Source: Chthoniobacterales bacterium
GTDB lineage: Bacteria > Verrucomicrobiota > Verrucomicrobiia > Chthoniobacterales > UBA6821
Assembly (NCBI GenBank): GCA_049282095.1
Contig: JBAPTI010000004.1
Location: 1,770-65,769 of the forward strand
Direction of reading: 5' to 3'
DNA length: 64,000 nt
Shown here: positions 1 through 64,000 of the stretch, one piece after another
How the letters are laid out: every line of letters starts with the position of its first letter
Position numbering within the stretch: position 1 is the stretch's first letter
Translations under genes and position numbers: made by a program
The notes under the pieces: generated by a model
What the model was told of the DNA's origin: nothing
What the model saw: the letters and a program-made list of their open reading frames with translations, nothing else
The model's database searches: none

Positions 1-202
1 CATAACCCCAAGAGGCAGATCATCGCGGGGACAACGTTTCGTGATTCACGCAATCCCTTCAGTGCACATTGTAACTCTTCAACGTTCTAACCATTTTAAC
101 TCCTTGATCTACCCGTCACTCCGTCCCTAATCCACTTTTTGGGTTGAACACCGCATGCATTCTTAGTCTTGCCCCATTGTGATTTGCAGGCACGTTGTTG
201 TG

Positions 203-1093
203 ATGTCCCGGATGACAAAAACCATTTTTCCCTGTCTTTGCGTCGCAACCCTCCTTCTCACCGGTTGCGCCTTCGACGAACCCACGGCTCCGCAGCGGCC
301 CGCGGCTTCCACCACGACGGTCACCGAGGTCGCGCCTCAGGCACCCCGCTTGATCTGGCCTTCTGACGCGCCTCCCATTCTTGCCGCTTCGGCCATCCTG
401 ATCGACGCACGCACCGGCCGGACCCTCTACCAGAAAAACGCCGACCAGCCGCGCCAGGTGGCAAGCACCCAGAAGCTGCTCACCGCGCTGATCGTGGCCG
501 AGCAGGATCCTCTCGATGAACAGGTTTCCATCGCCCGTGAGGACACGGTGGTGGAACCGACCAAGCTCGGGCTCCGCATCGGCGAGAGCTATTCGCGACG
601 CCAACTCATGAGGGCGATGATGGTGAAGAGTGCGAACGACTGCGCTGCCGCGCTCGCCCGTTCCCATTCCGGAAGCACCGGTGCCTTCGCCGTGGAGATG
701 GACAGGCTGGCGTCGCGATGCGGGGCGAACTCCTCCCACTTTGTGAACCCGCACGGGTTGCCCGCCCGGCAGTACTCCACCGCGCGCGACATGGCCCGTG
801 TCGCCTTCCGCGCCTACCGCAATCCTGATCTCCGCGAGGCGATGGCGATGCGTTCCTACTGCTTCCACTACGCCAACGGAAAACTCTGCTTCCTTGATCC
901 CACCAACCGCCTGCTCCTGCGCTCCCCGTTCTTCAACGGAATGAAGACCGGTTACACCGAATCGGCCGGGAAGTGCCTGATCAGCAGCTACAGCAAGGGA
1001 GGCCGGGAACTGATCCTCGTCCAGTTAGGAAGCCATGCGCCGAGGATCTTCGACGACGCCCAGCGGATGGTCGCTTGGGCGGAGAGTCGCTAA
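203..1093 (+). CDS. Serine-type D-Ala-D-Ala carboxypeptidase (low-MW PBP) with a lipoprotein-like signal
   Basis: ORF track 179..1093. ATG at 203 gives MSRMTK...LLLTGC. Active-site motifs SxxK (STQK), SxN (SAND) and KTG (KTGYT) are present. Confidence 0.8.
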   Translation: MSRMTKTIFPCLCVATLLLTGCAFDEPTAPQRPAASTTTVTEVAPQAPRLIWPSDAPPILAASAILIDARTGRTLYQKNADQPRQVASTQKLLTALIVAEQDPLDEQVSIAREDTVVEPTKLGLRIGESYSRRQLMRAMMVKSANDCAAALARSHSGSTGAFAVEMDRLASRCGANSSHFVNPHGLPARQYSTARDMARVAFRAYRNPDLREAMAMRSYCFHYANGKLCFLDPTNRLLLRSPFFNGMKTGYTESAGKCLISSYSKGGRELILVQLGSHAPRIFDDAQRMVAWAESR

Positions 1094-1099
1094 AGCAGG

Positions 1100-1135
1100 C
1101 TGTTAGGCTGAAGGCTGAAGGCTGAAGACTGTTAG
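1100..1135. repeat. Tandem heptamer array (ctgttag/ctgaagg family)
   Basis: Reads ctgttagg ctgaagg ctgaagg ctgaaga ctgttag directly after the stop codon at 1091-1093. The same family recurs at 7869-7907, 9214-9247 and 9425-9445. Confidence 0.9.
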
Positions 1136-1296
1136 CAAGTAATCCCGACCCTATCTTCTCCTCAGCTCAGCGCCCCTGCGCCCCTGCGGGAGAATCTCCC
1201 TTCCCCCGAAAGCATCAAGTCGACGGTTTTTAGAGCATCATCTAGTTAATCTATCGTTGCTTTGGCGATCATCTTGACCGTCGATAAATAAAAGGA

Positions 1297-1495
1297 CTCG
1301 CGCAGAGACGCAGAGACGCAGAGGAAAAGACAAAGGATTGGGTCCGGAGAAGATGGTCAGCGTTACTGCCATCAAATCGGAGAATCATTTGACCGATTAA
1401 CAATGGGGTCTGACGACTCTTTTCAAGGGAGATGTCTTCTAAAGACACATGGCCATTATTCATAAAAACTCTGCGTCTCTGCGTCTCTGCGCGAG
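1297..1495. repeat. Perfect 27-bp inverted repeat enclosing a 145-bp AT-richer core (MITE-like or structured-RNA locus)
   Basis: ctcgcgcagagacgcagagacgcagag at 1297-1323 and its exact reverse complement at 1469-1495. The arms are built of cagagacg tandem units. Confidence 0.9.
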
Positions 1496-1561
1496 ATTTC
1501 TTGCCTTGTAAATGCGTCCAATAAAACCGAAACCGCTCTAGCTACCAGCTCCCAACTCCCA

Positions 1562-2128
1562 TCAACCTTTCCACTTGATGCTGCAGCCGAGTGCCGGAGG
1601 CCACGGTGAGGCCGGCGACCTGCCTTCCGCGACGGCTTCGAGCGCGGCGCGAAGATCATTGCCGGTCAGGGGCTTTCCGTTTTTCGGGCTGCTCTCGTCA
1701 AGCCGTCCGCGGTAAGCGAGGCGGAGATCCGCATCGAAGAGGAAGAAATCGGGCGTGCAGGCGGCCGTGTAAGCCCTTGCCGTCTCCTGAGTGGCGTCGA
1801 AGAGAACCGGGAAGGGCAGGTCGGTTTCGAGGACCATCTCGCGAAGTTTCTCCGGCGAATCGTCGGGATAGGCGACGGGGTCGTTGGCGCTGATGCCGAC
1901 CGTCGAGATGCCCTCGGGGAAGAATTCCAGGGCCAGCTCGGCCACCTTGCCGCGCACATGGACGACATAGGGGCAGTGGGCACAGAGGAAAACGACGAGC
2001 GTCCCCTTGGGGCCGGCCAGATCCGCAAGGGACCGCTTATTCCCGGTGACGACATCGGTCAGGGTGAAGTCAGGGGCGGAGGCGCCGACGGGCAGGAGGT
2101 CGTTGAAGTCGGAGGAGAGAGTGGCCAT
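1562..2128 (-). CDS. Thioredoxin-fold / AhpC-TSA family protein
   Basis: Last 188 codons of the 897-aa ORF-track entry, from ATG at 2128 (MATLSSDF...). CxxC motif CAHCP. The rest of that long ORF is antisense to kdsA/lptC/lptA. Confidence 0.75.
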   Translation of the reverse strand: MATLSSDFNDLLPVGASAPDFTLTDVVTGNKRSLADLAGPKGTLVVFLCAHCPYVVHVRGKVAELALEFFPEGISTVGISANDPVAYPDDSPEKLREMVLETDLPFPVLFDATQETARAYTAACTPDFFLFDADLRLAYRGRLDESSPKNGKPLTGNDLRAALEAVAEGRSPASPWPPALGCSIKWKG

Positions 2129-2233
2129 GACGCGATCCTGCCGTGAAATGCACTTGCTGTTCAAGCAGGGGCGACTGCATACCTCACAATCCTCGTGACC
2201 AGTCGGGCTGGCAGCCGCTAGTGTGAAAGGCTC

Positions 2234-3115
2234 ATGCCCGCCGGAAAAAACAGTCCCTGTCCCTCCAAAAGCGACCCCAAGCAACCGAAGATCGGCGAGA
2301 TCAAGGTCGGCTCCCTGACGCTTGGAGGAAAGGAGCCTCTTTTCATTCTCGGTCCCTGCGTGATCGAGGGGGAGAAGCCCCTTCTGCGCGCCGCCCGGAC
2401 GATCAAGGCGATCTGCGACGATCTGGACGTGAAGTTTGTCTTCAAGGCCTCCTACGACAAGGCCAACCGCACATCCGGTTCCTCCTACCGCGGCGTCGGG
2501 GTGCTCGACGGTTGCCGGATGCTTGCCGAAGCGGGAGATGCGATCGGAGCCCCGGTCACGACCGACATCCACACACCCGAGGAAGCGGAGATCGCCGCGG
2601 ACTTCATCGACCTGCTGCAGATTCCCGCCTTCCTCTGCCGCCAGACCGATCTGATCGAGGCCGCTGCGAACGCGGCAGCCTCCGCCGGACGCGCGGTCAA
2701 CGTCAAGAAAGGGCAGTTCCTCGCCCCGTGGGACATCGCCCCGATCGCGGGCAAGCTGAAGGCGGCGGGTTGCAGGCAGTTCTGCTTCACCGAACGCGGA
2801 ACCACCTTCGGCTACAACAACCTGGTGGCCGACATGCGCTCCCTCTACTGGATGAGGGAGCAGGGATTCCCCGTGATCTTCGATGCCACCCATTCCGTCC
2901 AGCGTCCCGGCGGTGGTGGCGGTCACACCACCGGTGACGGGCATCTGGCACCCGTGCTCGCACGCGCCGCCATGGCGGCCGGCGTGGACGGGGTCTTCCT
3001 TGAGACCCACGAGAATCCCGCCAAGGCACCCTCGGACGGTCCGAACCAGATTCCCCACAAGGGCTTGCCCACACTCCTCAAGTCCCTTCTTGCGATCCGC
3101 CGTGCGCTTGCCTGA
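2234..3115 (+). CDS. kdsA: 3-deoxy-8-phosphooctulonate (KDO8P) synthase
   Basis: 293 aa. Motifs LGPCVIE and FKASYDKANRTS, with the full-length layout typical of KdsA. Followed by lpt genes. Confidence 0.9.
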   Translation: MPAGKNSPCPSKSDPKQPKIGEIKVGSLTLGGKEPLFILGPCVIEGEKPLLRAARTIKAICDDLDVKFVFKASYDKANRTSGSSYRGVGVLDGCRMLAEAGDAIGAPVTTDIHTPEEAEIAADFIDLLQIPAFLCRQTDLIEAAANAAASAGRAVNVKKGQFLAPWDIAPIAGKLKAAGCRQFCFTERGTTFGYNNLVADMRSLYWMREQGFPVIFDATHSVQRPGGGGGHTTGDGHLAPVLARAAMAAGVDGVFLETHENPAKAPSDGPNQIPHKGLPTLLKSLLAIRRALA

Positions 3116-3632
3116 TCCGAATCTCCGTCTCCAGATCCTGATCGCCGCGCTCTTCTGCACGGCGATGCCCCTCCGTGCGGCCCAGCCCCAGGCGGTGAAG
3201 CCGGCGCCAGCGAACGCCGCTCCCTCCCCTTCCCTCGCCGCCGCCACCAATGCAGGCGCGATGGACGTCCCTGTCCCCGTGGGCGAACCGGTCAAGGGGA
3301 TCAAGATCCCCCAGTATGACGAGCAGGGGAAGCTGACCATGAACCTGACCGCGGAGACCGCGCTGAAGCTTGATGAGAAGAAAGTCGAGTTCAACAACCT
3401 CAGGATCCAGTTTGCCGACAAGGAGGAGAAGGAGATCATCGTCGAGATCCCGCACAGCATCCTCGATCTCGATACCAGGCTCCTTGTGGCCGACACCAAG
3501 ACCGTGATCCGGCGTGAGGATTTCGACATCGCCGGGGACAAGGCTGAGTTTGACACCGTCGCACGAACCGGCACATTCAAGGGGCCGGTCCGCGCCTCGT
3601 TCCGCAACGGAGCCCCGACCGACCAGCCATGA
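3102..3632 (+). CDS. lptC: LptC-like LPS export protein (periplasmic, N-terminal anchor)
   Basis: Frame of ORF 2883..3632. In-frame GTG 3102 or TTG 3108 gives MRLPDPNLRLQILIAALFCTAM..., a charged-then-hydrophobic anchor. Sits between kdsA and lptA, and its stop overlaps the lptA ATG (ATGA). Start is uncertain (ATG 3165 is the alternative). Confidence 0.55.
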   Translation: MRLPDPNLRLQILIAALFCTAMPLRAAQPQAVKPAPANAAPSPSLAAATNAGAMDVPVPVGEPVKGIKIPQYDEQGKLTMNLTAETALKLDEKKVEFNNLRIQFADKEEKEIIVEIPHSILDLDTRLLVADTKTVIRREDFDIAGDKAEFDTVARTGTFKGPVRASFRNGAPTDQP

Positions 3633-4243
3633 CCATGCGCACCCATCTTGCTTTCCTCTCCCCGGTTTCCCTGATCGCCATGATCATCCTGGCTTCGCCG
3701 GGCCCGATCGGAGCGCAGGGATTCGGCCCCTTGGTTGAGCCTGTCCAGCAACCGGGCGGAGGCGCGGGTCCCTTTGCCACCGCGGGGAGTCAGGATCGTC
3801 CCCGGGGAGGGCGCACCGTGATCGAGAGCGATGACGGAGCAACCTTCGACAATGTCACCAGCTCCGCCGATTTCATCGGCCATGTCGTTGTCCGCGACCC
3901 GCAGTTCGACCTGACCTGCGAGCGCCTCCATGTGATCCTCCGTCCCGACCGGAAGGGCCTCCAGAAGGTTGTCGCCACGGGCAGTGTGGTCATCGTGCAG
4001 GAAAAGCGGAACGACCGTGGCGATCTCGTGAAGTCGGTCGGCAAGTGCGGCAAGGCCACCTACGACACCGCTTCCGGCGACGTGACTCTCGAGGAATGGC
4101 CCCAGGTCCAGCAGGGGATTAACAATCAGGTCGCCACCCAGCAGAACACCGTCATGATTCTCAATGCCAAGGGGCGCTCGCGCACCATCGGACCCAGCCG
4201 CACCATGATCGTCGATCAGGGTGAGAAAGCCGTCACTCCCTGA
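3629..4243 (+). CDS. lptA: LptA / OstA N-terminal domain protein (periplasmic LPS transport)
   Basis: Signal peptide, then a beta-jellyroll-like repeat pattern (ATFDNVTSSADFIGHVVV...LTCERLHVIL...ATGSVVIV). Lies directly upstream of lptB. Confidence 0.7.
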   Translation: MTMRTHLAFLSPVSLIAMIILASPGPIGAQGFGPLVEPVQQPGGGAGPFATAGSQDRPRGGRTVIESDDGATFDNVTSSADFIGHVVVRDPQFDLTCERLHVILRPDRKGLQKVVATGSVVIVQEKRNDRGDLVKSVGKCGKATYDTASGDVTLEEWPQVQQGINNQVATQQNTVMILNAKGRSRTIGPSRTMIVDQGEKAVTP

Positions 4244-4261
4244 TCCCCGGATCATTTCCCC

Positions 4262-5017
4262 ATGTCCTCCACATCATCCTCTTCCAACCAAGACGAACCG
4301 ATCCTGCGCACCGAGGGCCTCGTGAAGGTCTACAACGGCCGCTCCGTCGTCAACGGCGTCGACATCCATGTCCGCGCGGGCGAGATCGTCGGCCTTCTCG
4401 GCCCCAATGGCGCAGGAAAGACCACCACCTTCTACATGATTGTCGGCCTGGTCCGCCCTGACGGAGGTCGCACCTTCTTCCGGGGGCACGATGTGACCCA
4501 TGAGCCGATGTACAAGAGGGCCCGCCTCGGCATGGGGTATCTCCCCCAGGAGGAGTCGATCTTCCGGAAGCTCACCGTCCGGCAGAACATCATGGCGATC
4601 CTCGAGACAACGGAGCTTTCCAAAAAGGAGCGCGAGATGCGCTGCGACGAGCTCCTGGAGCGCTTCGGCATCACCCACATTGCCAAGAACGAGGCGCTCA
4701 CCCTCTCCGGCGGCGAGAAGCGCCGGCTCACGATCGCCCGGTCGCTCGTCACCAATCCGAAGCTGCTCATGCTCGACGAGCCCTTCAGCGGCGTCGACCC
4801 GATCGCCGTCTACGACGTGCAGCAGATCGTCTCCGACCTCCGCGACATGGGGTTGGCCATCCTGATCACCGATCACAACGTCCGCGAGACCCTCGCGATC
4901 ACCGACCGGGCCTACCTGATCTTCGAGGGAAGGGTGGAGAGCCAGGGTGACAAGGACTTCCTGCTTCACGACCCGATCAGCCGCAAACTCTATCTCGGCG
5001 AATCCTTCGCCATGTAG
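4262..5017 (+). CDS. lptB: LPS export ABC transporter ATP-binding protein
   Basis: Walker A GPNGAGKTT, signature LSGGEKRR, Walker B LLMLDEP. About 250 aa, in synteny with lptC and lptA. Confidence 0.9.
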   Translation: MSSTSSSSNQDEPILRTEGLVKVYNGRSVVNGVDIHVRAGEIVGLLGPNGAGKTTTFYMIVGLVRPDGGRTFFRGHDVTHEPMYKRARLGMGYLPQEESIFRKLTVRQNIMAILETTELSKKEREMRCDELLERFGITHIAKNEALTLSGGEKRRLTIARSLVTNPKLLMLDEPFSGVDPIAVYDVQQIVSDLRDMGLAILITDHNVRETLAITDRAYLIFEGRVESQGDKDFLLHDPISRKLYLGESFAM

Positions 5018-5019
5018 CC

Positions 5020-5994
5020 ATGCCACGCGCCGGAGCCTCCTCCTCATCCAAAGCCAAGGCCTCCCCGCCCACCGTCGGGAAATTCTTCGCCGATCACGGG
5101 CCCGCGCTCGGTCTGGAGCTCATGGGTGACTCCGCCGGGATGGAGCGGCTCATCCCCGAGCCGACCATTAACCGGCCCGGCCTCGCCCTCGCGGGCTTCT
5201 TCCGATACTTCGCGGCCAAGCGCATCCAGGTCGTCGGCCATGCCGAACTGAGCTACCTGAAGAGCCTCGCGGCCGCCGAGCGAGCGGAGCGCATCGGGGC
5301 CCTCTTCGCCCAGCGCATCCCCTGCCTCGTCGTCGCACGCGGCCTGCCGCTTCCATCGGGCCTGCTCGATCTCGCGGCCAAGGCCACCACACCCGTATTC
5401 AGCACGCCGCTCGTGACGATGAAGTTCATCAACGCGGCCACCATCGCGCTGGAGGACGACTTCGCCCCCGTCGCCTCCGAGCACGGCAGCATGGTCGACA
5501 TCATGGGGATCGGCGTCCTAATCCGGGGCAGTAGCGGGATCGGCAAGAGCGAGTGCGTGCTCGGTCTCATCGAGCGCGGCTACAGCCTGGTCAGCGACGA
5601 CATCACCCGCTTCCGCAACCTCGAGGGCCGCGAACTCATCGGCACCAGCAAGGAACTCACCCGGTTCCACATGGAGGTGCGCGGCATCGGCATCATCAAC
5701 GTTGCGGCCGTCTTTGGCGCGGGTTCCGTGCGCCCCGAGAAGCAGCTCGACCTGGTCGTCACGCTAAAGGACTGGCACGAAGTGCCCGACATTGATAGAT
5801 TGGGTCTGGACCGTGAGACCTACGATATCCTCGGCATCCCGATACCCCATGTCACCATCCCTGTCAGAACCGGCCGCGATCTCGCCCGACTGGTCGAGGT
5901 GGCCGCTCTTGACCAGAAACTCAAGTCCATGGGCCACGACACGGCCCGTGAATTCAACGAACGCCTCCTCAGGGCGATGAAACCCGCCACTTGA
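5020..5994 (+). CDS. hprK: HPr kinase/phosphorylase
   Basis: P-loop GSSGIGKSE, followed by the HprK C-terminal core (LVSDD...EVRGIGIINV). Adjacent to ptsH. Confidence 0.85.
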   Translation: MPRAGASSSSKAKASPPTVGKFFADHGPALGLELMGDSAGMERLIPEPTINRPGLALAGFFRYFAAKRIQVVGHAELSYLKSLAAAERAERIGALFAQRIPCLVVARGLPLPSGLLDLAAKATTPVFSTPLVTMKFINAATIALEDDFAPVASEHGSMVDIMGIGVLIRGSSGIGKSECVLGLIERGYSLVSDDITRFRNLEGRELIGTSKELTRFHMEVRGIGIINVAAVFGAGSVRPEKQLDLVVTLKDWHEVPDIDRLGLDRETYDILGIPIPHVTIPVRTGRDLARLVEVAALDQKLKSMGHDTAREFNERLLRAMKPAT

Positions 5995-6013
5995 CGCCAG
6001 AAACCACCGATTC

Positions 6014-6289
6014 ATGAGTACCCAGATTTCCAAAGACCTGACCATCGAGAACCGCAACGGGCTTCATGCCCGTCCCTCCGCCCTCTTCGTGAAGACGGCG
6101 AGCCGCTTCCGTTCCGAGATCTGGGTGGAAAAGGACGAGGAGAGGGTCAACGGCAAGAGCATCATGGGCCTCATGATGCTGGCTGCCGGCAAAGGATCTG
6201 TCCTCCGCGTCACCGCCGAGGGGGAGGACGCGACGACCGTCCTGACAGAGCTCGAGGAGCTGATCCGCACCCGTTTCGGCGAGGAATAG
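6014..6289 (+). CDS. ptsH: Phosphocarrier protein HPr
   Basis: 91 aa. His-15 context NGLHARPSA and Ser-46 context NGKSIMGLM. Confidence 0.9.
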   Translation: MSTQISKDLTIENRNGLHARPSALFVKTASRFRSEIWVEKDEERVNGKSIMGLMMLAAGKGSVLRVTAEGEDATTVLTELEELIRTRFGEE

Positions 6290-6425
6290 GCATAGGCACT
6301 TCGCGTCCCTCTGCTAAAGCGGCCGCTTTCCCCTGCCCGCCCGCGGTGCTGCCGGCTCGACACATTTCGGGCCTTTTGATTGACTGAAGGATCACTAACC
6401 CAGCCACTCGCACCCCATCGCACCC

Positions 6426-7526
6426 ATGTCCATCCTAACTCTCCGTCCCGCCGATCAATGCCGTTATGACGAGATCTCCATGGGGGAGGTCATGCTCCGC
6501 CTCTGCCCGGGCGAGGGTCGTATCAAGACAACCCGCTCCTTCAAGGCTTCCGAGGGAGGCGGCGAGTACAACGTGGCCCGCGGGCTTCGTCGTTGCTTCG
6601 GTCTCCGCACCGCTGTCCTGAGCGCCTTTGCAGACAACGAAGTCGGCCGTCTTGTCGAGGATCTCATCCTTCAGGGCGGAGTTGACGACAGCTTTGTCAA
6701 GTGGGTGCCCTATGATGGCATCGGCCGTACCGTCCGCAACGGACTCAACTTCACGGAGCGTGGCTTCGGAGTGCGCGGGGCAGTGGGTGTGTCGGACCGC
6801 GGCATCACCGCCGCCTCGCAGATCAAACCCTCCGACTTCGACTGGGACCACATCTTCGGAACGCTCGGTGCACGCTGGTTCCATACCGGCGGCATCTTTG
6901 CGGCGCTCAGCGAGAGCACGGCCGAGACCGTCATCGCCGCCACCGAGGCCGCCCATCGTCATGGAGTCATCGTCTCCTACGACCTGAACTACCGTCCCTC
7001 CCTCTGGAAGGCGATCGGCGGCAAGGAGAAGGCCCAGGCCGTCAATAAGCACATCGCCAAGAACGTCGATGTCATGATCGGCAACGAGGAGGACTTCACC
7101 GCCTGCCTCGGACTTGAGGTGAAGGGAGCTGACCACAACCTGACCAACCTCGAGCTCGATAGCTTCAAGGCCATGATAGGCGAGGCCGTGAAGGCGTATC
7201 CGAACTTCAAGGTCGTCGCCACGACGATGCGCGGAGTGAAGACCGCCACGATCAACGACTGGGGTGCCATCTGCTGGGCGGGTGGCAAGTTCTACGAGTC
7301 CACCCACTATCCCAACCTCGAGATCATGGATCGCGTTGGTGGCGGCGACAGCTTCGCTTCCGGTCTGATCTATGGCTTCCTCACCACCGATGATCCGCAG
7401 ATCGCGGTCAACTTCGGCGCCGCCCACGGCGCCCTCGCGATGACCACCCCCGGCGACACCTCGATGGCATCGCTCGCCGAGGTGAAGAAGCTAGCCGGAG
7501 GGGGCGGCGCTAGGGTGGATCGCTGA
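6426..7526 (+). CDS. PfkB-family sugar kinase (2-keto-3-deoxygluconate kinase-like)
   Basis: 366 aa. C-terminal PfkB signature DRVGGGDSFASGLIYG. Confidence 0.7.
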   Translation: MSILTLRPADQCRYDEISMGEVMLRLCPGEGRIKTTRSFKASEGGGEYNVARGLRRCFGLRTAVLSAFADNEVGRLVEDLILQGGVDDSFVKWVPYDGIGRTVRNGLNFTERGFGVRGAVGVSDRGITAASQIKPSDFDWDHIFGTLGARWFHTGGIFAALSESTAETVIAATEAAHRHGVIVSYDLNYRPSLWKAIGGKEKAQAVNKHIAKNVDVMIGNEEDFTACLGLEVKGADHNLTNLELDSFKAMIGEAVKAYPNFKVVATTMRGVKTATINDWGAICWAGGKFYESTHYPNLEIMDRVGGGDSFASGLIYGFLTTDDPQIAVNFGAAHGALAMTTPGDTSMASLAEVKKLAGGGGARVDR

Positions 7527-7610
7527 TTTTGGCGCAGGAGTTCGTTGCCGCTCGCTTGCCGTAGGTTCGGCTACGGCTGCGCTCACGCGCCTGCTCCTGC
7601 ATCCAAAATC
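7525..7610. repeat. Nested hairpin / REP-like element
   Basis: gattttggcgcaggag (7525-7540) pairs with ctcctgcatccaaaatc (7594-7610) with a one-nt indel. Inner hairpin ccgtag-gttcgg-ctacgg at 7558-7575. Confidence 0.7.
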
Positions 7611-7634
7611 CCTCGATCACCCGTTAAAATTCAT

Positions 7635-7667
7635 AAACCCCGCGTTGGAAACGGCGCGGGGTTTTTT
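7635..7667 (+). terminator. Rho-independent terminator after the sugar kinase gene
   Basis: ccccgcg (7638-7644) pairs with cgcgggg (7655-7661), followed by a T6 run. Confidence 0.75.
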
Positions 7668-7766
7668 ATTTAGAGATTCGCCGGTTCCCGCGTTGGGATG
7701 AGGCTATTCCTTCATCCCCTTCATCCCTGTGCAATTCACCTCTGCGGCCTTTGCGGCCTTTGTCCT

Positions 7767-7907
7767 CAGGCTCTCCCGAGCCGTTCGCCTCTCTCCCGCA
7801 ATTACGGGATCGGGCTGCCTCCGGCATGACTACCTCCGCCTCCCGGCAGGAGGTTTGCGGGAATTTTTCCCTAACAGCCTTCAGCCTTCAGCCTTCAGCC
7901 TAAACCC
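7767..7907 (+). repeat. Intergenic element copy A (111-nt core plus ccttcag heptamers)
   Basis: Core 7767-7877 matches the reverse complement of 9239-9349 at 102 of 111 positions (hand alignment, no gaps). Continues into cctaacag(ccttcag)x3 at 7869-7907. Confidence 0.85.
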
Positions 7908-7967
7908 CTCCCAGCCCCCTTCAGTGCTTGGCTTTGTAGCCAGGTTTTTGCTCTACTCTCCGGCTCT

Positions 7968-9206
7968 ATGGCGACGCTCAATTCCAACTACCTCAAGCTC
8001 AAGGCTGGCTATCTCTTTCCCGAAATCGCGCGGCGCGTGAAGGCCTTCACCGAGGCGAATCCTGAAGCCGCGACCCGGATGATCCGGTGTGGCATCGGTG
8101 ATGTCACCGAACCGCTTCCCCTCGCCGTCCGCGAGGCGATGCATGCCGCGATCGACGAGATGGGGACGCATGGCGGATTCCACGGCTACGGCCCCGAGCA
8201 AGGGTACGAGTTCCTCCGCACCGCGATCGCCCAGTACGATTACCGCGACCGTGGCCTCGACGTGGCGGATGACGAGATCTTCGTTTCCGACGGCTCGAAG
8301 TGCGACGGCGGCAATATCCTCGACATCCTTGGTGACGACAACCGCATCGCCGTCATGGATCCCGTCTACCCCGTCTACGTCGACACCAACGTCATGGCGG
8401 GCCACACAGGCGATGCCAACGAGGATGGCTCCTACAACGGGATCATCTATCTCGAGTGCACCGCAGAGAACGGCTTCGTGCCGCAGATCCCCGAGGATAA
8501 GGCCGACATCATCTACCTCTGCTTCCCGAACAATCCGACCGGGGCCGTCGCCACGCGCGCACAGCTCGAGGCATGGGTCGCCTATGCCCGCAAGCACGGC
8601 TCGATCCTCCTCTACGACGCCGCTTACGAGGCCTTCGTGAGCGATCCCTCCGTGCCCCGCTCCATCTACGAGATCCCCGGAGCCCGCGAATGCGCGATCG
8701 AGTTCCGCAGCTTCTCCAAGAACGGCGGCTTCACCGGCACCCGCTGCGCCTTCACCGTGGTCCCCAAGAACCTCACCGCACTCTGCTCCAACGGCGAGCA
8801 CCGCCCTATCCACCCCCTCTGGCACCGCCGCTTCACGACGAAGTTCAACGGTGTCAGCTACATCACCCAGCGCGGCGCGGCCGCCCTCTACAGCGAGAAG
8901 GGTCGGGCCGAGGTATCAACCCTCATCAGTCACTACATGGGGAATGCAGCGATCCTGCGCGAGGCTGTCGAGGCGGCGGGTCTCAAGGTCTACGGCGGCG
9001 TGAATGCCCCCTACATCTGGGTCCATGGTCCTGCGGGTCAGACCAGTTGGCAGATCTTCGACCGGATGCTCAACGAGGCCAATATCGTGGTCACCCCCGG
9101 CAGTGGCTTCGGTCGCGCGGGCGAAGGCTACTTCCGTATCTCCGCGTTCAACAGCCGCGAGAAGGCTCTCGAAGCCGCCACCCGCATCAAGGCGATGAAG
9201 TGGTGA
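7968..9206 (+). CDS. dapL: LL-diaminopimelate aminotransferase
   Basis: 412 aa. N-terminus [16 protein letters not shown] is typical of DapL. PLP-lysine context [13 protein letters not shown]. Confidence 0.85.
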
Positions 9207-9213
9207 GCGGAGA

Positions 9214-9349
9214 GGCTGTTAGGCTGAAGACTATTAGACTGTTAGGTAAAAACTTCCTCAAACCTCCTGCCGGGAGGCGTAGGTAGTCATGCCGTAGGCA
9301 GCCCGATCCCGCAATGGCGGGAGAGAGGCGAACGGCTTGGGAGAGCCTG
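9214..9349 (-). repeat. Intergenic element copy B (inverted relative to copy A)
   Basis: Reverse complement of copy A. Begins with ggctgttagg ctgaaga ctattag actgttagg heptamers 8 nt after the dapL stop. Confidence 0.85.
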
Positions 9350-9475
9350 CAACTAAGGCCGCAAATGCGCGGAGACGCAGTGATAGCTTGTCTTTGCGGG
9401 TGAACGCCGCAACTTAGCGCCCTAACAGCCTTCAGCCTTCAGTCTATCTACCTTCATCGGCGGCTACGCCGATGA

Positions 9476-10639
9476 TCAGGCCACCAGCGAGTCGAGGTAG
9501 GCCGAGGGCTCGTAGCCCTCGATCAGAACCTCCTGCTGGTCGCCACGCTTCATCCGGACCTGCTTCACGAGGATTTCCGGGGTCTTGTGCGGGGCGAAGA
9601 GGATGTCGTCGTGGGTGGCGTGGCTTTTTTCGGCGAACATGGAGGGGACGAGATGTCCTCCGAGATGGTCGCTGCGGCCGGTGGCCACATGGACGGTGCC
9701 GCGGACCTTCTCATCCTGGATGTCACGCCCGCTGACGGGAAGCAGCTGCGTGCCGAGACCGAGTTCGCCGAGTTCGCCGGTGACGGGATCGGAGGAAAGC
9801 TTGGCATTGTGGGCGGCGATGGTCGCGGCGCTCCCCTTGATGAGTTCGGCCTTCACGATGCGGCCGCCCGTAACGGTCATGAGACCCAGGGTGCCGTCCT
9901 CGTATTTGTGGGGGAAGGCACCCTCGGCGCCCTCGGGAACAAAGTAGACTTCACCCGCAGGCAGATTCGCGACATCGGGCTCGTCGCCGAGGCAGAGACC
10001 GTGGCTCTTCTGGGCTTCCTGCCCGTTCAGGATGAGGCGAAGAAGATGATCCTTACCCTCGCAGGCAAACTCGATCTCGATCCAGTCAGCCTTGGTGACT
10101 CCTTGGCGAAGCTTTTCGGCCTCGACGCTCACATCGTTGTAATCGACCGCCAGTCCGCTTGAGAGGATCACTTCGTTCACCCCGTGCAGCGTGGCGCCGC
10201 GGAAGCCGTACTGCTTGGCAAAGGCGGTCAGAGGCGCGGTGGCCGAGAAGGTGGAGATGCAGAGAATGATGTCGTAGTTGGGGTAGACATCCTTGGAGAG
10301 GCTGACTTGCTTGCCGGAGGGATCGTAGGCCACGTCGGGAAGGTCCAGATTGCTGCCACCGGTCAGCTTGTAGGCGAAGATCTCCCCACCCTTGAGCCCC
10401 ATCCTGGCGAGGATTTCCGAGTTGAGCGGCTTGTGGAACGACTCCACGGCGTGTTTCTGGATCGTGAGCGCGGGATTCTTCAGGAAGGCGAAGTCCTTGA
10501 TCTCGGCGGGATTCTCCAGATCAATCAGGATGCAGAGGCGCTGACCGGGCTTCGGGCCGAAAGTGGTCGTGAGCAAGCGCTCGAGACTGAAGGGAGGAAA
10601 TTTGCGGGCCGCGATCCGCTGGGCGATGGGTAGGGTCAT
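9476..10639 (-). CDS. M29 (aminopeptidase T/PepS)-like metallopeptidase
   Basis: 387 aa. Segments NLPAGEVYFVPEG, GELGELGLGT, DEKVRGTVHVATG and ATHDDILF resemble conserved M29 blocks as I remember them. Not verified by search. Confidence 0.45.
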   Translation of the reverse strand: MTLPIAQRIAARKFPPFSLERLLTTTFGPKPGQRLCILIDLENPAEIKDFAFLKNPALTIQKHAVESFHKPLNSEILARMGLKGGEIFAYKLTGGSNLDLPDVAYDPSGKQVSLSKDVYPNYDIILCISTFSATAPLTAFAKQYGFRGATLHGVNEVILSSGLAVDYNDVSVEAEKLRQGVTKADWIEIEFACEGKDHLLRLILNGQEAQKSHGLCLGDEPDVANLPAGEVYFVPEGAEGAFPHKYEDGTLGLMTVTGGRIVKAELIKGSAATIAAHNAKLSSDPVTGELGELGLGTQLLPVSGRDIQDEKVRGTVHVATGRSDHLGGHLVPSMFAEKSHATHDDILFAPHKTPEILVKQVRMKRGDQQEVLIEGYEPSAYLDSLVA

Positions 10640-10652
10640 GGGGAGATCAAAT

Positions 10653-10681
10653 GCTGAAAGCTGAAAGCTGAAAAGCTGAAA
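10653..10681. repeat. Tandem heptamers (gctgaaa x4)
   Basis: gctgaaa gctgaaa gctgaaaa gctgaaa, 13 nt upstream of the minus-strand start codon at 10639. Confidence 0.9.
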
Positions 10682-10765
10682 CCATGCCGTGATGTAAAGA
10701 AATAGTCGCTTTGCTTAGTCAAGATGTCTTGGTGTTCTCCCGAAACCATGTCATGAAGGCATCCC

Positions 10766-10969
10766 ATGAAACCCCTCAGCAACCTCTGTTTCGTCCTGGG
10801 CCTCGCCTCCGTCATCGCCTCCATCGCCATCTGGTATTATGCCGGCGGCAAGGAAGCCACATTTGAGGCGCGCACCCACGGGGAACTCTTCGGGATCTTC
10901 GTCGGCCTCTGGGCCCCGACCTTCCTGATCCTCTCGAACCGCATCGCGCGCTTCGCCGAAGGGAAATAG
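10766..10969 (+). CDS. Small two-helix membrane protein, hypothetical
   Basis: 67 aa with two hydrophobic helices. Followed by a strong terminator. Confidence 0.4.
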   Translation: MKPLSNLCFVLGLASVIASIAIWYYAGGKEATFEARTHGELFGIFVGLWAPTFLILSNRIARFAEGK

Positions 10970-11004
10970 TTTCCAAGGCTCGCCTTGGAGCGCAAATTCA
11001 CGAA

Positions 11005-11038
11005 GAAGGCCGGGTCATTGACCCGGCCTTCTCTTTTT
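11005..11038 (+). terminator. Rho-independent terminator
   Basis: 12-bp perfect stem gaaggccgggtc / gacccggccttc with a 3-nt loop, then tcttttt. Confidence 0.85.
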
Positions 11039-11052
11039 CACAAAGTACCCGG

Positions 11053-12060
11053 GTGGATCCCAGTAGCTACCAACGCATCCGTCTTTGGGCCGGCATCACA
11101 TCGATCGGTGCCAATCTTGCGCTGATCTGGGGACTCGCCCTCAGTGCGTCTTTGTGGGGAAGTTGCGTCCATGGTCTTCTTGGGACTTCGGCGGCTCTGC
11201 TGGCCGTGGCACTGGTAGTGACTCTGGCAAACCTCCCGTTTGATTTTCTGACAGGAAACGCACTGGAGAGCGCTACGAATCGTCTCGGTCAATCCACGGC
11301 TGCTTGGCTCCAGGATTGGCTTCAAAACCGACTGCTCACGTTGGCAGGTCTTTGGACAGGATTCCTATTCTTCGCCGCGCTTTCTCAAGCACCGCGGCAA
11401 TGGGTTTTGCCCATGCTCCTCGCCGCAGGAGCGGTCATCCTGCTCCTTTTTCTGTTTGTTCCGGCGGGGCGCTTCTCCGAAGCAGGCTCCTCGGAGAAGG
11501 CTTTTGAGAACAATCTCCAGCTCGAATTGAAAGCGCTGGGGATGTCCTTGCGGCCCGTTCGCTGGTTTGATTCCGGTGACATGGAAACGGTCAATGGCTG
11601 CATCACTCCCCGTGGAGTCCTTTCCCTCTCCACTACGGTCGCCCAATGGCTTACTCCGCGGGAGGCTGCTCTTCTTGCGGCGAGGGAGGAATATTACCGC
11701 AGGTCGGGGGCATGGATCCTGATCTTGGTCATCGTGGCGGTCTGGACACTGCTGGGAATTCTGTTGGCATCTCTCCTGCCATGCGTGAATACGGTGCAGG
11801 CGGGACTGTTTGGAGCAGCCGTCATAACCACGTGGTGCTTTCTGGCACTCTTCGTCTGGCCAACACTTAACAGGCTCTGGATGTGGCGGGCCGATTCCTT
11901 CCTGGCCTCACTGGCAACTCCCGGGGAAGTCCGTGATCTCTTGTCCAAGATCGAACGGCTCAACGCCACGGATATCGCCCTCTCTCCCGCCAAGACGGCG
12001 GTCTTTCATCCCATCCCTCCTCTTCAGGAAAGGCTCTCTAACTTGGACCAACGAACATGA
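11053..12060 (+). CDS. Polytopic membrane protein, hypothetical
   Basis: GTG start, 335 aa, several hydrophobic segments. No catalytic motif recognised. Confidence 0.5.
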   Translation: MDPSSYQRIRLWAGITSIGANLALIWGLALSASLWGSCVHGLLGTSAALLAVALVVTLANLPFDFLTGNALESATNRLGQSTAAWLQDWLQNRLLTLAGLWTGFLFFAALSQAPRQWVLPMLLAAGAVILLLFLFVPAGRFSEAGSSEKAFENNLQLELKALGMSLRPVRWFDSGDMETVNGCITPRGVLSLSTTVAQWLTPREAALLAAREEYYRRSGAWILILVIVAVWTLLGILLASLLPCVNTVQAGLFGAAVITTWCFLALFVWPTLNRLWMWRADSFLASLATPGEVRDLLSKIERLNATDIALSPAKTAVFHPIPPLQERLSNLDQRT

Positions 12061-12175
12061 ACCAGATTCCCCGCCTGCTTTTCTTTGTGACCCGCTGGTT
12101 CGGGAACGCCATCGGGACCTCGCTGCATTGTCATGTCGGGAAACCCCGTTTCTGGAATCACCCCCCCAACTGGTC

Positions 12176-12793
12176 TTGAGTCAGGATCAGACATCCCTTT
12201 TCAAAGAAATCGATCGCCCTCTCCTGCAACGGGATGGTGTCGTGGAATATACGCCAGCTCTCTTTGACTCCATCGAGTCGGAAGACCTTTTCAGGGAGTT
12301 GCTGGCTACGACTCCTTGGGAGAATGATCAGGTGATTCTCTTTGGCCGGAGAAGGGTCCTTTCCCGCAAGGTCGCGTGGATGGGGGATGCCGGCTTCACC
12401 TATTCCTATTCGGGCACCAGCAAGACTGCCTCCCTATGGAGTCCTGCGTTATGGCTCATCAGGGAGCGTGTCGAGCAGTTGTGCGCCCATCGCTTTAACT
12501 CCTGCCTGCTGAATCTCTACCATGACGGCTCCGAAGGGATGGGGTGGCACAGCGATGATGAGAAGACCCTGGGTCGAAATCCCGTGATCGCCTCCGTGAG
12601 CTTCGGAGCGGAAAGGATCTTCAAGCTGAAGCACCGCAAGTCCGGTGAGGTCGTCTCCGTGCTCCTTGAAGATGGCAGCCTGCTGGTGATGAAAGGGGAG
12701 ACCCAGCATCACTGGGTTCATACGATGCCCAAGACCAAGAAAATCACCACGCCCCGGATCAACCTGACTTTCCGGACATTTCTCGGCCGATAG
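12176..12793 (+). CDS. alkB: Fe(II)/2-oxoglutarate-dependent dioxygenase AlkB (alkylation repair)
   Basis: HxD (WHSDDE), distal His (HHWVH) and RINLTFR motifs. No in-frame ATG lies between the upstream gene end (12060) and the domain. TTG 12176 is chosen; TTG 12128 and GTG 12242 are alternatives. Confidence 0.75.
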   Translation: MSQDQTSLFKEIDRPLLQRDGVVEYTPALFDSIESEDLFRELLATTPWENDQVILFGRRRVLSRKVAWMGDAGFTYSYSGTSKTASLWSPALWLIRERVEQLCAHRFNSCLLNLYHDGSEGMGWHSDDEKTLGRNPVIASVSFGAERIFKLKHRKSGEVVSVLLEDGSLLVMKGETQHHWVHTMPKTKKITTPRINLTFRTFLGR

Positions 12794-12799
12794 AATTCC

Positions 12800-13099
12800 A
12801 TGAAGGTTCAAATCCATGCCGATCAGATCTCACTGGTGATCCGCCTCGCATGGGAGGATCGGACCACGTTTGAAGAAATAAAAACACGCACCGGTCTTGC
12901 AGAGCATGAGGTGATCGACATCATGCGCCGCGAACTCAAGCCTTCCAGTTTTGCCATGTGGCGCAAGCGAGTTGCGGGTCGGGTCACCAAACACCGAAAA
13001 CTTCTCGAGAGGCGTCTCAAATCCCCAAGCCGAACTTTCAGCGAATCGGAGGAAGACGAAATCGAGGCTGATGAACCCAAATCAAAAGATCCGAGTTGA
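12800..13099 (+). CDS. DUF2805 / TIGR03643-family small protein (photolyase-neighbourhood protein)
   Basis: 99 aa. Motif LAWEDRTTFEEI...MRRELKPSSFAMWRKRV matches my recollection of DUF2805. Confidence 0.55.
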   Translation: MKVQIHADQISLVIRLAWEDRTTFEEIKTRTGLAEHEVIDIMRRELKPSSFAMWRKRVAGRVTKHRKLLERRLKSPSRTFSESEEDEIEADEPKSKDPS

Positions 13100-13362
13100 A
13101 TGGGCGCTTCCTGATACCATCTCCACTCTTATTCCGGTGAAATCAGCTGGTTCTTTCGGCGATGGGCGTTGTTGTCATCCCTCGGGTTATCTACAGATTG
13201 ATGGCATCCGCCTACCGGTGGACGGTGCCACCTCTTCGAGGCTGCGGCATCAACCGCAGTCTTCCGCACCCGTCCCCACGGGCTTGGTTGCCCTCGGTCT
13301 TCCGCCTAGCCCATCACCAAAATCCCTTCGCTAATTCCACCAGACTAATCATGGAAATGGTA

Positions 13363-14583
13363 TTAAGCAAAATGACGAAGGACGATGGGAATCTGTTCTT
13401 TGAACCTGAAGAATCCATGCGTGGCATGAGGCCAGAGGGCATCATCCCAGTCTCTTCGTAGTCTCCGCACGGCCACTCCCTGCTGCTTCAGGAGCGAGAG
13501 CAAGGGATCCATGATCTGCCGAGTCGGCCCCACCGTGGCCCCCATCATGCTGACGGTAGAAGTTCCACCAACATGATGGCCCTGCAGAAGCCTGCTCATA
13601 TTTTCCCACTGCGTCCCCATCGTCCCCATCGTCCTGCTAAGGAGCGTCACCGAGGAGTAGCCCGATGCCACCAGTCGTTCCTTGGTTGACTCAAGAGCCT
13701 TCCGCTTGAAGGTCGTCACATTGCTTGAGATCCCGGCAGTGGCGTCAGCTGCATCAATCAGAATCACTCCCGACACATCGGCCCTCGGGACACACCAACT
13801 CTCCGGAGAGAGATCCTCCTCGGTGACTAGCAGAACCGTTTTCTCTCCGGGCACATGAGTCTCTCGGGTAGGAAGCAGCTGTGCTTTCGGAATGGAATGA
13901 TCCGTAGGAATCGGCGGGGCCTCTGTTGACAGGAGTCCAAAGGGGGCGTAACGCCCCCCCGTGTATCGCTCAATATTCTCTGCGCTCGCCACATAGACTT
14001 TTCCCTGAGTCTGTAATCCGCAGACCCAGCGCCACGAGAGGGCATTGGAAGCCGGGTCCCCGTCCAGAAGGTGGCGCATGAAGAAATCGGCTCCCAGTTG
14101 CCATGGCAGGCGAAGCGTGTGAATCCAAATGCTCGCAAACCACATTCTGACATGGTTGTGAAGATACCCTGTCGACCGAAGCTCTTTTGCCCACTCATCC
14201 AGACAGTCGATGCCCGTGCGCCCCTCCTCGGCCGATGCAACCCTCGCGGCTATCTCCGGATCGCGGTCCGTTGCAGCCCGCAGGGTGGCGAGATCTTGGA
14301 GATAGTTCTTCCAAACGTCGGGACGGAGCTCGAGCCATCCCTTCCAATAGGTGCGCCAGAAGACCTCCTGCAGGAACTTTTCCGCCGCCTCTTAGGGGTG
14401 CCGCTGCAGGACCGCGACAGCGATCTCCTCCTCGGTGATGAGTCGATGGCGGATGTAGGGAGAGAGCCCGGAAACCGTTCCGGAAACGTGGTTTCGACGC
14501 TCTGCATAGTCCCTTCCCGCAAAGGGCAAAAAATCTTCCAACCGCCGCAGACCCTCCTCCCGGGTTGGCTGTGGTCTCGTCAT
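13363..14583 (-). pseudogene. Photolyase-family FAD-binding-domain protein interrupted by one in-frame TAA
   Basis: ORFs 14392..14583 and 13363..14145 are in the same frame. My translation across the gap reads ...AVAVLQRHP*EAAEKFLQEVFWRTYWKGWLELRPDVW...HNHVRMWFASIW..., with TAA at 14392-14394 as the only stop. Motifs GLSPYIRHRLI and DGDPASNALSWRW. Confidence 0.7.
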
Positions 14584-15548
14584 CGCGGTGGCGTCGTGAG
14601 AAAGCGCTCCGGCACGCCGCAGGCCGCGCCGAGGATGCTTCCGACGACGGCGCCCCGGTGGCAGTTGTCCCCGCCGACCATGGCATTGGCCACGATGCCG
14701 GCCACGAAGTCAGTGTGGTATTTCCAGACCAGGTAGAGCGATGCAGGCATCGCGTCGGCGATGTAGCAGGCGGGGCTGAAGCGGGAACCGATCACGTGCT
14801 CGTCAGGTTGATGGAGCCAGGAGTCGGATTTCTTCCCCGAGATCCAGTCGCCCGCTTCGCGGCGGATCAGTTCGTGCACAGACTCTCCGTGGGCGATCCC
14901 CCAGAGCAGACGGACCAGGGTGTCGGCGGCCCGGAGGACATTGGCGTGGGCATGGGTCAGGCCGACATGTTCCTTCACGATGGCCCGCAGTTCCGGGAGC
15001 GGCATCCCTTCCAAGGCGCAGCAGAGAGCGGGCACGGTGGCCAGACCTCCGATGTGCTCGTCGCTGATCCCGCACTTCCGAGGTTTCTTTCCCTGCGCGT
15101 AGCGGGTGAAGAATGCCCGGTGATACTCCTCCACATAGGTGTCGCGATGCCAGCCGGGTTCCAGCATGCGGGCAATGTAGCGCTCCAGCCATGCATCGGG
15201 ATCGTATCCACCCCGCTCCTTCACGAATTCAAAGAGCTCCCGGGCCAGCCGGAAGTTCAGAGTGTTCTCACCCGCCTTGAGAAACTGGTGGTAGTGGATT
15301 CCCCGTTGACCCCAGTACCGCGCCTGCTCTCGGAGGATATCCCCCTTTTCGTTGAGAGCATGGTATTCCGAACGCCAGAGAATGCTTCCGGGATGGGGAT
15401 TCTTAGGGTCAAGGAAGTGGTCGACAACACCGTAGTCGCGTCGAAGCGCGGCCGTGTCGTAGTACCAGTGAACGGGCATCGCCAGCGCATCCGCAGCAAG
15501 CGAGCCGAGGTATCCCTGATGCCACCGTGAGCCCGAATCTTCCGTCAT
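14580..15548 (-). CDS. ADP-ribosylglycohydrolase family protein
   Basis: 322 aa. N-terminal GSLAADALAMPVHWYY and C-terminal GGDNCHRGAVVGSILGA. Stop overlaps the start of the downstream photolyase-like gene by 4 nt. Confidence 0.75.
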   Translation of the reverse strand: MTEDSGSRWHQGYLGSLAADALAMPVHWYYDTAALRRDYGVVDHFLDPKNPHPGSILWRSEYHALNEKGDILREQARYWGQRGIHYHQFLKAGENTLNFRLARELFEFVKERGGYDPDAWLERYIARMLEPGWHRDTYVEEYHRAFFTRYAQGKKPRKCGISDEHIGGLATVPALCCALEGMPLPELRAIVKEHVGLTHAHANVLRAADTLVRLLWGIAHGESVHELIRREAGDWISGKKSDSWLHQPDEHVIGSRFSPACYIADAMPASLYLVWKYHTDFVAGIVANAMVGGDNCHRGAVVGSILGAACGVPERFLTTPPR

Positions 15549-15576
15549 GACGTGATCCTCATGCGGTGATCAGTGT

Positions 15577-16923
15577 TCACGCTGTGATCCATCCGGGAAG
15601 CTCGACTTTCACCCGCGCGCGCAGGCGGCCGAGCAGGCTGTAGAGCCCGAAGAAGGCGCGGTTCACATAGATCGTGTCGGGAGAGCCACGCTGGCCGCGC
15701 ATCGTTCGCAGATGGTCGGCGCGGCGGTTCTCCTCGCCGAGGTCATAGATCGCCTTCAGGAACGCGGGATCGCCGAAGTCGAAGTTTCCATCCCGGAAGG
15801 GACGCGCAAGCAACTCCAGCCATGCCATGCAGAGGGAGGTGATCATCGCGATCTGATCCGGGCCATCCCCGGGGAGGATCACGTCGAGCATGAGCAGCGC
15901 CTGCCGCAGAAGTTCGGGGTCGCTTTCCAAGCGGGGGTCCAGGAAGCGGAACTGCTTGCGGTAAAACTCCTCCGGGATCTTTTTCGTGCAACCGAAGTCG
16001 AGCACCCAGAGTTCCCCTTCCTTCACGAGGAAGTTCCCGGGATGAGGGTCGGCGTGGAAGAGCAGCAGTTCATGAACCTGATGGCTGTAGAAATCCCAGA
16101 GTGCCTGGCCGATGCGGTCGCGCTCTTTCGGTGATGCCGTGCCATCAGCAAAATGGTCGAGCGGCATTCCGTCGATCCAGTCGGAAGTGAGGATCCTGCC
16201 CGTCGAGAGTTCCGGGTGATAGGAGGGGAATCGCACCCCCTCCAGATGAGCGGAAGCCTTGGTCAGCTCCACCGACCTTGTGAGCTCGTGGCCGTAGTCG
16301 GTCTCCTCGAGCAGGCGGGTCTCCACCTCGCGGAAGTAGGAATCCACATCAGCCTCCCGGAGGCCGAGGATCCGGAGAGCAATCGGCTTCACGACGGCGA
16401 GGTCGCTCTTGAGGCTCTGCGCCACGCCGGGATACTGGACCTTGACCGCGTAGTCGCGGCCCTTGAGCCGCGCCCGATGCACCTGTCCGATGGAAGCGCC
16501 GTGCGAAGCCTTTTTCTCGAAGTGGTCGAAGAGATCCTCCGGACCCTTGCCGAACTCCCGCTGGAACGTCCGCGCCACCAGCGGATAGGAGAGAGGAGGC
16601 ACGGAGGACTGGGCCTGGGCGAACTGACGGGCGTAGGCGGCGGGGAGCAGGTTCTTGTCGATGCTGAGCATCTGGGCGAGCTTGAGCGGCCCGCCCTTCA
16701 GTTTGCTGAAGGTCTCGTAGACGGTCGCCGCATTCTTCTCGTCGAGATTTTCACGAAGCTTCCGGCGGCGCTCGGCATCCTTCCCGCCGACCATCGACCG
16801 GCCGTAGTGCTTCAGGTAATTGACCCCGACGCGGGCCCCTGCCCCGCCGAGCGCAGCCATGCGCCCCACAGCTCCGGCCCGGATGGTCTCCTGTTCCCTC
16901 TTTGCTGACTCGGTGCCCTTCAC
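15577..16923 (-). CDS. ABC1/UbiB-family atypical kinase
   Basis: ABC1 domain features (AVKVQYPGV, HADPHPGNF, LDFG). GTG 16923 lies 4 nt after the TetR stop; ATG 16860 is the alternative. Confidence 0.75.
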   Translation of the reverse strand: MKGTESAKREQETIRAGAVGRMAALGGAGARVGVNYLKHYGRSMVGGKDAERRRKLRENLDEKNAATVYETFSKLKGGPLKLAQMLSIDKNLLPAAYARQFAQAQSSVPPLSYPLVARTFQREFGKGPEDLFDHFEKKASHGASIGQVHRARLKGRDYAVKVQYPGVAQSLKSDLAVVKPIALRILGLREADVDSYFREVETRLLEETDYGHELTRSVELTKASAHLEGVRFPSYHPELSTGRILTSDWIDGMPLDHFADGTASPKERDRIGQALWDFYSHQVHELLLFHADPHPGNFLVKEGELWVLDFGCTKKIPEEFYRKQFRFLDPRLESDPELLRQALLMLDVILPGDGPDQIAMITSLCMAWLELLARPFRDGNFDFGDPAFLKAIYDLGEENRRADHLRTMRGQRGSPDTIYVNRAFFGLYSLLGRLRARVKVELPGWITA

Positions 16924-16927
16924 GGGG

Positions 16928-17659
16928 TCACTTGCCTTTCCCGGCACACCACGGATTACCGGGCAACAGGAAGCGGAGCAGGTCGGCAGCCGAGTCGAGC
17001 GCCTGTGAACGGAAGAGATCGAAGGCAAGGGTCACCGTCTTCTCGATGAAGGCATCGGTCCGCTCGAAACCCTCGCTCTCATCCTTGAGATACTGGTCGA
17101 TCACCCAGCGCAGGTGGACGTAGAGGATGCCGGGATAGAGATTCGTCAGGCCGCGCCGTTCCGCGATCTCACCCGAGGAGGTGCCGTGGTCGATGATCCG
17201 CCGGGCGAACTCCAGGAACTCCGCGCGCATCCCTTCCAGGGCGGCGGGATGGGCGAGCGGCGAGATGTCATGGAACCGCTCCAGCAGGAGCGAGCGCCGC
17301 TCCGCCCCGGACTGCGTCAGCGCAAAGAGGAAGGCGAGGTAGCGCTCGCGGGCGGTGAAGTCCTGCCAGTCGCCGCCCTCCTCCACGGCGGAGATCACGT
17401 CCGAGATCCAATGACGCCAGAAGGCCTTCTCCACGGCGTGGAGCGAGGGAAAGTGCTTGTAGAAGATCGACTCGGTGATCGCGAGATGCCTGCAGAAGCG
17501 GGCCACCGATCGCGGGGGTGCCCCCTCTTCCTCCCAATACTCCGCGAAAGCCTTCAGAATCTTCCCGCGGAGGTTCTTGGATTCACGGTCAGAGGGTGAG
17601 GAAACGCTTTTGGTGGAACGCTTGGTTGCCATTGATCGGAATCTTACTCCATCGGCCAA
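16928..17659 (-). CDS. TetR/AcrR-family transcriptional regulator
   Basis: N-terminal HTH (SVARFCRHLAITESIFYKHFPS) with an all-helical C-terminal domain. Start may be ATG 17632. Confidence 0.7.
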   Translation of the reverse strand: MADGVRFRSMATKRSTKSVSSPSDRESKNLRGKILKAFAEYWEEEGAPPRSVARFCRHLAITESIFYKHFPSLHAVEKAFWRHWISDVISAVEEGGDWQDFTARERYLAFLFALTQSGAERRSLLLERFHDISPLAHPAALEGMRAEFLEFARRIIDHGTSSGEIAERRGLTNLYPGILYVHLRWVIDQYLKDESEGFERTDAFIEKTVTLAFDLFRSQALDSAADLLRFLLPGNPWCAGKGK

Positions 17660-17773
17660 GAATGAGCAATCAACCTGTCGGCTTTGAGCGGTTTAGACTG
17701 GAGGCGGAAGTGCTGAAATCCCGAGGAACTTCATTTTCACACTCCGCCCAACGGGGCTACATTCCGGTGACGT

Positions 17774-18766
17774 ATGAACCACCGAGGTGACGCCATGGAG
17801 GTCAGGCTCAGGAACGGGATTCACCTTCCCGGATGCGGTCTCTGGCTCGATCCCAAGCGGAAGTCTCCCATCGGGGTGGTCTCCCACGCCCACAGTGACC
17901 ATGCGGGGTGGCATGAGGTCACCATTGCCACTCCTGCAACCATGGATCTGATGAGGGCGAGGAAGCCGCCTCCGGCAGGCATCACCCTTGTCGAGTTGCC
18001 TTACCGGGAGACCTTCACGACGGATCGGGCCAGGATCACCCTGATCCCGGCGGGACATGTGCTCGGATCAGCCCAGGTGCTGGTCGAGACGGAAGAGGGA
18101 AGCCTGCTCTACACGGGTGACTTCAAGAGGGGTGAGAGCCTTACCTGCGAGGCGGCCGCATCGGTGCGGGCGGGGACGCTTGTGACGGAGTGCACCTTCG
18201 GTCGCAGCCGGTATGCCTTTCCTCCGATCGAGGAGACACGGGATAGGATCGTCGGATTCTGCAACAGGGTGCTGATGGAAGGGGAGACGCCGGTGCTACT
18301 GGCCTACTCGCTCGGAAAGTCCCAGGAACTCATGGCAATCCTGTCCAGGGAGGGAATCAGTCCCGTGATCCATGAATCCGTCGCCGCAATGAGCGCAGTC
18401 TACGCCAAGCACGGGGTGGATCTCGGCTCCCACATCATCTGGAACGGCCGGAACCACGGGGGGAGGGTGATGATCATTCCTCCGAACGCACGCAGGCGTC
18501 TCGCCGCGCTTGGAAACATCCGGAGCGCGATCTTGAGCGGTTGGGCGCTGAATGCGGATGCCGTTTACCGCTACGGATGCGACGAGGCAATTCCTCTCTC
18601 CGATCATGCGGATCATGGCGAACTCATCGAGCACGTCGAGGAGGTGGGTGCGCGCCGCGTCTACACGGTGCACGGCTTCACCGAGGAATTTGCCGGTGAC
18701 TTGAGATATCTGGGGATGGATGCGCTCGCTCTGGGCGGAGGAAATCAATTGGAACTCCTGCGCTGA
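17774..18766 (+). CDS. MBL-fold / beta-CASP-like hydrolase (resembles ligase-associated DNA-damage-response exonuclease)
   Basis: HxHxDH motif (SHAHSDHAG), about 330 aa, C-terminal SDHADH. No ligase or Lhr gene is adjacent in this window. Confidence 0.5.
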   Translation: MNHRGDAMEVRLRNGIHLPGCGLWLDPKRKSPIGVVSHAHSDHAGWHEVTIATPATMDLMRARKPPPAGITLVELPYRETFTTDRARITLIPAGHVLGSAQVLVETEEGSLLYTGDFKRGESLTCEAAASVRAGTLVTECTFGRSRYAFPPIEETRDRIVGFCNRVLMEGETPVLLAYSLGKSQELMAILSREGISPVIHESVAAMSAVYAKHGVDLGSHIIWNGRNHGGRVMIIPPNARRRLAALGNIRSAILSGWALNADAVYRYGCDEAIPLSDHADHGELIEHVEEVGARRVYTVHGFTEEFAGDLRYLGMDALALGGGNQLELLR

Positions 18767-18897
18767 GAAATTTGGTTCCTCGCTTTTTGGAGCGGGCGGC
18801 CAAGAGGCCGATTCGATGCAGGGCGGTCTCCTTGGCCCGGATCCCGGGAGAGGGAAATTCCCTTTCATTTTCAAGCGGGATGCACTTAGGTGGGTTC

Positions 18898-19260
18898 ATG
18901 GACTTACTCCGTATTATACTCCAGGTCGTGGTGGGTCTCGGAATTTTGAATGTGTGGCTCATCCGCGCCAATTGGTCGACCGGATACCGGGGCGGAGAGG
19001 CCAAGACCTTGAAGGAGGAGTTTGCCACCTATGGACTCCCCGTCTGGTTCTACTATCTGGTCGGCACCCTCAAGATCGTTTGTGCCCTCGCCCTGTTGGC
19101 CGGGATTTGGATTCCTCCTCTGGCGACGCTCGGAGCTGCCGGGATGGCGGTGCTGATGGCGGGAGCCTTTTCCATGCACTTGAAGGTGAGGGACCCGTTC
19201 AAGAAGGCCATCCCCTCGCTTGCCATGCTCGTCATGGCTCTTGTGATCGCCTTCCTGTAA
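18898..19260 (+). CDS. DoxX-family membrane protein
   Basis: ATG 18898 (MDLLRIILQ...), four hydrophobic helices, about 120 aa. Confidence 0.55.
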   Translation: MDLLRIILQVVVGLGILNVWLIRANWSTGYRGGEAKTLKEEFATYGLPVWFYYLVGTLKIVCALALLAGIWIPPLATLGAAGMAVLMAGAFSMHLKVRDPFKKAIPSLAMLVMALVIAFL

Positions 19261-19271
19261 AACCTCTCTCG

Positions 19272-19601
19272 CTAGTAAGCGAAGAGCACCAGATAGCCGT
19301 TCAGTAAAAAGTAGAGAATGGCGGGTGTGGTCCTGAGGAAACCATCGCGGATTTTGATCCGCACCAGGATCGCAAGCAGCATCATGAGGGCAAGGCCTCC
19401 AGACCCCGCTTTCCCGAGAATCGGGAACCACAAACCCGCGATAAGACCCAGGGAACCGCAGATCTGCAGGAACCCTATCAGCTTGCGCAGGGTCGAGAGT
19501 CCGAATCTCACGAACTCCTTTTGGAGATGGCGGGAAGTGAAACAGCCTGCCCCGTAACCCAAAAACGAAAGGGCCGAGAACACTATGATCGCGTTGTTCA
19601 A
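19272..19601 (-). CDS. DoxX-family membrane protein
   Basis: 109 aa, four hydrophobic helices. Convergent with the previous gene. Confidence 0.5.
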   Translation of the reverse strand: MNNAIIVFSALSFLGYGAGCFTSRHLQKEFVRFGLSTLRKLIGFLQICGSLGLIAGLWFPILGKAGSGGLALMMLLAILVRIKIRDGFLRTTPAILYFLLNGYLVLFAY

Positions 19602-19680
19602 TCAGCCCAACCTAGGGAAAAGAGCCGCATTCACCTAAAACAATCGCTTGGCTTGGCCTCTTTTTTGACTTTCTCAACAT

Positions 19681-21117
19681 TCACTGGTTTCCGAGGTCGA
19701 GTTCCATCTGCGGCTCGGCCGGTTTCACGGCGCTCTTCGGCCCGTTCGATCGCATGACCCGCCAGAGCGATCCCGGTGACACGATGGCGGCCGCATAGCC
19801 GTGGCGGCTTTGCTCTGCCGGCAGATGGATCGCGTCTCCGGAAAGGTCGCGGAGTTCGGGAACCCACCTGCGAATAAATTCCCCCGATGGATCCTTTTCG
19901 AGCGACTGCTTGATCGGATTGTAGATCCGGGGCGGTGAGCCGTAGGTGGTGCCCGACTGCATCTGAAGCTGGCTGTAGTGGATGCCCGGCTCGTAATCGA
20001 GGAAGGTGCGTGCCAGATGCGGGGCGAAGCGCCGCCAGTCGAGATTGAGCGCGTAGGAGGCGAAAGAAACCAGCATCGCGCGCGCCCGGAAGTTGATCCA
20101 TTTCGTCTCGTTGAGAGAGCGCATGCAGGCATCGACGAAGGGGTAGCCCGTCATGCCTGCCGCCCAGCGCTCATAGGCGGTCTGATCCCACCCGTGAAGG
20201 GTCTCCCTGACCGGATTGATGCAGCGGAATTCCATCCACGGCAGCGACTCGAACTTCTGCAGGAAATGATCCCGCCAGCGAAGCCGCCGGTGGAAGCTGT
20301 TGCGGTGCATCATGCTCCCGTGCGGAGGACGCGGTTCCCGGGCCATCGCCGCCTGGGCTGCCCGTTTTGTCGAGAGGCTCCCCCAGGTGAGATGCGGGGA
20401 GAGTCGGGAGCAGGACTCGTGGGCATGGAGAGGGCTTCCCATTTCCACACGGTATCCTGCGTGCAGGAGACAACGCTCGTTCAGGAAACTCTCCAGCAAC
20501 CCGAGAGCCAGCCCCTCGCCCCCGCGCTGACGCGTGACGGTAGCCGGTGTCGAGAGATCGGGGACGTCGAACTGCGGCGGTACAGTGGAAGGGGCCCTCC
20601 AGAAACGGGGTGTCGGGGCCTGCACTTTCGAAATCCACTCTCTCCAGAACGACTGATGCTCCGGCTTATCCGGCGGTCTGTTCCGGCCACGGACCACGGC
20701 GTTCTGAAGAAATTCCCGCACAGGGATGCCTCGTTCCCTGCAAAGCCAAAGCACACGCTGATCCCGCTCATAGGTCCAGCCGTTGCCCGTCTCCTGATGG
20801 CAGAGGAGTTCCGCAACCCCGTAGTGATCGAAGAGGGATTCCAACACGATCTCCGCGGAGGGGGCTTCCGTGATCAGCAGCGGGCAGTTGATTTTTTCAA
20901 GTTTCGTCGCAAGGTCCCGCAGGCATTCCGCCACAAATCCCCATTGATCATCGGAGGCCTTGTCGGTGACCCAGTAGTCCGTCTCGCGGGCATAGAGTGC
21001 GATGGCTTTCTCTCCTGCGGCGCACCGACGCGAAGCCTCGGCCAGCGGGGCATGATCATGCAGGCGCAGATCCCTCTTCAGCCAGACCAGATGAACCTTC
21101 TCCCGAGTGCTCATCAT
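19681..21117 (-). CDS. Cryptochrome/photolyase-family protein (deoxyribodipyrimidine photolyase-like)
   Basis: ATG 21117 (MMSTREKVHLVWLKRDLRLHDHAPL) overlaps the DUF2256 stop (ATGA). FAD-domain motifs TGYPFVDACMRSL and INFRARAML. The upstream 118 codons of the ORF-track entry are rejected. Confidence 0.85.
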   Translation of the reverse strand: MMSTREKVHLVWLKRDLRLHDHAPLAEASRRCAAGEKAIALYARETDYWVTDKASDDQWGFVAECLRDLATKLEKINCPLLITEAPSAEIVLESLFDHYGVAELLCHQETGNGWTYERDQRVLWLCRERGIPVREFLQNAVVRGRNRPPDKPEHQSFWREWISKVQAPTPRFWRAPSTVPPQFDVPDLSTPATVTRQRGGEGLALGLLESFLNERCLLHAGYRVEMGSPLHAHESCSRLSPHLTWGSLSTKRAAQAAMAREPRPPHGSMMHRNSFHRRLRWRDHFLQKFESLPWMEFRCINPVRETLHGWDQTAYERWAAGMTGYPFVDACMRSLNETKWINFRARAMLVSFASYALNLDWRRFAPHLARTFLDYEPGIHYSQLQMQSGTTYGSPPRIYNPIKQSLEKDPSGEFIRRWVPELRDLSGDAIHLPAEQSRHGYAAAIVSPGSLWRVMRSNGPKSAVKPAEPQMELDLGNQ

Positions 21118-21290
21118 CGCTCTCGACGGCTTCGCTTCAACGCACCCTTGCAGGCATCGCTGCAGCAGGTAATGGACTCCCAGTCGCGCTCCCATTTCTT
21201 TCTCCACGCAAAGGGTCGGTTGCAGTGCAGGCAGATCTTCTCCGGAAGATCGGACTTGCGGACCGCTTTTCCCTCGCGACGCATGGGCAT
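21114..21290 (-). CDS. DUF2256 zinc-ribbon protein
   Basis: ATG 21290 (MPMRREG...). Motif CLHCNRPFAWRKKWERDWESITCCSDAC. Confidence 0.7.
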   Translation of the reverse strand: MPMRREGKAVRKSDLPEKICLHCNRPFAWRKKWERDWESITCCSDACKGALKRSRRER

Positions 21291-21304
21291 TGGGCTGGTT
21301 TCTA

Positions 21305-22096
21305 TCAGGTGGACAGCGCGGCCTGCACGCTGTCCCATAGCCGCGCGCGGCTGGCGAGGGAGGCCTTGGCGGATTCGACCGCCTCCTCGAGCCGCTTCGG
21401 ATCATCAACACAGAGGGTCGCGACCAGGCGGAGAGCCGCCGGTCCATGCTCGTCTCCGTCGAGTTCGGCATGGCGCTTCAGATAATAATGGAAGATCGGG
21501 GCGCGATCCTCGCCGATGCCGAGTTTCGCGAGAAGGGAGTTGAACATCCCCGGGATGACATTCTCCCGACCGAAGGAGAAGGAGGCCGCAACCTTGTGGG
21601 CTTTCCCTTCCCGCAGCAGTGCGAAAGTCTCCTTCATGATGGCCCGGGAGGGCTCGGGAACCATCGGGGCCTCGAGTGCCGCATCCAACCCCTGCGTTCG
21701 GACGATTTCGAGAAACCGGGTAATCGGGGCGGTGTCGGCCCCGACTTCGCGCATCGCCATGAGGTAGAGGTCGAAGTGACTCGCATGGGTACTCTCAGAC
21801 CGGTGTGATTTCGGAAGCTTGTCAGACTCCTCGCCGGTCACGATGTCATTGATCAGGCGCACGAGATCGCTGTGCGCGCGAGGCATCCAGGGCCAGGTGG
21901 AGGGGGCCAGTTCGGCCTGCAGGAACTTCAAAAGCGACATGAAGTCCCAGACGGGAAAGACATGGTGCTCCATGAAGGTTCGGAGCTGGGCTTCCGTCTG
22001 AACGGCGCCAAAGACCGGATGGGACTCCACCTCTTCAAGCGAGGGCTTGAGTGTCTCGGCAAGTTGATGTTCCGCTGGCGTGAGGTCTGCCTTCAT
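21305..22096 (-). CDS. DUF3050 (haem-oxygenase-like fold) protein
   Basis: 263 aa. FMEHHVFPVWDFMSLLK motif. First gene of the DUF3050-DUF2256-photolyase operon. Confidence 0.6.
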   Translation of the reverse strand: MKADLTPAEHQLAETLKPSLEEVESHPVFGAVQTEAQLRTFMEHHVFPVWDFMSLLKFLQAELAPSTWPWMPRAHSDLVRLINDIVTGEESDKLPKSHRSESTHASHFDLYLMAMREVGADTAPITRFLEIVRTQGLDAALEAPMVPEPSRAIMKETFALLREGKAHKVAASFSFGRENVIPGMFNSLLAKLGIGEDRAPIFHYYLKRHAELDGDEHGPAALRLVATLCVDDPKRLEEAVESAKASLASRARLWDSVQAALST

Positions 22097-22230
22097 TGGA
22101 AGAGATTACCACGGCCGTCCAGCGGGGGCTTTGTATCGAAAACATTGCCTTGGATCGTCAGGAAGCAGATGCTTTTCGAACTTGCAGCAAGTGCCAAGCG
22201 CCTGTCTCTCAAGGTCATCCTCATATCTCC

Positions 22231-23178
22231 ATGCATATCTCAACGCCCGCTGCCCAAGATAACGCCGGGTCGGTGCAAACCAACCGCCTTCCCTGGAAGT
22301 TGATCCGCGTTGTGGTGATCTTTCTGCCGCCCCTCGGGGTTATTGCGGCCATGATCCTGCTTTGGGGAGGTTGTTTTGGCCCCATGTATTTGGCGCTCTT
22401 CGGCGTGATGTACCTTCTGACCGGTTTTGGAATCACAATCGGGTTTCACCGTCTTTTTACCCACGGAGGATTCAAGACCAACCCGGCCATGGTGTGGATT
22501 TTGGGGATTCTCGGCAGCATGGCGATCGAGGGGAACCTGATCTGGTGGGTGGCCACCCATCGCAGGCATCACCAGCACTCCGACAAGGAACTTGATCCGC
22601 ATTCGCCCAATGCAGGCCGCAAATCCGGTTTTCTCGGAGCCGCAAGGGGGCTTCTCCACGCCCACGTCGGGTGGAGTTTCAGCGACTCCTGCAATCAAAC
22701 AGACCAGAAGCGCTACGCTCCGGATCTGCTGGCCGACAAGAGGATCGTCACCATCGATCGGCTTTTTCCCCTCTGGGTCGTGATCGGATTGCTCATTCCT
22801 GGGGTGATCGCCGGCGTGGTCACCCACACCTGGACCGGCGCATTCTTGGGGTTCCTCTGGGGCGGTCTGGTCCGGGTCTTCATGGTTCACCACATCACCT
22901 GGAGCGTGAACAGCATTTGCCACTTCTGGGGAAGCCGCGACCACGAGACAGGTGACGAGAGCCGTAATAACGCCCTGATGGGGATTCTCGGTCTCGGGGA
23001 GGGATGGCATAACAACCACCACGCCTTCCCGACCAGCGCGCGACACGGACTGGAATGGTGGCAGATCGACCCGAGTTGGCTGGTGATATGCCTCATGGTC
23101 AAGCTCGGCTTGGTCGCTTCGGTCAAAACCGCATCCCTACCCGGATCCAGAGATAACCAGTGCATTCCAAGCGTGTGA
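22231..23178 (+). CDS. Membrane acyl-CoA/acyl-lipid Delta9-type fatty-acid desaturase
   Basis: Three His boxes: HRLFTH, HRRHHQHSD and WHNNHHAFP. ATG 22231 is chosen because the 22096 start would overlap the divergent gene. Confidence 0.8.
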   Translation: MHISTPAAQDNAGSVQTNRLPWKLIRVVVIFLPPLGVIAAMILLWGGCFGPMYLALFGVMYLLTGFGITIGFHRLFTHGGFKTNPAMVWILGILGSMAIEGNLIWWVATHRRHHQHSDKELDPHSPNAGRKSGFLGAARGLLHAHVGWSFSDSCNQTDQKRYAPDLLADKRIVTIDRLFPLWVVIGLLIPGVIAGVVTHTWTGAFLGFLWGGLVRVFMVHHITWSVNSICHFWGSRDHETGDESRNNALMGILGLGEGWHNNHHAFPTSARHGLEWWQIDPSWLVICLMVKLGLVASVKTASLPGSRDNQCIPSV

Positions 23179-23213
23179 TCTGGCACCATACGACGCCTCA
23201 AATCCGTTTCCTG

Positions 23214-25400
23214 ATGACATTTCACCCCCCATACTTCTCATTCAGAAGAGGATGCCTCGGGGTGTTGGTGGCTGCGACCGTGTTTCTCTGGTCGCAGGTG
23301 GTTGCTTTTTCCCAAAACCAACCAGGGCAGGAGGGGGAGGGAGCTCCGAACTCTCAGCAGAGCCACCTCGAACCCTTGCCGGAAGCGGCGATAGACACTG
23401 GCACACTCACCCTCGCCGATCCCTCGGGAGCCATCAGACCCCTTTCGGAACTCACCGGGACATCGGCCACGGTCATCGTGTTCCTTTATGCCACCTGCCC
23501 ACTGTGCCAGAGGGCTGCTCCGGTCTTGGAAAAACTGTGGAAGGAGGAGCAACCACACGGTGTGCGACTTCTCGGAGTTTTCACCGATGGCACTCCGGTT
23601 GCCGACTTGGAAAAATTCAAAAAGACTTACGGCGTCTCCTTCCCTTTGTTTGTGGATAACGGCGGCAAGGTGGCCTCCTCTCTCTCCGCCACCGCGACTC
23701 CGGAGGCTTTCGTTTTGGACCGCCATGGCAAGGTGCGGTACATGGGACGCATCAACGACCTCTACCAGGTCCGAGGCGTGCAAACCCAAGCGCCCGTGAG
23801 GGAGGACCTCCGGGAAGCGCTGAGTGATGTCGTGTCGGGATCGGCGGTGCGGGTTCCCCGCACGCTCCCCGTCGGGTGCGCGATCGTGCGCCAGGATCCG
23901 CTTCCGTCCGCCACTCCGACCACTCCCAAGGAAACCATGATCACGTACCACAAGGATGTGGCTCCGATTTTACGCAACCATTGCATGTCATGCCACAGCG
24001 AGGGAAATGCGGGCCCGTTTCCCCTTGTCAGCTACGATGATGCCGCTGACTGGATGAAGACAGGGCTTCGGGAGATCCAGGCAGGACGGATGCCGCCCGC
24101 CCAAGTGGAGAGCGATCTGGCGATCCGCAATGCAAACACCATCAGCGCTGCGGAAGTGAAGACCCTTGAATCATGGATCAAGTCCGGGAAGCAGGAGGGT
24201 GACACCAACTCGGCTCCTCCGTTAGACCCCTTGCCTGATTTCTCCAAGTTCCAGGAAGATCTCGGCCCCCCGGACATCATTCTCGAGCAAGGGGAGCCAT
24301 TCCACCTCGGCCCGATCGGCAGCGATGTTTACCGCCATCTTGTTTTTACGTTGAACAGCAGCACGGACCTGCGTGTGCGGGTCATCCAATTTCTTCCCTC
24401 CAACCGGACGATCGTGCATCACGCGCTCATCGGATATCTGCCCCATCCGGAGGCGGAACAGGCCCTGCGCAACCACGGCGGCCCCGGCCCGACCTTCACC
24501 GAGGGTGATAAAGGGCCCGGTTTCTGGGCGCGCCATGGCGTGGGATTCCGTATTGCCCCGCCCCGCCCCGACGGCATGCCGCTCCTCAGCTTTCTCAGCG
24601 GCTATGTTCCTGGAACGAGTGCTTGCCCGGCCCCCGAGGATGCCGATTTCATCATTCCCGCCGGGAGCGATCTCATTGCCCAGATGCACTACCATCGCAA
24701 TGGAATCCAGTCGCAGGATTCCACCCGGATCGGGCTCTGGCTGCGCAAAGACGGCAAAATACCTCCCAAGATCGCCAGCTTTCGTTTCCTTCACGGCGAG
24801 ATGGTGGTCATTCCCTCCGGAATCAAGAGCATGAAGGTCAGCGGGGAGTGGACGGTGCCGGAGGATTGCATGATTGCCGGCATCATCCCGCATGCGCACC
24901 TGCTGGCCCAGTCCCTTGATGCGACAGCCATCCTTCCGGACCAAAGCCAATTCACGATCTCAAAGGTCCCGCATTGGCAGTATGAATGGCAGCAGCCCTA
25001 CTTTTTCAAAGAGCCTCGGCTTCTCCCAAAGGGAACCAAGATCAGGTTTTCGGCGATCTACGACAACAGCCCGGCAAATCCGAAGAACCCTTACAGCCCG
25101 CCACAGCCTCTTTTCCTGGGTGAAGAGACCACGGACGAAATGCTGCTTCCGATGCTGGTTCTCACCTCGGAGAAGGTGATTGATCCCAATGGGAACAGCG
25201 GATTCACCCTCTTCGGAGCTTCGTTGATGCGGGCAAATCTTTTGAGGAATTTGTACAATGATCATTTGGATTTCGAGGTGCAAGCCGACGGAACCGTTCT
25301 CCGTGCGGGAGCAACCGTCGAGGGTGGAAGATATTACCGGTTCAAGAAACCCCTCGACCCCGCCCTGCCTCCCTCCGCCTACGAAGATCAACTGCCATGA
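23214..25400 (+). CDS. Secreted fusion: thioredoxin-like (redoxin) domain + CxxCH haem-c motif + PHM/DBH-like copper monooxygenase domains
   Basis: Signal peptide from ATG 23214. CPLC redoxin motif, CMSCH haem-binding motif, then HH (IVHHALIGY), MHYH, HAH and TDEML, arranged like the CuH/CuM ligands of peptidylglycine monooxygenase. Confidence 0.55.
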   Translation: MTFHPPYFSFRRGCLGVLVAATVFLWSQVVAFSQNQPGQEGEGAPNSQQSHLEPLPEAAIDTGTLTLADPSGAIRPLSELTGTSATVIVFLYATCPLCQRAAPVLEKLWKEEQPHGVRLLGVFTDGTPVADLEKFKKTYGVSFPLFVDNGGKVASSLSATATPEAFVLDRHGKVRYMGRINDLYQVRGVQTQAPVREDLREALSDVVSGSAVRVPRTLPVGCAIVRQDPLPSATPTTPKETMITYHKDVAPILRNHCMSCHSEGNAGPFPLVSYDDAADWMKTGLREIQAGRMPPAQVESDLAIRNANTISAAEVKTLESWIKSGKQEGDTNSAPPLDPLPDFSKFQEDLGPPDIILEQGEPFHLGPIGSDVYRHLVFTLNSSTDLRVRVIQFLPSNRTIVHHALIGYLPHPEAEQALRNHGGPGPTFTEGDKGPGFWARHGVGFRIAPPRPDGMPLLSFLSGYVPGTSACPAPEDADFIIPAGSDLIAQMHYHRNGIQSQDSTRIGLWLRKDGKIPPKIASFRFLHGEMVVIPSGIKSMKVSGEWTVPEDCMIAGIIPHAHLLAQSLDATAILPDQSQFTISKVPHWQYEWQQPYFFKEPRLLPKGTKIRFSAIYDNSPANPKNPYSPPQPLFLGEETTDEMLLPMLVLTSEKVIDPNGNSGFTLFGASLMRANLLRNLYNDHLDFEVQADGTVLRAGATVEGGRYYRFKKPLDPALPPSAYEDQLP

Positions 25401-27349
25401 CATCAACCCCTTCCGACGCCCACTCCCCTTCCCTCGCCGGAAACCTCTCCCTCAAGGTGGAGGGACTGGCCGTCTCGGCCGGCGATTCCGGCCCCGAGTT
25501 ACTCAAAGACATCTCGCTCTCCGTGAAGCCCGGGGAGTTTGTCTGCGTTCTCGGGCCTAGCGGTGCGGGAAAGACCACCCTGGTGCGCGCGCTGCTGGGA
25601 CAACTGACACCGAGCAAGGGTGAGATCCGTTTCGGTTCGTTGCGCGTGAGCGGGGACTCGGAGCTTCTCAATGGTCTCATCGGTTATGTGCCTCAAAAGG
25701 AAATCGTTCATGATGCACTGCCGGTCGGTCGGGCTTTGCAGTATGCGGCAAAATTGCGGTTACCCCCTTCGATGGACCGGAGAGAGATCGCGGAGCGCAT
25801 CCGTGCCATCGAGACGGATGTGGGGATCGCCCATCGGCATGACACGCCGGTCGGCAACCTCTCCGGAGGAGAAACGAAGCGGGTCAGTCTCGCCGTGGAA
25901 CTGCTCTCCTTTCCGCGCATCCTGATTGTCGATGAAGCGACCAGCAGTCTGGATCCGGCCAGTGATGCCCGGATCATGCAGCTTCTGGCCATGTATGCCA
26001 AAAAACATTCCATCACGCTCCTCTGCATCACCCATCACCTTGAAAACGCCAAGCTTGCCGACCGCCTGCTCATCCTTGCTTCCGGCCATCTGGTCTGGTC
26101 TGGCGGGGTGAAGGAGGCGCTGGATCACTTCGGCGTCCATCGGCTTTCGGAGATCTACTTGCTGCTCGAGGATCTGCCCGTCGAACAATGGGTCGGCCTG
26201 CACAAGGTTTTTCAATTTCAGGAGAGTGAGACCCTTGATGCCTCCAAGGGCGAGCCTCCAAGCAAAGTGGAACTGCTCCAGCGAGCTCCGCGACCCGCGT
26301 GGTTTCGTCAGTTCAGTGCACTGTTGCAGCGGGGGCTTGAGGTCCTCTTCCGCGACAGACGCTCGCTTGCATTTCTGATCGGCGTTCCCCTGGTGATGGT
26401 GGCGTTTGCCTACTTGGGCTTTGCCAACGAGCACTTTGGCCAGAAGTCGATCCTCTCCAGGCCTCTGGAAGCACGTGAAATCCAGTTGGCCGGACAACTC
26501 TGGGGCCACACCTTAAGAGCCCTCGCTTTGTCCGCGAGTGATGCACACGAAGATATCAGTGTCCCTGCACAAATCCGTGTCTTTTTGGACAAGGAGCCGA
26601 TTTTGCAGGAGCGACTACGCTCCCCGGAAACCGCACTGATCGTGAAGGAGGCTCTCGCCGGCCGTATTCCAGTTGTTCCTGAGAAGAAAATCACCGATCC
26701 GTGGCCGACTTGGAAGTTCCGTTTCACGGTCATGTTCGGCATTCTCATCCTGGGCTTCCTCGCCGGGTTGACAGAGATCGTGAAGGAGCGCCCCATCATG
26801 GAGAGGGAGTTTGCAGGCGGCGTCAGGACCAGTGCCTACATCGCCTCAAAATTCGTTCTTTTGGGAGTGGTGCTGGCCGCCCAGATTGTTCCAAGCGTCT
26901 GCCTGCTGCAGGGAGCATTTCGACTGACCGCGGCAGGATCGCCGTTGGGTGCCCTTGCTCCGTTCCTTTTGGTCAGTTGGTTGGCCTCCATGGTTTGCGC
27001 CGGTTTCGGTCTGACCATCTCAGGGCTTGTGAAGACCCGCGAGCAAGCGCTGCTGACACTTCCCGTTCTCATTCTACCCCAACTACTGCTCGGGGGTATG
27101 CTGATCCGGTTGACGGGTGGGGCGCTGACAACGATTGCCAAACTTTTTGTCCCCGCCTTCTGGGCCTTCCGGGGAACCATCGACTACATCACCTTGAATT
27201 ACCCCTTACCCCTCTACGAAATCGGCGAGCATTACTCGACAAGCCAAGCGATCACCGCTCTCTCCCTCCAATTGGCTGTCATCATGATTGTTGCCTATCT
27301 GGTGCTCGCATTGAGTTTGCATAGGTACTCTTCACGAAAAGGAAAATGA
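25397..27349 (+). CDS. Fused ABC transporter (ATPase + ABC-2-type permease)
   Basis: Walker A GPSGAGKTT, signature LSGGETKR, Walker B ILIVDEAT, and about 6 C-terminal TM helices. ATGA overlap with both neighbours. Confidence 0.8.
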   Translation: MTSTPSDAHSPSLAGNLSLKVEGLAVSAGDSGPELLKDISLSVKPGEFVCVLGPSGAGKTTLVRALLGQLTPSKGEIRFGSLRVSGDSELLNGLIGYVPQKEIVHDALPVGRALQYAAKLRLPPSMDRREIAERIRAIETDVGIAHRHDTPVGNLSGGETKRVSLAVELLSFPRILIVDEATSSLDPASDARIMQLLAMYAKKHSITLLCITHHLENAKLADRLLILASGHLVWSGGVKEALDHFGVHRLSEIYLLLEDLPVEQWVGLHKVFQFQESETLDASKGEPPSKVELLQRAPRPAWFRQFSALLQRGLEVLFRDRRSLAFLIGVPLVMVAFAYLGFANEHFGQKSILSRPLEAREIQLAGQLWGHTLRALALSASDAHEDISVPAQIRVFLDKEPILQERLRSPETALIVKEALAGRIPVVPEKKITDPWPTWKFRFTVMFGILILGFLAGLTEIVKERPIMEREFAGGVRTSAYIASKFVLLGVVLAAQIVPSVCLLQGAFRLTAAGSPLGALAPFLLVSWLASMVCAGFGLTISGLVKTREQALLTLPVLILPQLLLGGMLIRLTGGALTTIAKLFVPAFWAFRGTIDYITLNYPLPLYEIGEHYSTSQAITALSLQLAVIMIVAYLVLALSLHRYSSRKGK

Positions 27350-28068
27350 ACCCCTCCGGTCATGCCGGAACCGGGTTGCCGACGGACACAGGGACGACGA
27401 CCGGCCGCTCCGCGGCATTTTTTGACCTCGATAACACGCTGATCAGCGGCTCCTCTCTTTTTCATCTCGGCTGGGGAGGTTTCAGGAGGGGCATGTTTTC
27501 ACCAGTCGAGGCGGCGCGTTTCACCCTGGCCAATCTTCGTTTCATGCTGACCCGGAAAGAGCTGGCGGGGGCTCCGCAAATCTGGGGAAACTTCGCGGCA
27601 TCCTTCGTCAAGGATGCCGAGGTTGCCGAGATGCTCAGGATTGGGAGGGAAATCATCGACGAGTCGATCAAGCCTGCCATCCGGGGCCTTGTTGTGGAGA
27701 TGGCCCGGCACCATCTCGATAACGGAAAGGAGGTTTGGATCGTGACCGCCTCACCGCAGGAGCTCTCGCAGATGTTGGCGGAGAAACTGGGCTTCACAGG
27801 GGGCATCGGGACCCGTGCCGAAGTGATCGACGGCCGCTACACCGGTCGCATCCCGCAAGGCATTCTGCATGGCCCGGAGAAAGCGAAGGCCATCGTTTCC
27901 ATGGCCGGAGAGCGCGGGATCGACCTCGCCGCTTCCAGCGCCTACAGCGACAGCATCAATGACCTGCCCATGCTCCTTGCTGTGGGATTTCCGAACGCCG
28001 TCACCCCCGACAGGGAACTTGCCAGAAGGGCCCGGCAGGGCAATTGGCCCATTCATAAATCCAGATAG
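27346..28068 (+). CDS. HAD-IB family hydrolase (SerB-like)
   Basis: DxDxT motif (FFDLDNTL), with downstream TASP and SDSINDLPM motifs. Confidence 0.7.
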   Translation: MNPSGHAGTGLPTDTGTTTGRSAAFFDLDNTLISGSSLFHLGWGGFRRGMFSPVEAARFTLANLRFMLTRKELAGAPQIWGNFAASFVKDAEVAEMLRIGREIIDESIKPAIRGLVVEMARHHLDNGKEVWIVTASPQELSQMLAEKLGFTGGIGTRAEVIDGRYTGRIPQGILHGPEKAKAIVSMAGERGIDLAASSAYSDSINDLPMLLAVGFPNAVTPDRELARRARQGNWPIHKSR

Positions 28069-28077
28069 CGCGAGAGG

Positions 28078-28911
28078 CTATGCATCCGACCCAGTGCCGG
28101 CCATGAGTCCGGAGACCACAGAATTCGTTTTCGACGCGAGTTCAAAACGGTCGCCTGGTTTCAGGCCGGTGGTTGGAATGGGTTTCCCGATCAGCACCTC
28201 GAGCTTTGAAGGCCGTACCAGAAAGCCACCCCTTCGCAGCATGCGGTCACTTCCCAGAATTGCCACCGGCAAGACATCCACGCCCGCCGCGATTGCCGAG
28301 GCAAATGATCCCGAGGCAAAGCGCCCGAGTGTCCCGTCCACCGATCGGGTTCCCTCCGGGAAAACCCCCATCCATTCACCGCGTTCCAATGACGCCTTGA
28401 GATCAAGGATTCCCTTGGCGGCGCGTTGATGGGTGGAGCGGTCGAGGAAAATCATGCCCACGGCACGTCCAAACATTCCGATCAGAGGCATGCGTTCCAG
28501 TTCCTTCTTGCCTGCAAAATTAAGCGGAATCGGGAGTGCCCTGTAGAGAATAGGGATGTCCGCGTAAGATCGGTGATTGGAGACGATGAGCGCTGGCCGC
28601 GCACGGGACAGATTTTCCAACCCCGCAACGCGCAAGCTGGAAAAGCCTCCCGCGAGAATGACCCGCGCCCAGACATTTCGAGCCATCCATAGAGCCGGCC
28701 CGGTATTCCCGGAAATCTTCCGGGCTGCAATCGCTAGCGGAATCACGATTCCACAGAGGACTCCGAGGCTGACCGCCTGCAGGATATTCACGGGCAACCA
28801 GAGAAGGAATTTCAGGAAGCCCTCCTTCTGGGGGCAGTGCGTTACCTCCGATACATGGCTGTCGTGACGTGCGTGCATTGATGGCCAAAATGCTGGAAGG
28901 ATAATAGGCAC
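28078..28911 (-). CDS. plsC: 1-acyl-sn-glycerol-3-phosphate acyltransferase family
   Basis: HX4D (NHRSYADIP) and FPEGTRS motifs. N-terminal TM helix. Confidence 0.75.
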   Translation of the reverse strand: MPIILPAFWPSMHARHDSHVSEVTHCPQKEGFLKFLLWLPVNILQAVSLGVLCGIVIPLAIAARKISGNTGPALWMARNVWARVILAGGFSSLRVAGLENLSRARPALIVSNHRSYADIPILYRALPIPLNFAGKKELERMPLIGMFGRAVGMIFLDRSTHQRAAKGILDLKASLERGEWMGVFPEGTRSVDGTLGRFASGSFASAIAAGVDVLPVAILGSDRMLRRGGFLVRPSKLEVLIGKPIPTTGLKPGDRFELASKTNSVVSGLMAGTGSDA

Positions 28912-28962
28912 TGGCCTCTAATGGCATAGGTCTATTTTGGCACCCTTCAGCAATTCATCGTC

Positions 28963-30168
28963 TTGTCCGCTTCAACACCTCATATCCTGCTGATGGCCAC
29001 GGCCGATGCACGGGGACATCTGATGCGCGGACAGTTGCTCTATCATGCCCTGCGTGCCCGCGGGGCGGAGGTTTCGGTCCTCACCACATCGGATGCAGGC
29101 CGTGGATTCTTTGCCGAATTCGGCGTGCCAGCGGAGGTGTTGTCGCGTCACTACGCGGTGCTTTTCGACAAGCGGCAAAAAATGCGGACATGGGCCACGG
29201 ATCTGCGTGTCACCACCTATTTTTTCCTGCCCTGGCATATGCTTCGCGATATCCGGCGCTTATCACGACGGGTGGCCGGGGTGGATCTGATCGTTAACGA
29301 TTCCTTCCATCCGGCCCTTCTGGTGATGGGCGGCCTGAATCCCTGGCGGCGTCGCACCGTTCATGTTTATGGCTGGAGCTTGAGGGAATCCCTCGAACGC
29401 AACTTCATGGGACGCATGTTGGGCCCTTGGGCGCACTTCTTTCATTGGTGGGTGGGATTCGGGCTGTCGCGTGCGAGGGGAAGGCTCGTGCATGATTTCG
29501 CCTTCCCGGTACCCGAGCGGGCGGATTTCTCATCGCCTGAACATCAATTGCCGACCCCGATTGCCTTGATCAACGCAGGGCGAGGCAAGCAGCCAGCTCG
29601 AAAAGTCGCGGTCTATCTCAACCCTCATTTTTCCGATCCTGCCTTGGCTGAGGCCCTGGAAACGGGACTTCAGGAAGCCATTGCGCGGTCTCCCGATGAA
29701 CATCATCGCAACATTGGCGATGAGTCCGCGGACGGGGGTGTCTTCTTCCTCGGCGAGGGGTATGCAGGGAGACCCGGATGGCGGCCCTATGCAACGGATT
29801 GGATTGATGTCGCCGCCCGTGCCGAGCTGCTTGTGTCAGCTCCCGGCATGGCGGCACTGGCTACCGCGCAAGCTCTGGACAAACCGATCATCCTCATTGT
29901 CACGGCTCAACCCGAGCAGCAAAGGAATGCAATCCGTGCGGCGTCGCTTGGCTTGCGCCACCGGGTGGTGTCATGGGATGAGTCAACGACGATGGAGCAC
30001 TTCAGAGAGTCGTTAAGGAAGGCTTATCGGGGACTGATTCTTGAAGATAAAAAATACTGCGGCCAGAGGGCGGGAACGATTGAGCCTGAAGCAGCTCTGA
30101 AGAAGCGTTTGGATGTCTGGGCGGATCTCCTGATGACGTGGGCCAATTCAGAACCCAAATGCATGTGA
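28963..30168 (+). CDS. Putative GT-B glycosyltransferase (MGT/MurG-like)
   Basis: TTG start (ATG 28993 is the alternative). N-terminal ILLMATADARGHL and C-terminal LLVSAPGMAALATAQALDKPIILI resemble GT1/GT28 nucleotide-sugar-binding folds. Weak call. Confidence 0.4.
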   Translation: MSASTPHILLMATADARGHLMRGQLLYHALRARGAEVSVLTTSDAGRGFFAEFGVPAEVLSRHYAVLFDKRQKMRTWATDLRVTTYFFLPWHMLRDIRRLSRRVAGVDLIVNDSFHPALLVMGGLNPWRRRTVHVYGWSLRESLERNFMGRMLGPWAHFFHWWVGFGLSRARGRLVHDFAFPVPERADFSSPEHQLPTPIALINAGRGKQPARKVAVYLNPHFSDPALAEALETGLQEAIARSPDEHHRNIGDESADGGVFFLGEGYAGRPGWRPYATDWIDVAARAELLVSAPGMAALATAQALDKPIILIVTAQPEQQRNAIRAASLGLRHRVVSWDESTTMEHFRESLRKAYRGLILEDKKYCGQRAGTIEPEAALKKRLDVWADLLMTWANSEPKCM

Positions 30169-31328
30169 CAGCCACCCCAAGAACTCTCCTGCACCAAGGG
30201 CTTTTCAGGACATTGCACGGGAGCCGCCTTGTCTACAACGCGACTTGGGAGGATCCGCGTATTGACCGGGCCCTTCTCGGGATAGATACGGCAAGCGAGG
30301 TGGTGGCCATCACGAGCGCGGGGTGCAATATCCTCGACATGCTGCTCGACGGCCCCAGGTCGATCCACTCAGTCGACATCAACCCCCGCCAGAATTTTCT
30401 GCTGGAACTCAAGATGGCGCTGATCAGGAGAGGGGATTTCAGCGATCTCTTCCAGTTCTTCGGAATCGGTTCGCATCCGGGCCGGCATGAAGTTTTCCGT
30501 TCTGCCCGAGGCTTTCTGAGCTCTGATGCGGAGCGTTTTTGGAGCCGTCGCCTCTCCATGTTCAGTCCAGCGGGATCCAGATCCTCCTTTTATTGGCACG
30601 GCACCGCGGGATCCGCCGCATGGTTGATCTGGAAAGTGGCCTCGCTGCTAGGGGTGAACCTGAGGGGACTCGCGCTGGCGCTCCTGGACGCCTCCTCGCT
30701 GGCGGAGCAGCGGGACATCTACTCCATGGCGGAGCCGCACATCTGGAAGCCTTGGCTAAAGTGGTTCCTGAGCCATCCGGCCTTGATGTCGCTGGTCGGT
30801 GTGCCGCCCGCACAGGTTCGCTTGATCGACAGATCCCATCCGGGCGGACTGCCTGGCTACATCCGGGACAAGTTTCGGCACGTGATGACGGAGGTTCCTT
30901 CCCGGGATAATTATTTCTGGCGCGTCTACACGACCGGATCCTACACGTTGGATTGCTGCCCTGAATATCTGAGGCGCGGGAACCAGGAGGCGCTCTCGGC
31001 GGCTCTTGATTCGGTCCGGCTCCACTCGACCTCGATTGCCGGCTTTCTGCGGAAGAATCCCGGCGTCTACTCTCACTTCGTGCTGCTTGACCACCAGGAC
31101 TGGCTTGCCTGGCATGACCCCGAAGGCCTGCTTGAGGAATGGGAGCTGATCCTGGCGAACAGCCGTCCCGGAACCAGGATTCTCCTCCGCTCTGCGGGCT
31201 TGGATTGCTCCTTTATTCCGGACGACATCGCCGGACGCCTGCGGTTTCGCCCCGACCTTTCCGAACCGCTCCACACCGCTGACCGGGTCGGGACCTACGG
31301 CAGTCTTCACCTTGCCGAGGTGCGATGA
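30159..31328 (+). CDS. btaA: DUF3419 / BtaA-like S-adenosylmethionine:diacylglycerol 3-amino-3-carboxypropyl transferase
   Basis: Motif block LVYNATWEDPRID...ITSAGCNILDMLL...VDINPRQNFLLELK is characteristic of DUF3419/BtaA. Overlaps the glycosyltransferase stop and is coupled to btaB by ATGA. Confidence 0.75.
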   Translation: MHVTATPRTLLHQGLFRTLHGSRLVYNATWEDPRIDRALLGIDTASEVVAITSAGCNILDMLLDGPRSIHSVDINPRQNFLLELKMALIRRGDFSDLFQFFGIGSHPGRHEVFRSARGFLSSDAERFWSRRLSMFSPAGSRSSFYWHGTAGSAAWLIWKVASLLGVNLRGLALALLDASSLAEQRDIYSMAEPHIWKPWLKWFLSHPALMSLVGVPPAQVRLIDRSHPGGLPGYIRDKFRHVMTEVPSRDNYFWRVYTTGSYTLDCCPEYLRRGNQEALSAALDSVRLHSTSIAGFLRKNPGVYSHFVLLDHQDWLAWHDPEGLLEEWELILANSRPGTRILLRSAGLDCSFIPDDIAGRLRFRPDLSEPLHTADRVGTYGSLHLAEVR

Positions 31329-31960
31329 GGAACGGAAACGCCATGGAGGAGCTCGAGCGATATTACCGGTTCCACGCAACCATCTACGACGCCACCCGAT
31401 GGCTCTTCCTTTTCGGGAGGAAGGGGATCCTCAAGGAAATCCGCGCACGCCTCCCTGAGGGTGGTGAGATTGTCGAGATCGGATGCGGCACCGGACGCAA
31501 CCTTGCGCATCTGGCCCGGATTTTTCCGGAAGCCCGGATAACGGGCATCGACCTCTCTCCCGAGATGCTGGCCGTCGCCTCCCGCAGGACGGCGTGCTTC
31601 GGCAAGAGGGTCATTCTGCGGCGGCAGATCCAGCGGGGCCCCCTGGAGACTCGCCCGGACGCGGTGCTCTTCTCCTACTCGCTGAGCATGATGAATCCAG
31701 GCTGGGACGAGGTTCTTGCCGCGGCCGTGGACAGCCTTGGCCCGTCAGGGATTCTTGCGGCCGTCGATTTCCACGACACTCCTGCGCGTTGGTTCAGGAC
31801 CCACATGGGTAATCATCACGTCTGCATGGAGGCTCATCTCCTGCCGCTTCTCTCGTCGCTGCTGGAGCCGGAGCACCTGGTTGTCCGCAGGGCCTATGGC
31901 GGCCTCTGGAGCTATGTCTCGTTTGTCGGTCGAAAAGCCGCAAACGCACCCTCCAAGTAA
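31325..31960 (+). CDS. btaB: BtaB-like SAM-dependent N-methyltransferase
   Basis: Class I methyltransferase motif I VEIGCGTGRNL, about 210 aa, immediately downstream of btaA. Confidence 0.65.
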   Translation: MRNGNAMEELERYYRFHATIYDATRWLFLFGRKGILKEIRARLPEGGEIVEIGCGTGRNLAHLARIFPEARITGIDLSPEMLAVASRRTACFGKRVILRRQIQRGPLETRPDAVLFSYSLSMMNPGWDEVLAAAVDSLGPSGILAAVDFHDTPARWFRTHMGNHHVCMEAHLLPLLSSLLEPEHLVVRRAYGGLWSYVSFVGRKAANAPSK

Positions 31961-31977
31961 CTCCGTTGCCAGCCGCC

Positions 31978-33597
31978 TCAGCCCGCCTGCGGTGGCTTCC
32001 TGGGCCCGTTGAGCAGCGTGCCGATCCAGGTGTAGCGGACCAGCCAGCGGTAGGAGGTGAGCAGTAGGGTTGTGACAACCACCATCACCATGAGGAACTT
32101 GAGGGAGGGTGGCCAACCGAGGGGCAACACCGCGATCTGGATCGCCAGTACCAGCGGAAGATGGGCGAGGTACATCCAGTAGGATGAGTCGGAGAACCAT
32201 TGGGCGCGGTAGCCGAGATGGCTGCAGTAACGGCCGAAGAGACCCATGATTCCGAGCGTGACGATCCAAGCGTAAGCGCATTGAACGAGTGATCCGGCCC
32301 AGCGGTTGCCAATCAGCACGAATGAGGCCGGCAACAGGATCAGCAGCCCAAGAGGAAGCAGGATCTTCCAGCCTGCTCCCATCCCGGTCTGCATGCCGTC
32401 ACGTGAAAAAACCGCGGCTCCGAACCAGAAGAACAGGCCGTAGTAGAGCAGAAGATGGGGCGGGGGAAGGGGTCCGAGCCAGACATCCGGCCCGAGCACC
32501 GTCCCCATGAATGCCTGAGGCAACAGGGTGAGAGGGGGAATCCACCATATGAACTTCCCGGAGGGAGGGAACCCCATCCGGACGGCCAGCGCAACACCCG
32601 CCACCAGCCAGAGCAGTAGCCACAGGAACCAGAGGTGGTCGAGCATCTCCTCGTCGAAGAGATGCAGGGAGTGACCGTTCACGCGGATCAGGAAATCGTT
32701 CGAGACAAGGAACTCCCTGTAACGTGCAGTCACCCTGTCGAACCACGAGGAAAAAGAGTTGGATCCCTGCGCCGGGACAAGCAACTCAAACGTATCATGT
32801 ATTCTTCCGCGCAGTTCAGGATCCCCGGGAAGTTCGAGTCCGAGTTTGACGGCGGCATCCTTCTTCAGCTCCAACATCGCGGCGCAGACGCCCAGGGGGG
32901 TCGATCCCGCATTGTTCCTTGCGGATGGATCCGCGCCATGCTCGAGAAGCAGGCGGACTGTCCGGGGATGGCAGAACAATGCCGCTTCATGAAGCGGCGT
33001 GTTCCCGGAGGAATCCTGCCCGCGGAGGTCCGCCCCGTGCTCCACCAGGAGAGAGACCGCCTGATCGTTTCCCGAGAGCGAAGCCCAGCAGAGAGGGGTT
33101 AAACCATAGGCAGGGTCGGCCTGATTGACGGATGCCCCCATGTCGAGTTGGCGCATGACTTCGAACTGATCGCCCGAAAGGATCGCATGGACGAGAGGAC
33201 CCCGCTTCGCGGGGTCAGGCACGGACAAATCCCGCGCCTCCCGCTTGAGGAGATTATCCACGGGGACAATCGTGATCAGGGCAAGCAGCAGGGGGAAGAG
33301 GATCCTTCGGACCCGCTGGCTGATCATTCCACCAAGGCCGTGCCGTTGGAGGATGAACATCGTGAAGAATCCGCTGATCAGGAAGAACAGCGGCATCCGG
33401 AACATGTGGATCGCCGCATAGGGGATGAAAAAAAGGCCGTTCTGCCGGGTGTCCTGAACGGGCCAAGGGGTCGGGATGAAACTCAGCAATGCATGCAGGA
33501 CGATGCCGAGAAGCATCGCGACCCCGCGCAGGGCGTCGAGGTCGGTTCGCCTCGCGGAATTGGTGCGATGGCTGCCAAATGTCTTCGGTTCTGTCAT
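31978..33597 (-). CDS. Acyltransferase-3 family membrane protein with an inserted ankyrin-repeat module
   Basis: N-terminal LDALRGVAMLLGIVLHA (acyltransferase_3 signature) with about 10 TM helices. Between the TM blocks lie ankyrin consensus repeats (GLTPLCWASLSGNDQAVSLLVEHGADL, GNTPLHEAALFCHPRTVRLLLEHGADP, GSTPLGV). Confidence 0.7.
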   Translation of the reverse strand: MTEPKTFGSHRTNSARRTDLDALRGVAMLLGIVLHALLSFIPTPWPVQDTRQNGLFFIPYAAIHMFRMPLFFLISGFFTMFILQRHGLGGMISQRVRRILFPLLLALITIVPVDNLLKREARDLSVPDPAKRGPLVHAILSGDQFEVMRQLDMGASVNQADPAYGLTPLCWASLSGNDQAVSLLVEHGADLRGQDSSGNTPLHEAALFCHPRTVRLLLEHGADPSARNNAGSTPLGVCAAMLELKKDAAVKLGLELPGDPELRGRIHDTFELLVPAQGSNSFSSWFDRVTARYREFLVSNDFLIRVNGHSLHLFDEEMLDHLWFLWLLLWLVAGVALAVRMGFPPSGKFIWWIPPLTLLPQAFMGTVLGPDVWLGPLPPPHLLLYYGLFFWFGAAVFSRDGMQTGMGAGWKILLPLGLLILLPASFVLIGNRWAGSLVQCAYAWIVTLGIMGLFGRYCSHLGYRAQWFSDSSYWMYLAHLPLVLAIQIAVLPLGWPPSLKFLMVMVVVTTLLLTSYRWLVRYTWIGTLLNGPRKPPQAG

Positions 33598-33651
33598 GAG
33601 TCGCTGGAAACGGGGAGCCGAACTGCCTGCGGGTATCCCTGCCGGTAGGGA

Positions 33652-34659
33652 TCAGGGATGTGCGGATGGTGCCAGGATGATGACGGAGTTGGTTTTTTCC
33701 CGGGGAAGGGGCGCATTCGTTGACTGGGGAGCACCGTCGATGAAGGCATCCATCTGCTGACCGACATAGACCGGCACCTTGGTCTTGTCGAATTGGTAGA
33801 TCACCTGCAGGACGCGTGTGTCGACGCGCTCGGTGCTGTCACCGGTAAGTGATTTCTTCACGGTGATGTATGGCTCGATCCGGACGAAGCGGAGCGGGAT
33901 CGCGTCGGAGCGCATCCCTTTGATGTAGGCGACCGCCGGCGCCCCGGCAATGACCCGGGAGGCGCTGTCCTCGTCGACATCGGCGCGGAGTTGCAGTCTG
34001 TCCGTTTCCCCGAGCAGGAGGGAGGGTGCGTTCGGATCGGAAGGGGCGACGCCCGCATACTCACCCTCGTGCATGTTCTGCCTCAGGATTTCACCGTCGC
34101 GCGGTGCGCGGACGGTGAGGAGATCGAGATTCACCTCCGCCTGAGTCAACTGGGCACGGGCCAGCTGGAGATTCGCGCAAGCAGAGTCGAACGCCGACTC
34201 GGCTGCCTGCAGGTCGAAGTACCTGCGCTTCTGCACATCCTCGCTGATCACCCGCTGTGCGAGAAGCCGGTCGGCGCGGGCGAGATCATCCTTCTTGTCC
34301 TCGATCTTGACCTGCGCCTCCTTGACCTGCGCCTCCAGCAGGGCAACCTGTGCCTGCTGAGCCGCCACTTTCGCCGTGGCGTCGCGGGTGTCCTGACGGA
34401 ACAGGGGGTCCCCCTTTCTCACCTGGTCCCCCACCTTCACGTAGATATCCATGATCAGCCCGGGCAGAATAGGGGCCACGATGACGTTCTCGTTGACCGC
34501 CTCCACGAGGCCGCGGGCCCCGATCGAATCGGCGTAGGGCGCGCGCGAGGGCTCGACCAGCGGGACCGGCGTCGGCAGCGGTTTCTTGAGCCTGAGGACG
34601 AGCAGCGTGACGGCGACGATCCCAAGGAGGGCCAGAAGGATGGAGAGACGTTTAAGCAT
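33652..34659 (-). CDS. HlyD/MFP periplasmic adaptor (DevB/MacA-like)
   Basis: N-terminal anchor, coiled-coil hairpin region, beta-barrel C-terminus. Last gene of the exporter operon. Confidence 0.75.
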
Positions 34660-35392
34660 GGTGGTACTCGGCGGCGGGACAACTCTTGATCACCCTGCCA
34701 TCCTCCATCTCGGCGATCGAGTCGGCGAAGGAAAAAATCCTGCTGTCATGGGTGACCACGATGACACAGCGGTCGGGACGGCAGGCGCTTTGCTTGAGCA
34801 AGTCAAGGGCATGGTGTCCCGTCTTGGCATCGAGCGAGGCGGTCGGCTCGTCGCAGATGATCAGCCTCGGTTCATGGACGAGGGCGCGCGCGATAGCCAC
34901 GCGCTGCTGCTGGCCGCCGGAAAGCTGCTTGGGAAAGGATCGGAGGCGTGTTCCAAGCCCCAGATTCTCAAGGATGGATGCCGCTTTCTCCTCCGCCTTC
35001 CGGTAGTTCCATCCCTGCAGGATCAGCGGCACGGAAGCGTTTTCCACCAGCGTGAGCGTCGGGATCAAATTGAACTGCTGGAAGATGAACCCGACGTTTC
35101 TGCTTCGAAATCCGGTGATCTCCGCGTCGCTCATCGTCCCAAGGTCCTTGCCGAAGACCTCGATGCGCCCGGAATCGGTCCTCATCGTGCCGCAGATGAC
35201 ACTCAGCAGAGTGGTCTTTCCGCAGCCGGAAGGTCCCACAATCATGGTCAACCGACCGCTGAGCGCCTCGAAGGAAACATCGCGGAGGGCGTAGGTCGGC
35301 GTGTCGCCGTTGGGGAAGGTCTTGGTCACCTTCTCCACCCTGACGGCCACGGGAAAGGAGATGTTCGCGGCCTTGTTTTCCTCGGCGCTCAT
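34652..35392 (-). CDS. ABC transporter ATP-binding protein (DevA/MacB-ATPase-like)
   Basis: ATG 35392 overlaps the permease stop (ATGA). Walker [10 protein letters not shown], signature LSGGQQQR, Walker B LIICDEPT. Confidence 0.85.
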
Positions 35393-36522
35393 TTGAAGAC
35401 GACGGCGGGTTCGAGCTTCGCGATCTGTCGCAGGCCAACCAAGGCGGAGAAGGAGCAGATGAGCATGATGATGCCGGCCACCGCAACGGGCACCTGCCAT
35501 GGCATGAAGAAGGGAGGGGTCTCGAGTTTGAGAACCTTGAGTCCGAAGAGGGTGGTCAATCCGACGCCGATCCCGAAGCCCACGATGCCAACCGAGAACG
35601 ACTGCAGGAAGACCATGGCCGTCAAGATCGGCATGCGGGCCCCCATCGCCTTGAGCGCCGCCAGATAGCGCAGGTTGTCGAGGATGAAGAGGTAGAAGGT
35701 CTGTCCGGCGATGGCGATGCCGACGATCATCCCCATCAGCACGACCGTGCCGAAAGAGATCGGGATGCCGGTGTTCCTGATATACCAACGGACGGTCGTC
35801 CAGAAGAGGTCATCACGGGCGAAGGCGCGCAATCCCGGCACGGCACTGATCCGCGCGGCAAGTTCCTGCGGCGGCACCCCGGGCTTCGGCTCCACGAGGA
35901 CGCAGCTGAGCATCTTTCGCTGCGGCTTGGCGAACTGGAGCGCGCGGTCGTACGTGGTGAAGACGTAGGGTTGGGCCAGGAAGCTGCGGTTTTCATGGCA
36001 GATGGCGACGACTTCGGCGCGCTTGTCGTTGATCTCGAAGGAGGTCCCGATATCGATGTGGATGCCCTTTTTGCGGTATTTCTCGACGCCGACCTGATCG
36101 ATGATCACGGCGTCGGGCAGTCGCAGGTCCTCGATGCGCCCCTTGAGGATTTCCATTGGCCTGCCGACGAAGGTTGCGGTGTCGAGGCCCGTCAACTGGA
36201 CGTTCTGAAAGGAGCCGTCGCTCAGGCGCGCCTGCTCGATCCCCAGATAGAGGGGAACGGCCCACTCCACGCCCGGGACGCTCCGCACGCGCGTCACCTC
36301 GATCTCGCGCAGGGGGATCACCTCGTTGACCTGCTCCACCTTGGCGTCGAAGACCCAGACCTTCGCATCGATGTTCCGCACGGTCGCGGTGGTCCAGAGC
36401 ATGATCCCGCAGAAGACCGATGTCTGCTGGGTCATCAGCAGGGAGCAGAAGGTCAGGCCGCCGACCAGCATCACGTACTTCGCCCTGTCCCGGAAGAGCA
36501 TGAGGAGGGCGATGCGGAGCAT
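35389..36522 (-). CDS. FtsX/MacB-type ABC permease (DevC-like)
   Basis: 377 aa: TM1, a large periplasmic domain, then 3 C-terminal TM helices. Confidence 0.7.
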   Translation of the reverse strand: MLRIALLMLFRDRAKYVMLVGGLTFCSLLMTQQTSVFCGIMLWTTATVRNIDAKVWVFDAKVEQVNEVIPLREIEVTRVRSVPGVEWAVPLYLGIEQARLSDGSFQNVQLTGLDTATFVGRPMEILKGRIEDLRLPDAVIIDQVGVEKYRKKGIHIDIGTSFEINDKRAEVVAICHENRSFLAQPYVFTTYDRALQFAKPQRKMLSCVLVEPKPGVPPQELAARISAVPGLRAFARDDLFWTTVRWYIRNTGIPISFGTVVLMGMIVGIAIAGQTFYLFILDNLRYLAALKAMGARMPILTAMVFLQSFSVGIVGFGIGVGLTTLFGLKVLKLETPPFFMPWQVPVAVAGIIMLICSFSALVGLRQIAKLEPAVVFK

Positions 36523-36687
36523 GGGGGGAGATCGGGATGAAACCTGAAACTGGAGACCTGAAAAGGAGGATGGGCTGAAGTTAGCGCATCAAGAGGAAAT
36601 TCACTTCCTTAAGGTGAATGGACCTGTGCCTCTGCGGTTAATTCTTGTTTCAGGTTTCAAGTTTCAAGCCTCAGGTTTCCTGCTGCG

Positions 36688-37275
36688 CTACCGCGCGGCA
36701 ATCTGCCTCTCCGCGTATTTGGCCAGCATGTCGTATTCGAGGTTCACGGGGCTGCCTGCGCGCAGGTCTCCGAGGTTGGTCTCCTGCAAGGTGTGGGGGA
36801 TGATCCAGAGACCGAAGCGATCGTCGGCGAGCGAGGCGACGGTCAAACTGACACCATTCACGGCGATCGACCCCTTCTCGATCAGGTAACGGGCTCCGGC
36901 CTCCGGCAGCGCGATGATCAGATTGAGGTCCGCTCCCTTGGTTTCCGCGGAGAGAACCTCGGTCGTGGTGTCGATGTGCCCCTGCACGAAGTGGCCTCCG
37001 AAGCGTCCGTCGGCACGCAGGGCGCGCTCGAGATTCACCCGGGTTCCCGGAACAAGCCCGCCTAGATTGGTCCGGGCGAGGGTCTCTCCCAGCAGGTCGA
37101 AGCATGCCGAATCCCCATCGGTCGAGGTGACGGTGAGGCAGCAACCGTTGACGGCCAGGCTTTCGCCGAGGGAGAGCCCGGCGGCGAGCGGGGTCTCCAA
37201 AGTCAGGCGGGCGGCATCACCGCGCCGGTCAAGGGAACGGACGCGACCAATCGATTCGACAAGTCCGGTGAACAT
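36688..37275 (-). CDS. ribE: Riboflavin synthase alpha chain
   Basis: MFTGLVESIGRV N-terminus and the duplicated lumazine-binding repeat (NGCCLTV / NGVSLTV). Confidence 0.9.
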   Translation of the reverse strand: MFTGLVESIGRVRSLDRRGDAARLTLETPLAAGLSLGESLAVNGCCLTVTSTDGDSACFDLLGETLARTNLGGLVPGTRVNLERALRADGRFGGHFVQGHIDTTTEVLSAETKGADLNLIIALPEAGARYLIEKGSIAVNGVSLTVASLADDRFGLWIIPHTLQETNLGDLRAGSPVNLEYDMLAKYAERQIAAR

Positions 37276-37284
37276 GCCGTCAGG

Positions 37285-38571
37285 CTACCTGAGAAAGAGC
37301 CAGCCGACCAGCGCGAGCACGGGAAGCAGGATCGGGATGGCGTAGCGGACGATGTAACCGAAGAATCCCGGAGTGTTTGCGCCGAACTGGGTTGCCACGC
37401 TCTTGACCATGAAGTTGGGCCCGTTGCCGATATAGGTCATGGCGCCGAAAAACACCGCGCCCATTGAGATGGCGATCAGGTGCCTGGGATCATGGGTCGC
37501 GATCCGGAGGACATCCTCGGGATTGCCAAGCATCCCTCCCTTCAGGCCCAACTCCACCGAGAGGAAGGCCAGGTAGGTGGGGGCGTTGTCGAGGAAGGAG
37601 GAAAGGGCGCCCGTCAGGTAGAAGAAATGGAGCGGGCCCATCCCAAGGGAACCGCCCAATTCAGGGGCGTAATGCTCCAGGTAATCCAGAGCCGGCACCA
37701 TTGTTGCGAAGATTCCGAGAAAGAGCCATGCCACCTCCTTGATCGGGGCGAAGGTGAAGTCGTTCTTTTGATGGGTGAGGCGGGGGGTGAGATACCAGGA
37801 GAGGAGTGCCGCCGCCACCATGAGAAGTTCCCTCCAGGGACTGGGTAGAAACACAGCGGCCAGGATGGCACCAAGCGCCGCGAGATTCCCCAGTCCCTCA
37901 ATGCTCCAGCGTTCCTCCGCAGTCGCCTCATCGCGCACGACGCGCGGGGCTCGCAGGAAGTTTTCCCGGTCGATGAGGTAAAAAATCCCGAGCAGCAGCC
38001 CCGTCGTCAGCAGCCATGGCCGCCAGAGATGCCCGAGCGTCCACCAGAAGGGGACACCCTTCAGGAATCCCAGGAAGAGCGGCGGATCGCCGATCGGGGT
38101 GAGGGCTCCGCCGACATTCGAGATCAGGAAGATGAAGAAGACACAGTGGAATCCGGTGATCCGGTATTTGTTCATCCGGATCCAAGGGCGGATCAGCAGC
38201 ATGGAGGCCCCCGTAGTGCCGATGATGCTGGCCATCACCGAACCGATCATCAGAAAGATCACATTCCTCAATGGCGTGGCCTCGCCGGAGACACCGATGT
38301 GAATGCCTCCCGCCACGATGAAGAGCGCGGCCATGACGACGACGAAGCCGACATATTCATGGAGCGGATCGAGCAGGCGGGCCGCACCTCCCGGAACCGC
38401 GATATAGTACAGGACCGTCACTCCTCCGAGGAGCACGGACACCTTCGGGTAGTGCCTCTCCCACCAGTGCGTTGCCAGGAATGGCATCCCTGCGATCGCA
38501 AGCAGGAGTACCGCAAAGGGGAGCAGAAGCAGCGGGGGCGGCAGGGCGTTGTGAAGATCCGCGGCAGGCAT
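37285..38571 (-). CDS. Ion-transporter superfamily permease (ArsB/NhaD/citrate-transporter-like)
   Basis: ATG 38571 (MPAADLHN...), about 12 TM helices. Overall resemblance to NhaD-type sodium:proton antiporters. Family-level call only. Confidence 0.5.
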   Translation of the reverse strand: MPAADLHNALPPPLLLLPFAVLLLAIAGMPFLATHWWERHYPKVSVLLGGVTVLYYIAVPGGAARLLDPLHEYVGFVVVMAALFIVAGGIHIGVSGEATPLRNVIFLMIGSVMASIIGTTGASMLLIRPWIRMNKYRITGFHCVFFIFLISNVGGALTPIGDPPLFLGFLKGVPFWWTLGHLWRPWLLTTGLLLGIFYLIDRENFLRAPRVVRDEATAEERWSIEGLGNLAALGAILAAVFLPSPWRELLMVAAALLSWYLTPRLTHQKNDFTFAPIKEVAWLFLGIFATMVPALDYLEHYAPELGGSLGMGPLHFFYLTGALSSFLDNAPTYLAFLSVELGLKGGMLGNPEDVLRIATHDPRHLIAISMGAVFFGAMTYIGNGPNFMVKSVATQFGANTPGFFGYIVRYAIPILLPVLALVGWLFLR

Positions 38572-38641
38572 GGCAACGCTGTCTTTTTCATGGACTTCCG
38601 GCCATTCGCGAGCAAATTCAATCACCTTGAATATTTTCCGG

Positions 38642-39373
38642 ATGTTGAAACACCTCACGCTTCTTCCCCTGCTGCTCCTTGCCGGTTGCGCCTCGGTCAG
38701 CGTGGGCAACATCAACCCGAAGGGGAAGCCTCCCGGGAAACTCCCCGACAAGATCTATGTGCAGGAGTTCACCGCTCCATACGACAGCTTCCGCGTCGAC
38801 CGCAGCAACCACGACCTGTTGGCCTTCGTGAAGGCGGAGCGTCGGGCCCTGGCCGTCAACATTCAGGAGCAACTCACCAAGCACATCGCCCCCGCCGAGG
38901 TTCTCCCCGAGGGGGCTCCCCTGCCCAAAGGAAACTTCTGGCTCGTCAAGGGCGTCTACGACCGGGTGAATCAAGGGAGCCGCGCCTTGAGGATCGGCGT
39001 TGGATTCGGCGCCGGCGGCACCAAGCTCGAGACCCGCGTCCAGATCCTCGATCTCTCCGGCAAGACTCCTTCCATGTTTCTCAGCATGCTGACCACGGGC
39101 GGCTCGGGTCTTGCACCGGGTGCCTGGGCCGCCTTCACTCCGGCGGGGGCTTTCTTCATTCCCGGAGCGGTGGCGAATGCGGGGGGGGCCTCCCTCGGGG
39201 GGCTGTCCGTCGACCGCGTCAGGACCGCGCGCGAGATCACCGCCACCCTTTCGGAATACTGCTTCCAGAAGGGATTGATCACCGAGCGCCGGACCCGTCG
39301 TCCCAAGAAGGTCGGACTCCTGCCCGCCTTTCAGAGGCCCGAGTTCGTCATCCCGAAAAAGGGACTTCAGTAA
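38642..39373 (+). CDS. Lipoprotein, hypothetical (DUF4410-like)
   Basis: ATG 38642, lipobox LLLLAGCAS. Confidence 0.55.
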   Translation: MLKHLTLLPLLLLAGCASVSVGNINPKGKPPGKLPDKIYVQEFTAPYDSFRVDRSNHDLLAFVKAERRALAVNIQEQLTKHIAPAEVLPEGAPLPKGNFWLVKGVYDRVNQGSRALRIGVGFGAGGTKLETRVQILDLSGKTPSMFLSMLTTGGSGLAPGAWAAFTPAGAFFIPGAVANAGGASLGGLSVDRVRTAREITATLSEYCFQKGLITERRTRRPKKVGLLPAFQRPEFVIPKKGLQ

Positions 39374-39539
39374 TTGGGGGTCTGCCTCACCACAGCTTCC
39401 CATGGTGCGGGGGCCGTGGGCTGATGGAGGTGATGGTCGGCGAACGGGACTTCCCAAGAGGCCGCGCCTCTGATTTGCTCTTGAGCTTGCCCAAAAAGAG
39501 GCCTTCGTCTCTTCCCATGCTCCAACAGCCAACACACCC

Positions 39540-40952
39540 ATGACCACCACACTGCGCAAAACCAAGATCATCTGCACCCTCGGCCCCGCGACGGAGTCAC
39601 CCGAGCGCCTCCGCGAGATGATCCTGGCAGGAGCCAACATCTTCCGGCTCAACATGAGCCACGGCCAGCATGACTGGGTCCGCAAGATCGTCCCCACGAT
39701 CCGCAATATCGCCGCCGAACTCGACATGCCGGTCGGCATCCTCCTCGACACGCAGGGTCCCGCCGTGCGTACCGGCGACCTGCCCACCAAGCTCAACCTC
39801 AAGGTGGGGGACACCATGGAGTTCACCGTCCGCGGAGCCCGCAGCGAGGAACTCTACTCGGTCAATGTCAACTACGACGGCCTGATCGACGACATCAACG
39901 AGGGTGACGTCGTCCTCGTCGACAACGGCGTCATTCATCTCAAGGTCCTCTCCAAGATCAACAACCGCATCCGCTGCGAGGTCCTCACTCCGGGCGAACT
40001 CGGATCCCGTCGCCACATCAACCTCCCCGGGGTGAAGGTCAACCTCCCCCCCCTCACCGAGAAAGACATGGCCGACGTCGCCGTCGGGGCGGAGGTCGGT
40101 GTGGATTTCGTCGCCCTGAGCTTCTGTCGCGAGCCCTCCGACATCGTCGAGATGCGCCGTGTGCTGGCCTCGCATGGGAGCCAGGCCCGCGTCATCGCCA
40201 AGATCGAGGACCAGAGCGCGGTGAAGCTCATCAACGAGATCATCAGGGAGACCGACGCCGTCATGATCGCACGCGGCGACCTCGGCATCGAGTGCCCCAT
40301 GGAGGAACTACCCATCATCCAGCGCCGCATCCTCAAGGCCGCCCTGAAGATCGGCAAGCAGGTCATCGTCGCCACCCACATGCTTGAGTCGATGATCGAG
40401 AACCCTGTGCCGACGCGCGCCGAGGTGACCGACGTGGCCAACGCCGTCTTCGAGCAGGCCGATGCCATCATGCTCAGTGGAGAGACCACCGTCGGGAAAT
40501 ACCCCGTCGACTGCGTGAAGGTGCTCGACCGGATCGCCCGACGCATCGAGCGCAGCGGCAGTGCCCACTTCGCCGACCAGACCTCCCTCATCACCCCCCG
40601 CCAGAAGACCGCGCACTCCGGCGTCGTCCTGGCAAACTCCTTCCCCAACGCCTCGCTCCTCGTCCTCACCCGTCACGGGCACATGGCCGACTACACCAGC
40701 CACATCAGGCCCGAGCATGCCCCCATCTACGCGTTCACTCCCTCCGAGGTGACCGCCCGTCACCTCACGCTCAATTGGGGCGTCATTCCCTTCATCATGC
40801 CCTTTGGCGCCACCCCCGAGGAATCGGTGAAGAAAGCCGAGGAACTCCTTCTCTCCCGCGGACTTCTCAAGCAGGGTGACCAGCTCATCGTCATGAGCGA
40901 CATCGTCGAGGGGGAGGAGAAGTTTGACTCCATCCAGCTCCGCAAAATCTAG
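39540..40952 (+). CDS. pyk: Pyruvate kinase
   Basis: 470 aa. TKIICTLGPA N-terminus and MIARGDLGIE motif. Confidence 0.92.
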   Translation: MTTTLRKTKIICTLGPATESPERLREMILAGANIFRLNMSHGQHDWVRKIVPTIRNIAAELDMPVGILLDTQGPAVRTGDLPTKLNLKVGDTMEFTVRGARSEELYSVNVNYDGLIDDINEGDVVLVDNGVIHLKVLSKINNRIRCEVLTPGELGSRRHINLPGVKVNLPPLTEKDMADVAVGAEVGVDFVALSFCREPSDIVEMRRVLASHGSQARVIAKIEDQSAVKLINEIIRETDAVMIARGDLGIECPMEELPIIQRRILKAALKIGKQVIVATHMLESMIENPVPTRAEVTDVANAVFEQADAIMLSGETTVGKYPVDCVKVLDRIARRIERSGSAHFADQTSLITPRQKTAHSGVVLANSFPNASLLVLTRHGHMADYTSHIRPEHAPIYAFTPSEVTARHLTLNWGVIPFIMPFGATPEESVKKAEELLLSRGLLKQGDQLIVMSDIVEGEEKFDSIQLRKI

Positions 40953-41080
40953 ACAGCTGAGGGCTTGCGCTTTTCGCGCGGTTCGGCGTTATCCCGCGCT
41001 TGCTGTATTTTCAATACAGCGGCGCTTGGATGCCTTGACCCGCATCGAAAATCCCGGCGCCGTCTGATTGTGAGACCCCC

Positions 41081-41497
41081 TTACCTTCCTCGCGTGATCA
41101 GATAGATCCAGTTCGCGGCGAGAAGGCCGATTGCCGTGAACCTGACGAAGTTGGCCTCGGTTTTCGTGAAGGCTTCCAACCGCAGGCGCGGGAGTCTTCC
41201 AATGACGACCACGGCGGCATAGCAGACATAGAGGGCTGTACCGAGGAGTGCCGTCGTCATCAGGGGGTTGAGGAGAAAGGCCGCGCCGATCTCTCCATGC
41301 AGAAGGTGCCAGGATGCTCGCGTCATGCCGCAGCTCGGGCAGGGGATCCCGGTTGCCGCATGCAGCAGGCAACGCGGAGTGGCGATGCCCGAGAAGAGCC
41401 ATGCGGTTGCAAGCAGGGCCGCAAGCAGGAGGAGGGATCCCCAGACCAACTCGTGGTCACGGCTGCCCGGAATGATCGGGCGCCGTTGGATCCTCAC
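41081..41497 (-). CDS. DUF2752 membrane protein
   Basis: CPSCGMTR motif with TM helices. Confidence 0.6.
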   Translation of the reverse strand: MRIQRRPIIPGSRDHELVWGSLLLLAALLATAWLFSGIATPRCLLHAATGIPCPSCGMTRASWHLLHGEIGAAFLLNPLMTTALLGTALYVCYAAVVVIGRLPRLRLEAFTKTEANFVRFTAIGLLAANWIYLITRGR

Positions 41498-41507
41498 CTC
41501 AGGCCCC

Positions 41508-42386
41508 TCAATGGGAGTACTTGCTCAACTCGGCCACGCTGATGCCGGCCGCCGTGGCGATCAGCAGCAGACCGCCGCAGCAGAGCAGTCCCGGAAGGGT
41601 GATGGCAAGCGTGGCCTTCAGGCCGGAGGTGCGGTGAGTCTCCTTGAGTCCGATGATGATGCAGTAGGCACCCCAGATCACGCCGATCAGGCCGCCGCAG
41701 AGAGGCAGGAGGTTGAAGACCATGGCGCTGGCCTGGGCGTAGCAGATGACCCGGAAGGTGGTCTCGAAGGGTCTCGTCGCCCCGCCAAGAATCCTCAGGC
41801 AGAGGTGGGTGATGCCCGAGGAGAGAAAGGCGCTGACCACATAGAGCGCGGGTGAGATCAGGATCGAGCCGATGAGGGCCACCGAGAAGGCGGTCTTGGA
41901 GGCGTGTGGCAGGCCCTTGGCGAAGACCTCGGGGTTCATCGAGGTGGCGCCCATCTGGTAGAGGGCGGAGACCGCAAACATGGTGCTGCTCAGCAGCACG
42001 AAATAGAGAAGCGGGTTGGCGAGGCCACCGCTCTGCTTCATCGCCGCAAAGGTGGGGGAGGGGCGAATCAGCACGGCGCTGATCGTCTGCCCGATCGCAG
42101 GGAAGAATCCGATCCGCTCGCGCTCCTCCCAGGCAGGTTCCGTTCCATCACCGGGAAGTGAGGTGGTTGTTTCAACGGCGCTCGTTGAGACGGGAGTGAG
42201 GGCGGGTGCCGGTGTTTCCATGCCCCACTGCGGGGCCATCTCGCCGAGAGGCTTCCACTCGGCCATTCCCTCGCGCCAGGCAAGGTCGCTGGAGACGAAG
42301 CGGCCGGAGACGATTCCTTCGCGGAGATCCTCCTCGGAGAACGTGCCGAAGGGTTGGTGATTGCGGGCGATGTGGATGGAGGACAT
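41508..42386 (-). CDS. GYF_2 (DUF4339) domain fused to a Yip1-like membrane domain
   Basis: N-terminal ...QPFGTFSEEDLREGIVSGRFVSSDLAWREGMAEWKPLGEM, then 5 TM helices. Confidence 0.6.
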   Translation of the reverse strand: MSSIHIARNHQPFGTFSEEDLREGIVSGRFVSSDLAWREGMAEWKPLGEMAPQWGMETPAPALTPVSTSAVETTTSLPGDGTEPAWEERERIGFFPAIGQTISAVLIRPSPTFAAMKQSGGLANPLLYFVLLSSTMFAVSALYQMGATSMNPEVFAKGLPHASKTAFSVALIGSILISPALYVVSAFLSSGITHLCLRILGGATRPFETTFRVICYAQASAMVFNLLPLCGGLIGVIWGAYCIIIGLKETHRTSGLKATLAITLPGLLCCGGLLLIATAAGISVAELSKYSH

Positions 42387-42530
42387 GGGAAAATGATGAA
42401 TGAAAAATGAAAAATGAAAAAGGATGAAGCAAGCTCGTGGGGACGAGCGCGGTAGACTGACGGTGTCAGCCCCGCTAGGGGTGGCACCGTCCGCCGGGAG
42501 GCGGATGCCATCAATGGCGAACGGCCTTCC

Positions 42531-43529
42531 CTATCCCTCTGCCTTGAGCTGGCGGTTCATCAGCGCTTTCATGGCCTCGCCGGGTGACTTGGCCCCCTGC
42601 AGAAGGGCGTGAACCTCGTCGATGATCGGGGTTTCGACGCCGAGGCGCCGCGCGGAGGCGTGGGCGCTGGCGGCTGTCGGGACGCCCTCCGCCACCATGG
42701 CCATGGAGGAGGTGATTACGGAAAGCGTCTCGCCCTGACCGAGGCGGAACCCGACCTGATGATTCCGGCTCCGCTCGCTGAAGCAGGTGACCATGAGGTC
42801 CCCGATGCCGCTGAGACCGCCGAAGGTTTCGCGCTCTCCTCCCATCGCAGTGCCGAGACGCGTCATCTCCGCAAGGGACCGGGTGACCAGAGCCGCCTTG
42901 GCATTCTCACCAAGGCCGAGTCCGTCTGAGATGCCGGCCGCGATCGCAAAGACATTCTTGAGGGCGCCTCCTAGTTGGATCCCACGCAGATCGCTGCTCG
43001 TGTAGGCACGGAAGCTGGTCCCTTCGAACAGTGACTGGATGGATTTCAGTGCATCGGGCTCGCCGCAGCCGATCACACCGGCGGCGGGAATCCCCTTCGC
43101 GATTTCGCCCGCGAGATTGGGGCCCGAGAGGACGGCAATCGTGGCTCCGGGAAAACGGGTAGCAATCACCTCGCTCATGAGCAGACCCCGCTCACGCTCG
43201 ATCCCCTTCGTGCAGGAGACCAGCACAGGCTTCCGCGATCCCGCGGTTTCGGCGAGTCGGTCGGTCACCTCGGCGAGATGTTTCGAGGGGACGGCCACGA
43301 AGAGAATTTCGGCGTCGAGGCACTCGGCCAATTCCGGGGTTGGAAGGATCCCGTCGGGAAGCGTGATGCCTGGAAGGTATTTCTCGTTGGTTCGCTCGCA
43401 CCGCATCACCTCGACGTGGCGTGCATCGTGGCCCCAGAGGGGAACATGGAGGCCGCGGCGGGCCATGACGAGAGCCAGGGCCGTACCCCAGCCTCCCGCG
43501 CCGATGACGGCTACTGACGAGGCACTCAT
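42531..43529 (-). CDS. gpsA: NAD(P)H-dependent glycerol-3-phosphate dehydrogenase
   Basis: ATG 43529 overlaps the plsY stop. VIGAGGWGTALA Rossmann motif. The 488-aa ORF-track N-terminal extension is rejected. Confidence 0.9.
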   Translation of the reverse strand: MSASSVAVIGAGGWGTALALVMARRGLHVPLWGHDARHVEVMRCERTNEKYLPGITLPDGILPTPELAECLDAEILFVAVPSKHLAEVTDRLAETAGSRKPVLVSCTKGIERERGLLMSEVIATRFPGATIAVLSGPNLAGEIAKGIPAAGVIGCGEPDALKSIQSLFEGTSFRAYTSSDLRGIQLGGALKNVFAIAAGISDGLGLGENAKAALVTRSLAEMTRLGTAMGGERETFGGLSGIGDLMVTCFSERSRNHQVGFRLGQGETLSVITSSMAMVAEGVPTAASAHASARRLGVETPIIDEVHALLQGAKSPGEAMKALMNRQLKAEG

Positions 43530-44176
43530 TTCTTTTTGCGTTCGAAGCGGGATTCGGTCCCCGCTCGCAGGCGGGCAATGTTTGACCGATGACGCCAGAC
43601 AGCCAGGAAGCACATCGCGATCGAGACCGCCAATGCCAGCCAGTCGGTGCGGTGGAGCAGGAAGAGGGCGCCGACAGCCGAGGGCAGGGCAATCGATGCC
43701 CCGATCGAGGCTGCCGAGACGTAGCGCGTTGTCGTGAAGAGCAGAAGCCAGACGCCCAGACAGAAGAGGAATGCCTGAGGGAAGAGCACGACGATCACTC
43801 CCGCCGAAGTGGCGATCCCCTTGCCCCCCTTGAATCCCAGCCACACCGGAAAGCTGTGGCCGATGAGCGCACCAAGGGCGGCGAGCGCGCCGGGGGCGGA
43901 GGCCGGATCGATGGTTGCGAAAGTGCTCCAGATCAGGGCGAATTTCACGGGAAGCCATCCCTTCAGGAAATCGAAGAGGAAGACCGCGTAGCCCCACTTC
44001 TTTCCGAGGACCCGCAGGGCATTGGTGGCGCCGATGTTCCCGCTGCCCTGCGTGCGGAGATCAATGCCACAGATCTTACCCGCGATGAATCCCGCCGGGA
44101 TCGATCCGAGCAGATAGGAGCCAAGGGCAATCAGGAACCAGGGAAGGACGGAACTCACAGCCAACGATCTCACCAT
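43526..44176 (-). CDS. plsY: Glycerol-3-phosphate acyltransferase PlsY
   Basis: GSGNIGATNALR motif. ATG 44176 (MVRSLAV...). Confidence 0.85.
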   Translation of the reverse strand: MVRSLAVSSVLPWFLIALGSYLLGSIPAGFIAGKICGIDLRTQGSGNIGATNALRVLGKKWGYAVFLFDFLKGWLPVKFALIWSTFATIDPASAPGALAALGALIGHSFPVWLGFKGGKGIATSAGVIVVLFPQAFLFCLGVWLLLFTTTRYVSAASIGASIALPSAVGALFLLHRTDWLALAVSIAMCFLAVWRHRSNIARLRAGTESRFERKKK

Positions 44177-44212
44177 CCGCAACGGCAGGGACAAGGAAAA
44201 AGGGTGCGGATT

Positions 44213-44351
44213 AATATGGAACTCAGGAACTGAAGAAAAACTACCGTAAGAATCAACCATGAAGATCATCAGGAATACACAGCGTGCTTGGGAGATGGTC
44301 TGTAAGCTATGTATGGTCCTTTTCCCTTCCTGATTTCCTGAGTTCCATATT
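44213..44351. repeat. 17-bp perfect inverted repeat in the plsY/msrB divergent region
   Basis: aatatggaactcaggaa at 44213-44229 and ttcctgagttccatatt at 44335-44351. Confidence 0.9.
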
Positions 44352-44379
44352 TTTCAGATTCTTATGCTAGGGTCTTCCC

Positions 44380-44949
44380 ATGACTAAACGTCAACTCTTG
44401 CCCGCAGCGCTGCTGCTTTCTATGGTCTCCTTCATGCCCGCACAAATACCCGCAAGCGATGCCAAAACCGTCGCCGTGCGACTCGTCGGATCCGATGGGA
44501 AGCCGGGTCCTGTCACCGAGGTGCCCCGCGTGGTGAAGACCGACTCGGAGTGGGAGAAGCAGCTCGGGCCCACCGCCTACCGTGTCCTGCGCGCCAAGGG
44601 AACCGAGGCGCCCTTCTGCGGCAACCTCCTGGACAATCACAAGACAGGCATTTACTTCTGCGCGGGCTGCGACCTGCCGCTTTTCTCCTCAGTTTCGAAG
44701 TTTCATTCAGGAACCGGCTGGCCGAGCTTTTACCAACCCTTCGCCAAGGAGAACATCACCGAACTGCGCGATGCCTCCCACGGCATGATCCGCACCGAGA
44801 TCCTCTGCGCCCGTTGCGGTGGTCACCTGGGCCATGTCTTTGAGGATGGCCCTCCTCCGACCGGGCTTCGCTATTGCCTCAACTCCGTATCCCTCACCTT
44901 CCGCGACGAGTCCGAGGTGAAGTCAATGGAGGTACAAGCCAAGCGCTGA
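44380..44949 (+). CDS. msrB: Peptide-methionine (R)-S-oxide reductase with signal peptide
   Basis: Zinc CxxC pairs (CAGC, CARCGGHLGHVF) and the catalytic RYCLNS motif. Confidence 0.9.
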   Translation: MTKRQLLPAALLLSMVSFMPAQIPASDAKTVAVRLVGSDGKPGPVTEVPRVVKTDSEWEKQLGPTAYRVLRAKGTEAPFCGNLLDNHKTGIYFCAGCDLPLFSSVSKFHSGTGWPSFYQPFAKENITELRDASHGMIRTEILCARCGGHLGHVFEDGPPPTGLRYCLNSVSLTFRDESEVKSMEVQAKR

Positions 44950-45058
44950 CCCCGATCCTTCGACTGGCCCGCGAAGACGACCAAAGGAAAAAAGTTGCCT
45001 CCGGACGCGGGGGAATTATGATGCACAACCCTTGAGGTGCCGTCGGCACCTCGCAACT

Positions 45059-45133
<75 letters not shown>

Positions 45134-45633
45134 CTTCAAAATCAGCCAAAATTACTCTTTCAGGCTGATGAATAAAGGCTCTACGGGCAACTTCCCTCCC
45201 TGGCCCCTCCTCGCGGATTTCCGCGGATCCTGCGAAATTTTTGTTACCTTTTGTTACCTTTTTTGAACTCTTCGCGGTCATTCGGGACGTGCATCAGAAT
45301 GTCTCTGGGTGTGATGGTTTTGACTCAGAGACGGAAATTACCCAACAGCCCAAGTTTTTGCGCAAACTCGATCACTGGGAAAAACATGCCTACCAGTCCA
45401 CTTGATCGAAAAGGCTCAGGCGTGATCATGCCTCGAAGACCCCTCGCCTCGATGCAATCGATTTCGCAATGAATGAGGTTTAAAATTCCTCGCAGCGGCC
45501 GCACATGAATTTTGCGCCAGGCAATAAATACAAAAAAGGCACAATCTTTATTCAAAAACTCGATTTGGCCTCAAATTGGATTGCAACAAGGGGTATAAAT
45601 ACATATTTTGCCTAAAACGTTTTTAATCCACCT

Positions 45634-46770
45634 ATGAACATAGAGAAGTTTCACCCAGGGGAACTCCGCCAGCAGTATCACTACCAGAGCTTCCAACCCA
45701 GCCCAGTGAATCATTCCTGGACTTGGGAGGATCCCGAAATTCATAGCTTGCTGGCCGAGGCCAATAGACGCTTAGGAGAGCTCAATGGCCTCTCGTTAAT
45801 CGTCCCCGATATTGACCTCTTTATCCAGATGCATGTGGTCAAGGAGGCTCAAACCTCTAGCCGTATCGAAGGCACTCGCACGGAGATGGACGAGGCTTTG
45901 GAGGAGAGTCCTGAGCAAATTACTCCAGACAAACGTGACGACTGGCAGGAGGTGCGGAATTACATCAATGCGATGAATAGCTCGATCGAGGCGCTGGGCA
46001 CTCTACCTCTTTCGAACCGCCTCCTTTGTCAGGCACACGCTACTTTGCTCGACGGAGTGAGAGGAGAAGGCAAGACGCCCGGGGAGTTTCGACGCAGTCA
46101 AAATTGGATTGGCGGAGCCACCCTTGCAGATGCCGTCTTCATTCCGCCACATCACGAGGAAGTCCATGCTCTCATGGGTGATCTCGAGAGCCTCTGGCAC
46201 AATGAGGCCATCACCGTTCCTTACCTGATACGCATTGCAATCAGTCACTACCAGTTTGAAACAATTCATCCATTCCAAGATGGCAATGGCCGTATTGGCC
46301 GACTCCTCATAGTTCTCTACCTTGTCAGCAAGGGGCTCCTTCACCGGCCTTGTCTCTATATTTCTGATCATCTCGAGAAGCATCGCAGTGCCTACTACGA
46401 CTCTCTTATGGCCGTCCGCACCCGCGGCGATCTAGGCCAATGGATCCGATTCTTCTTGGTAGCCGTTATCGAGACCTCGAAGCGTGGAGTGGAAACCTTC
46501 CAGAAAATTCACCGCCTTCGTCAGGAAACCGCATCGCGCATCGCCACCCTTGGGCATCGAGCATCCAGGGCTCAGCAGGCTCTCGATCACATATACCGCA
46601 AACCGATTATTACTGGAGCACAGCTCGCTTCTCAACTTGGCATCAGTCAACCAACCACTGATCGACTTCTCGCCAATCTTGTAAACCTCGGCATTCTCGA
46701 GGAGTTGACCGGCAAGAAGCGCAATCGTGTATTCTGCTACCGCGAATACTACCAGCTTTTCCTTTCCTAA
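45634..46770 (+). CDS. Fic-family protein (AMPylase-type) with C-terminal winged-helix domain
   Basis: Canonical Fic motif HPFQDGNGRIGR. C-terminal ...ITGAQLASQLGISQPTTDRLLANLVNLGILEE is HTH-like. Confidence 0.85.
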   Translation: MNIEKFHPGELRQQYHYQSFQPSPVNHSWTWEDPEIHSLLAEANRRLGELNGLSLIVPDIDLFIQMHVVKEAQTSSRIEGTRTEMDEALEESPEQITPDKRDDWQEVRNYINAMNSSIEALGTLPLSNRLLCQAHATLLDGVRGEGKTPGEFRRSQNWIGGATLADAVFIPPHHEEVHALMGDLESLWHNEAITVPYLIRIAISHYQFETIHPFQDGNGRIGRLLIVLYLVSKGLLHRPCLYISDHLEKHRSAYYDSLMAVRTRGDLGQWIRFFLVAVIETSKRGVETFQKIHRLRQETASRIATLGHRASRAQQALDHIYRKPIITGAQLASQLGISQPTTDRLLANLVNLGILEELTGKKRNRVFCYREYYQLFLS

Positions 46771-46796
46771 AGGCACGAAAACAAAAGTTGGATATT

Positions 46797-47375
46797 ATGT
46801 ATCATTACTCTTGGCATCAAAGCTCTAATGTAAGCAGGCAGAAATATACCTGTGGTTTTTGCAGCTCTATTGTATCTCCAGATCATGGATACCAAACTGC
46901 AAATGGAGTCGGTCACACTGCGCGAATTTACATCTGTCCGAATTGCGGCTGTCCGACTTTCTTTGGAGCGGATAAAAAACAGGTCCCAGCAATTAGACTA
47001 GGAAACGAAGTAAAAGGGATTACAGATGAACATGTTCAATCTGCATATAATGAAGCAAGAGATTGCAGTGGTTGCGGAGCATACAGCGGTTCCGTTTTAT
47101 TATGTAGAAAACTCTTGATGAATATAGCTGTAAACCATGGCGCGAAAGCCGGGGAAAGTTTCTCTTACTATATTGATTATCTTGAGTCTAACGGATTTGT
47201 GCCTCCTAATGGAAAAGCCTGGGTTGATGTAATTAGAAAAAAAGGGAATGAGGCAACTCATGAGATTCCAATTATGAGTTCGGCAGATGCACAACAAGTG
47301 CTGCATTTTACGGAAATGCTATTGCGATTTATTTATGAGTTTCCAAGCATGATTCCCCAAGAAAATACTGTGTAA
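46797..47375 (+). CDS. Zinc-ribbon + DUF4145-like helical domain protein
   Basis: CGFC...CPNCGC ribbon. C-terminal LLCRKLLMNIAV...VIRKKGNEATHEIP resembles the DUF4145 R..GN.a.H block. ATG 46797 (TTG 46788 in the ORF track). Confidence 0.5.
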   Translation: MYHYSWHQSSNVSRQKYTCGFCSSIVSPDHGYQTANGVGHTARIYICPNCGCPTFFGADKKQVPAIRLGNEVKGITDEHVQSAYNEARDCSGCGAYSGSVLLCRKLLMNIAVNHGAKAGESFSYYIDYLESNGFVPPNGKAWVDVIRKKGNEATHEIPIMSSADAQQVLHFTEMLLRFIYEFPSMIPQENTV

Positions 47376-47444
47376 TAAAAACTTATTATATAGCTGGTTC
47401 TGTGAAATTTTTCGGAGCACACCATTAGTCAAATAATTTTACAT

Positions 47445-48272
47445 ATGAGTGATGATAACACTATTCGCGATACAGCTGATGCAATTAAAGGCATTGTAGA
47501 AGCGGTGCCCGTCTACCAAGATGTAATGCAGCCGGCAGCAAAAGAAGTGGGAGCCGCCTTACAAACCGTAGCTAAAACACTACATGTTTTACTTGCACCT
47601 GTTTCTGCTCTTGTGTGGGGATATGATAAAATCAAAGATCATGTTACAACGAAAGTAAGCGAAAAGCTTAAAGATATTCCTCCAGAGCGAATGAAGATGC
47701 CTGAGCCGAGCGTGGCAGGTCCAGCTCTTGAGGCTTTGCGATATACTGGTTATCAGGAGACGCTTCGTGATTTGTATACAAACTTACTCGCGACCTCTAT
47801 CGATTCAGCTACTGCACACCAAGCCCATCCGGCTTTTGTTGAAATTATTAAGCAGATGTCTCCCGATGAAGCGCTCATAATTCGTGCGCTTTCAACTTTG
47901 CCTATAAGGCCGATGCTCGATGTCCGATTCGAAAAGTCCGATAGTAATCTGGGCCGATGGGTGATTAGATATTTTTCTTTAGTAGCAAACGAAGCTGGCG
48001 TAAAACACACGGACCTCAGCGCTAACTATCTAATTAATCTGCAAAGACTTGGATTAATTGAACTGAGAGAGAATTACACATTGCACAGCGAAGAGGGAGA
48101 TGTATATCAGCCCCTTCGTGAGACTACTCAAGTACAAAATGTGGTAAATCAATACAATGCTCTAGATGGACATAAGACTGCATTTACCCCTGGTGCAATC
48201 ATCACCACTGAACTTGGCAATCTTTTCATTCGCGCATGTGTCATCGATGGCACTCATGCGTTAAAAGTATAA
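47445..48272 (+). CDS. Abi-alpha (DUF4393) abortive-infection-family protein
   Basis: 275 aa. PAAKEVGAAL..., PEPSVAGPALEALRY, LRDLYTNLLATSID and HPAFVEIIKQMSPDEALIIRAL match my recollection of the DUF4393 profile. Confidence 0.55.
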   Translation: MSDDNTIRDTADAIKGIVEAVPVYQDVMQPAAKEVGAALQTVAKTLHVLLAPVSALVWGYDKIKDHVTTKVSEKLKDIPPERMKMPEPSVAGPALEALRYTGYQETLRDLYTNLLATSIDSATAHQAHPAFVEIIKQMSPDEALIIRALSTLPIRPMLDVRFEKSDSNLGRWVIRYFSLVANEAGVKHTDLSANYLINLQRLGLIELRENYTLHSEEGDVYQPLRETTQVQNVVNQYNALDGHKTAFTPGAIITTELGNLFIRACVIDGTHALKV

Positions 48273-48401
48273 GCCAATCGAGTAGGAAGATTAACGCATC
48301 GGGCCTTGGAAAACAGCCTGATTCCGTATTTTGATCACCTCTCATGAAGAGGCCGCATGAGATCCGGGCAGAGGATTTTCAGATGCGGTTTGAACAGCCT
48401 C

Positions 48402-49448
48402 TCACCATTCACAGCAGCCCGGATTGCTGATTCTTGAGATCGAGTGGCGGAGGCGGGCTTCGCTGTATTGTTCAAACAGGGCGGGGTTTTCCTTACGGAG
48501 CCGCTGGAGTTGTTCCCGCAGCGGATCGGGAGCGGGAGGCTCTTCCTCGGGAATATTGAGGGGAGCTGGTGGCTGGGTTTCTTTTCGACGAAAGATCGAG
48601 ATGATGGAGCCCAGCAAGCCGGGGCTGGTTTCAGGCTTGGGAGCATCGGGTGGGCGGAAATCCACGCGGGAGAGCGTGGGGAAGCCCTTGGCCAGCTTAA
48701 GAAAATCCTGGGCGGACATATCGTAGATAAAGGCATCAACGCTTTCCAGTGGGGCCAATCCCAGATCCACTGCGCGCTGACGGAGCAATTCCATATCCCG
48801 CTTCAGGCCCTCTTCCTTGCGGGCTCGAACCTCCTCGGAAACTTTCGCTGAGAACATGCGGTCAAAGGTGATGTCGTCATCATCCTTTTGTTTGGTAATG
48901 CGTGGCTTAGCCGGCCTCTCTTTCTCCTCAGGCTGGCTTTTCATAAAAGCGATCATCTCCACTCGTGGTTCCGGAGGATGAGGGGGCAGCCCCAGCTCTT
49001 CCAACCGACTCCAGAGGACACGCATTCCCTCGATCTCGGGAAAGATCTTCACAAAGAGCTCTCCTCCCATCAGCTCGAAATGGGCTCTGAGAGCCTCCAA
49101 CTTCGATGACAAGGCCTCCTGGTGCTGGTCGCGAAGGGTTTGATTGATTCCGCCGTTCATTCGCTCGGGATCACGTGGGAGCAGTTCGCAGGATTCGAGT
49201 TTGATACGCTCACGGATGAGACCCTCCAGAAGGCTGGAGGGCCAACCTTCGAGCTTCTGCTCCGAGATGATGTGATTTCCGGTGAATAGCCCGGCCATGA
49301 ACCTCCATCTCTTTTCGTGATACGCCTTCGTCTCGGGCAGGGCATCCCACGTGCTGCGCATCCGAGCGTAGGCGACGAAGAGATCGGGGGGAGAGATGTA
49401 GGGATCGGGTGGGGGCTTCATCTCAATCTCATGTTGGTGGGCGTTCAT
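48402..49448 (-). CDS. Hypothetical protein (orphan, charged central region)
   Basis: 348 aa, codon usage looks coding. 94 nt downstream of the M28 gene on the same strand. No motif recognised. Confidence 0.55.
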   Translation of the reverse strand: MNAHQHEIEMKPPPDPYISPPDLFVAYARMRSTWDALPETKAYHEKRWRFMAGLFTGNHIISEQKLEGWPSSLLEGLIRERIKLESCELLPRDPERMNGGINQTLRDQHQEALSSKLEALRAHFELMGGELFVKIFPEIEGMRVLWSRLEELGLPPHPPEPRVEMIAFMKSQPEEKERPAKPRITKQKDDDDITFDRMFSAKVSEEVRARKEEGLKRDMELLRQRAVDLGLAPLESVDAFIYDMSAQDFLKLAKGFPTLSRVDFRPPDAPKPETSPGLLGSIISIFRRKETQPPAPLNIPEEEPPAPDPLREQLQRLRKENPALFEQYSEARLRHSISRISNPGCCEW

Positions 49449-49542
49449 CGTGTCCTGCTGCTCACTCGTCGAGGATTCCTCTGCCCGGCAGTCCCATCAG
49501 GACTGACAAAGACGATCGCCATGGAAAATTCCGGCGACGGTT

Positions 49543-50457
49543 TCATGCCTGCTGCTTTTGGAGCGCCTCGACTGCGTTAGCAATTCTCCGTGTGAGCAGG
49601 GCCATGCGATGGTAATTGAGTTTTTCGGGCGTGTCGGATGAGCGGTGGTAGTGAGTGTTGCGGCACATGGCCGTGTCGGTGAGCATGATGGCCGGATAGC
49701 CCTCGTCCCAGTAGGAGAGGTGGTCAGACAGACGCAAAAAATCCCCCAGGAAGTCGGTCGAGAGAACAGGCAGGTCGTCGTCGCGTTCGAGTCCTGCATC
49801 GAACGAATCCATGAAATCCCGGGAGATTTCATTTCCGACAATGGCAAGAAAGTTGCCGATCGTAGGGTCGACACCGCTCAGGCGGCAAAAGTGATTGAGC
49901 TCCTCCGGGATGCCGAGAAAGCCAATCAATCCGAGAGACTGGGAGTCCGGCTCGTTGGTAAAAACACCGAGGCTTTCCAGACAGATCATCCCGGCGACGT
50001 TTTCATCGCGCTGACGGCATGATTTGGCATGGACGACACTTCCCATGTTGGAGGTGCAGAAATGAGGAGGCTCCTCGTTGGCAAAGGCGACAAATCGGAG
50101 CGCTTCGGCGCAGGGCTTTCCTGCAAATATCCGGGCCAATTCCAAAAGGATGGCAACAGCGGAGGCGTTGTCATCCGCTCCGGGAGTGCCAGGGGCCGAG
50201 TCGTAATGGGCACCGATGATGTAGTGGGGCTTGTCATAACCGACGAATGTGGACGGTAGAGCTTCGACATTGGCGCAGAGGACACCGTCCGCACGGAATT
50301 CCTGCCGGCTCACCTGATAATCCAGCCCCTGAAACGCTCCCGCCAAATAATTTGCAGCGCGCTCCAAGCCCTCGGGACAATTGCCCGTATTGCGTTCGGA
50401 AGCGCATAGCGTGGCAACATGAGATTTGAGAGCGGATTCGAGTCCTGAAAGATTCAT
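49543..50457 (-). CDS. M28-family zinc peptidase fold (aminopeptidase or glutaminyl-cyclase-like)
   Basis: HYDS, GADDNASAVAILLELAR, NEEPP and SDHLSY metal-ligand blocks. ATG 50457 (MNLSGLE...) is preferred over 50649 because the upstream extension covers a nucleotide-level repeat read in a different frame at its second copy. Confidence 0.7.
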   Translation of the reverse strand: MNLSGLESALKSHVATLCASERNTGNCPEGLERAANYLAGAFQGLDYQVSRQEFRADGVLCANVEALPSTFVGYDKPHYIIGAHYDSAPGTPGADDNASAVAILLELARIFAGKPCAEALRFVAFANEEPPHFCTSNMGSVVHAKSCRQRDENVAGMICLESLGVFTNEPDSQSLGLIGFLGIPEELNHFCRLSGVDPTIGNFLAIVGNEISRDFMDSFDAGLERDDDLPVLSTDFLGDFLRLSDHLSYWDEGYPAIMLTDTAMCRNTHYHRSSDTPEKLNYHRMALLTRRIANAVEALQKQQA

Positions 50458-50486
50458 GGATGAGGTTATCACGATACTGATTTCTT

Positions 50487-50559
50487 CCACCTTACCTCCA
50501 TCCGACGACAGGAAGTGTCTATCCCCATCTTTTTTTCCAGGTGGACACTTCCTGTCGTC
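50487..50559 (-). promoter_or_regulatory. Conserved 5' element copy 1 (33-nt block + 16-bp perfect hairpin)
   Basis: Block 50487-50519 is 30/33 identical to 52492-52524. Stem gacgacaggaagtgtc (50504-50519) pairs with gacacttcctgtcgtc (50544-50559), loop 24 nt. Ends 29 nt upstream of the M28 ATG. Confidence 0.6.
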
Positions 50560-50680
50560 CCCGGTTATGCGATAATCCTCCTTGAAACAGAAGATCAGAA
50601 AGGGCAGCTGACCGGGCGCGAGCCCGTTATGGTGGGATTGCCCGTCCACCCTGTTTCCCTCAACTCAACCACCCCCAAAT

Positions 50681-50818
50681 ATGATCACTGATCCCACGCC
50701 TACCCCTGAAGAGACCATTGCTAAAAAGGCCGAGCCTCAAGCCGATGACTTTGATCTTCCTGCCGAGAGACAGGATGGCACCAACTGCACCGACGACATC
50801 TGCACCGTCTGCCAGTAG
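50681..50818 (+). CDS. 45-aa acidic peptide with Cys/Thr-rich C-terminus (candidate RiPP precursor or small metal-binding peptide)
   Basis: My translation: MITDPTPTPEETIAKKAEPQADDFDLPAERQDGTNCTDDICTVCQ. Below the ORF-track length cutoff. Followed within 45 nt by a strong terminator. Confidence 0.45.
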   Translation: MITDPTPTPEETIAKKAEPQADDFDLPAERQDGTNCTDDICTVCQ

Positions 50819-50860
50819 TAGATTGACGCTCCCAGCTGACTTTGCAAACCGGAGTGCGTA

Positions 50861-50900
50861 GGCCGGGCTAGGGTTAACCCCTTCCCGGCCATTTTCATTT
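50861..50900 (+). terminator. Rho-independent terminator after the 45-codon ORF
   Basis: ggccggg-cta-gggtt/aaccc-ctt-cccggcc composite stem, followed by attttcattt. Confidence 0.7.
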
Positions 50901-51014
50901 CGGGGTCAGTCTGTCTCCTACGTCTTCTCCTCTCTTCACCGGCGCACCTAGCATCCAAGCCCGAACTGATGCTCGCAGGAAAGACCCATCAGCGGAAAAG
51001 CAACGGATAACAGT

Positions 51015-51371
51015 TTATCTGTCCGGGCGATGAGTAGAATCGGGTTCACCATCCGAGGCCAACGAACCAGGCCAGAAGGACGAGAGAACCTTTGGTTGCT
51101 CAGGCGTTGCGGGAGACTCCTTAACTGTATCAACAAGGAGTGAAGGGTCGTTGATGTAGCGATCAAAGAATTCCCGGATCGGCATGGTGATGTTCGATTG
51201 CGGTGTTGGGAAGACGGCCACGAGATCTTCCCCCACAATCTCGCCAGCGAATTTTTCGCCCTTACTGACAACACGGCAGGGGGTGTGCGGGCATCCCTCC
51301 CAATCCATGCGATGAAGGTGATCAATCAGGTGATCAATGACTGCGCGGAGGAGTGGAGGATCGGATTTCAT
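51015..51371 (-). CDS. Hypothetical protein (118 aa)
   Basis: 37 nt downstream of the 342-aa gene on the same strand. No motif recognised. Confidence 0.5.
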   Translation of the reverse strand: MKSDPPLLRAVIDHLIDHLHRMDWEGCPHTPCRVVSKGEKFAGEIVGEDLVAVFPTPQSNITMPIREFFDRYINDPSLLVDTVKESPATPEQPKVLSSFWPGSLASDGEPDSTHRPDR

Positions 51372-51408
51372 GAGGAGTTTACAGATTTTTTCGGGCAGCA
51401 GGATTCAA

Positions 51409-52437
51409 TCAATTCAGCACATCCGCCAGATCGTTCATGAATGCGGTCAAAACCGAATGCTCCTCGTCGCACTCGCCGGGTAATGAAGAAAACCGCACCT
51501 TGATATAGGCATCGAAACGGCCCGCCAGCAGAATCGTCGACATGAATCTTTCCTCTTCGGGTAAGGCCGTGCCGATCAGAAATCTGGCGTCTCTGAAGGG
51601 AAGAGCATCCCTGCCGTAGGTCGTGACACTGTTGCGAAGTGCCTTGAGACCGGAGACTGCATGGTGGGCTTCCAGCTCCGATACAGAGCCTTCCATCTGT
51701 GCTATCACTTGGTCCGAATCATGACCGGGTTCGATCAGCTCCTCCTGGAGATCGTAGATGTAGAGATCTACTTTACGGCCATCATCATCCCCATAGCGCA
51801 GGCTGATCCCTTCTCCGGGACCCGTGGACTCATAATCCGTGGCGAAGCAATAGGACATACCCCCCATCTCCTCGGGAAAGCGAATCCGGATTTTGTCGAC
51901 GGACAACCAAGAGGTCGATGAGTTGATGCGAGGTTCGCCCATGCTGCAGTAGGCGAATCGCATGGAGTTCTTGAGGAGATGATCCAGCCCTGCAAAACTA
52001 GGATCACCATGCCACGCCTCAGCTCCCCTTAGTGCCATGGAACTTCCGATGAACGACCGATCCTCCGTCAAGTGACCCAGCAGGTAATAGGACCGGCATT
52101 CGCCATCCGCCATGGAGTAATGACTGGTCATCATGAACCCATTGGCCATGGGTATCAGCCTGAGCGGGCCATCTTCCGGGAAGCCTGGGATGAACTTCCT
52201 CATCGTCTGATCGATGGATTCGGTGGAAACTCCGAATTGCTCGAGGTCATCACTATCGAAGGCGCAAGTTGCCCATTCGATCTCCAGCGGAAGATCTCCC
52301 ACTGAAAAAATCATGGAACCCTTCTCGGAAGTCGTTCGAAAAACCAATTCCGAGGGGAGTTGAATCCGGAAGATCCCATCATCGTAAATCTCTGATTCGC
52401 CCGAAAACTCGAGATTGCCCTTTGGGATGATGTTCAT
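51409..52437 (-). CDS. Hypothetical protein (342 aa, orphan)
   Basis: ATG 52437 (MNIIPKGNLEF...). The upstream 43 codons of the ORF-track entry cover the conserved non-coding block. No motif recognised. Confidence 0.55.
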   Translation of the reverse strand: MNIIPKGNLEFSGESEIYDDGIFRIQLPSELVFRTTSEKGSMIFSVGDLPLEIEWATCAFDSDDLEQFGVSTESIDQTMRKFIPGFPEDGPLRLIPMANGFMMTSHYSMADGECRSYYLLGHLTEDRSFIGSSMALRGAEAWHGDPSFAGLDHLLKNSMRFAYCSMGEPRINSSTSWLSVDKIRIRFPEEMGGMSYCFATDYESTGPGEGISLRYGDDDGRKVDLYIYDLQEELIEPGHDSDQVIAQMEGSVSELEAHHAVSGLKALRNSVTTYGRDALPFRDARFLIGTALPEEERFMSTILLAGRFDAYIKVRFSSLPGECDEEHSVLTAFMNDLADVLN

Positions 52438-52491
52438 GGGGAGTGTGAGGATGTGTTGGAAAATGGATGGTATGAAATTAGTGCGATAATT

Positions 52492-52563
52492 CCACTCTAC
52501 CTCCATCCGACGACAGGATGTGTCCACCTGGTGGTTTTTGACGGAATCACGACATCTCCTGTC
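52492..52563 (-). promoter_or_regulatory. Conserved 5' element copy 2
   Basis: Block 52492-52524 (ccactctacctccatccgacgacaggatgtgtc). Imperfect partner arm gacatctcctgtc at 52551-52563. Ends 54 nt upstream of ATG 52437. Confidence 0.6.
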
Positions 52564-52634
52564 CATCCTGCGGTGGCAAAATCCATTCTTTCAAACGACG
52601 ATTCCACCCAGATCTCCATTCCCTGTCCTCTCCA

Positions 52635-53372
52635 ATGCCCCGCATCGCTCTCATCTCCGATATCCATGGCAACATTGATGCCCTGGAAGCCGTGGTTGAG
52701 GACATCGGACGGCAACGGATCGATGAGATCTTCTGCCTCGGGGATATCGTCGGCTACGGGGCGGCTCCTGCCGAGTGCCTGCAGCTGGTTCGCGAGCACT
52801 GCACAGAGACGATCCTGGGCAACCATGATGAGTATCTGGTCAAGGGGCCCGATAACTATGTCCTGAGCAAGCGGATCGGTATCCCGCTCCTGCTTGCCCG
52901 GCAGACGATTCCCGGTGAGGACTTGCAGTGGCTGAGAGAGCGCCCCTACACGGTTGATCGGCACGGCTTCTCGATCGTCCATGGGACCCTGCACCACCCT
53001 GAGGAGTTCTACTACCTGCTGGAGCGCCGGGATGCAGTTCTGCACTTTGAGCAGCAGCGCACCCCGCTCTGCTTCCACGGGCATTCCCACCGTCCTCTCA
53101 TCACCCTGTCACAGCCCGATGGAGACATCCGTTGGGGCATCCCGTGGGAGACCGAGACGCTGCTTGACCGGAACCAAAGGCTGGCGATCAATGTTGGCTC
53201 CGTCGGCCAGCCTCGGGATCAGGATCCCCGCGCCGCCTACGGGATCTACGACATGGAGCAGAACTCCTTCACCCTGCGCAGAGTGGACTACGACATCGAG
53301 AAGGCCATTCAACGAATCGTGGACGCCGGAATTCCCGAGGAGAATGCCCGAAGGTTACGGGATGGGGTATGA
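52635..53372 (+). CDS. Calcineurin-like metallophosphoesterase
   Basis: SDIHGN, GDIVGYG, GNHD and HGHSH motifs. 245 aa. Confidence 0.8.
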   Translation: MPRIALISDIHGNIDALEAVVEDIGRQRIDEIFCLGDIVGYGAAPAECLQLVREHCTETILGNHDEYLVKGPDNYVLSKRIGIPLLLARQTIPGEDLQWLRERPYTVDRHGFSIVHGTLHHPEEFYYLLERRDAVLHFEQQRTPLCFHGHSHRPLITLSQPDGDIRWGIPWETETLLDRNQRLAINVGSVGQPRDQDPRAAYGIYDMEQNSFTLRRVDYDIEKAIQRIVDAGIPEENARRLRDGV

Positions 53373-53385
53373 AGAGGTTGGGCAC

Positions 53386-53841
53386 TTACTCTCTTTGTTT
53401 CAGGGATTCAAGAGCGTCGTCGTATGCTTGTTGTAATCTAGCAGCTTTTTGAGCTCTCTCTCTTAGAGTTCTGGAGGTTACCTTCCCTGACTTTTTTGGG
53501 TGACTTGCAGCTAAGAGTTTTTCATATGCAGCATGAATCTCTTGCTCAGTTGCATATGGCTTGATTTTAAAAACTCTCCACCAAGGGTCGCGATCATCAG
53601 GAAGCGAAGACAACACGATTATTTTTTCTGATTTAGATAAAGAACTTTCCTTTTTTGAAAATGGATCTTTTGAAAGCCTGAAATCAGGAAACTTTATTTC
53701 GCCCCTTTGCACTTTCCCACGTAGCCACCCAGCGAAATCTTTACTTTTACTATACAAGTATCCAATAGCCGCTCGTTTTTGTTGTGGGGAAAGTTGATCC
53801 CAGTAACTTTTTGCTGTTTCAAACGCAGTTTTCTTTTTCAT
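53386..53841 (-). CDS. J-domain-like protein (HPD replaced by HPK)
   Basis: C-terminal ATEQEIHAAYEKLLAASHPKK...AQKAARLQQAYDDAL follows the J-domain helix II / loop / helix III pattern. AT-rich gene. Confidence 0.45.
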   Translation of the reverse strand: MKKKTAFETAKSYWDQLSPQQKRAAIGYLYSKSKDFAGWLRGKVQRGEIKFPDFRLSKDPFSKKESSLSKSEKIIVLSSLPDDRDPWWRVFKIKPYATEQEIHAAYEKLLAASHPKKSGKVTSRTLRERAQKAARLQQAYDDALESLKQRE

Positions 53842-54382
53842 CGTCACGCCTGCTCGTTTCTTTTTTAGTAACTAACACATTTTTTATATCTTGAAAGAAT
53901 TTGGGCCAACTAAAATAGGCAAACGCCTTTCTAATCTCTAGCATCTTTTTACTGATGTCATATTCATCATTTTCCATAAATGTTTTAACAAAATCTGATG
54001 TTGTTCTCCATCTGTCTGCGCCGACTATAAACAATAGATCTTCATCTTTGAAATCACCACAAATAATCCTCCACCAAATTGTTGAAAATGGTATTGGGCC
54101 TATTATATCGGATCCTTCTTTTCTATAAAAAACCCATGGATCCTCGTCATTCTCTCGACCTGTAAAAGAAATATTCTTCCCGTGTACTGGGGAAGGAGGT
54201 ATTGCGCTACTAAGAGGCTGTGCATTGTCTATTATGTCATTAATCTTAAACAAATCATCTTCTTTAAGATGACCAATACGAAACAATGATATCACAATAT
54301 CATAAGGCCAAGAACCCAACTCGGAACCATCTCTATAGATTGTTAGATATTTTTTATCTTTTTTCTGAATATCGGATTTCAT
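53819..54382 (-). CDS. Protein with two GYF_2 (DUF4339)-like domains
   Basis: YLTIYRDGSELGSWPYDIVISLFRIGHLKEDDLF and WVFYRKEGSDIIGPIPFSTIWWRIICGDFKDEDLLFIVGADRW. AT-rich gene that overlaps the next gene. Confidence 0.5.
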   Translation of the reverse strand: MKSDIQKKDKKYLTIYRDGSELGSWPYDIVISLFRIGHLKEDDLFKINDIIDNAQPLSSAIPPSPVHGKNISFTGRENDEDPWVFYRKEGSDIIGPIPFSTIWWRIICGDFKDEDLLFIVGADRWRTTSDFVKTFMENDEYDISKKMLEIRKAFAYFSWPKFFQDIKNVLVTKKETSRRDDEKENCV

Positions 54383-54434
54383 AGTTTGTTAGGATTTGGG
54401 AATCGCTTAGTTTATAGGCAATCAAGCGTATTAT

Positions 54435-57365
54435 TTATTGAATGGGCTTGATGCAATCAGAGGTGATGTAGGGGGTTGGATCGGTGATGATTGGGGGGAG
54501 GCCGGGGGCGGTGACGGGTTGGCCGGCGGTGATTCTCGCGGCGACGGATTGGTTGAGCGCGAGAAGCTGGGCGAGGAGGTCGGCCTTGGGATCGAAGCCG
54601 TAGGCCGAAAGGACAGCGGCATCGAGTGCGGCATGGGCATCCTTCAGCGGATTGGCTCCGGGGAGTTCGAGGGTGCGGTAGAGAGCACGGAGGCCGCCTT
54701 TGAGGTGTTGGATCGCCTCTTCGCGGATGCGGCGAACTTCACGCCCCGCTGCGGCCACGGCCTCGATAGCCTTGGCACTAGGGTCCTGTGGCCACGGGAA
54801 GGTGTCGAAGACAGATTCCGCACTGTAACGGAAATCGGATTTTAGTTTTCCGCATTTGGTAACAAACCAAAGCCAGTGCAGATGGGACTGAAGGATTCCG
54901 AAGCTGTAATCATCGGCAAATCCAAAAACCTGAATCAGATTGCTGGGCCTGAAAGCCTGATCGATGAATAGGAAGACCGGTCGCTTGGTGACATAGGCAC
55001 ACGCGAGGTAGCGAGGAAGGGGACGCAGGACGGAGAGCATCTCCGGACGGCCAAAGCTGAGTTGCCACCAGCGGGCTAGGAAGGCTTTGTGATGGCCGCG
55101 CATGTTCCCATCAGCATCTTTGCCATCCTCAGCCTTCTTCTCTCGATCGGGCAGGACTTGGGTCTTCACCCAGTCAAAGGCTCCACTGTATCCCGCTGCC
55201 GTGAGTTGATCCATCTGCTCGAAATCCAAAACAAATCGGCTGCTTGTACCCTTAGTCAGAACCTCTAGCCCATTCAAATACGGGTGAATCACCGCAGATG
55301 ATTTTGGATCTTTAATCAGAATCTCGTCTCTCTGTTCCTTCGTGAGCAAAAATCCTTCATGTCCGAGCATCTGGCCATTGAAACAGCGCTGGGGTTTGGT
55401 ATTGCAGTCGAGTGGCCCGGCTGTGCTGACATCGGTCTGATCGCTCAGGGCTGAGTTGATGACCGGAACATCACGGAAGTTGAGTTCGTATTCTTTCGAG
55501 GCTTTTTTCCCCTGTTTCTTCCACTGCTTTTTTGTCGCGGCGGAGGGCTCGACCTTATGCCAGAGGCGGCGGGTTCTCGGTAGGAGAGCGGGCTCCTGGG
55601 TCTTCACCCAATTCGCAATGGAGACGTGGACATTCGCCTCGCCGCTCCAGGGCTGGTTATCGACGGCCTCCACGATGGTGCCCTCCTTCACGATGTGATC
55701 GAGGCCGCCGACACGGGAGGCGTTGTTGCGGATGTTCTGTGTGCCGACGAGTCCGGCGCGGCCAGCTACGGGATCGGCAGGAGTACAAGGAGGCAAGTGG
55801 TCATGGGCGCGGCGGAACCAATAGACGCAGAAGTCGGCCATGCCGGGCACTTCGGGGTAGAGGGCGCGGAGTTTCTTCACGTAGTCGGGGCCGAGCTCGG
55901 GCTTGAGCAACTTGGCTCCGAGGAAGGGGGGATTTCCGATGATGGCGTCGGCCTTGGCCCATTCGGTGCGGGTGGCTTTTCCATCGGCTCCCTCGACGAG
56001 GAGGGCATCAGAGGCGATGAAGTTTCGATCGAGATTGTCGAGTGGCAGGGGACGCTCGGTGATGTGGAGTTCATCGATGGCGAGCTTCCTCGCGATCATC
56101 ATTGTGACCTTGGCCAGCTCAACGGCGAAGGGGTTGATGTCCATGCCGTGGAAGTTCTGTGCCGAGAGGAAGGAGAGGCGCATTTGGTCGCCGGCGGCCT
56201 TGCTCGGGAACTCGGTGTCGAGGCGTTCGTAGATGCGGGCCTCGAGGCGCTTCATCTCGCGGTAGGCAATGTAGAGGAAGTTCCCGGAGCCACAGGCGGG
56301 GTCGAGAACCTGGAACTCCTGAAGGCGGTGGAGGAGCTTTCCAAGGTCACGGGCGGTGGTGGCCTTCTCGATCTCCTTGCGCCATGGCTCGACGATTGTA
56401 GGGCCGACGATCTTCATGATGTCGGCGGGGTGGGTGAAGTGGGCGCCGGAGGCGTGGCGCTCTTCCTTGTCCAAGGTCTGCTCGAAGACGGTGCCGAAGA
56501 TCTCGGGCTGGACCTTGGACCAGTCGGAGGCCGCGCATTCCCGGAGCAGGACGATCTCGGGGCCTGTGAGTTCGAGCTCGGCGGGCTGACTGAAGACGCC
56601 GCCATTGAAGTAGGGGACGCCCTTGAAACGGCCTCCGGCGTTTCCGGAGGAGTTGTTCATCGCTCGGAAGAGGCCTCCAATGAGGTCGTAGCTGGTCTTC
56701 TCATCGACCTCGTCAAGGAGGCGGGTGACGAAATAGCGCTCCAAGAGCCCGATATCCTCGGCAAAGAAGGCGATCAGGATCTGGAGGATGAAGCGTTGGG
56801 CGAGAGGACGATCGACGCCCCGGGAGACGAGAAGATTGAAGCACTTCGCGAGCTTCGCCGCGGCCTCACGGGTGACGGCGACGTGCTCATTCTCAAAGAC
56901 GGGCTTGGGCTGGTCGGGGAAGAGGAAGGCGAGGGAGCCGTAGTTCTCTGCAAGGTCGGCCAGCTTGACCCTTCCTACGGGTGAATCCATCTGGGTCTCG
57001 AAGTCGTAGATCTCGAACTCGTCGAAGTTGCAGAGGATGACGTAGCGTGGGCGGCCGGGAACGAGTCGCGTCCAGTAGTCGAAGGCCTGGCGGTAGTGTT
57101 TCGAGAGCACGGTGCCGCGCTTCTTCATCTCGATCAGGACGAGCGGCTTCCAGACGAAGTCGGCAAAGGCGGTGCCGCCGCCATCCTCAGAGGCCTTGCG
57201 AACGCGGTACTCGGGCTCACCTCCCACATCGAGCGATCCGGGGTGACCGAATGCCTGAAAGAGGCGGTCGAGGAAGATGTGGGCTTCTCCCTTCTCATCC
57301 CCCTTCACATGGAGGCGCGCCCACTCGATAAAGGAGGAGAGTTTGTCGGTGCGGGAATCGCTCAT
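54435..57365 (-). CDS. MmeI-family type IIL restriction-modification enzyme (fused nuclease / N6-adenine methyltransferase / TRD)
   Basis: 976 aa. N-terminal D...ExK nuclease block (FADFVWKPLVLIEMKKRG), methyltransferase motif I VLDPACGSGNFL and motif IV IIGNPPFLG. Confidence 0.75.
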   Translation of the reverse strand: MSDSRTDKLSSFIEWARLHVKGDEKGEAHIFLDRLFQAFGHPGSLDVGGEPEYRVRKASEDGGGTAFADFVWKPLVLIEMKKRGTVLSKHYRQAFDYWTRLVPGRPRYVILCNFDEFEIYDFETQMDSPVGRVKLADLAENYGSLAFLFPDQPKPVFENEHVAVTREAAAKLAKCFNLLVSRGVDRPLAQRFILQILIAFFAEDIGLLERYFVTRLLDEVDEKTSYDLIGGLFRAMNNSSGNAGGRFKGVPYFNGGVFSQPAELELTGPEIVLLRECAASDWSKVQPEIFGTVFEQTLDKEERHASGAHFTHPADIMKIVGPTIVEPWRKEIEKATTARDLGKLLHRLQEFQVLDPACGSGNFLYIAYREMKRLEARIYERLDTEFPSKAAGDQMRLSFLSAQNFHGMDINPFAVELAKVTMMIARKLAIDELHITERPLPLDNLDRNFIASDALLVEGADGKATRTEWAKADAIIGNPPFLGAKLLKPELGPDYVKKLRALYPEVPGMADFCVYWFRRAHDHLPPCTPADPVAGRAGLVGTQNIRNNASRVGGLDHIVKEGTIVEAVDNQPWSGEANVHVSIANWVKTQEPALLPRTRRLWHKVEPSAATKKQWKKQGKKASKEYELNFRDVPVINSALSDQTDVSTAGPLDCNTKPQRCFNGQMLGHEGFLLTKEQRDEILIKDPKSSAVIHPYLNGLEVLTKGTSSRFVLDFEQMDQLTAAGYSGAFDWVKTQVLPDREKKAEDGKDADGNMRGHHKAFLARWWQLSFGRPEMLSVLRPLPRYLACAYVTKRPVFLFIDQAFRPSNLIQVFGFADDYSFGILQSHLHWLWFVTKCGKLKSDFRYSAESVFDTFPWPQDPSAKAIEAVAAAGREVRRIREEAIQHLKGGLRALYRTLELPGANPLKDAHAALDAAVLSAYGFDPKADLLAQLLALNQSVAARITAGQPVTAPGLPPIITDPTPYITSDCIKPIQ

Positions 57366-57454
57366 AGGGGAGATGTGAGACGTTTAGCGGATGAGCGACT
57401 CTCTGGCGAGGGGATTGACTGACTGGAGCAGGCTCTTGATGCGAACAAAGGGGG

Positions 57455-57919
57455 TTATCGGAAATTTCCGTGAATCCATCGGGCGTGGGCAAAGCAGCTC
57501 TCGATGATCCGATCACGAACGAGGTGTTCGGCCTCGGTATCCGACAACTTCCGATCCTCCATGACCGGGAGGATGATTTCCTCGTGAAGCTCCCAATCGC
57601 TCATGCGCGGAAGCTTCCCGTAGAGCGCGAAGAGATCGGCGGCCATGTCCCAGTAGTAGCGCCACATCCCGGTGAGGCTTTCCGAAACCTCGGAATCCCT
57701 CACCCACTCACAGAATGCCTGATACGAGGCGAATCTCCCCTCGATCAACGCATCAGGCCCCATGACCTCGTCGCAGAGATCGCCCAGGATGCTGACTGCT
57801 GTCATCAGGAAGGAGCGCATGGCGCCCGCCCCGGTGAGGAGATGGTAGGTGTCCGAGGCTCTTTCTGACTCCGAAAGGAAGTCGTCGATGGTGAGTCGGG
57901 GTTGCTGGTGGCTGGCCAT
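57455..57919 (-). CDS. Hypothetical protein (about 154 aa)
   Basis: ATG 57919 (MASHQQPRL...) lies 17 nt after the upstream gene stop. No motif recognised. Confidence 0.5.
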   Translation of the reverse strand: MASHQQPRLTIDDFLSESERASDTYHLLTGAGAMRSFLMTAVSILGDLCDEVMGPDALIEGRFASYQAFCEWVRDSEVSESLTGMWRYYWDMAADLFALYGKLPRMSDWELHEEIILPVMEDRKLSDTEAEHLVRDRIIESCFAHARWIHGNFR

Positions 57920-57936
57920 GGGGTGGAAAAAGTCTG

Positions 57937-58650
57937 TCACCGGAGGTGCTTGGGAACGAAGTAGTTCCGGATCCACCATACCCCCACCATGAAGCAGGGC
58001 CCTGAAAACATGAAGGCTCCGGGGGCGAAGGACTCGCTCTGCTCGGAAAGAAACACGAGCAGGATCGCCGAGATACCCACCAGGATCGCGGTGAAGCCCA
58101 GAAAGAGAAAGAAGCCATCCTGATAGCCGTCCCGGTGGAAATCGCCGATCATGCGGTTCCAGTTGTCCTTGAAGCTCTTGGGATCGGGACGACTGTCAAA
58201 CAACTGTGCAAATGCACCAAGCATCACAAGCGGGCCGAGAATCCACCCGATGAATGGCAGGAGCAGCAGCAGGAGACCCAGAATCAGGCATCCGAGAGAT
58301 TCCTTGGCCCGTTCTTTGAAGGGTTTGTAACCGCTTGGAAAACTGGCTGCCAAGTAGGGTGCGATGTTTCGTTGTCCAGGAGCGGGTGAATTCAAGTAAG
58401 GTTTCTCCTCTTGAGTAGCATCTAGGGTTGGTGTCACTCGAACCATGGATGACGAATGCAGGAGTGCAGGCTCTCTGAGAAAGACTTCCAGTGGCTTCCA
58501 TTTACCTCCCTCTTCTCTAGCCAAATCAGAAAGCGTGATCCGTCCCTCCACAAGCATGGCGTCGATGAGATCCATGCCGAAGGGGCCGTAGATCTCGTCT
58601 TCGCGAAGGATGAAGATCATCGTCTTCTCAGAAGGCCACGGTTGTTTCAT
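57937..58650 (-). CDS. GYF_2 domain + four-TM membrane protein
   Basis: MIFILREDEIYGPFGMDLIDAMLVEGRITLSDLAREEGGKWKPL, then hydrophobic helices. Start is ambiguous (58668 TTG, 58650 ATG, 58620 ATG). Confidence 0.55.
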   Translation of the reverse strand: MKQPWPSEKTMIFILREDEIYGPFGMDLIDAMLVEGRITLSDLAREEGGKWKPLEVFLREPALLHSSSMVRVTPTLDATQEEKPYLNSPAPGQRNIAPYLAASFPSGYKPFKERAKESLGCLILGLLLLLLPFIGWILGPLVMLGAFAQLFDSRPDPKSFKDNWNRMIGDFHRDGYQDGFFLFLGFTAILVGISAILLVFLSEQSESFAPGAFMFSGPCFMVGVWWIRNYFVPKHLR

Positions 58651-58715
58651 GAACCCACTCTTCCACAACCGGGTAGACAGGAGGTGTCTAGTCAGCGGGA
58701 ATAAATTCCCTGCGC

Positions 58716-59783
58716 CTATTCACCATAGACCGATGCCAATGCGCGGGCTTTCTCCGCGATCGTTTTCCGGAGGAGAGCGGGGGCGATGACCTTCACAGTG
58801 GCTCCCCAGCCCAAAATCCATGGCTCGATCTCGAGGAAGGTCGGCTTGGCGAAGGGGAGTTCCATACGGATGCGCCCACCGGCAAGGGGAGTCGTCTTCT
58901 GCTCAGGGTGCCAGAGAGTCTCCGAGGCTCGTTGGGCCGCACCCGCCTCGAACTCGAGTACGACGGGCTGCTTAGGCTTCCGGTCGCTGGCCACAATCCC
59001 GAAACTATAACGGAAGCTCTCAGAGGGTTCCCTTGAATCGGGTACGAATGTCGCTTCGGTAATCCGAGCATTGCTGATGCGAGCGAATTTGAGGGTTCGG
59101 CGTTCGGAGGTTCCTGCCTTGGTGGCATGGAGGTACCAGGAGCCGTTGCGCATGAAGACGAAGCGGGGTTCGAGTGTTCTGGAATCCTTAGGGCCGACGG
59201 ATGGCTTGTAGTCGAGGACGACACGGCGGCTCTCGCGGATAGCCCGGTGGAGGAGCTCGAAGAGGCGGACGTCTTCCTTTCCGATCTCGGGCTTTCCCTC
59301 GAAGCGGAAGTGGACGGAGCTCTCCCACTTCTTCCAGTCGGTGGTGCCGGTGAGGATGCCGAAGGTGTGCTCGAAGGACTCGATCATGCTGCGCCCGATT
59401 TCTGTGGAGCGGTAGGGCTCTAGGCACTGGCGCAGGAAGTGGAGCGTGAGCAGGTCACGGTCCCCGATCTGGACGATCGGTAGGTGCTTGAGATTACCAC
59501 GCAGGGCGTAGCCCCGCCGAGCCTTGTCATGGACAATCTCGTTCGTCTGTTTTTCTCCTTCGATATTGCCCAGAAGCGCATTCAGTTGCGCGATGTCGCG
59601 CTGAATCGTTCGAGTATCGACCTCGCAGATCTTGGAGAGCTTGGCGAGTGAGGGGTAACGCTTGTTCTGAACCTCCGAAAAAATCAGGAAAAGCCGATGG
59701 ATGTGATCACGGGAGGTGTTTCCATGGATCTGCTTACGTTTTTTAGCGGGCGGCTTGCCGGATGACTTTCTAGATGAGGCCAT
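58716..59783 (-). CDS. HTH + WYL-domain transcriptional regulator (BrxR/CapW-like architecture)
   Basis: N-terminal HTH (SLAKLSKICEVDTRTIQRDIAQL), literal WYL triad (NGSWYLHAT), C-terminal WCX-like tail (EPWILGWGATVKVIAP). Confidence 0.75.
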   Translation of the reverse strand: MASSRKSSGKPPAKKRKQIHGNTSRDHIHRLFLIFSEVQNKRYPSLAKLSKICEVDTRTIQRDIAQLNALLGNIEGEKQTNEIVHDKARRGYALRGNLKHLPIVQIGDRDLLTLHFLRQCLEPYRSTEIGRSMIESFEHTFGILTGTTDWKKWESSVHFRFEGKPEIGKEDVRLFELLHRAIRESRRVVLDYKPSVGPKDSRTLEPRFVFMRNGSWYLHATKAGTSERRTLKFARISNARITEATFVPDSREPSESFRYSFGIVASDRKPKQPVVLEFEAGAAQRASETLWHPEQKTTPLAGGRIRMELPFAKPTFLEIEPWILGWGATVKVIAPALLRKTIAEKARALASVYGE

Positions 59784-59845
59784 AGCTTTATCCGCCACCG
59801 ATAACCCCTCACACACGGCCTGACGAGTGGATTTCTAGCTCTTGT

Positions 59846-60115
59846 CTAGAGGGTCTCTTCCGGTGGAAGAAAGTCCTTCACATCCATGGGATGCTTCCGT
59901 TTTAACAAGAAGCTATAGAGCCTCCATTCCGGATCCGGAACGGTTTGCTTGTATGGCGGAAAAATGACCGTCGTCGTCCTCAGGCCGTCGACTGCCTCCT
60001 GGCGGTAGAAGCTTTCGACCTGCTTGGGGCGGAAGACGAAGTCGTTGATGATGACAAAGTCAGAGTAGTTGTCCGGTGCGATGCTGTATTTGTTGTTGGG
60101 TCCTGTGATGGGCAT
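59846..60115 (-). CDS. Hypothetical protein (89 aa)
   Basis: ATG 60115. Overlaps the relaxase 3' end by 56 nt. No motif recognised. Confidence 0.35.
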   Translation of the reverse strand: MPITGPNNKYSIAPDNYSDFVIINDFVFRPKQVESFYRQEAVDGLRTTTVIFPPYKQTVPDPEWRLYSFLLKRKHPMDVKDFLPPEETL

Positions 60116-61166
60116 GGTGTTGTTGGTTGTAGTGTTGGTGTTCTAGGAGATAGGTACGTTTGAGCTTGGTAAGGGTCTGCTGCATCTGGCGGAGAGAACG
60201 GCATTGAGCAGCGACTCCGAGTTTTTCCCCAGCTCGTAGCAGGGGGTTCTTTCTGGCCATCAAAACCTTTTCGGCTGCCCGTGCGGCACGAAGGAGAGTC
60301 AGCTGTTTCTTCTTTTCGGCAATGGTCGCTTCTAGCCCTAAGATCGACTCGTAGGATTGGCGCAAATGGGATGCCGCCTGGTGATCCACGTCAATCAAGG
60401 CGATCCGCTGGGCAGCTGAAAGCCTTGGCACAATCGCTAACTTTTCTTGATCGAGACGCTTCGTCAGAGACTCCTCGACCTTCTGCTGATTGGAGAGGAA
60501 TTCGCCTCGGAGCTGATTCTCCCGCTCGAACCATTCTCTCATGAAAACCATCTGGTTTTTATGCCTCCCGGGATGTCGGGACATGCTGCATCCAACGTAT
60601 CGTCCCTTCGCACTTCTGGGACACAGGGCGACGTGAACATGGAGGTTATCCGTGTCGTGATGGAGCCCGTAGGCATAGCCAATCGAGTCACTCCGATGGA
60701 ACTTCTCGGCGAACCGTTCCATCACCTTTTTGACACTGGAAATCACCACCTGATCGGGGCTGATCCCGGCCTTTACGAGAGCATCGTGCTGCTCGGTCGA
60801 CATCGAAAAAACGAGCCGATGAGCCACGACAGGCTGCTTCGCCTGAGATCCAAAACGATTCAGATGATGCCTCCAGACCTCGGTGATTCTCCTCTTCCTT
60901 TCCTCATTGGAAAGTTTGCTAGGAGCGGTGCTTGTCCCATCTGGATTCCGGCGAATCGCGTGATGCAAAAAGCCCCCGACATGAACCTGACCGAGTGATT
61001 CTTTTGAGGCATAATCCGTAAATCCCTTCAGCTTTTTTCCGACTTCTTCATCGAGCTTTTTGGCAGCACGAAGGGATGATTTTCGTCCGGAACTCTCGTC
61101 CAGATATTCCAGATCGAGCCTCCCCCGCGCCGTCGACTTGTGCGCGAAAATGAGGCCGTTCTTCAC
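60060..61166 (-). CDS. Relaxase/mobilisation nuclease (MobA/VirD2 family)
   Basis: Histidine triad context GLHHDTDNLHVHVAL. GTG start overlaps the upstream stop (GTGA). Confidence 0.6.
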   Translation of the reverse strand: MKNGLIFAHKSTARGRLDLEYLDESSGRKSSLRAAKKLDEEVGKKLKGFTDYASKESLGQVHVGGFLHHAIRRNPDGTSTAPSKLSNEERKRRITEVWRHHLNRFGSQAKQPVVAHRLVFSMSTEQHDALVKAGISPDQVVISSVKKVMERFAEKFHRSDSIGYAYGLHHDTDNLHVHVALCPRSAKGRYVGCSMSRHPGRHKNQMVFMREWFERENQLRGEFLSNQQKVEESLTKRLDQEKLAIVPRLSAAQRIALIDVDHQAASHLRQSYESILGLEATIAEKKKQLTLLRAARAAEKVLMARKNPLLRAGEKLGVAAQCRSLRQMQQTLTKLKRTYLLEHQHYNQQHHAHHRTQQQIQHRTGQLL

Positions 61167-61393
61167 GAAAGTTCCTCCAGAAATGCAATCGCCTGATCGA
61201 GCTTGGTCTCGATCCTTTCCAGCGCAGCGGGATCGATTTTGCTGTCGAGTTCTGCAGCGTAGATCAGCGCTTCGAGTGTCTCGGCTTTGGTGCGAAAACC
61301 ACGCGCCTCGTGCAACCGATGGAATCGCTCATACGCCTCGTCGCTGAGCAGAAACTCCATGCGCCTTGTGTTGGGCTTTTGATGATGCGGCAT
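61163..61393 (-). CDS. MobC-like / ribbon-helix-helix relaxosome accessory protein
   Basis: 76 aa. RRMEFLLSDEAYERFHRL beta-strand/helix pattern. Translationally coupled to the relaxase. Confidence 0.45.
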   Translation of the reverse strand: MPHHQKPNTRRMEFLLSDEAYERFHRLHEARGFRTKAETLEALIYAAELDSKIDPAALERIETKLDQAIAFLEELS

Positions 61394-61514
61394 CGCGTTT
61401 TAAGAGCGGAGTTGGTCGGGTTCCCTGGGGCTCGGCTAACGGATTCAGGGAAATCTCTGGAGCGTGCCTGACACGCGGAAGAGGCAGCGGGGAGGAAGCG
61501 CCAGCGGCCCCGCC

Positions 61515-61537
61515 AGCACTTTCCGGGAGAAAGTGCT
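61515..61537. repeat. 8-bp inverted repeat, oriT candidate
   Basis: agcacttt-ccgggag-aaagtgct, about 125 nt upstream of the mobC-like start. Confidence 0.3.
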
Positions 61538-61933
61538 ATCCTGTTGGTTGTTTGGCCCGGGTGAACAAACACCACGATTCAGCTTCCAGAGGTCTGGAAT
61601 GGATCTCTGTGATGGGGGTGAATGAGGTTGTCCCGAGTAGATCGAACAGGTGGGTGAGCCGATTGCAGGGAAGCGGAGGGGATGAGGCCGATTCGCTGCA
61701 ATGGGCGATGGGTAAGAGGATCGTCTGGCAGGGTGAGCTGATGGGACGGAGGAAGCAGGAACAAGCGGGGCCCACACCGAGCCCCCAGTGACGTCCGCAC
61801 AGCGGGCGACGACACCCCATGAGCGTTGGAAAACAGCAGGTGCGAAAAAACTGTCAGAAGAGGGCTTCGGGCGGGCCTGAATGAGGGGTCGAACGAATTC
61901 CATTTCATCCATTCTTTCAGGAAAAAAAGCCCT

Positions 61934-61957
61934 TGGTGCTCCCGATCGGGAGCACCA
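61934..61957. promoter_or_regulatory. 24-bp perfect palindrome, candidate operator
   Basis: tggtgctcccgatcgggagcacca, 31 nt upstream of ATG 61989. Confidence 0.5.
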
Positions 61958-61988
61958 TGCCTCTGTAGATGTGTTTTATTTGGTGGCT

Positions 61989-62192
61989 ATGCCACAAAAC
62001 GCATCCAGCAAAACTGATGATCTGACCAAGGTGAAAACCTGGCTAGAGAAGCCGGAACAGGCCGAGATCCTCGGCTATCTCCGGGAGATGATACGACCGA
62101 CGCTACGGCCGGAACGCCATGAGGAGTTCATCCTCAAGAAGGCCCGACGATTCCTTCGCTCCACGGGCTTCCAACTTCCCGAAGAACGATGA
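61989..62192 (+). CDS. Hypothetical small protein
   Basis: ATG 61989 (MPQNASSK...). ATGA coupling to the next gene. Confidence 0.4.
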   Translation: MPQNASSKTDDLTKVKTWLEKPEQAEILGYLREMIRPTLRPERHEEFILKKARRFLRSTGFQLPEER

Positions 62193-62497
62193 GCGAAGAT
62201 CACAATCTCGCGGAGGGACAAAAGCGTCCCCGCAACACGGGTGAAGCCCTGCTCTTGCTGAAGTCTCTCGTCGGCCCCAAAGGGGATCCACCGGGGGCTC
62301 ATCCCAAGTCGGAATTCATCAACACCAAGACCGCTGCCCAGTGGCTCGGTATCCCCGAACGGTCGATGCAGCAGTACGTCCAGATGGGGCTCCTCCCGAG
62401 CTACAAGCTCGGCAAGCACCGGCTCTTCCGTAAAAACGAACTGCTGGAGGCTCTGGGCGCCACTCGCAGGGCTACCCGCGCGGAGATTCTGAGGTAG
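62189..62497 (+). CDS. Excisionase/MerR-like helix-turn-helix DNA-binding protein
   Basis: INTKTAAQWLGIPERSMQQYVQMGLLPSYKLGKHRLFRKNELLEAL, an HTH_17-type pattern. Confidence 0.6.
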   Translation: MSEDHNLAEGQKRPRNTGEALLLLKSLVGPKGDPPGAHPKSEFINTKTAAQWLGIPERSMQQYVQMGLLPSYKLGKHRLFRKNELLEALGATRRATRAEILR

Positions 62498-62559
62498 GGA
62501 GTGGAGCCACTATATGCTGCTTGCATAGCGAACGTTTAGGCGTTGGCAGAAGCGCTTTG

Positions 62560-63222
62560 TTAGGCCCCAGTCGTTTCATCTTTTAGCATTCCTCCGAAGA
62601 GGCTGCCCAGAACCTGCTGCTCGTTGAGAACTCCTAGGCTGACTAGGCTCTGTAACGTCGAAAGAGCGGAATCTAGTCCTAGTCCGGCTGAGCAACACTC
62701 AAGTCGGTCGTAGCAGAAGAAATGTCGACCCGTCGCACTTGAAGCTCGTTCAACAGCGACTGCCGGTTCCTCATTTCGAATTTCAAGGTTGTAGATGAAT
62801 GAGTGGAAACCAGCCGTCAAGTCGTGCTTGTCCACGGACCAGCGAGGGCCGCAGATGTAATCAATTTTGCCGCACATTCTGAACATTGTGTCGGCGATAG
62901 ACCGTAAACCGCCGCGGCAAGTAGCAAGAAATAGAATGCCGCCCGTGTTCAGCCAGTTGGCGTTACAGAGCGCAAGAGCAAACTTGCCCCATGCGAACAT
63001 GCGTGAACCGTCGGCCTCTCCGAAGCCATGTTCGTTAGCGTGCCCACAGAGGTAAATGTAGTCGAACTGTTCGCCTCCAACGACACCTGCAATGACTTCG
63101 TCGAGGGACGTAATGACGAGTTGATCGCACTCGATGCCAATAAGGTCTGCGATGGTCTTGATGTGCTGGGTCTCAGCGATGCAAACATCTTGACTAGCTT
63201 TGAGGGTGAGCAGGCGCTTCAT
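62560..63222 (-). CDS. Minimal caspase/CHAT-like fold protein (putative His-Cys dyad)
   Basis: A beta-strand plus His (YIYLCGHANEHG) followed by a beta-strand plus Cys (GILFLATCRGG), in the order and spacing typical of clan CD peptidases. Motif-level inference only. Confidence 0.4.
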   Translation of the reverse strand: MKRLLTLKASQDVCIAETQHIKTIADLIGIECDQLVITSLDEVIAGVVGGEQFDYIYLCGHANEHGFGEADGSRMFAWGKFALALCNANWLNTGGILFLATCRGGLRSIADTMFRMCGKIDYICGPRWSVDKHDLTAGFHSFIYNLEIRNEEPAVAVERASSATGRHFFCYDRLECCSAGLGLDSALSTLQSLVSLGVLNEQQVLGSLFGGMLKDETTGA

Positions 63223-63290
63223 TTGTGCGATTACTTAACGTCGAAGCTTGCCGACGCGCAGTAGCGCGTTCGCTTCAGTGCTTTGTTTGC

Positions 63291-64000
63291 TCATTTGATT
63301 GTATCAAGATTATCCAGATTCATTGCTATCCCGAAATTGCGCTCAAAGTGGAAGATATTCCATCGACTGACCTGTAGACGATCATGGCCCTTTGCTATGG
63401 CATCCCTTAAGGCATTTGCATCAGTGATTCCGGTAATAATCGCTAGCTTCTTAAAGTTCTTGTGTTGTGCTGCTCGGATGAAGAAGGGAAATTCGGTTGC
63501 ATAACCTGCGTAATGCATCAGCTGAGGATACCAGCGGGTATCTGCTGTGATAAACGAGATCAAAAGTGTCAACAGGTCGGCTTGGATAATGTCCGTAAAC
63601 GGTAGATCTTGGCGTGTTGATTGTCGCTTTATCAGTTCCGCAGCTGGACTGTAAAGCCTTTGACCTTCCGGCGCCAAGACGGTGTTTAGGGTTTCGGAAT
63701 AGCCGTAAAAATCGTCGAACTTTCCAAAACGATCAAGTCCATGCCTCTCTGTTGACGGAAGGATGTAATGCGATGTGTAAATATTGTGAAGATCCTCATA
63801 TGCACGGACTTTCAGCAAAGCCGCAATGATGTAAAGAAATGTCTCGTAAACAAAAAGCTTGTGCGCCTCGAACCAAGCATCGTTCCAAACTGTAACCTCT
63901 TCGGGGCGTGCCTTGATTTCTCGCAGTCGCTCAAGGAGCTGAATCAAGGATTCACTGAAGTCTTCAGATGGAGACACTTCCCCCTCAATGAGAACCCAGT
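63291..64000 (-). CDS. Hypothetical protein, 5' end probably outside the window
   Basis: The ORF-track start at 63977 is a GTG, and the frame stays open upstream to the window edge (...WVLIEGE-VSPSEDF). No motif recognised. Confidence 0.45.
   Translation of the reverse strand, partial: WVLIEGEVSPSEDFSESLIQLLERLREIKARPEEVTVWNDAWFEAHKLFVYETFLYIIAALLKVRAYEDLHNIYTSHYILPSTERHGLDRFGKFDDFYGYSETLNTVLAPEGQRLYSPAAELIKRQSTRQDLPFTDIIQADLLTLLISFITADTRWYPQLMHYAGYATEFPFFIRAAQHKNFKKLAIITGITDANALRDAIAKGHDRLQVSRWNIFHFERNFGIAMNLDNLDTIK

Follow-up and report, generated by a model that had tools for sequence, protein, structure and literature searches.

[quoted passage not shown] This reading builds on direct observations: short pseudo-palindromic boxes, where they lie, how they cluster near the WYL gene across several genomes, and which domains make up the regulator. 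The initial annotation had instead proposed one undescribed system, with a regulon given without a regulator; the HTH-WYL-WCX gene had been overlooked.

The 33-nt block previously noted ahead of both minus-strand operons is present there and spans 35 nt (50485-50519 versus 52490-52524, 91% identical), and a 25-nt version of it has two matches in the window versus 0.00 expected. The 13-nt pseudo-palindrome GACA-N5-TGTC forms the core of this block, and as a plain pattern it has exactly five matches in the 64 kb, one ahead of each of five units (M28-orf348, pep45, orf342-orf118, the phosphoesterase, and the orf243 unit at 58.7 kb), which argues against a generic genome-wide repeat. The regulon proposed from this shared upstream element thus holds in principle but comprises five box-bearing units rather than two operons, including pep45 and the phosphoesterase, which had been left without boxes of their own. 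Similarly, the symmetry described as an inverted repeat is real but reflects two divergent copies of one box per site. At site 1, box 1 (GACACTTCCTGTC, 50507-50519, minus strand; 30.3 bits by position weight matrix, PWM) serves M28-orf348 and box 2 (GACACTTCCTGTC, 50544-50556, plus strand, 32.8 bits) serves a leader RNA and pep45, while at site 2, box 3 (GACACATCCTGTC, 52512-52524, minus strand, 30.4 bits) serves orf342-orf118 and the weaker box 4 (GACATCTCCTGTC, 52551-52563, plus strand, 16.7 bits) serves the phosphoesterase. Box 5 (GACACCTCCTGTC, 58676-58688, minus strand, 24.1 bits) serves the unit at 58.7 kb. All five are intergenic, each aimed at a gene start, and the PWM scan of the 64 kb gave nothing above 13 bits beyond them. 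The extended consensus is GGTGGACA-N5-TGTCSNSS; the layout at box 2 is the same in contigs L011, L014, L015, and L061, and box 4 has a counterpart in L011 and L022. Because the PWM was partly derived from L011 and window sequences, only the results from L024-L034 and L061 are independent of it.

Each box occupies the place where a -35 element would be, with a -10-like hexamer 12-14 nt downstream: TAAGGT 12 nt after box 1, GATAAT 14 nt after box 2, TAGAGT 12 nt after box 3, CAAAAT 13 nt after box 4 (the phosphoesterase ATG being 71 nt from the box), and AAGAGT 13 nt after box 5. The box 5 transcript is probably leaderless, because an ATG follows only 6 nt past this hexamer, and many boxed genes start 5-7 nt past the -10 hexamer. 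Of the 41 non-redundant boxes, 17 have a TAnnnT 12-14 nt past the core (0.19 expected per offset), and no -35-like hexamer was seen at the right spacing at the box promoters of this set, so these promoters are probably weak without an activator. At DriD promoters, too, which have no -35 element, the box overlaps the -35 position and keeps a constant spacing to the -10 (PMC13004042). The published boxes, CGAC-N7-GTCG for the DriD core (PMC13004042) and CGWCA-N5-TGWCG for DdaA (PMC12392091), share their core with those described here, whereas their left half-site is of the CGACA type and the window boxes have GGACA instead.

The regulator probably starts at ATG 59783 (355 aa) and carries HTH_11, WYL, and WCX domains (Pfam E 6.2e-6, 2.1e-12, and 4.9e-12, respectively); a protein with 100% identity to it carries the name [quoted passage not shown]. 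Its nearest solved structures are DriD 7u02 (E 1e-6) and PafBC 6sj9 (profile E 1.4e-15), while the match to BrxR 7qfz is weak (profile E 3.5e-5, WYL domain only) and BrxR/CapW chains, 7qfz included, are absent among its ten single-sequence matches at E<=1. Judged from its sequence, the regulator is nearer DriD and PafBC than BrxR. Its gene lies directly upstream of box 5 and 5 kb from the six genes, and the same WYL-then-box order recurs in L011 (WYL 86% identity) and L061. A WYL-alignment genome scan recovered six MAG loci (48-61% identity) from Chthoniobacterales, Spartobacteria, or Verrucomicrobiia, all of which have 1-5 CGACAYNTCCTGTC-type boxes within 10 kb; at three Chloroflexota WYL loci of ~30% identity no such box was found. 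Across the verrucomicrobial WYL loci, 28 boxes were counted in 178 kb versus 0.85 expected from shuffled sequence, and the same search returned none in the first 45 kb of the window and two in 229 kb of unrelated viral DNA. On related contigs, boxes also stand ahead of genes classically tied to DNA damage: an operon of AddB-like PDDEXK and UvrD-type helicase genes, the RmuC/WYL intergenic region in L033, and, in L002, an operon with UmuD-like S24 and UmuC-like IMS genes. In the window, no DNA-repair gene was recognisable under a box.

The host is a soil or freshwater Verrucomicrobium (Chthoniobacterales), and all six ORFs are present where they had been placed. The M28-family metallopeptidase (minus strand, 304 aa; Pfam Peptidase_M28 E 7.8e-22) occupies 49543-50457 of a mechanical ORF at 49543-50649, its start being set at ATG 50457 since alignments with homologues of 93-97% identity begin at residue 1. 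It keeps the metal-ligand motifs HYDS, DDNAS, EE, and a C-terminal YH (aligned to the PDB aminopeptidase 2ek8), and no signal peptide was seen on the 304-aa protein. The calcineurin-like metallophosphoesterase (52635-53372, plus strand, 245 aa; Pfam Metallophos_2 E 4e-19; PDB 3rqz E 7.6e-42) is described as ApaH/SapH-like. In the box 5 unit, orf243 (57937-58650, minus strand; 237 aa from ATG 58650) comes first, with a weak N-terminal GYF_2 domain, a hydrophobic C-terminal half, and homologues at 73% identity in L011 and 88% in L061. It is followed by the orphan orf174 (57455-57919, minus strand), which is probably 154 aa long; its L061 homologue (79%) was called at that length, 17 nt past the orf243 homologue. 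An MmeI-type type IIG restriction-modification enzyme (54435-57365, minus strand; PADLOC REase_MTase_IIG E 0) lies 89 nt past orf174 on the same strand and is possibly co-transcribed from box 5; its L061 homologue (93%) sits at the same position with MmeI_N, MmeI_hel, MmeI_Mtase, and MmeI_TRD domains.

The other four products, orf348, orf342, orf118, and pep45, had been called motif-less, and indeed none matches Pfam, NCBIfam, PHROGs, or PADLOC, nor do the orphans match any housekeeping family. Structures were predicted for two of these proteins. The first, orf342 (51409-52437, minus strand), comprises two tandem PsbP/Mog1/Tsi3/DcrB-like alpha/beta domains (AF2 mean pLDDT 79.5; Foldseek against PDB: Tsi3 4n7s, PsbP 2xb3, and LpqN 6e5d at E 5e-4 to 1e-3, target TM ~0.5) in which no catalytic motif was recognised; its family forms 22 clusters, and its C-terminal domain matches a widespread ~195-aa family without a Pfam model. 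The second, orf348 (48402-49448, minus strand, 348 aa), is all-helical with disordered Pro/Glu-rich linkers (mean pLDDT 70.8) and gave no fold match in PDB with E <2.7. Its family (20 clusters) is the most widely kept among the box-linked families, with box-preceded homologues in L002, L008, L015, and L034 (where the WYL protein is only 50% identical), a homologue as gene 2 of a box-driven unit in L011, and one in L061 (P0026) that is listed in 92 sample blocks. Homologues of orf118 (51015-51371, minus strand) in L015 (84%), L061 (92%), and L011 (43%, partial) are each distal in a box-driven operon, as orf118 is behind orf342. The acidic 45-aa peptide encoded by pep45 (50681-50818, plus strand) ends in CTDDICTVCQ and has three Cys in its last 11 residues, for which the earlier label "Cys-rich" was generous. 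The ORF is kept in the window, L011, L014, L015, and L061, and the copies aligned, those of the first four, differ by in-frame indels. Its reported terminator is probable: a hairpin followed by a T-rich run (50861-50890, plus strand) is kept in L015 but did not pass a strict terminator scan. The conserved 78-nt leader RNA 5' of pep45 (50582-50659, plus strand) folds into a closing stem and three hairpins (RNAalifold 22 pairs, 3 compensatory), with five copies at 92-103 bits under a covariance model and 99% of cells paired; its covariation score was reached by 23 of 500 shuffles, and it has no match in Rfam.

Could the six genes form one dedicated machine for defence, signalling, or peptide maturation, for example with M28 processing pep45? 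Their homologues do cluster in other genomes, as had been anticipated. L061 shares a long syntenic block with the window (WYL, orf243, orf174, IIG enzyme, then orf342, orf118, pep45, M28, and orf348), and contigs with an orf342 homologue at least 59% identical also hold phosphoesterase genes (six contigs), orf348 homologues (six), pep45 (four, plus L061), and orf118 (three). The divergent neighbours M28 and pep45 adjoin each other in the window and L061, two lineages, and lie 3 kb apart in L011. Phosphoesterase homologues adjoin orf342 homologues in L002, L009, L011, L012, and L022, and WYL genes in L024 (full length) and L025 (N-terminal 58 aa). However, the contigs differ in gene order, orientation, and membership: M28 is missing from L002, L008, and the short contigs L014 and L015, the L061 phosphoesterase is a 48-aa remnant, L008 has orf342 with a truncated orf348-like neighbour only, and unrelated genes (DUF6717, UmuD-like and UmuC-like in L002, EcsC, type IIG RM) are interleaved. 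Identities in L015 are mosaic (orf118 84%, pep45 91%, orf342 only 60%), each unit has its own promoter box, and distant genomes use the same box for quite different genes, including an M50 peptidase, an AAA ATPase, and operons with dynamin-like or YbjN and HAD genes. With neither a RiPP-type modifying enzyme nor a PADLOC match, peptide maturation finds no support, and a single machine seems quite improbable; shuffled order and variable membership favour a regulon whose units are separate over one fixed machine, and the control belongs to a known class.

The same regulator and box could also act with the opposite sign, as a BrxR/CapW-type repressor silencing a potentially toxic defence island until phage is sensed, a reading that we consider unlikely. 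As in BrxR/CapW systems, the WYL gene stands first in a co-oriented cluster with the MmeI-type enzyme, a layout kept in L061, and overlap of the box with the core promoter would also suit a repressor. The setting is rich in defence genes, with SoFic, a PD-T7-4-like gene, and Abi_alpha to the left, a bSEFIR-like gene and the type IIG RM to the right, and AbiE and type I RM genes also nearby; BrxR-family regulators have been reported to occur alongside defence islands (PMC9122601). Against repression, DriD and PafBC score much better than BrxR, the core of the box is shared with the boxes of two activators, DriD and DdaA, and the promoters are probably weak unless activated. BrxR operators sit at the brxR promoter, whereas the window, L011, and L061 have the box downstream of the WYL gene rather than at that gene's own promoter; L033, with its box between RmuC and WYL, differs in this respect. 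It is very improbable that another factor (a repressor or alternative sigma) reads the box, or that the box is a recombination or mobile repeat with coincidental WYL proximity. The link between the WYL protein and the box rests on co-occurrence, and the shuffling of box-bearing units between genomes could suggest cassette-like exchange, but box density follows WYL homologues over six independent MAG loci with background levels elsewhere, the 13-21-bp palindromic core suits an HTH dimer and matches DdaA and DriD boxes, the fixed 12-14 nt to the -10 hexamer is a trait of promoters rather than repeat elements, conservation is confined to about 35 nt, and ECF-type -35/-10 spacing is a misfit. Weighing against local control by a DriD/DdaA/PafBC-class factor are the repressor-like layout, the GGACA half-site, the lack of a recognisable DNA-repair gene under a box in the window, a regulator-box link that rests on co-occurrence, and several orf342 homologues (L004, L010; 41-47% identity) with no box nearby.

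Under such control, we infer that the WYL protein would bind the shared box and activate rather than repress. Its dimer would grip, via the N-terminal HTH, the pseudo-palindromic box carried by every unit at the -35 position, 12-14 nt before a TAnnnT-like -10, and its WYL domain would sense a nucleic-acid signal, presumably single-stranded DNA from DNA damage or phage replication as in characterised relatives, and thereby recruit RNA polymerase to promoters that have no -35. All units would then be induced at once, yielding a cytoplasmic M28 peptidase with helical orf348, a structured leader RNA with the acidic Cys-containing 45-aa peptide, the double PsbP/Mog1-like orf342 with orf118, an ApaH/SapH-like metallophosphoesterase, and a GYF-domain membrane protein plus orf174, with possible read-through into the MmeI-type restriction enzyme. 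The control logic is thus best explained, from the sequence comparisons made here, as belonging to the already described class of DriD/DdaA/PafBC-type WYL regulators: the type of circuit is known, and the cargo that it drives consists of proteins of uncharacterised function, with a putative role in phage defence being possible.

All six open reading frames that the initial annotation had placed within 48402-53372 were found at their positions, and Pfam recognized two of the products, an M28-family peptidase (Peptidase_M28, 7.8e-22) and a metallophosphoesterase (Metallophos_2, 4e-19). The best start of the M28 gene was an ATG at 50457 (304 aa), with an upstream GTG disfavored, because homologues with 93-97% identity align from residue 1. 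The other four products, i.e., three proteins named here by their lengths (orf348, orf342, and orf118) and a 45-aa ORF (pep45), had zero matches in Pfam, NCBIfam, PHROGs, and PADLOC, and none of the six matched a known or candidate defense protein model in PADLOC-DB v2. The genes lie 3′ of a tRNA-Val (45059-45133) in a region of lower G+C (0.42-0.58 vs. 0.60-0.64), where PADLOC matches were confined to flanking genes: SoFic (2e-122), a PD-T7-4-like DUF4145 protein, and Abi_alpha/PDC-S47 on the left, and an MmeI-type type IIG restriction-modification (RM) enzyme and a bSEFIR-like protein (63291-63977 (-), 2.2e-11) on the right. The right part also carries a weak MobA/VirD2-type relaxase match (60060-61166 (-)) and an HTH_17 (excisionase-like) protein (62189-62497 (+)), which together with the bSEFIR-like gene point to a mobile-element origin. 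No tRNA-Val-derived direct repeat marking the island end was found within the window, so the far end either lies past 64 kb or is unmarked.

A block shared upstream of both minus-strand operons, which had been taken as a sign of common control, proved real: 50485-50519 and 52490-52524 are 91% identical over 35 nt and unique in the window, with the pseudo-palindrome GACA-N5-TGTC at their core. The inverted repeat described there is likewise present, but it consists of two divergent copies of this box at each site, one copy at the first site facing M28-orf348 and the other pep45, while the second site has its strong copy directed at orf342-orf118 and its weaker one at the phosphoesterase. A position weight matrix built from 22 sites of the window and related loci L002-L023 (consensus GGTGGACACTTCCTGTCGTC) returned exactly five boxes in the window and no other site above 13 bits, and the plain pattern GACA-N5-TGTC occurs five times, at the same five places. 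The fifth box (58676-58688) lies beyond the six genes, 5′ of the gene for a GYF-domain membrane protein, orf243. The block is not a generic REP- or MITE-like repeat: there were 0 copies in window 1-45000, and all five are promoter-proximal, each oriented towards a gene. An Rfam search over 48-60 kb gave as its sole match a chance miRNA-like one, on a divergent box pair.

The boxes also have a constant relation to predicted promoters. A TAnnnT hexamer starts 12-14 nt past the box core in 17 of 41 non-redundant boxes (0.19 expected per offset), and most remaining boxes have near-variants at the same position (GAGAGT, AAGAGT, and CAAAAT). The hexamer 17 nt upstream of this putative -10 element is CACTTC-like, with none of six positions matching TTGACA, and the predicted -10 placement would have the box cover about -37 to -25; judged from sequence, the box thus sits at a fixed position over the predicted -35 region of promoters without a -35 hexamer. 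Many genes, including the orf348 family and orf243, start 5-7 nt past the -10-like hexamer, which would imply leaderless transcripts. An ECF-sigma or MerR-type promoter was considered and rejected on spacing, TGGACA being 21 nt from the -10 hexamer.

The fifth box is immediately preceded by a co-oriented gene (58716-59816 (-)) for a 355/366-aa protein with HTH_11 (6.2e-6), WYL (2.1e-12), and WCX (4.9e-12) domains by Pfam. An identical copy of the protein is in NCBI from a Chthoniobacterales MAG, which assigns the window to Verrucomicrobiota; PADLOC gave it generic WYL models only. Its nearest solved structures are DriD (7u02, E 1e-6, single sequence) and PafBC (6sj9, E 1.4e-15, profile), and the profile matched DriD chains as well. 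In L011 (WYL protein 86% identical) and in L061, a syntenic contig, a box again follows the WYL gene immediately. A WYL-alignment genome scan retrieved six verrucomicrobial MAG loci at 48-61% identity, and all six have one to five boxes of the CGACAYNTCCTGTC form within 10 kb, those of L024-L029 reading CGACAYNTCCTGTC(G). In L024, a full-length phosphoesterase homologue is divergent beside the WYL gene with a box in between; L025 shares this layout, with a phosphoesterase match limited to the N-terminal 58 aa. A shuffle control gave 0.85 expected boxes in 178 kb of verrucomicrobial WYL loci vs. 28 found, and 229 kb of unrelated viral contigs had two boxes. L024-L034 and L061 did not contribute to the weight matrix, so the box results there are independent of it. 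Three Chloroflexota loci with ~30% identical WYL proteins had no box, and no shared motif was found in L004, a distant locus without boxes.

Repair-type genes accompany boxes in related contigs, and no DNA-damage-response gene is under a box in the window. Boxes in L002 stand 5′ of operons with S24 (UmuD-like) and IMS (UmuC-like) genes. These genes had raised the possibility of a LexA/SOS box, but the box is better accounted for by the adjacent WYL regulator; the Verrucomicrobia LexA motif, TGTTC-N4-GAACA, is unlike the box. In L033 (WYL protein 80% identical; boxes 6745-6757 and 9895-9907), an operon with an AddB-like PDDEXK gene and a UvrD-type helicase gene is preceded by a box, and the interval separating RmuC from the WYL gene contains a perfect palindrome, GTGGACA-N5-TGTCCAC, an arrangement that suggests possible autoregulation and a link to double-strand-break repair.

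The WYL-domain activators PafBC, DriD, and DdaA are described as LexA-independent damage sensors, and DriD activates an SOS-independent DNA-damage response whose regulon includes small proteins and repair functions. By its domain architecture and operator core, the regulator described here is predicted to belong to this WYL-domain regulon class. DriD boxes of Caulobacter crescentus have the core CGAC-N7-GTCG and lie over the -35 position, at a constant distance to the -10, in promoters without a -35 element (PMC13004042). The present protein resembles DriD in its HTH-WYL-WCX architecture, with 7u02 as closest structure by single-sequence search, in its pseudo-palindromic box with a CGAC-N7-GTCG-type core, which covers the -35 position with constant spacing to the predicted -10, and possibly in box-linked repair functions, here AddAB-like, RmuC, and UmuDC-like genes in related contigs. 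It differs in that the alignment covers only ~180 residues (WYL-WCX), with low identity, and leaves out the HTH, in the outer half-site (GGTGGACA here vs. ATACGAC in DriD), in phylum, and in a window cargo that is almost wholly uncharacterized and sits in a defense-type island. DdaA of Moraxellaceae binds CGWCA-N5-TGWCG and activates DNA-damage and anti-phage genes, its regulon joining repair genes with RM and CRISPR defense genes (PMC12392091). The verrucomicrobial consensus CGACA-N5-TGTCG (L024-L029) matches this formula literally and is compatible with both the DdaA box and the DriD core; in the window only the right half-site does so, the left one (GGACA/AGACA) being one base off the formula. 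The same box-linked repair genes, together with a restriction enzyme within the cluster, would parallel the DdaA regulon. With PafBC, the best PDB profile match, the system shares predicted activator-dependent-type promoters without a -35 element, and the right box half with its spacing, TGTCGNNN-N8-TAnnnT, resembles the RecA-NDp motif of mycobacteria, tTGTCRgtg-N8-TAnnnT; unlike PafBC, a heterodimer or fusion with an asymmetric element, there is here a single gene and a palindromic site.

The direction of control is where readings part. Repression of the BrxR type is the main rival, and like BrxR and CapW this WYL regulator may head a defense-type gene cluster in a defense island: the WYL gene, orf243, orf174, and the MmeI-type IIG RM gene are co-oriented with gaps of 17-90 nt, an arrangement kept in L061, with two orphan genes between regulator and RM enzyme. 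Control of the restriction enzyme by the WYL regulator we infer from this position only. The similarity to BrxR/CapW is otherwise weak in sequence, the box belongs to another class, and in three of four contigs it lies downstream of the regulator gene. Profile and single-sequence PDB searches did not reveal close homology to the BrxR/CapW clade: BrxR (7qfz) matched by profile at E 3.5e-5 over the WYL domain alone, and no BrxR/CapW chain, 7qfz included, was among ten single-sequence matches at E ≤ 1. Activation is the more likely mode of this regulator.

Homologues of the six genes do co-localize elsewhere, yet loosely. Among contigs with an orf342 homologue at least 59% identical, the counts are six each for phosphoesterase genes and orf348 homologues, four for pep45, and three for orf118; L061, found later, adds one case each of orf348, pep45, and orf118, and not of the phosphoesterase. 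That contig reproduces the WYL-to-orf348 block of the window with boxes at the same four places, differing in a 48-aa phosphoesterase remnant and three inserted genes (127 aa, DUF6717, and EcsC), and for its orf348 homologue (P0026) 92 sample blocks are listed. Other contigs have the genes in a different order and orientation, e.g., L011 has the phosphoesterase, then orf342 with M28 directly after, and pep45 3 kb off; identities are mosaic, those in L015 being 84% for orf118, 91% for pep45, and only 60% for orf342. In more distant genomes, the genes behind the boxes are unrelated ones (those for an M50 peptidase and an AAA ATPase, and operons with dynamin-like genes or with YbjN and HAD genes). 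Homologues of orf348 are the most persistent members, still linked to a box in L034, whose WYL protein has just 50% identity. Given this loose co-localization, shuffled order, mosaic identity, and additional box-driven genes, a regulon of independent units fits better than a single obligate machine. The suggested peptide-maturation system found no support: domain search detected no RiPP-type modifying enzyme (YcaO, radical SAM, lanthipeptide synthetase, or similar) in any product, and M28 is apart from pep45 in L011 and missing from the pep45 contigs L014 and L015.

Several smaller observations concern gene content around the boxes. Phosphoesterase fragments, remnants, or a split match (possible frameshift) lie beside boxes in L011 (15974-16090 and 9071-9800), L012 (5398-5463), and L061 (6730-6873), which indicates that units have probably been gained, have decayed, and have been replaced more than once at given promoter sites. 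Another gene that recurs behind boxes encodes a small DUF6717-like protein, with Pfam 2.8e-5 in L002 and a listed assignment in L061 (L002 7348-7752 and 9530-9955, L015 about 3150-3560, and L061 4738-5106); it is directly upstream of orf342 homologues in L002 and L015, ~1.9 kb upstream in L061, and absent from the window. Both orf187 (53386-54382 (-)) and orf243 (57937-58650 (-)) resemble GYF_2-type domain proteins, by eye for orf187 and with a Pfam score for orf243 only (0.0037), and a GYF_2+Yip1 protein is divergent from the WYL gene of L034. After orf187 comes a gene for a 153-aa protein in which a DnaJ J-domain matched weakly (1.8e-5); a TerB+DnaJ gene and an M28 gene are likewise present nearby at L004, a distant orf342 locus.

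Structure prediction gave orf342 two tandem alpha/beta domains of the PsbP/Mog1/Tsi3/DcrB/LpqN type (mean pLDDT 79.5; weak Foldseek matches, E 5e-4 to 1e-3, target TM about 0.5), a predicted binding, adaptor, or immunity-like fold in which a catalytic signature is absent. A profile search of 1.84 billion representatives yielded 406 at E ≤ 1e-3, mostly C-terminal domain only and one from a complete Kiritimatiellota genome, with only about eight full-length relatives; the C-terminal domain (residues about 180-340; window 51409-51900) matches hundreds of unannotated ~195-aa proteins, a widespread family for which Pfam has no model; ten remote relatives had no Pfam match and were all named "hypothetical" at source. 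The orf342 profile had no sequence match in the PDB, and a genome-collection scan of 185,579 species representatives found no relatives. For orf348, the model (mean pLDDT 70.8) shows an all-helical protein whose linkers are disordered, without a structural neighbor in the PDB. Metal-ligand motifs are kept in the M28 protein, and the nearest structures of the phosphoesterase are the uncharacterized 3rqz, and 3qfm. An anti-phage role of the cargo is plausible because of the defense-island setting.

The small peptide gene comes with an RNA element. Kept in five contigs, pep45 varies by in-frame indels among aligned copies, which have in common an acidic body and a C-terminal Cys motif, and the 78-nt leader between box and pep45 ATG (50582-50659 (+)) is conserved more than the peptide. 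Its predicted fold has a closing stem and three hairpins, with 99% of pair cells paired and compensatory changes at three pairs; the covariation score was reached by 23 of 500 shuffles with five sequences only, so this support is suggestive. The leader matched no Rfam family, and of 24 pattern matches in viral contigs none was confirmed by covariance model. In L014, ~100 nt are inserted between leader and pep45 ORF, and the leader may therefore act independently, as an sRNA or riboswitch-like element.

Together, the initial observation is borne out and extends further than noted, to five boxes and a WYL regulator; its co-regulation, co-localization, and island setting stand, while what it called an undescribed system is, on present sequence comparisons, most readily interpreted as the cargo of a WYL regulon of the DriD/DdaA/PafBC class. 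A bolder reading, which we consider rather improbable, is that the 11.4-kb WYL-to-orf348 block (48.4-59.8 kb) forms an immune island inducible by damage or infection. Its orphan units orf342-orf118, M28-orf348, and the leader with pep45 would then act in phage defense or abortive infection as one or several effectors not yet described, WYL-activated together with the MmeI-type restriction enzyme, and the leader a new cis-regulatory RNA class. Our literature search found no WYL regulon described for Verrucomicrobiota, and the alike box core and promoter geometry suggest that a DriD/DdaA-type circuit may operate in Chthoniobacterales too. In Moraxellaceae, DdaA ties DNA damage to phage defense (PMC12392091); the control principle is already known, and new here are the phylum, the cargo, and the leader RNA. 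The box offers a precise, searchable handle for a compact candidate set, in which completely uncharacterized proteins, a small peptide, and a structured RNA are marked as candidates for induction by damage or infection, so that mere "hypothetical proteins in an island" become a list open to testing.

Follow-up and report, generated by a model that had tools for sequence, protein, structure and literature searches.

The locus poses a simple question: what is the role of a 33-nt block, together with an inverted repeat, that occurs in front of two minus-strand genes about 2 kb apart in the window (the whole 64-kb stretch of DNA analysed here)? By direct sequence reading, the blocks at 50487-50519 and 52492-52524 were identical at 30 of 33 positions, and a repeat finder extended the direct repeat to 35 nt (50485-50519 and 52490-52524, 32/35 identical), with the two copies 2005 nt apart. 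At copy 1, 50504-50519 forms a perfect 16-bp inverted repeat with 50544-50559, with 24 nt between the arms. At copy 2, the partner arm at 52551-52563 (GACATCTCCTGTC) matched at 11 of 13 positions, and the extension of the left arm was borne out: the resulting 23-nt arm (52509-52531) is 96% complementary to 50537-50559, and this inverted repeat encloses 1949 nt. The blocks lie 29 nt and 54 nt from the ATGs at 50457 and 52437, respectively, and the N-terminal extensions of the ORFs read them in different frames (DRHFLSSDGGKVE and VDTSCRRMEVEWN), supporting conservation at the nucleotide rather than the protein level. In all these points the preliminary description was correct. A 28-mer pattern searched with ≤3 mismatches found two sites, which are the two copies, and none in 100 shuffles, indicating that the repeat did not arise by chance. 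Both copies sit between divergent genes, a point absent from the preliminary description; specifically, copy 1 is flanked by an M28 peptidase gene (minus strand) and a 45-aa ORF (plus strand), and copy 2 by a 342-aa gene, termed gene B (minus strand), and a metallophosphoesterase gene (plus strand).

The conserved core of the repeat was found to be an oriented 13-nt box, GACAC-N-TCCTGTC, that is, GACA-N5-TGTC. The extended consensus in the position weight matrix (PWM) is gtgGACAc.TCCTGTCcac, with dyad-symmetric ends (GTGGACA/TGTCCAC) over 13-19 bp, and the box with this extended consensus accounts for most of the repeat. GACA-N5-TGTC occurs exactly five times in the window, against 0.83 expected, and all five occurrences are the same extended box. 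They are all intergenic and lie within the low-GC island of the window; the window's 45 kb of core genome contained none. By PWM, they scored 23-27 bits with flanks and 21-23 bits when only the 13 nt were considered, compared with 11 for the next best site in the window. Four of them form two back-to-back pairs (50507-50519/50544-50556 and 52512-52524/52551-52563) with centres 37-39 bp apart, each box facing one of the divergent genes. A plain dispersed repeat, with dozens of copies scattered irrespective of gene starts, was not what we observed, since the five copies in the window are all at gene starts and the collection scans gave only chance matches or none. Specifically, genome and metagenome contig scans with the 20-base core CATCCGACGACAGGANGTGTC returned only a chance coding match, an accD-like sequence in a Lachnospiraceae metagenome-assembled genome, and two viral contig scans, one of them with a 21-base stretch of the block, returned no match.

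Each box could be assigned to a gene. Box 1a (GACACTTCCTGTC, 50507-50519, minus strand, 22.7 bits) lies 49 nt before ATG 50457 of the M28-family peptidase gene (49543-50457, minus strand; PF04389, E 4e-22). Box 1b (GACACTTCCTGTC, 50544-50556, plus strand), with the -10-like sequence GATAAT at 50571-50576, faces the 45-aa Cys-rich ORF (50681-50818, plus strand), whose product ends in NCTDDICTVCQ. This ORF is conserved in alignment A4 and called as a gene in L001 and L016-L018, and the box is orthologous to a single box ahead of a 46-aa ORF in L016. A terminator-like hairpin (50861-50890, plus strand; -32 kcal/mol, z -4.1) followed by ATTTTCATTT closes the 45-aa ORF unit. Box 2a (GACACATCCTGTC, 52512-52524, minus strand, 23.2 bits) is 74 nt before ATG 52437 of gene B (51409-52437, minus strand), which has no Pfam family and whose homologues are also called at 342 aa; the 118-aa gene C (51015-51371) lies downstream of gene B. 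Box 2b (GACATCTCCTGTC, 52551-52563, plus strand, 21.1 bits), orthologous to the box at L016 9884(-), faces the metallophosphoesterase gene (52635-53372, plus strand), with a -10-like CAAAAT at 52577-52582. The fifth, box 3 (GACACCTCCTGTC, 58676-58688, minus strand), is located 27 nt past the stop codon of a gene for a WYL-domain protein, with AAGAGT at 58657-58662. The next ATG past box 3 is that of a 237-aa GYF-like gene (57937-58650, minus strand), which heads an operon that runs into an MmeI-type restriction-modification gene (54435-57365). Note that PADLOC found no known defence family among genes A, B, C or their neighbours.

The box was also found in related Chthoniobacterales loci. Across 12 non-redundant sources (271 kb), 40 boxes were detected at ≤1 mismatch, compared with about 1.2 expected. 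Note that all these loci were fetched through WYL homologues (L005-L015) or gene B homologues, so that the association between the box and the WYL gene is partly built-in; independent control comes solely from the flanking core DNA and from the agreement with published boxes. When gene tables were compared with box positions, about 30 of the 40 boxes proved to precede the called start of a gene on their own strand, and a few face no called gene (L011 12995 and L012 15801). Orientation was judged by called gene starts, as the use of any ORF of ≥40 codons gave a control value of 55% and was uninformative. All five back-to-back pairs (two in the window, one each in L009, L012 and L016) are between divergent genes, with centres 37-43 bp apart. 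At the orthologous promoters where there is no divergent gene (L016 15085 and L019 10038), the box is single and the partner arm is absent; furthermore, complementarity barely extends past the box in the alignments. The hairpin as a functional unit was thus unsupported, and the inverted repeat represents two independent promoter boxes facing opposite genes. As for the WYL gene itself, which is present in the window, in L005-L015 and in L016-L017 (the latter fetched through gene B), a box is located 27-29 nt past its stop codon in the window, L005, L006, L007, L011 and L016, and ahead of it in L010. Genes behind boxes include AddB/UvrD-like operons (L009 2980 and L010 6757), restriction-modification operons (window and L005) and, in L020, an S24 peptidase gene and a Y-family polymerase operon with a gene B homologue. 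Genes for the DNA-damage response and/or defence, as in the regulons of WYL activators, are therefore found in the window and its relatives.

We next consider the arrangement of the putative promoters. In copy 1 (50485-50519, minus strand), the box is followed by the 12-nt spacer GTCGGATGGAGG, a -10-like TAAGGT (50489-50494) and 4 nt; in copy 2 (52490-52524, minus strand), which is orthologous to a block at L016 9912, the box is followed by the spacer GTCGGATGGAGG and a -10-like TAGAGT (52494-52499). Both copies thus read TGTC-N12-TARRGT, and their transcription starts are predicted near 50482 and 52487, respectively, on the minus strand. The gap between the box and the -10 is 12-14 nt in the window and 12-13 nt in most relatives. 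In the first nine sources, TAnnnT was found at +11 to +14 after the box in 12 of 31 cases (control 2.2%), and an ATG was found 23-28 nt past the box in 14 of 31, with a mode of 25 (control 8.4%). Counted from the predicted starts, the box would occupy the place of a -35 element, at about -38 to -26. With 17 nt taken as the spacing, a -35 element would coincide with the box bases ACNTCC or CACNTC, and we found no usable -35 hexamer at the right spacing as judged against a TTGACA-like element, which may not be the Verrucomicrobiota consensus. A sigma-70 consensus scan of 50300-52800 found no promoter, consistent with promoters that lack a -35. For four of the five boxes in the window, the distance to the ATG is 49-124 nt, so that these four transcripts are predicted to be leadered, and the hexamers TAAGGT, TAGAGT, GATAAT and CAAAAT are only plausible as their -10 elements. 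On the other hand, box 3 is exactly 25 nt from ATG 58650, and its transcript is predicted to be leaderless. The frequent occurrence of an ATG exactly 25 nt past the box indicates that promoters in the relatives are often leaderless, which would leave the box upstream of the transcribed region.

The 35-nt direct repeat is, as read from alignments A3 and A4, which support the duplication, one putative core promoter (box, spacer and -10) duplicated before two unrelated genes; proteins A and B were unrelated by comparison. Gene B and the M28 peptidase gene are adjacent in L016-L018, and in the relatives they constitute one operon behind a single promoter copy. Here, gene C and the 45-aa unit separate gene B from the peptidase gene, which has a second promoter copy.

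The most likely binder of the box is the WYL protein of the island, a 355-aa wHTH-WYL-WCX regulator (58716-59783, minus strand) with HTH_11, WYL and WCX domains, which would act as a homodimer. Profile searches placed it closest to PafBC and DriD by sequence. In a fold search with a structure model of moderate quality (pLDDT 72, pTM 0.51), DriD was the best match (E 6e-15), followed by PafBC and then by CapW (1.5e-8) and BrxR (2.4e-8); in the model, a helical linker joins the wHTH and WYL domains. The N-terminal wHTH gave no HMMER alignment to DriD or PafB, and its base-reading arginines appear to be conserved, as read from the motif TRTIQRDI and not from an alignment. The proposal in the preliminary description that the island WYL protein is the best candidate gained support, as all WYL homologues examined have the box in their neighbourhood and its sequence agrees with published WYL-regulator boxes (PMC12392091, PMC13004042, PMC8635444).

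These results suggest that the two repeat copies are probably bidirectional promoter regions of a WYL-regulator regulon, in which the box pairs serve divergent genes. The operator envisaged in the preliminary description is thereby retained in a narrower form, as oriented promoter boxes. By analogy with DriD, DdaA and PafBC, the regulator would bind single-stranded DNA (ssDNA) arising from DNA damage or from phage or plasmid attack; once loaded with ssDNA, it would occupy the box and bring in housekeeping RNA polymerase. The M28 peptidase operon, the 45-aa ORF, genes B and C and the metallophosphoesterase gene would be switched on in this manner, and the fifth box would switch on the operon with the MmeI-type restriction system. 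We infer both the inducing signal and activation rather than repression. More tentatively, it is quite possible that Chthoniobacterales have a DriD/DdaA-like, ssDNA-triggered WYL regulon made of portable, often leaderless promoter modules, with regulators on mobilizable islands wiring the cargo into the host's DNA-damage/phage alarm and with module duplication recruiting genes. The cargo may then comprise the MmeI-type restriction system, gene B, the M28 peptidase, the metallophosphoesterase and the 45-aa Cys-rich peptide.

The same sites and the same binder would also serve a repressor of the CapW/BrxR type, which blocks RNA polymerase in unstressed cells and leaves the DNA upon binding ssDNA. 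Like CapW and BrxR, the regulator is encoded in a mobilizable defence island beside a restriction-modification operon, and CapW likewise acts at a bidirectional promoter (PMC11662680); either mode of action would in the end lead to induction by DNA damage. However, DriD and PafBC rank well above CapW and BrxR by fold and profile, and the length of 355 aa with the modelled helical linker between wHTH and WYL seems to fit the activator type. Furthermore, the lack of a -35-like hexamer at the right spacing and the fixed distance from the box to the -10, as reported for activator promoters, argue against repression, as does the strict orientation of the box to its gene, which a simple roadblock does not need. 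The fold E-values did not point to the CapW/BrxR clade, and binding of the regulator to its own bidirectional promoter, as in that clade, was not indicated by the PWM scan, in which the WYL gene of the window had no box ahead of it. We therefore regard repression as unlikely.

It is very unlikely that an alternative (ECF-type) sigma factor recognizes the box as its -35-region element and that the WYL gene is a mere neighbour. The fixed position of the box upstream of a -10-like hexamer would suit such an element, and in the L006 island a gene for an ECF-type sigma factor directly precedes the WYL gene. However, no sigma factor gene was found in the window's island or in loci other than L006, and the -10 is of the housekeeping TAnnnT type. 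The 13-19 bp box with dyad-symmetric ends is typical of a dimeric HTH protein and matches experimentally defined WYL boxes.

Still less probable is that the repeats are recombination substrates, delimiting an invertible 1.95-kb segment, an excisable cassette or a small mobile element. The arrangement of the inverted and direct repeats would permit this, and the gene order between them differs from that in the relatives, such that recombination at the promoter blocks probably happened at least once. On the other hand, the segment has the same orientation in two independent assemblies of the same strain, no invertase is adjacent, and no dispersed copy family was found in the genome, metagenome and viral contig scans; moreover, the box with its extended consensus explains most of the repeat, and relatives have single boxes before genes. 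That the minus-strand 5' UTRs carry a structured leader RNA or a riboswitch-like element, as suggested in the preliminary description, is hardly tenable: the copy 1 hairpin folds strongly (-48.5 kcal/mol over a 126-nt stretch, z -4.9), but copy 2 folds no better than shuffles on the plus strand (z -1.0) and only weakly better on the minus strand (z -2.1), conservation of the stems is confined to the box, orthologous promoters lack the partner arm, an Rfam search gave no match, and the leaderless spacing in relatives places the box upstream of the transcript. Three further candidates were rejected, namely a terminator (no T-run follows the hairpin on either strand), an upstream ORF or leader peptide starting ATG GAG GTA (the frames differ, there is no Shine-Dalgarno sequence, and it is upstream of the predicted start) and an integron attC site (no IntI, no R'/R'' core sites and two copies only).

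The repeats thus probably represent a new case of an established control system, and an RNA switch is rejected. What looked like an odd repeat with a hairpin would become a regulatory map of five island promoters, and dozens in related genomes, under one switch. It would tie gene B, the M28 peptidase as its partner, the metallophosphoesterase and the small Cys-rich peptide to a DNA-damage/anti-phage response, predicts leaderless transcription from activator-dependent promoters, and would provide a concrete case of regulon growth by duplication of a 35-nt core promoter. If this is true, the box would be a guilt-by-regulon marker for new repair and defence genes in an uncultured phylum, and promoter-module duplication would be the route by which genes enter the regulon.

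Finally, we compared the system with the known WYL regulators. CapW and BrxR share its domain architecture and location beside defence systems on islands and, as predicted for the present regulator, sense ssDNA and act at bidirectional promoters. They differ in being repressors of which each binds the promoter of its own gene (PMC11662680, PMC9122601); the regulator here has no box in its promoter in the window, and by fold search it resembles DriD and PafBC more. In mycobacteria, PafBC acts by sigma adaptation at promoters of the form tGTCgg(N10)tA(N3)T, that is, TGTC-N12-TAnnnT, a spacing identical to that of window copies 1 and 2, with a housekeeping-type -10, no -35 and a DNA-damage regulon including helicase-nuclease genes; however, it is a heterodimer recognizing a single half-site, located at -26 (PMC8635444), whereas the full dyad seen here is as expected of a homodimer. 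The DriD box of Caulobacter crescentus has been given as CGAC-N7-GTCG (PMC12392091), and the DriD probe is ATACGACAGTAACTGTCGTAT (PMC13004042). DriD, the best structural match of our regulator, recognizes ATACGAC-N7-GTCGTAT, with an identical GAC-N7-GTC core. Its promoters lack a -35, and its sites overlap with the -35 position at a constant spacing to the -10; one target is a bidirectional promoter, and two sites are present at bapE (PMC13004042, PMC10853764, PMC9186387). Here, a box likewise replaces the -35 at a fixed distance from the -10, as judged from sequence and predicted starts. The differences are that the flank is gtg instead of ATAC, that sequence identity is only about 18%, and that the divergent genes have one box each, at a distance of 37-43 bp. 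In Moraxellaceae, the DdaA box is CGWCA-N5-TGWCG, with the same half-sites and spacing as the window box, (C)GACA-N5-TGTC(G); DdaA is also a homodimeric wHTH-WYL-WCX regulator, and its regulon mixes DNA-repair genes with restriction-modification/defence genes (PMC12392091). The half-sites and spacing GACA-N5-TGTC are found in all five window boxes and the 40 boxes of the 12 sources, and the regulator is encoded with its regulon, as the wHTH-WYL-WCX gene lies in the window. Unlike the DdaA system, the present one has a box with a conserved and asymmetric centre (C-N-TCC), and it belongs to Verrucomicrobiota (Chthoniobacterales), with many relatives' promoters predicted to be leaderless and the regulator located on a mobilizable island. 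The recently described WYL-activator systems (PafBC, DriD and DdaA) would thus have a representative in Verrucomicrobiota, and one carried on a mobilizable defence island.

The 33-nt blocks at 50487-50519 (copy 1) and 52492-52524 (copy 2) are identical at 30 of 33 positions, as confirmed by direct reading of the sequence, and a repeat finder extended the direct repeat to 35 nt (32/35 identical, spacing 2005 nt). The same tool returned the perfect 16-bp inverted repeat of copy 1 (50504-50519 with 50544-50559) and 96% complementarity between the 23-nt stretch 52509-52531 and 50537-50559, and the partner arm of copy 2 (52551-52563) matched at 11 of 13 positions. The ORF extensions of the two copies translate the block in different frames. 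The preliminary description of these repeats is accurate in its observations. A 28-mer pattern allowing up to 3 mismatches matched just these two sites in the window and none in 100 shuffles.

Both copies are flanked by divergent genes, which had gone unremarked. Copy 1 separates an M28 peptidase gene (gene A, 49543-50457, minus strand) from a 45-aa ORF (50681-50818, plus strand), and copy 2 separates a 342-aa gene of unassigned family (gene B, 51409-52437, minus strand) from a metallophosphoesterase gene (52635-53372, plus strand). The repeat region belongs to a low-GC island (46-55% GC vs. ~61%) that starts after a tRNA gene (45059-45130) and occupies 45059-64000, its far end being beyond the window end. 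The island encodes Fic, DUF4145 and Abi_alpha proteins, an MmeI-type restriction-modification gene, a relaxase with MobC, an HTH_17 protein, a TIR/SEFIR protein and a wHTH-WYL-WCX regulator (58716-59783, minus strand), identical to an NCBI-listed protein of a Chthoniobacterales MAG. In the related islands L006 and L011, a tyrosine integrase adjoins the HTH_17 gene.

All four repeat arms contain GACA-N5-TGTC. The 64-kb window has exactly five such sites vs. 0.83 expected, and all five read GACA(C/T)-N-TCCTGTC. The fifth (box 3, 58676-58688, minus strand) is located 27 nt past the WYL gene stop codon and exactly 25 nt ahead of the next gene's ATG (58650), that gene being the first of an operon running into the MmeI-type gene. 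Between that stop codon and box 3 is a palindrome, GGGAATTTATTCCC (58697-58710, minus strand); the related locus L005 has a similar sequence, GGTAATTTATTGCC, in the same place. When the window was scanned with a weight matrix made from all box instances, the boxes scored 23-27 bits with flanking bases (21-23 bits for the 13-nt box alone), cleanly separated from the next best site at 11 bits. The extended consensus is the dyad gtgGACAc.TCCTGTCcac. Each repeat copy carries two oppositely oriented boxes that point apart, one towards each divergent gene; therefore, the "hairpin" reads as two back-to-back promoter boxes.

Whole-collection DNA scans with the 20-base core gave a chance coding match only, and related loci were therefore fetched through protein homologues, L005-L015 of the WYL protein and L016-L021 of gene B. 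Allowing one mismatch, 40 boxes were found in 12 non-redundant sources (271 kb) vs. ~1.2 expected, and the 45-kb core-genome part of the window had none. As judged from gene tables and box positions, ~30 of the 40 are upstream of, and oriented towards, a called gene start. Among the 31 boxes of the first nine sources, 14 are followed by an ATG at 23-28 nt (mode 25; control 8.4%) and 12 by TAnnnT at 11-14 nt (control 2.2%). A hexamer at +13 nt and an ATG at +25 nt from the box put the hexamer at positions -12 to -7, counted from the A of the ATG, which is the geometry of predicted leaderless promoters. With 17-nt spacing, the -35 position is occupied by the box bases ACNTCC or CACNTC, and therefore no TTGACA-like -35 element is present. 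The five back-to-back pairs (two in the window, one each in L009, L012 and L016; centres 37-43 bp apart) all lie between divergent genes, and the partner box is missing where the box-driven gene has no divergent neighbour (L019 10038, L016 15085). In the window, L005, L006, L007, L011 and L016, there is a box 27-29 nt past the WYL stop codon; in L010 the box comes ahead of the WYL gene. A more symmetric variant, ctagGACACYYRGTGTCtag (GACAC-N3-GTGTC), occurs at L012 1976 and 6085 and L020 9490, at the same 24-25-nt distance to an ATG, in loci whose WYL protein is just ~58-60% identical; it could be a paralogous regulator's site or motif drift.

The island regulator has HTH_11, WYL and WCX domains. 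Its family profile matched the solved structures of PafBC (E 2e-16) and DriD (E 3e-11), and its model (pLDDT 72) had DriD as best full-length match (E 6e-15), followed by PafBC and then by the repressors CapW and BrxR (~1e-8). Boxes in relatives stand ahead of AddB/UvrD-like operons and, in L020, ahead of two operons, one with an S24 peptidase and a metallophosphoesterase, the other with a Y-family polymerase and the gene B homologue. We infer that single-stranded DNA from damage or an invader would be bound by the WYL protein, which would dock on the box and recruit the housekeeping polymerase to promoters without a -35 element, each divergent gene having its own box. A CapW/BrxR-type repressor acting at the same sites is less probable, those repressors ranking behind DriD and PafBC in the model comparison. 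An alternative sigma factor is unlikely to read the box, given its long dyad, the housekeeping-type -10 and the presence of a sigma gene in one locus only. That gene (L006 9046-9774), of ECF type, immediately precedes the WYL gene.

Under the preferred reading as activated promoters, the 35-nt block, judged by its sequence, is one complete core promoter, comprising the box, a 12-nt spacer (GTCGGATGGAGG) and a TARRGT hexamer, and ending ~4 nt before the predicted start. The two proteins that it fronts are unrelated to each other. In L016-L018, a gene B orthologue (89% identical) immediately precedes the M28 peptidase within one operon; this operon and a divergent metallophosphoesterase gene share a single back-to-back pair. 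A 46-aa ORF is located elsewhere in these loci with its own single box, and this unit is orthologous to window 50544-50818 in box, 5' leader and coding sequence, with no homology upstream of the box. So in the window lineage, gene B is separated from the peptidase gene by gene C (118 aa, 51015-51371) and the small-ORF unit, and a paralogue of the gene B promoter stands in front of the peptidase. L019 has the same block, with spacer GTCGGGTGCAGG, ahead of an unrelated 182-aa gene. The promoter module appears portable. The duplication probably arose by recombination at promoter blocks, although recombination is not their primary function. In L016 (15935-16054), a box, a TATAGAT hexamer and a leaderless ATG start a 26-aa fragment, MARIALISDIH..., which is the metallophosphoesterase N-terminus and therefore probably a remnant of rearrangement at a promoter module.

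The minus-strand leaders of genes A and B (50458-50482 and 52438-52487) are C-rich, with no Shine-Dalgarno-like sequence before the ATG. Beyond the block they share a weak similarity, TATCG..TAA..TCAT.CCATCCAT, in which gene B has ATT where gene A has its ATG. Gene B (L016 10001-11029; L020 10001-11023) has ~22 homologue clusters and no Pfam or PADLOC family; it keeps company with the M28 peptidase (same operon in L016-L018), the metallophosphoesterase and, in L020, the S24 peptidase and Y-family DNA polymerase, and appears to be an uncharacterized component of a DNA-damage regulon. The small ORF (L016 14798-14938, minus strand) has a conserved end, NCTDD(I/G)CT(V)CQ, with three Cys. Its 5' leader (50583-50680, ~100 nt) is more conserved between loci than the peptide's N-terminal half. 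Within it are a short ATG-GTG-GGx-TTG ORF and a CGGGC-GNRA-like hairpin, and the leader's fold is not significant (z -1.45). A strong hairpin, GGCCGGG...CCCGGCC (50861-50890, plus strand), is followed by ATTTTCATTT; the folding energy of 50845-50905 is -32 kcal/mol (z -4.1). It is probably the small-ORF unit's terminator, and perhaps bidirectional because the end of gene C, on the opposite strand, is at 51015.

The block had been proposed to be an operator, possibly of the WYL protein, or a leader RNA or riboswitch-like element. The operator and WYL suggestions agree with our results. The RNA readings do not: conservation does not extend to the partner arm, the predicted transcription starts are downstream of the box, Rfam gave no match, and the copy 2 fold is no better than that of shuffled sequence.

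The repeat regions are, on sequence grounds, WYL-regulator box promoters, a known kind, with putative binding by the regulator. In this case they come from Verrucomicrobiota, are carried on a mobilizable island, stand back to back and are in part duplicated; a text search of the open-access literature found no description of such a regulon in this phylum. The DdaA regulon takes in restriction-modification and CRISPR genes. A bidirectional promoter is one of the DriD targets, and in promoters without a -35 the DriD sites overlap that position and keep a constant distance to the -10 (PMC13004042). PafBC promoters likewise lack a -35 and are read by the housekeeping sigma factor (PMC8635444). The sites of DdaA (CGWCA-N5-TGWCG; PMC12392091), DriD (CGAC-N7-GTCG; PMC12392091; probe ATACGACAGTAACTGTCGTAT, PMC13004042) and PafBC (tGTCgg(N10)tA(N3)T; PMC8635444) have the same anatomy as the window box, and the PafBC site, written as TGTC-N12-TAnnnT, corresponds to TGTC-N12-TARRGT in copies 1 and 2.

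Follow-up and report, generated by a model that had tools for sequence, protein, structure and literature searches.

A predicted acidic microprotein carried as a cassette on mobile islands of Verrucomicrobiota, with a candidate leader RNA

The cassette and its mobile-island setting

The window, i.e., the whole stretch of 64,000 nucleotides of the Chthoniobacterales contig analysed here, holds a 45-codon ORF framed by its own expression signals. Read in order along the plus strand, two operator-like palindromes around a promoter, a four-helix leader of ~80 nt, a start region devoid of an SD sequence, the ORF and a terminator make up a cassette, a self-contained promoter-to-terminator unit that is carried on mobile islands of Verrucomicrobiota. 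The features of this region are the following:

45059-45133, plus strand: tRNA-Val(GAC), the boundary between housekeeping genes (pyk, gpsA, plsY, msrB) and the peptide-bearing island
48402-50457, minus strand: divergent operon, found in a subset of contexts, in which an M28 aminopeptidase-like gene (49543-50457) is joined by a 348-aa orphan (48402-49448)
50507-50519 and 50544-50556, no strand assigned: two copies of an operator-like 13-bp palindrome, GACAGGAAGTGTC (GACA-N5-TGTC), in the gap that separates the divergent M28 gene from the peptide gene
50571-50576, plus strand: -10-like hexamer GATAAT, placed from alignments
50577-50665, plus strand: predicted structured leader (5' UTR) with a four-helix cloverleaf-like junction, from RNAalifold and a covariance model
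50681-50818, plus strand: 45-codon ORF (ATG at 50681, TAG at 50816-50818), with the translation MITDPTPTPEETIAKKAEPQADDFDLPAERQDGTNCTDDICTVCQ
50861-50890 and 50891-50900, plus strand: intrinsic-terminator-like hairpin (-22.3 kcal/mol) and the U-rich run that follows it, AUUUUCAUUU
51015-52566, minus strand: convergent operon transcribed from an operator pair at 52512-52563, with genes for two orphans, one of 342-385 aa (51409-52437/52566) and one of 118 aa (51015-51371)
52635-53372, plus strand: metallophosphoesterase gene, with which the convergent operon has the operator pair 52512-52563 in common

The tRNA gene, which is a true tRNA-Val and the only tRNA that ARAGORN finds, borders an island whose cargo in the window includes a Fic gene, a DUF4145 gene with a PD-T7-4-like match, an Abi_alpha gene matching PDC-S47, an HTH-WYL regulator (58716-59816) and a MobP-like relaxase. 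A homologue of this relaxase, 48% identical, lies beside TrwB and ArdC in another peptide-bearing locus, L001. Further, a 976-aa ORF at 54435-57365 occupies the position of the MmeI-type restriction-modification gene that is annotated in close relatives with the same layout. The same tRNA-Val is found upstream of the peptide gene by 243 nt in three loci (L013-15) and by 3.3 kb in a fourth (L016), and in L001 a tRNA-Asp lies 8 kb from the gene. Elsewhere, the peptide gene is lodged inside integrase-bearing elements with a AAA_25 primase/helicase-like gene, type I or type III restriction-modification and UmuD/UmuC; L039, for example, has an integrase, AAA_25 and a weak terminase-small-like match. 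Overall, most copies are found among the genes of tRNA-integrated islands, satellite-like elements or mobilisable elements (integrases, relaxase/T4CP, restriction-modification, Abi, UmuDC).

All the copies found lie in metagenome or MAG contigs, the sole names being those of Chthoniobacterales MAGs, and the host range and the element types are known from metagenome contigs and two MAG names only. A DNA pattern for the peptide gene had no match in the GTDB species genomes or in IMG/VR, and tblastn of the peptide against PLSDB and INPHARED gave matches at chance level only. Within these sources, the peptide gene travels on mobile genomic islands of freshwater Verrucomicrobia.

We found no universal neighbour of the peptide gene among ~600 clustered neighbouring ORFs. 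The cluster with the widest spread, a UmuD-like S24 protein, occurs at 11 loci that span both of the peptide families described below; no part of the window contains UmuD, UmuC, SRAP or a 241-aa protein, all of which are often neighbours of the peptide gene in other contexts. Similarly, the genes that flank the cassette in the window are of restricted distribution: outside context group A, to which the window belongs, the M28 gene occurs in L032 and L051 only; the 118-aa convergent gene is confined to groups A and B; and the orphans are absent from groups C and D, L026, L030 and most contexts of the second family. These orphans (118, 342-385 and 268-348 aa) have no detectable enzyme domain in Pfam, NCBIfam, PHROGs or PADLOC, and PDB sequence searches with the three of them found nothing. 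Downstream, nothing co-oriented follows the peptide's terminator in the window, and the downstream genes vary between contexts; in L001-L003 only, a 58-aa ORF, RHH-like by eye and without a Pfam match, comes directly after the peptide gene.

A small peptide superfamily with two tail types

With 171 ORFs of at least 30 aa in 14 kb, the size of the 45-codon ORF is unremarkable by itself, and since ORFs this long are common here its status as a gene rests on comparative evidence. A word-indexed search of 5.8 billion proteins recovered eight homologues of 45-49 residues, one of them identical; a profile search of 1.84 billion representative proteins gave only 3 matches, which are further members; and a degenerate DNA pattern located eleven true copies of the gene in metagenome contigs. 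Some 20 distinct homologues retain the peptide frame. The identical protein is entered at NCBI as 'MAG: hypothetical protein WAL87_00395 [Chthoniobacterales bacterium]'. The sequence-only reading, which described an unannotated ORF with a terminator of its own, is to be amended in the former respect, as the ORF is not unannotated everywhere; the translation that it gave was exact, and the conserved coding and the hairpin at 50861-50890 with its U-run bear out the rest.

The frame is intact in 57 of 57 instances of the gene (the window and the fetched loci), and every indel is a multiple of three, including those of the variable N-terminal half, which bears only in-frame indels. The window was compared with the most distant loci by Nei-Gojobori counts. 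Between it and L001, the last 24 codons differ at 10 of 14.3 synonymous sites and at 2 of 57.7 non-synonymous sites, a saturation of synonymous change with a pN/pS of ~0.05; the N-terminal half, with a pN/pS of ~0.5, is weakly constrained. The last ~24 residues (DDFDLPAERQDGTNCTDDICTVCQ) are almost invariant among the homologues. In context groups C and D, the flanking DNA is unalignable and the ORF is nonetheless retained. Both comparisons that had been proposed with the sequence-only reading came out in favour of a coding sequence: in relatives, every copy keeps the frame, and the synonymous/non-synonymous pattern is that of coding DNA.

A chance ORF in a non-coding or RNA-only locus would accord with the conserved structured RNA directly upstream and with the abundance of ORFs of this length. 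However, the third-position substitution pattern, the in-frame indels and the unbroken frame in every copy, together with the conservation of the ORF in groups C and D, L026 and L030, all of which lack the RNA motif, make such an explanation hardly credible. The comparative evidence instead argues that the 45-codon ORF is a genuine, strongly conserved small-protein gene under strong purifying selection. Its start region is C-rich and has no SD; about 16 of 20 window genes checked, including pyk and msrB, likewise have none, and an SD-less start is normal for the host genome. At the other end, a second in-frame TAG directly follows the first stop codon. A short upstream ORF from the ATG at 50629 was rejected as coding, as 1-nt indels between groups shift its frame.

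The peptide has a net charge of about -8 (counted by hand from the translation), and its AF2 model, with a pLDDT of 57, contains no secondary structure; it is thus predicted to be a very acidic, intrinsically disordered microprotein. Three blocks of it are conserved, viz., an N-terminal M[TI]TDP, the motif DF[DE][LI]P-x(2,3)-Q-[DE]-G, and a tail of 12 residues that ends in Gln and has Cys at -2; in the window this tail reads TNCTDDICTVCQ (C-x4-C-x2-C, with 3 Cys and 3 Thr).

A sister family was revealed by contig L034. Its members, 45 residues long and falling into twelve clusters, follow the pattern MTTDPTPEE..DAMDDFELPSQQEGAQRMI[VI]CEGGCE. The two families have in common the MTTDP start, an acidic linker and the DF[DE][LI]P-x(2,3)-Q-[DE]-G motif. 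The 12-residue tails, ...TN(N)CTD[DE][IG]CTVCQ in family 1 and ...AQRMI[VI]CEGGCE in family 2, are wholly different, yet both end in Cys-x(2,3)-Cys-[Gln/Glu]. More specifically, the family-2 tail (AQRMIVCEGGCE) has no Ser or Thr, the Arg-Gln pair of family 1 is Gln-Gln in family 2, and within family 1 one variant (P0010) is without the first Thr and another (P0011) without the first Cys. Tandem arrangements also occur: in L039, L040 and L042 the ATG of a 30-residue family-1 form (MNLKSSDFELPTERQEGTNNCTDEGCTVCQ), which retains only the motif and the tail, comes directly after the family-2 stop codon, and L034, L041 and L043 have a similar second copy of the peptide. A word-indexed search with a profile of both families collected 29 small proteins, nearly all bearing one of the two tails; it returned a variant without the Cys tail (P0028) and no third tail type. 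Neither family has a match in Pfam, NCBIfam, PHROGs, PADLOC or the PDB sequences. The peptide belongs to a tiny orphan superfamily with two tail types, whose products are two-module peptides that combine a short linear motif with a Cys tail.

This second family lends weight to the two-part shape, a leader-like stretch followed by a Cys tail, on which the sequence-only reading had built, as it keeps the N-terminus and the FDLP-type motif and joins them to another 12-residue tail. As to the comparison of FDLP with the F-N/D-L-D box that had gone with it, both families keep F-[DE]-[LI]-P almost without exception; the fourth position is Pro, and the box lies only 7 residues before the tail. Class I lanthipeptide leaders carry an FNLD box. 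Like the precursors of that class (LanA, e.g., NisA), the peptide is a short ribosomal product with an acidic leader-like N-terminus and an F-[DE]-L motif that recalls the FNLD box; the C-terminus of family 1 is, in addition, rich in Thr and Cys. It differs from them in that no context has a synthetase, in the Pro that ends the motif and the position of the motif, in a tail that is invariant rather than diversified and devoid of Ser/Thr in the sister family, and in the placement of its gene on mobile islands among defence and SOS cargo.

We searched for maturases in the precomputed Pfam annotation within +/-10 kb of the gene in at least 15 independent contexts and by Pfam scans of the window's neighbours. 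Within +/-10 kb in those contexts there is no LanB+LanC, LanM, LanKC or LanL, nor any radical-SAM maturase, YcaO or DUF692; the sole Radical_SAM match is a BATS-domain (biotin-synthase-type) gene in L039, far from the peptide gene. The proposal of a RiPP or lanthipeptide precursor with a local maturase is accordingly abandoned, on account of this negative context and of the Ser/Thr-free sister tail. Lanthionine chemistry as a common mechanism was rejected on account of the same tail and of the P0010 and P0011 variants. The neighbouring orphans, among which the sequence-only reading would have placed any modifying enzyme, have no recognisable domains and are not constant neighbours. Finally, the M28 protein had been imagined as a glutaminyl cyclase acting on Gln31. 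Its closest solved relatives are leucyl aminopeptidases, with no glutaminyl cyclase among 15 matches, its gene is not a conserved neighbour, being present in a subset of contexts, and family 2 has Gln-Gln at the corresponding pair; we therefore dropped this assignment.

A broader form of the precursor explanation takes the DF[DE]LP..Q[DE]G part as a leader and the 12-residue Cys tail as a core of one of two types, with the enzymes residing elsewhere in the host or among the co-regulated M28, 342-385-aa, 268-348-aa and 118-aa proteins and the metallophosphoesterase. We consider it unlikely. It would account for a leader-like part common to two families with differing tails, for the tandem genes, including the 30-residue form of motif and tail, and for an operator common to the peptide promoter and the M28/orphan operons, whose products could act on the peptide; the resemblance of F-[DE]-L to the class I FNLD box is a lead rather than a test. 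However, no RiPP enzyme family or RRE-type protein is seen in the at least 15 contexts, and the orphans, besides lacking enzyme signatures, are missing from groups C and D, L026, L030 and most family-2 contexts. Moreover, the family-2 tail has no Ser/Thr, there are two tail types only, without diversification of the core, and within each family the most conserved part is the tail and not the leader. A more specific version, which we hold to be decidedly unlikely, has the two tails matured into distinct 12-residue Cys peptides or metal-binding warheads, released from the common DF[DE]LP..Q[DE]G pro-region by machinery unlike the known RiPP enzymes (e.g., the co-regulated M28 and orphan proteins, or a host enzyme). 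If it were true, the islands of Verrucomicrobia would bear peptide effectors or signals of a new class, turned on via the cloverleaf-like leader RNA and the GACA-N5-TGTC regulon.

The two tails could also be pictured as the two 'pherotypes' of an element-to-element signalling peptide, akin to arbitrium or Phr, in which the C-terminal 12-mer is the signal. The size of 45 aa and the location on mobile elements fit such a peptide, as do the two discrete, invariant C-terminal peptides behind a common pro-region and a promoter regulated through operator-like sites. Against it stand an N-terminus that is by inspection acidic and Pro/Thr-rich, with no hydrophobic signal sequence, the lack of any conserved receptor, exporter or importer gene nearby, and the diderm nature of the hosts; we regard signalling as very improbable.

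Operator-like sites, leader RNA and terminator

The right-hand copy of the GACA-N5-TGTC pair upstream of the peptide gene (50544-50556) overlaps the expected -35 region of the peptide promoter. Allowing for up to 2 mismatches, the motif has 6 matches in the window against 1.47 expected, and none of 100 shuffles reaches 6. A second pair, at 52512/52551, separates the 385-aa/118-aa operon from the metallophosphoesterase gene, and a single site at 58676 adjoins the WYL regulator gene; at other loci the motif is found upstream of genes for 268-aa, 342-aa and 241-aa proteins. We no longer take an apparent 20-bp 'hairpin' at 50504-50559 for a terminator or an RNA element. Because the same 13-mer recurs, singly and paired, at other promoters, we re-read the hairpin as two palindromic DNA sites, which are also upstream of the -10 box. 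We read the 13-bp palindrome as the putative operator of an island regulon, for which the WYL protein is the obvious candidate regulator. Given that the orphans and the peptide promoter have this operator-like site in common, the peptide may be functionally linked with the co-regulated orphans within the window's island type.

A generic sigma-70 scan found no full promoter, and the -10 element is therefore counted as inferred. Relatives have GATACT or TATTTT at this position, and L038 and L039 have TTGACC-N17-GAAAAT. The ~180 nt upstream of the ORF are conserved across both families; group C and L030 appear, as read from their sequences, to have simple TTGACC-N17 promoters and short leaders.

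The leader between the -10 hexamer and the ORF is predicted to fold into four helices, all on the plus strand:

50584-50590 / 50651-50657, plus strand: helix P1
50595-50598 / 50608-50611, plus strand: helix P2
50613-50617 / 50622-50626, plus strand: helix P3, with a GCGA loop
50631-50636 / 50645-50650, plus strand: helix P4

RNAalifold predicts 22 pairs in the leader, and across copies the P3 cap is GCGA, GAAA or GCAA. A covariance model scores 108.8 bits at the leader of the window and finds a single match ahead of every one of 25 further genes for the peptide or T5orf172. In the covariance-model alignment of 15 distinct copies, 98.8% of the cells are paired. Compensatory changes occur in 6 pairs, three in P1 and three in P3 (0 of 500 shuffles; no slid register came close), a count to be read with the caveat that the alignment had been fitted to the covariance model; P2 and P4 are invariant and speak neither for nor against the structure. 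Every peptide gene of groups A and B, L028, L029/32/36, L051 and family 2 has a single match of the model ahead of it; groups C and D, L026 and L030 have none. In L034, the model also matches once upstream of a T5orf172/MUG113 gene, and the leader is hence better seen as a modular cis-element of island cargo genes than as part of the peptide.

A cmscan of positions 49000-52500 against the 4227 families of Rfam (E<=1) gave no match on the leader, returning only mir-463 and SNORD48, both weak, far below their gathering scores and off the leader. As ARAGORN, too, finds only the tRNA-Val, identities as a tRNA, hammerhead, twister or other known RNA were set aside. A search pattern for the leader likewise had no match in the GTDB species genomes or IMG/VR. 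One may instead see in the structured element an oriT, a single-stranded-DNA promoter or a primase site, as a GCGAAAGC-type mini-hairpin and the mobilisable context would allow. We rank this below an RNA, because the element always lies between the -10 box and the start codon, in the sense strand, and because almost every copy has G.U at one of the pairs, which would be G.T if the element folded as DNA. The four-helix leader is, on the strength of these alignments, a candidate new, previously undescribed leader RNA. Like the cis-regulatory 5' leader RNAs, it forms a conserved multi-helix junction at the 5' end of an mRNA; it shows covariation, has junction nucleotides that do not vary, and precedes genes of more than one kind. 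It differs from them in having no evident ligand or expression platform, in a distance to the start codon that ranges from 15 to ~110 nt, and in being confined to mobile-island cargo rather than to metabolic genes.

At the distal end of the cassette, the terminator begins 43 nt after the peptide stop codon and has the anatomy of an intrinsic terminator, a GC-rich hairpin and then a U-run on the transcribed strand; with a loop of more than 8 nt, it escaped a generic terminator scan. In relatives, a C-to-U change in the 5' arm keeps a G.U pair on the plus strand only.

This layout raises the possibility of a regulatory leader or arrest peptide, whose nascent chain would stall the ribosome to control the terminator or downstream genes and which would have no function after release. 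The ORF is indeed the first cistron after a structured leader, and what comes next is a terminator (groups A and B) or else small genes at close spacing; it combines a variable N-terminus with ~24 C-terminal residues that are invariant up to the last one, a conservation gradient typical of arrest peptides (TnaC, SecM). However, the window has nothing co-oriented beyond the terminator, and contexts vary in their downstream genes. Moreover, the distance of 43 nt is too great for a ribosome at the stop codon to mask the terminator, and two very different invariant tails with conserved Cys point to the chemistry of a released product. We accordingly deem stalling quite improbable.

Possible modes of action of the peptide

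As the gene stays constant while every neighbour changes, and as there are only two invariant tails, the product most likely acts by itself on a conserved target. The disordered acidic chain, the invariant aromatic-acidic motif and the terminal Cys pair or triplet in turn suggest docking and a Cys knuckle. We therefore favour, at a probability somewhat short of even, an autonomous, regulated island microprotein that would act by binding via its linear motif and a Cys knuckle, as the anatomy of the cassette and its product suggests. A share of the probability about as large as that of the precursor explanation is given to none of the explanations considered. The peptide would function alone rather than as the precursor for a dedicated maturase; its acidic-aromatic motif would dock on a conserved protein of the host or the element; the C-terminal Cys pair or triplet may be a metal-bound or disulfide knuckle; and both the leader RNA and the regulator that binds the island's operator would gate expression. 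It could then serve as an accessory or establishment factor of the island, of the anti-defence, anti-repressor or inhibitor type. However, a tail as invariant as this one is out of the ordinary among anti-defence proteins, which evolve fast, the common leader-like motif, two tails and tandem copies would also fit a RiPP precursor family, and in window-type islands the peptide promoter shares its operator with the M28 peptidase and conserved orphans.

Among known systems, the anti-defence and establishment proteins (anti-CRISPRs with aca, ArdA/Ocr-type and PsiB-type) offer a parallel: the peptide, too, is small, acidic, orphan and encoded in a stand-alone unit, and its gene lies in the accessory regions of integrative or mobilisable elements, near restriction-modification, Abi and UmuDC genes. 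In contrast, it has no sequence or family match to them (PHROGs and PADLOC being negative) and is much shorter than the known members; its extremely conserved tail is unlike typical Acr proteins, and the one neighbour that might recall aca, the RHH-like 58-aa ORF without a Pfam match, occurs in a single context group. The Pup and UBact tags are similarly short, acidic and disordered, and the peptide's C-terminal Gln (family 1) or Glu (family 2) recalls, as a lead only, the GGQ/GGE dichotomy of Pup termini. However, the peptide ends in V-C-Q or G-C-E, and not in Gly-Gly-[Gln/Glu] or R-[TS]-G-[EQ], and no Pup ligase, deamidase or proteasome gene is present in any annotated peptide context; a literature search for UBact found nothing. 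Likenesses to a beta-clamp motif, an SSB-tail mimic and a CaaX box proved to be resemblances only, without the defining pattern of each, and a hirudin-like exosite tail, also without its defining pattern, was matched at chance level (E=1.7).

The peptide superfamily, the leader RNA and the operator each belong to an already known kind of element. Proteins of fewer than 50 residues are systematically under-studied, and very strong purifying selection coupled with transfer between elements as a complete unit is, as a rule, the sign of a function from which the element benefits (establishment, anti-defence or regulation, for instance). For natural-product mining, the locus is a cautionary case of a peptide with the look of a leader and a Cys/Thr core in the absence of a biosynthetic context. 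The leader RNA and the 13-bp operator, in turn, provide an entry point to the control of cargo in the poorly studied islands of Verrucomicrobiota. The NCBI MAG that encodes the identical protein also has a second copy of the peptide, P0025 (WAL87_02070), which adjoins a WYL regulator gene.

The leader RNA and the peptide families

The peptide gene is preceded by a conserved, four-helix, cloverleaf-like leader RNA of ~89 nt, whose helices P1 and P3 show compensatory changes and which has no match in Rfam. Copies of it recur in related metagenomic loci:

Window 50577-50665, +: leader RNA of the peptide gene
L034 718-811: leader RNA copy
L051 9875-9966: leader RNA copy
23 other loci: further leader RNA copies

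The leader lies 5' of both peptide families, namely family 1, to which the window's peptide belongs, and its sister, family 2, as well as of one T5orf172/MUG113 gene. Family 2 (45 aa, ...DDFELPSQQEGAQRMI[VI]CEGGCE) is found in L034 and L038-L050 (e.g., L039 10001-10232), and its stop codon sometimes directly abuts the ATG of a 30-aa, N-terminally truncated family-1 copy.

A palindrome shared across the island

The genomic island (window 45059-64000) starts at tRNA-Val(GAC); within the window, neither an integrase nor a directly repeated copy of the tRNA end was seen. Among the island's cargo are Fic, DUF4145 (PD-T7-4-like), Abi_alpha (PDC-S47), a WYL regulator, a MobP-like relaxase and a large ORF occupying the same position as an MmeI-type restriction-modification gene in close relatives. 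Several island promoters, in the window and in related loci, carry a 13-bp palindrome, GACAGGAAGTGTC (GACA-N5-TGTC), which probably serves as the operator for a regulon of the island; the HTH-WYL protein is a candidate regulator. This operator is common to the peptide gene and three conserved orphans, which have no matches in Pfam, NCBIfam, PHROG, PADLOC or PDB and whose position relative to the peptide gene varies among related islands.

Window 50507-50519, 50544-50556, 52512-52524, 52551-52563, 58676-58688: palindrome
Window 48402-49448: orphan, 348 aa
Window 51015-51371: orphan, 118 aa
Window 51409-52566: orphan, 342-385 aa
Window 58716-59816: HTH-WYL protein
Window 60060-61166: MobP-like relaxase (homologue adjoins TrwB and ArdC in L001)

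Translation starts and neighboring small proteins

Most of the 20 genes checked across the window, housekeeping ones included, lack a Shine-Dalgarno sequence and show C/A-rich stretches ahead of the ATG; Shine-Dalgarno motifs are best not made the basis of gene finding in this organism.

Small proteins also adjoin the peptide gene in related loci:

L001 8131-8307: 58-aa ORF, 22 nt past the peptide gene (context group C)
L038 10181-10444 and L041 5357-5581: acidic small proteins, on the transcript of the family-2 peptide and downstream of it

The 58-aa ORF (…LTGIRLDQGLKEAALIVAQRQNRSFSNYLENLVRKDV…) has no match in Pfam and looks ribbon-helix-helix-like by eye. The C-terminus of the acidic proteins reads ...ELSDFADED(V/PL)P, whose acidic Asp-Phe motif recalls the DDFELP of the peptide; they and the peptide may have a common docking partner.

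In another related locus, L045, two family-2 cassettes in opposite orientations, each with leader and operator, stand on either side of a block of genes for an IS3 transposase, DUF4268, HsdR, a UmuD-like protein, an M48 peptidase and a UmuC-like protein. The arrangement may represent a composite or invertible segment.

L045 2658-2801, +: cassette 1
L045 12033-12170, -: cassette 2
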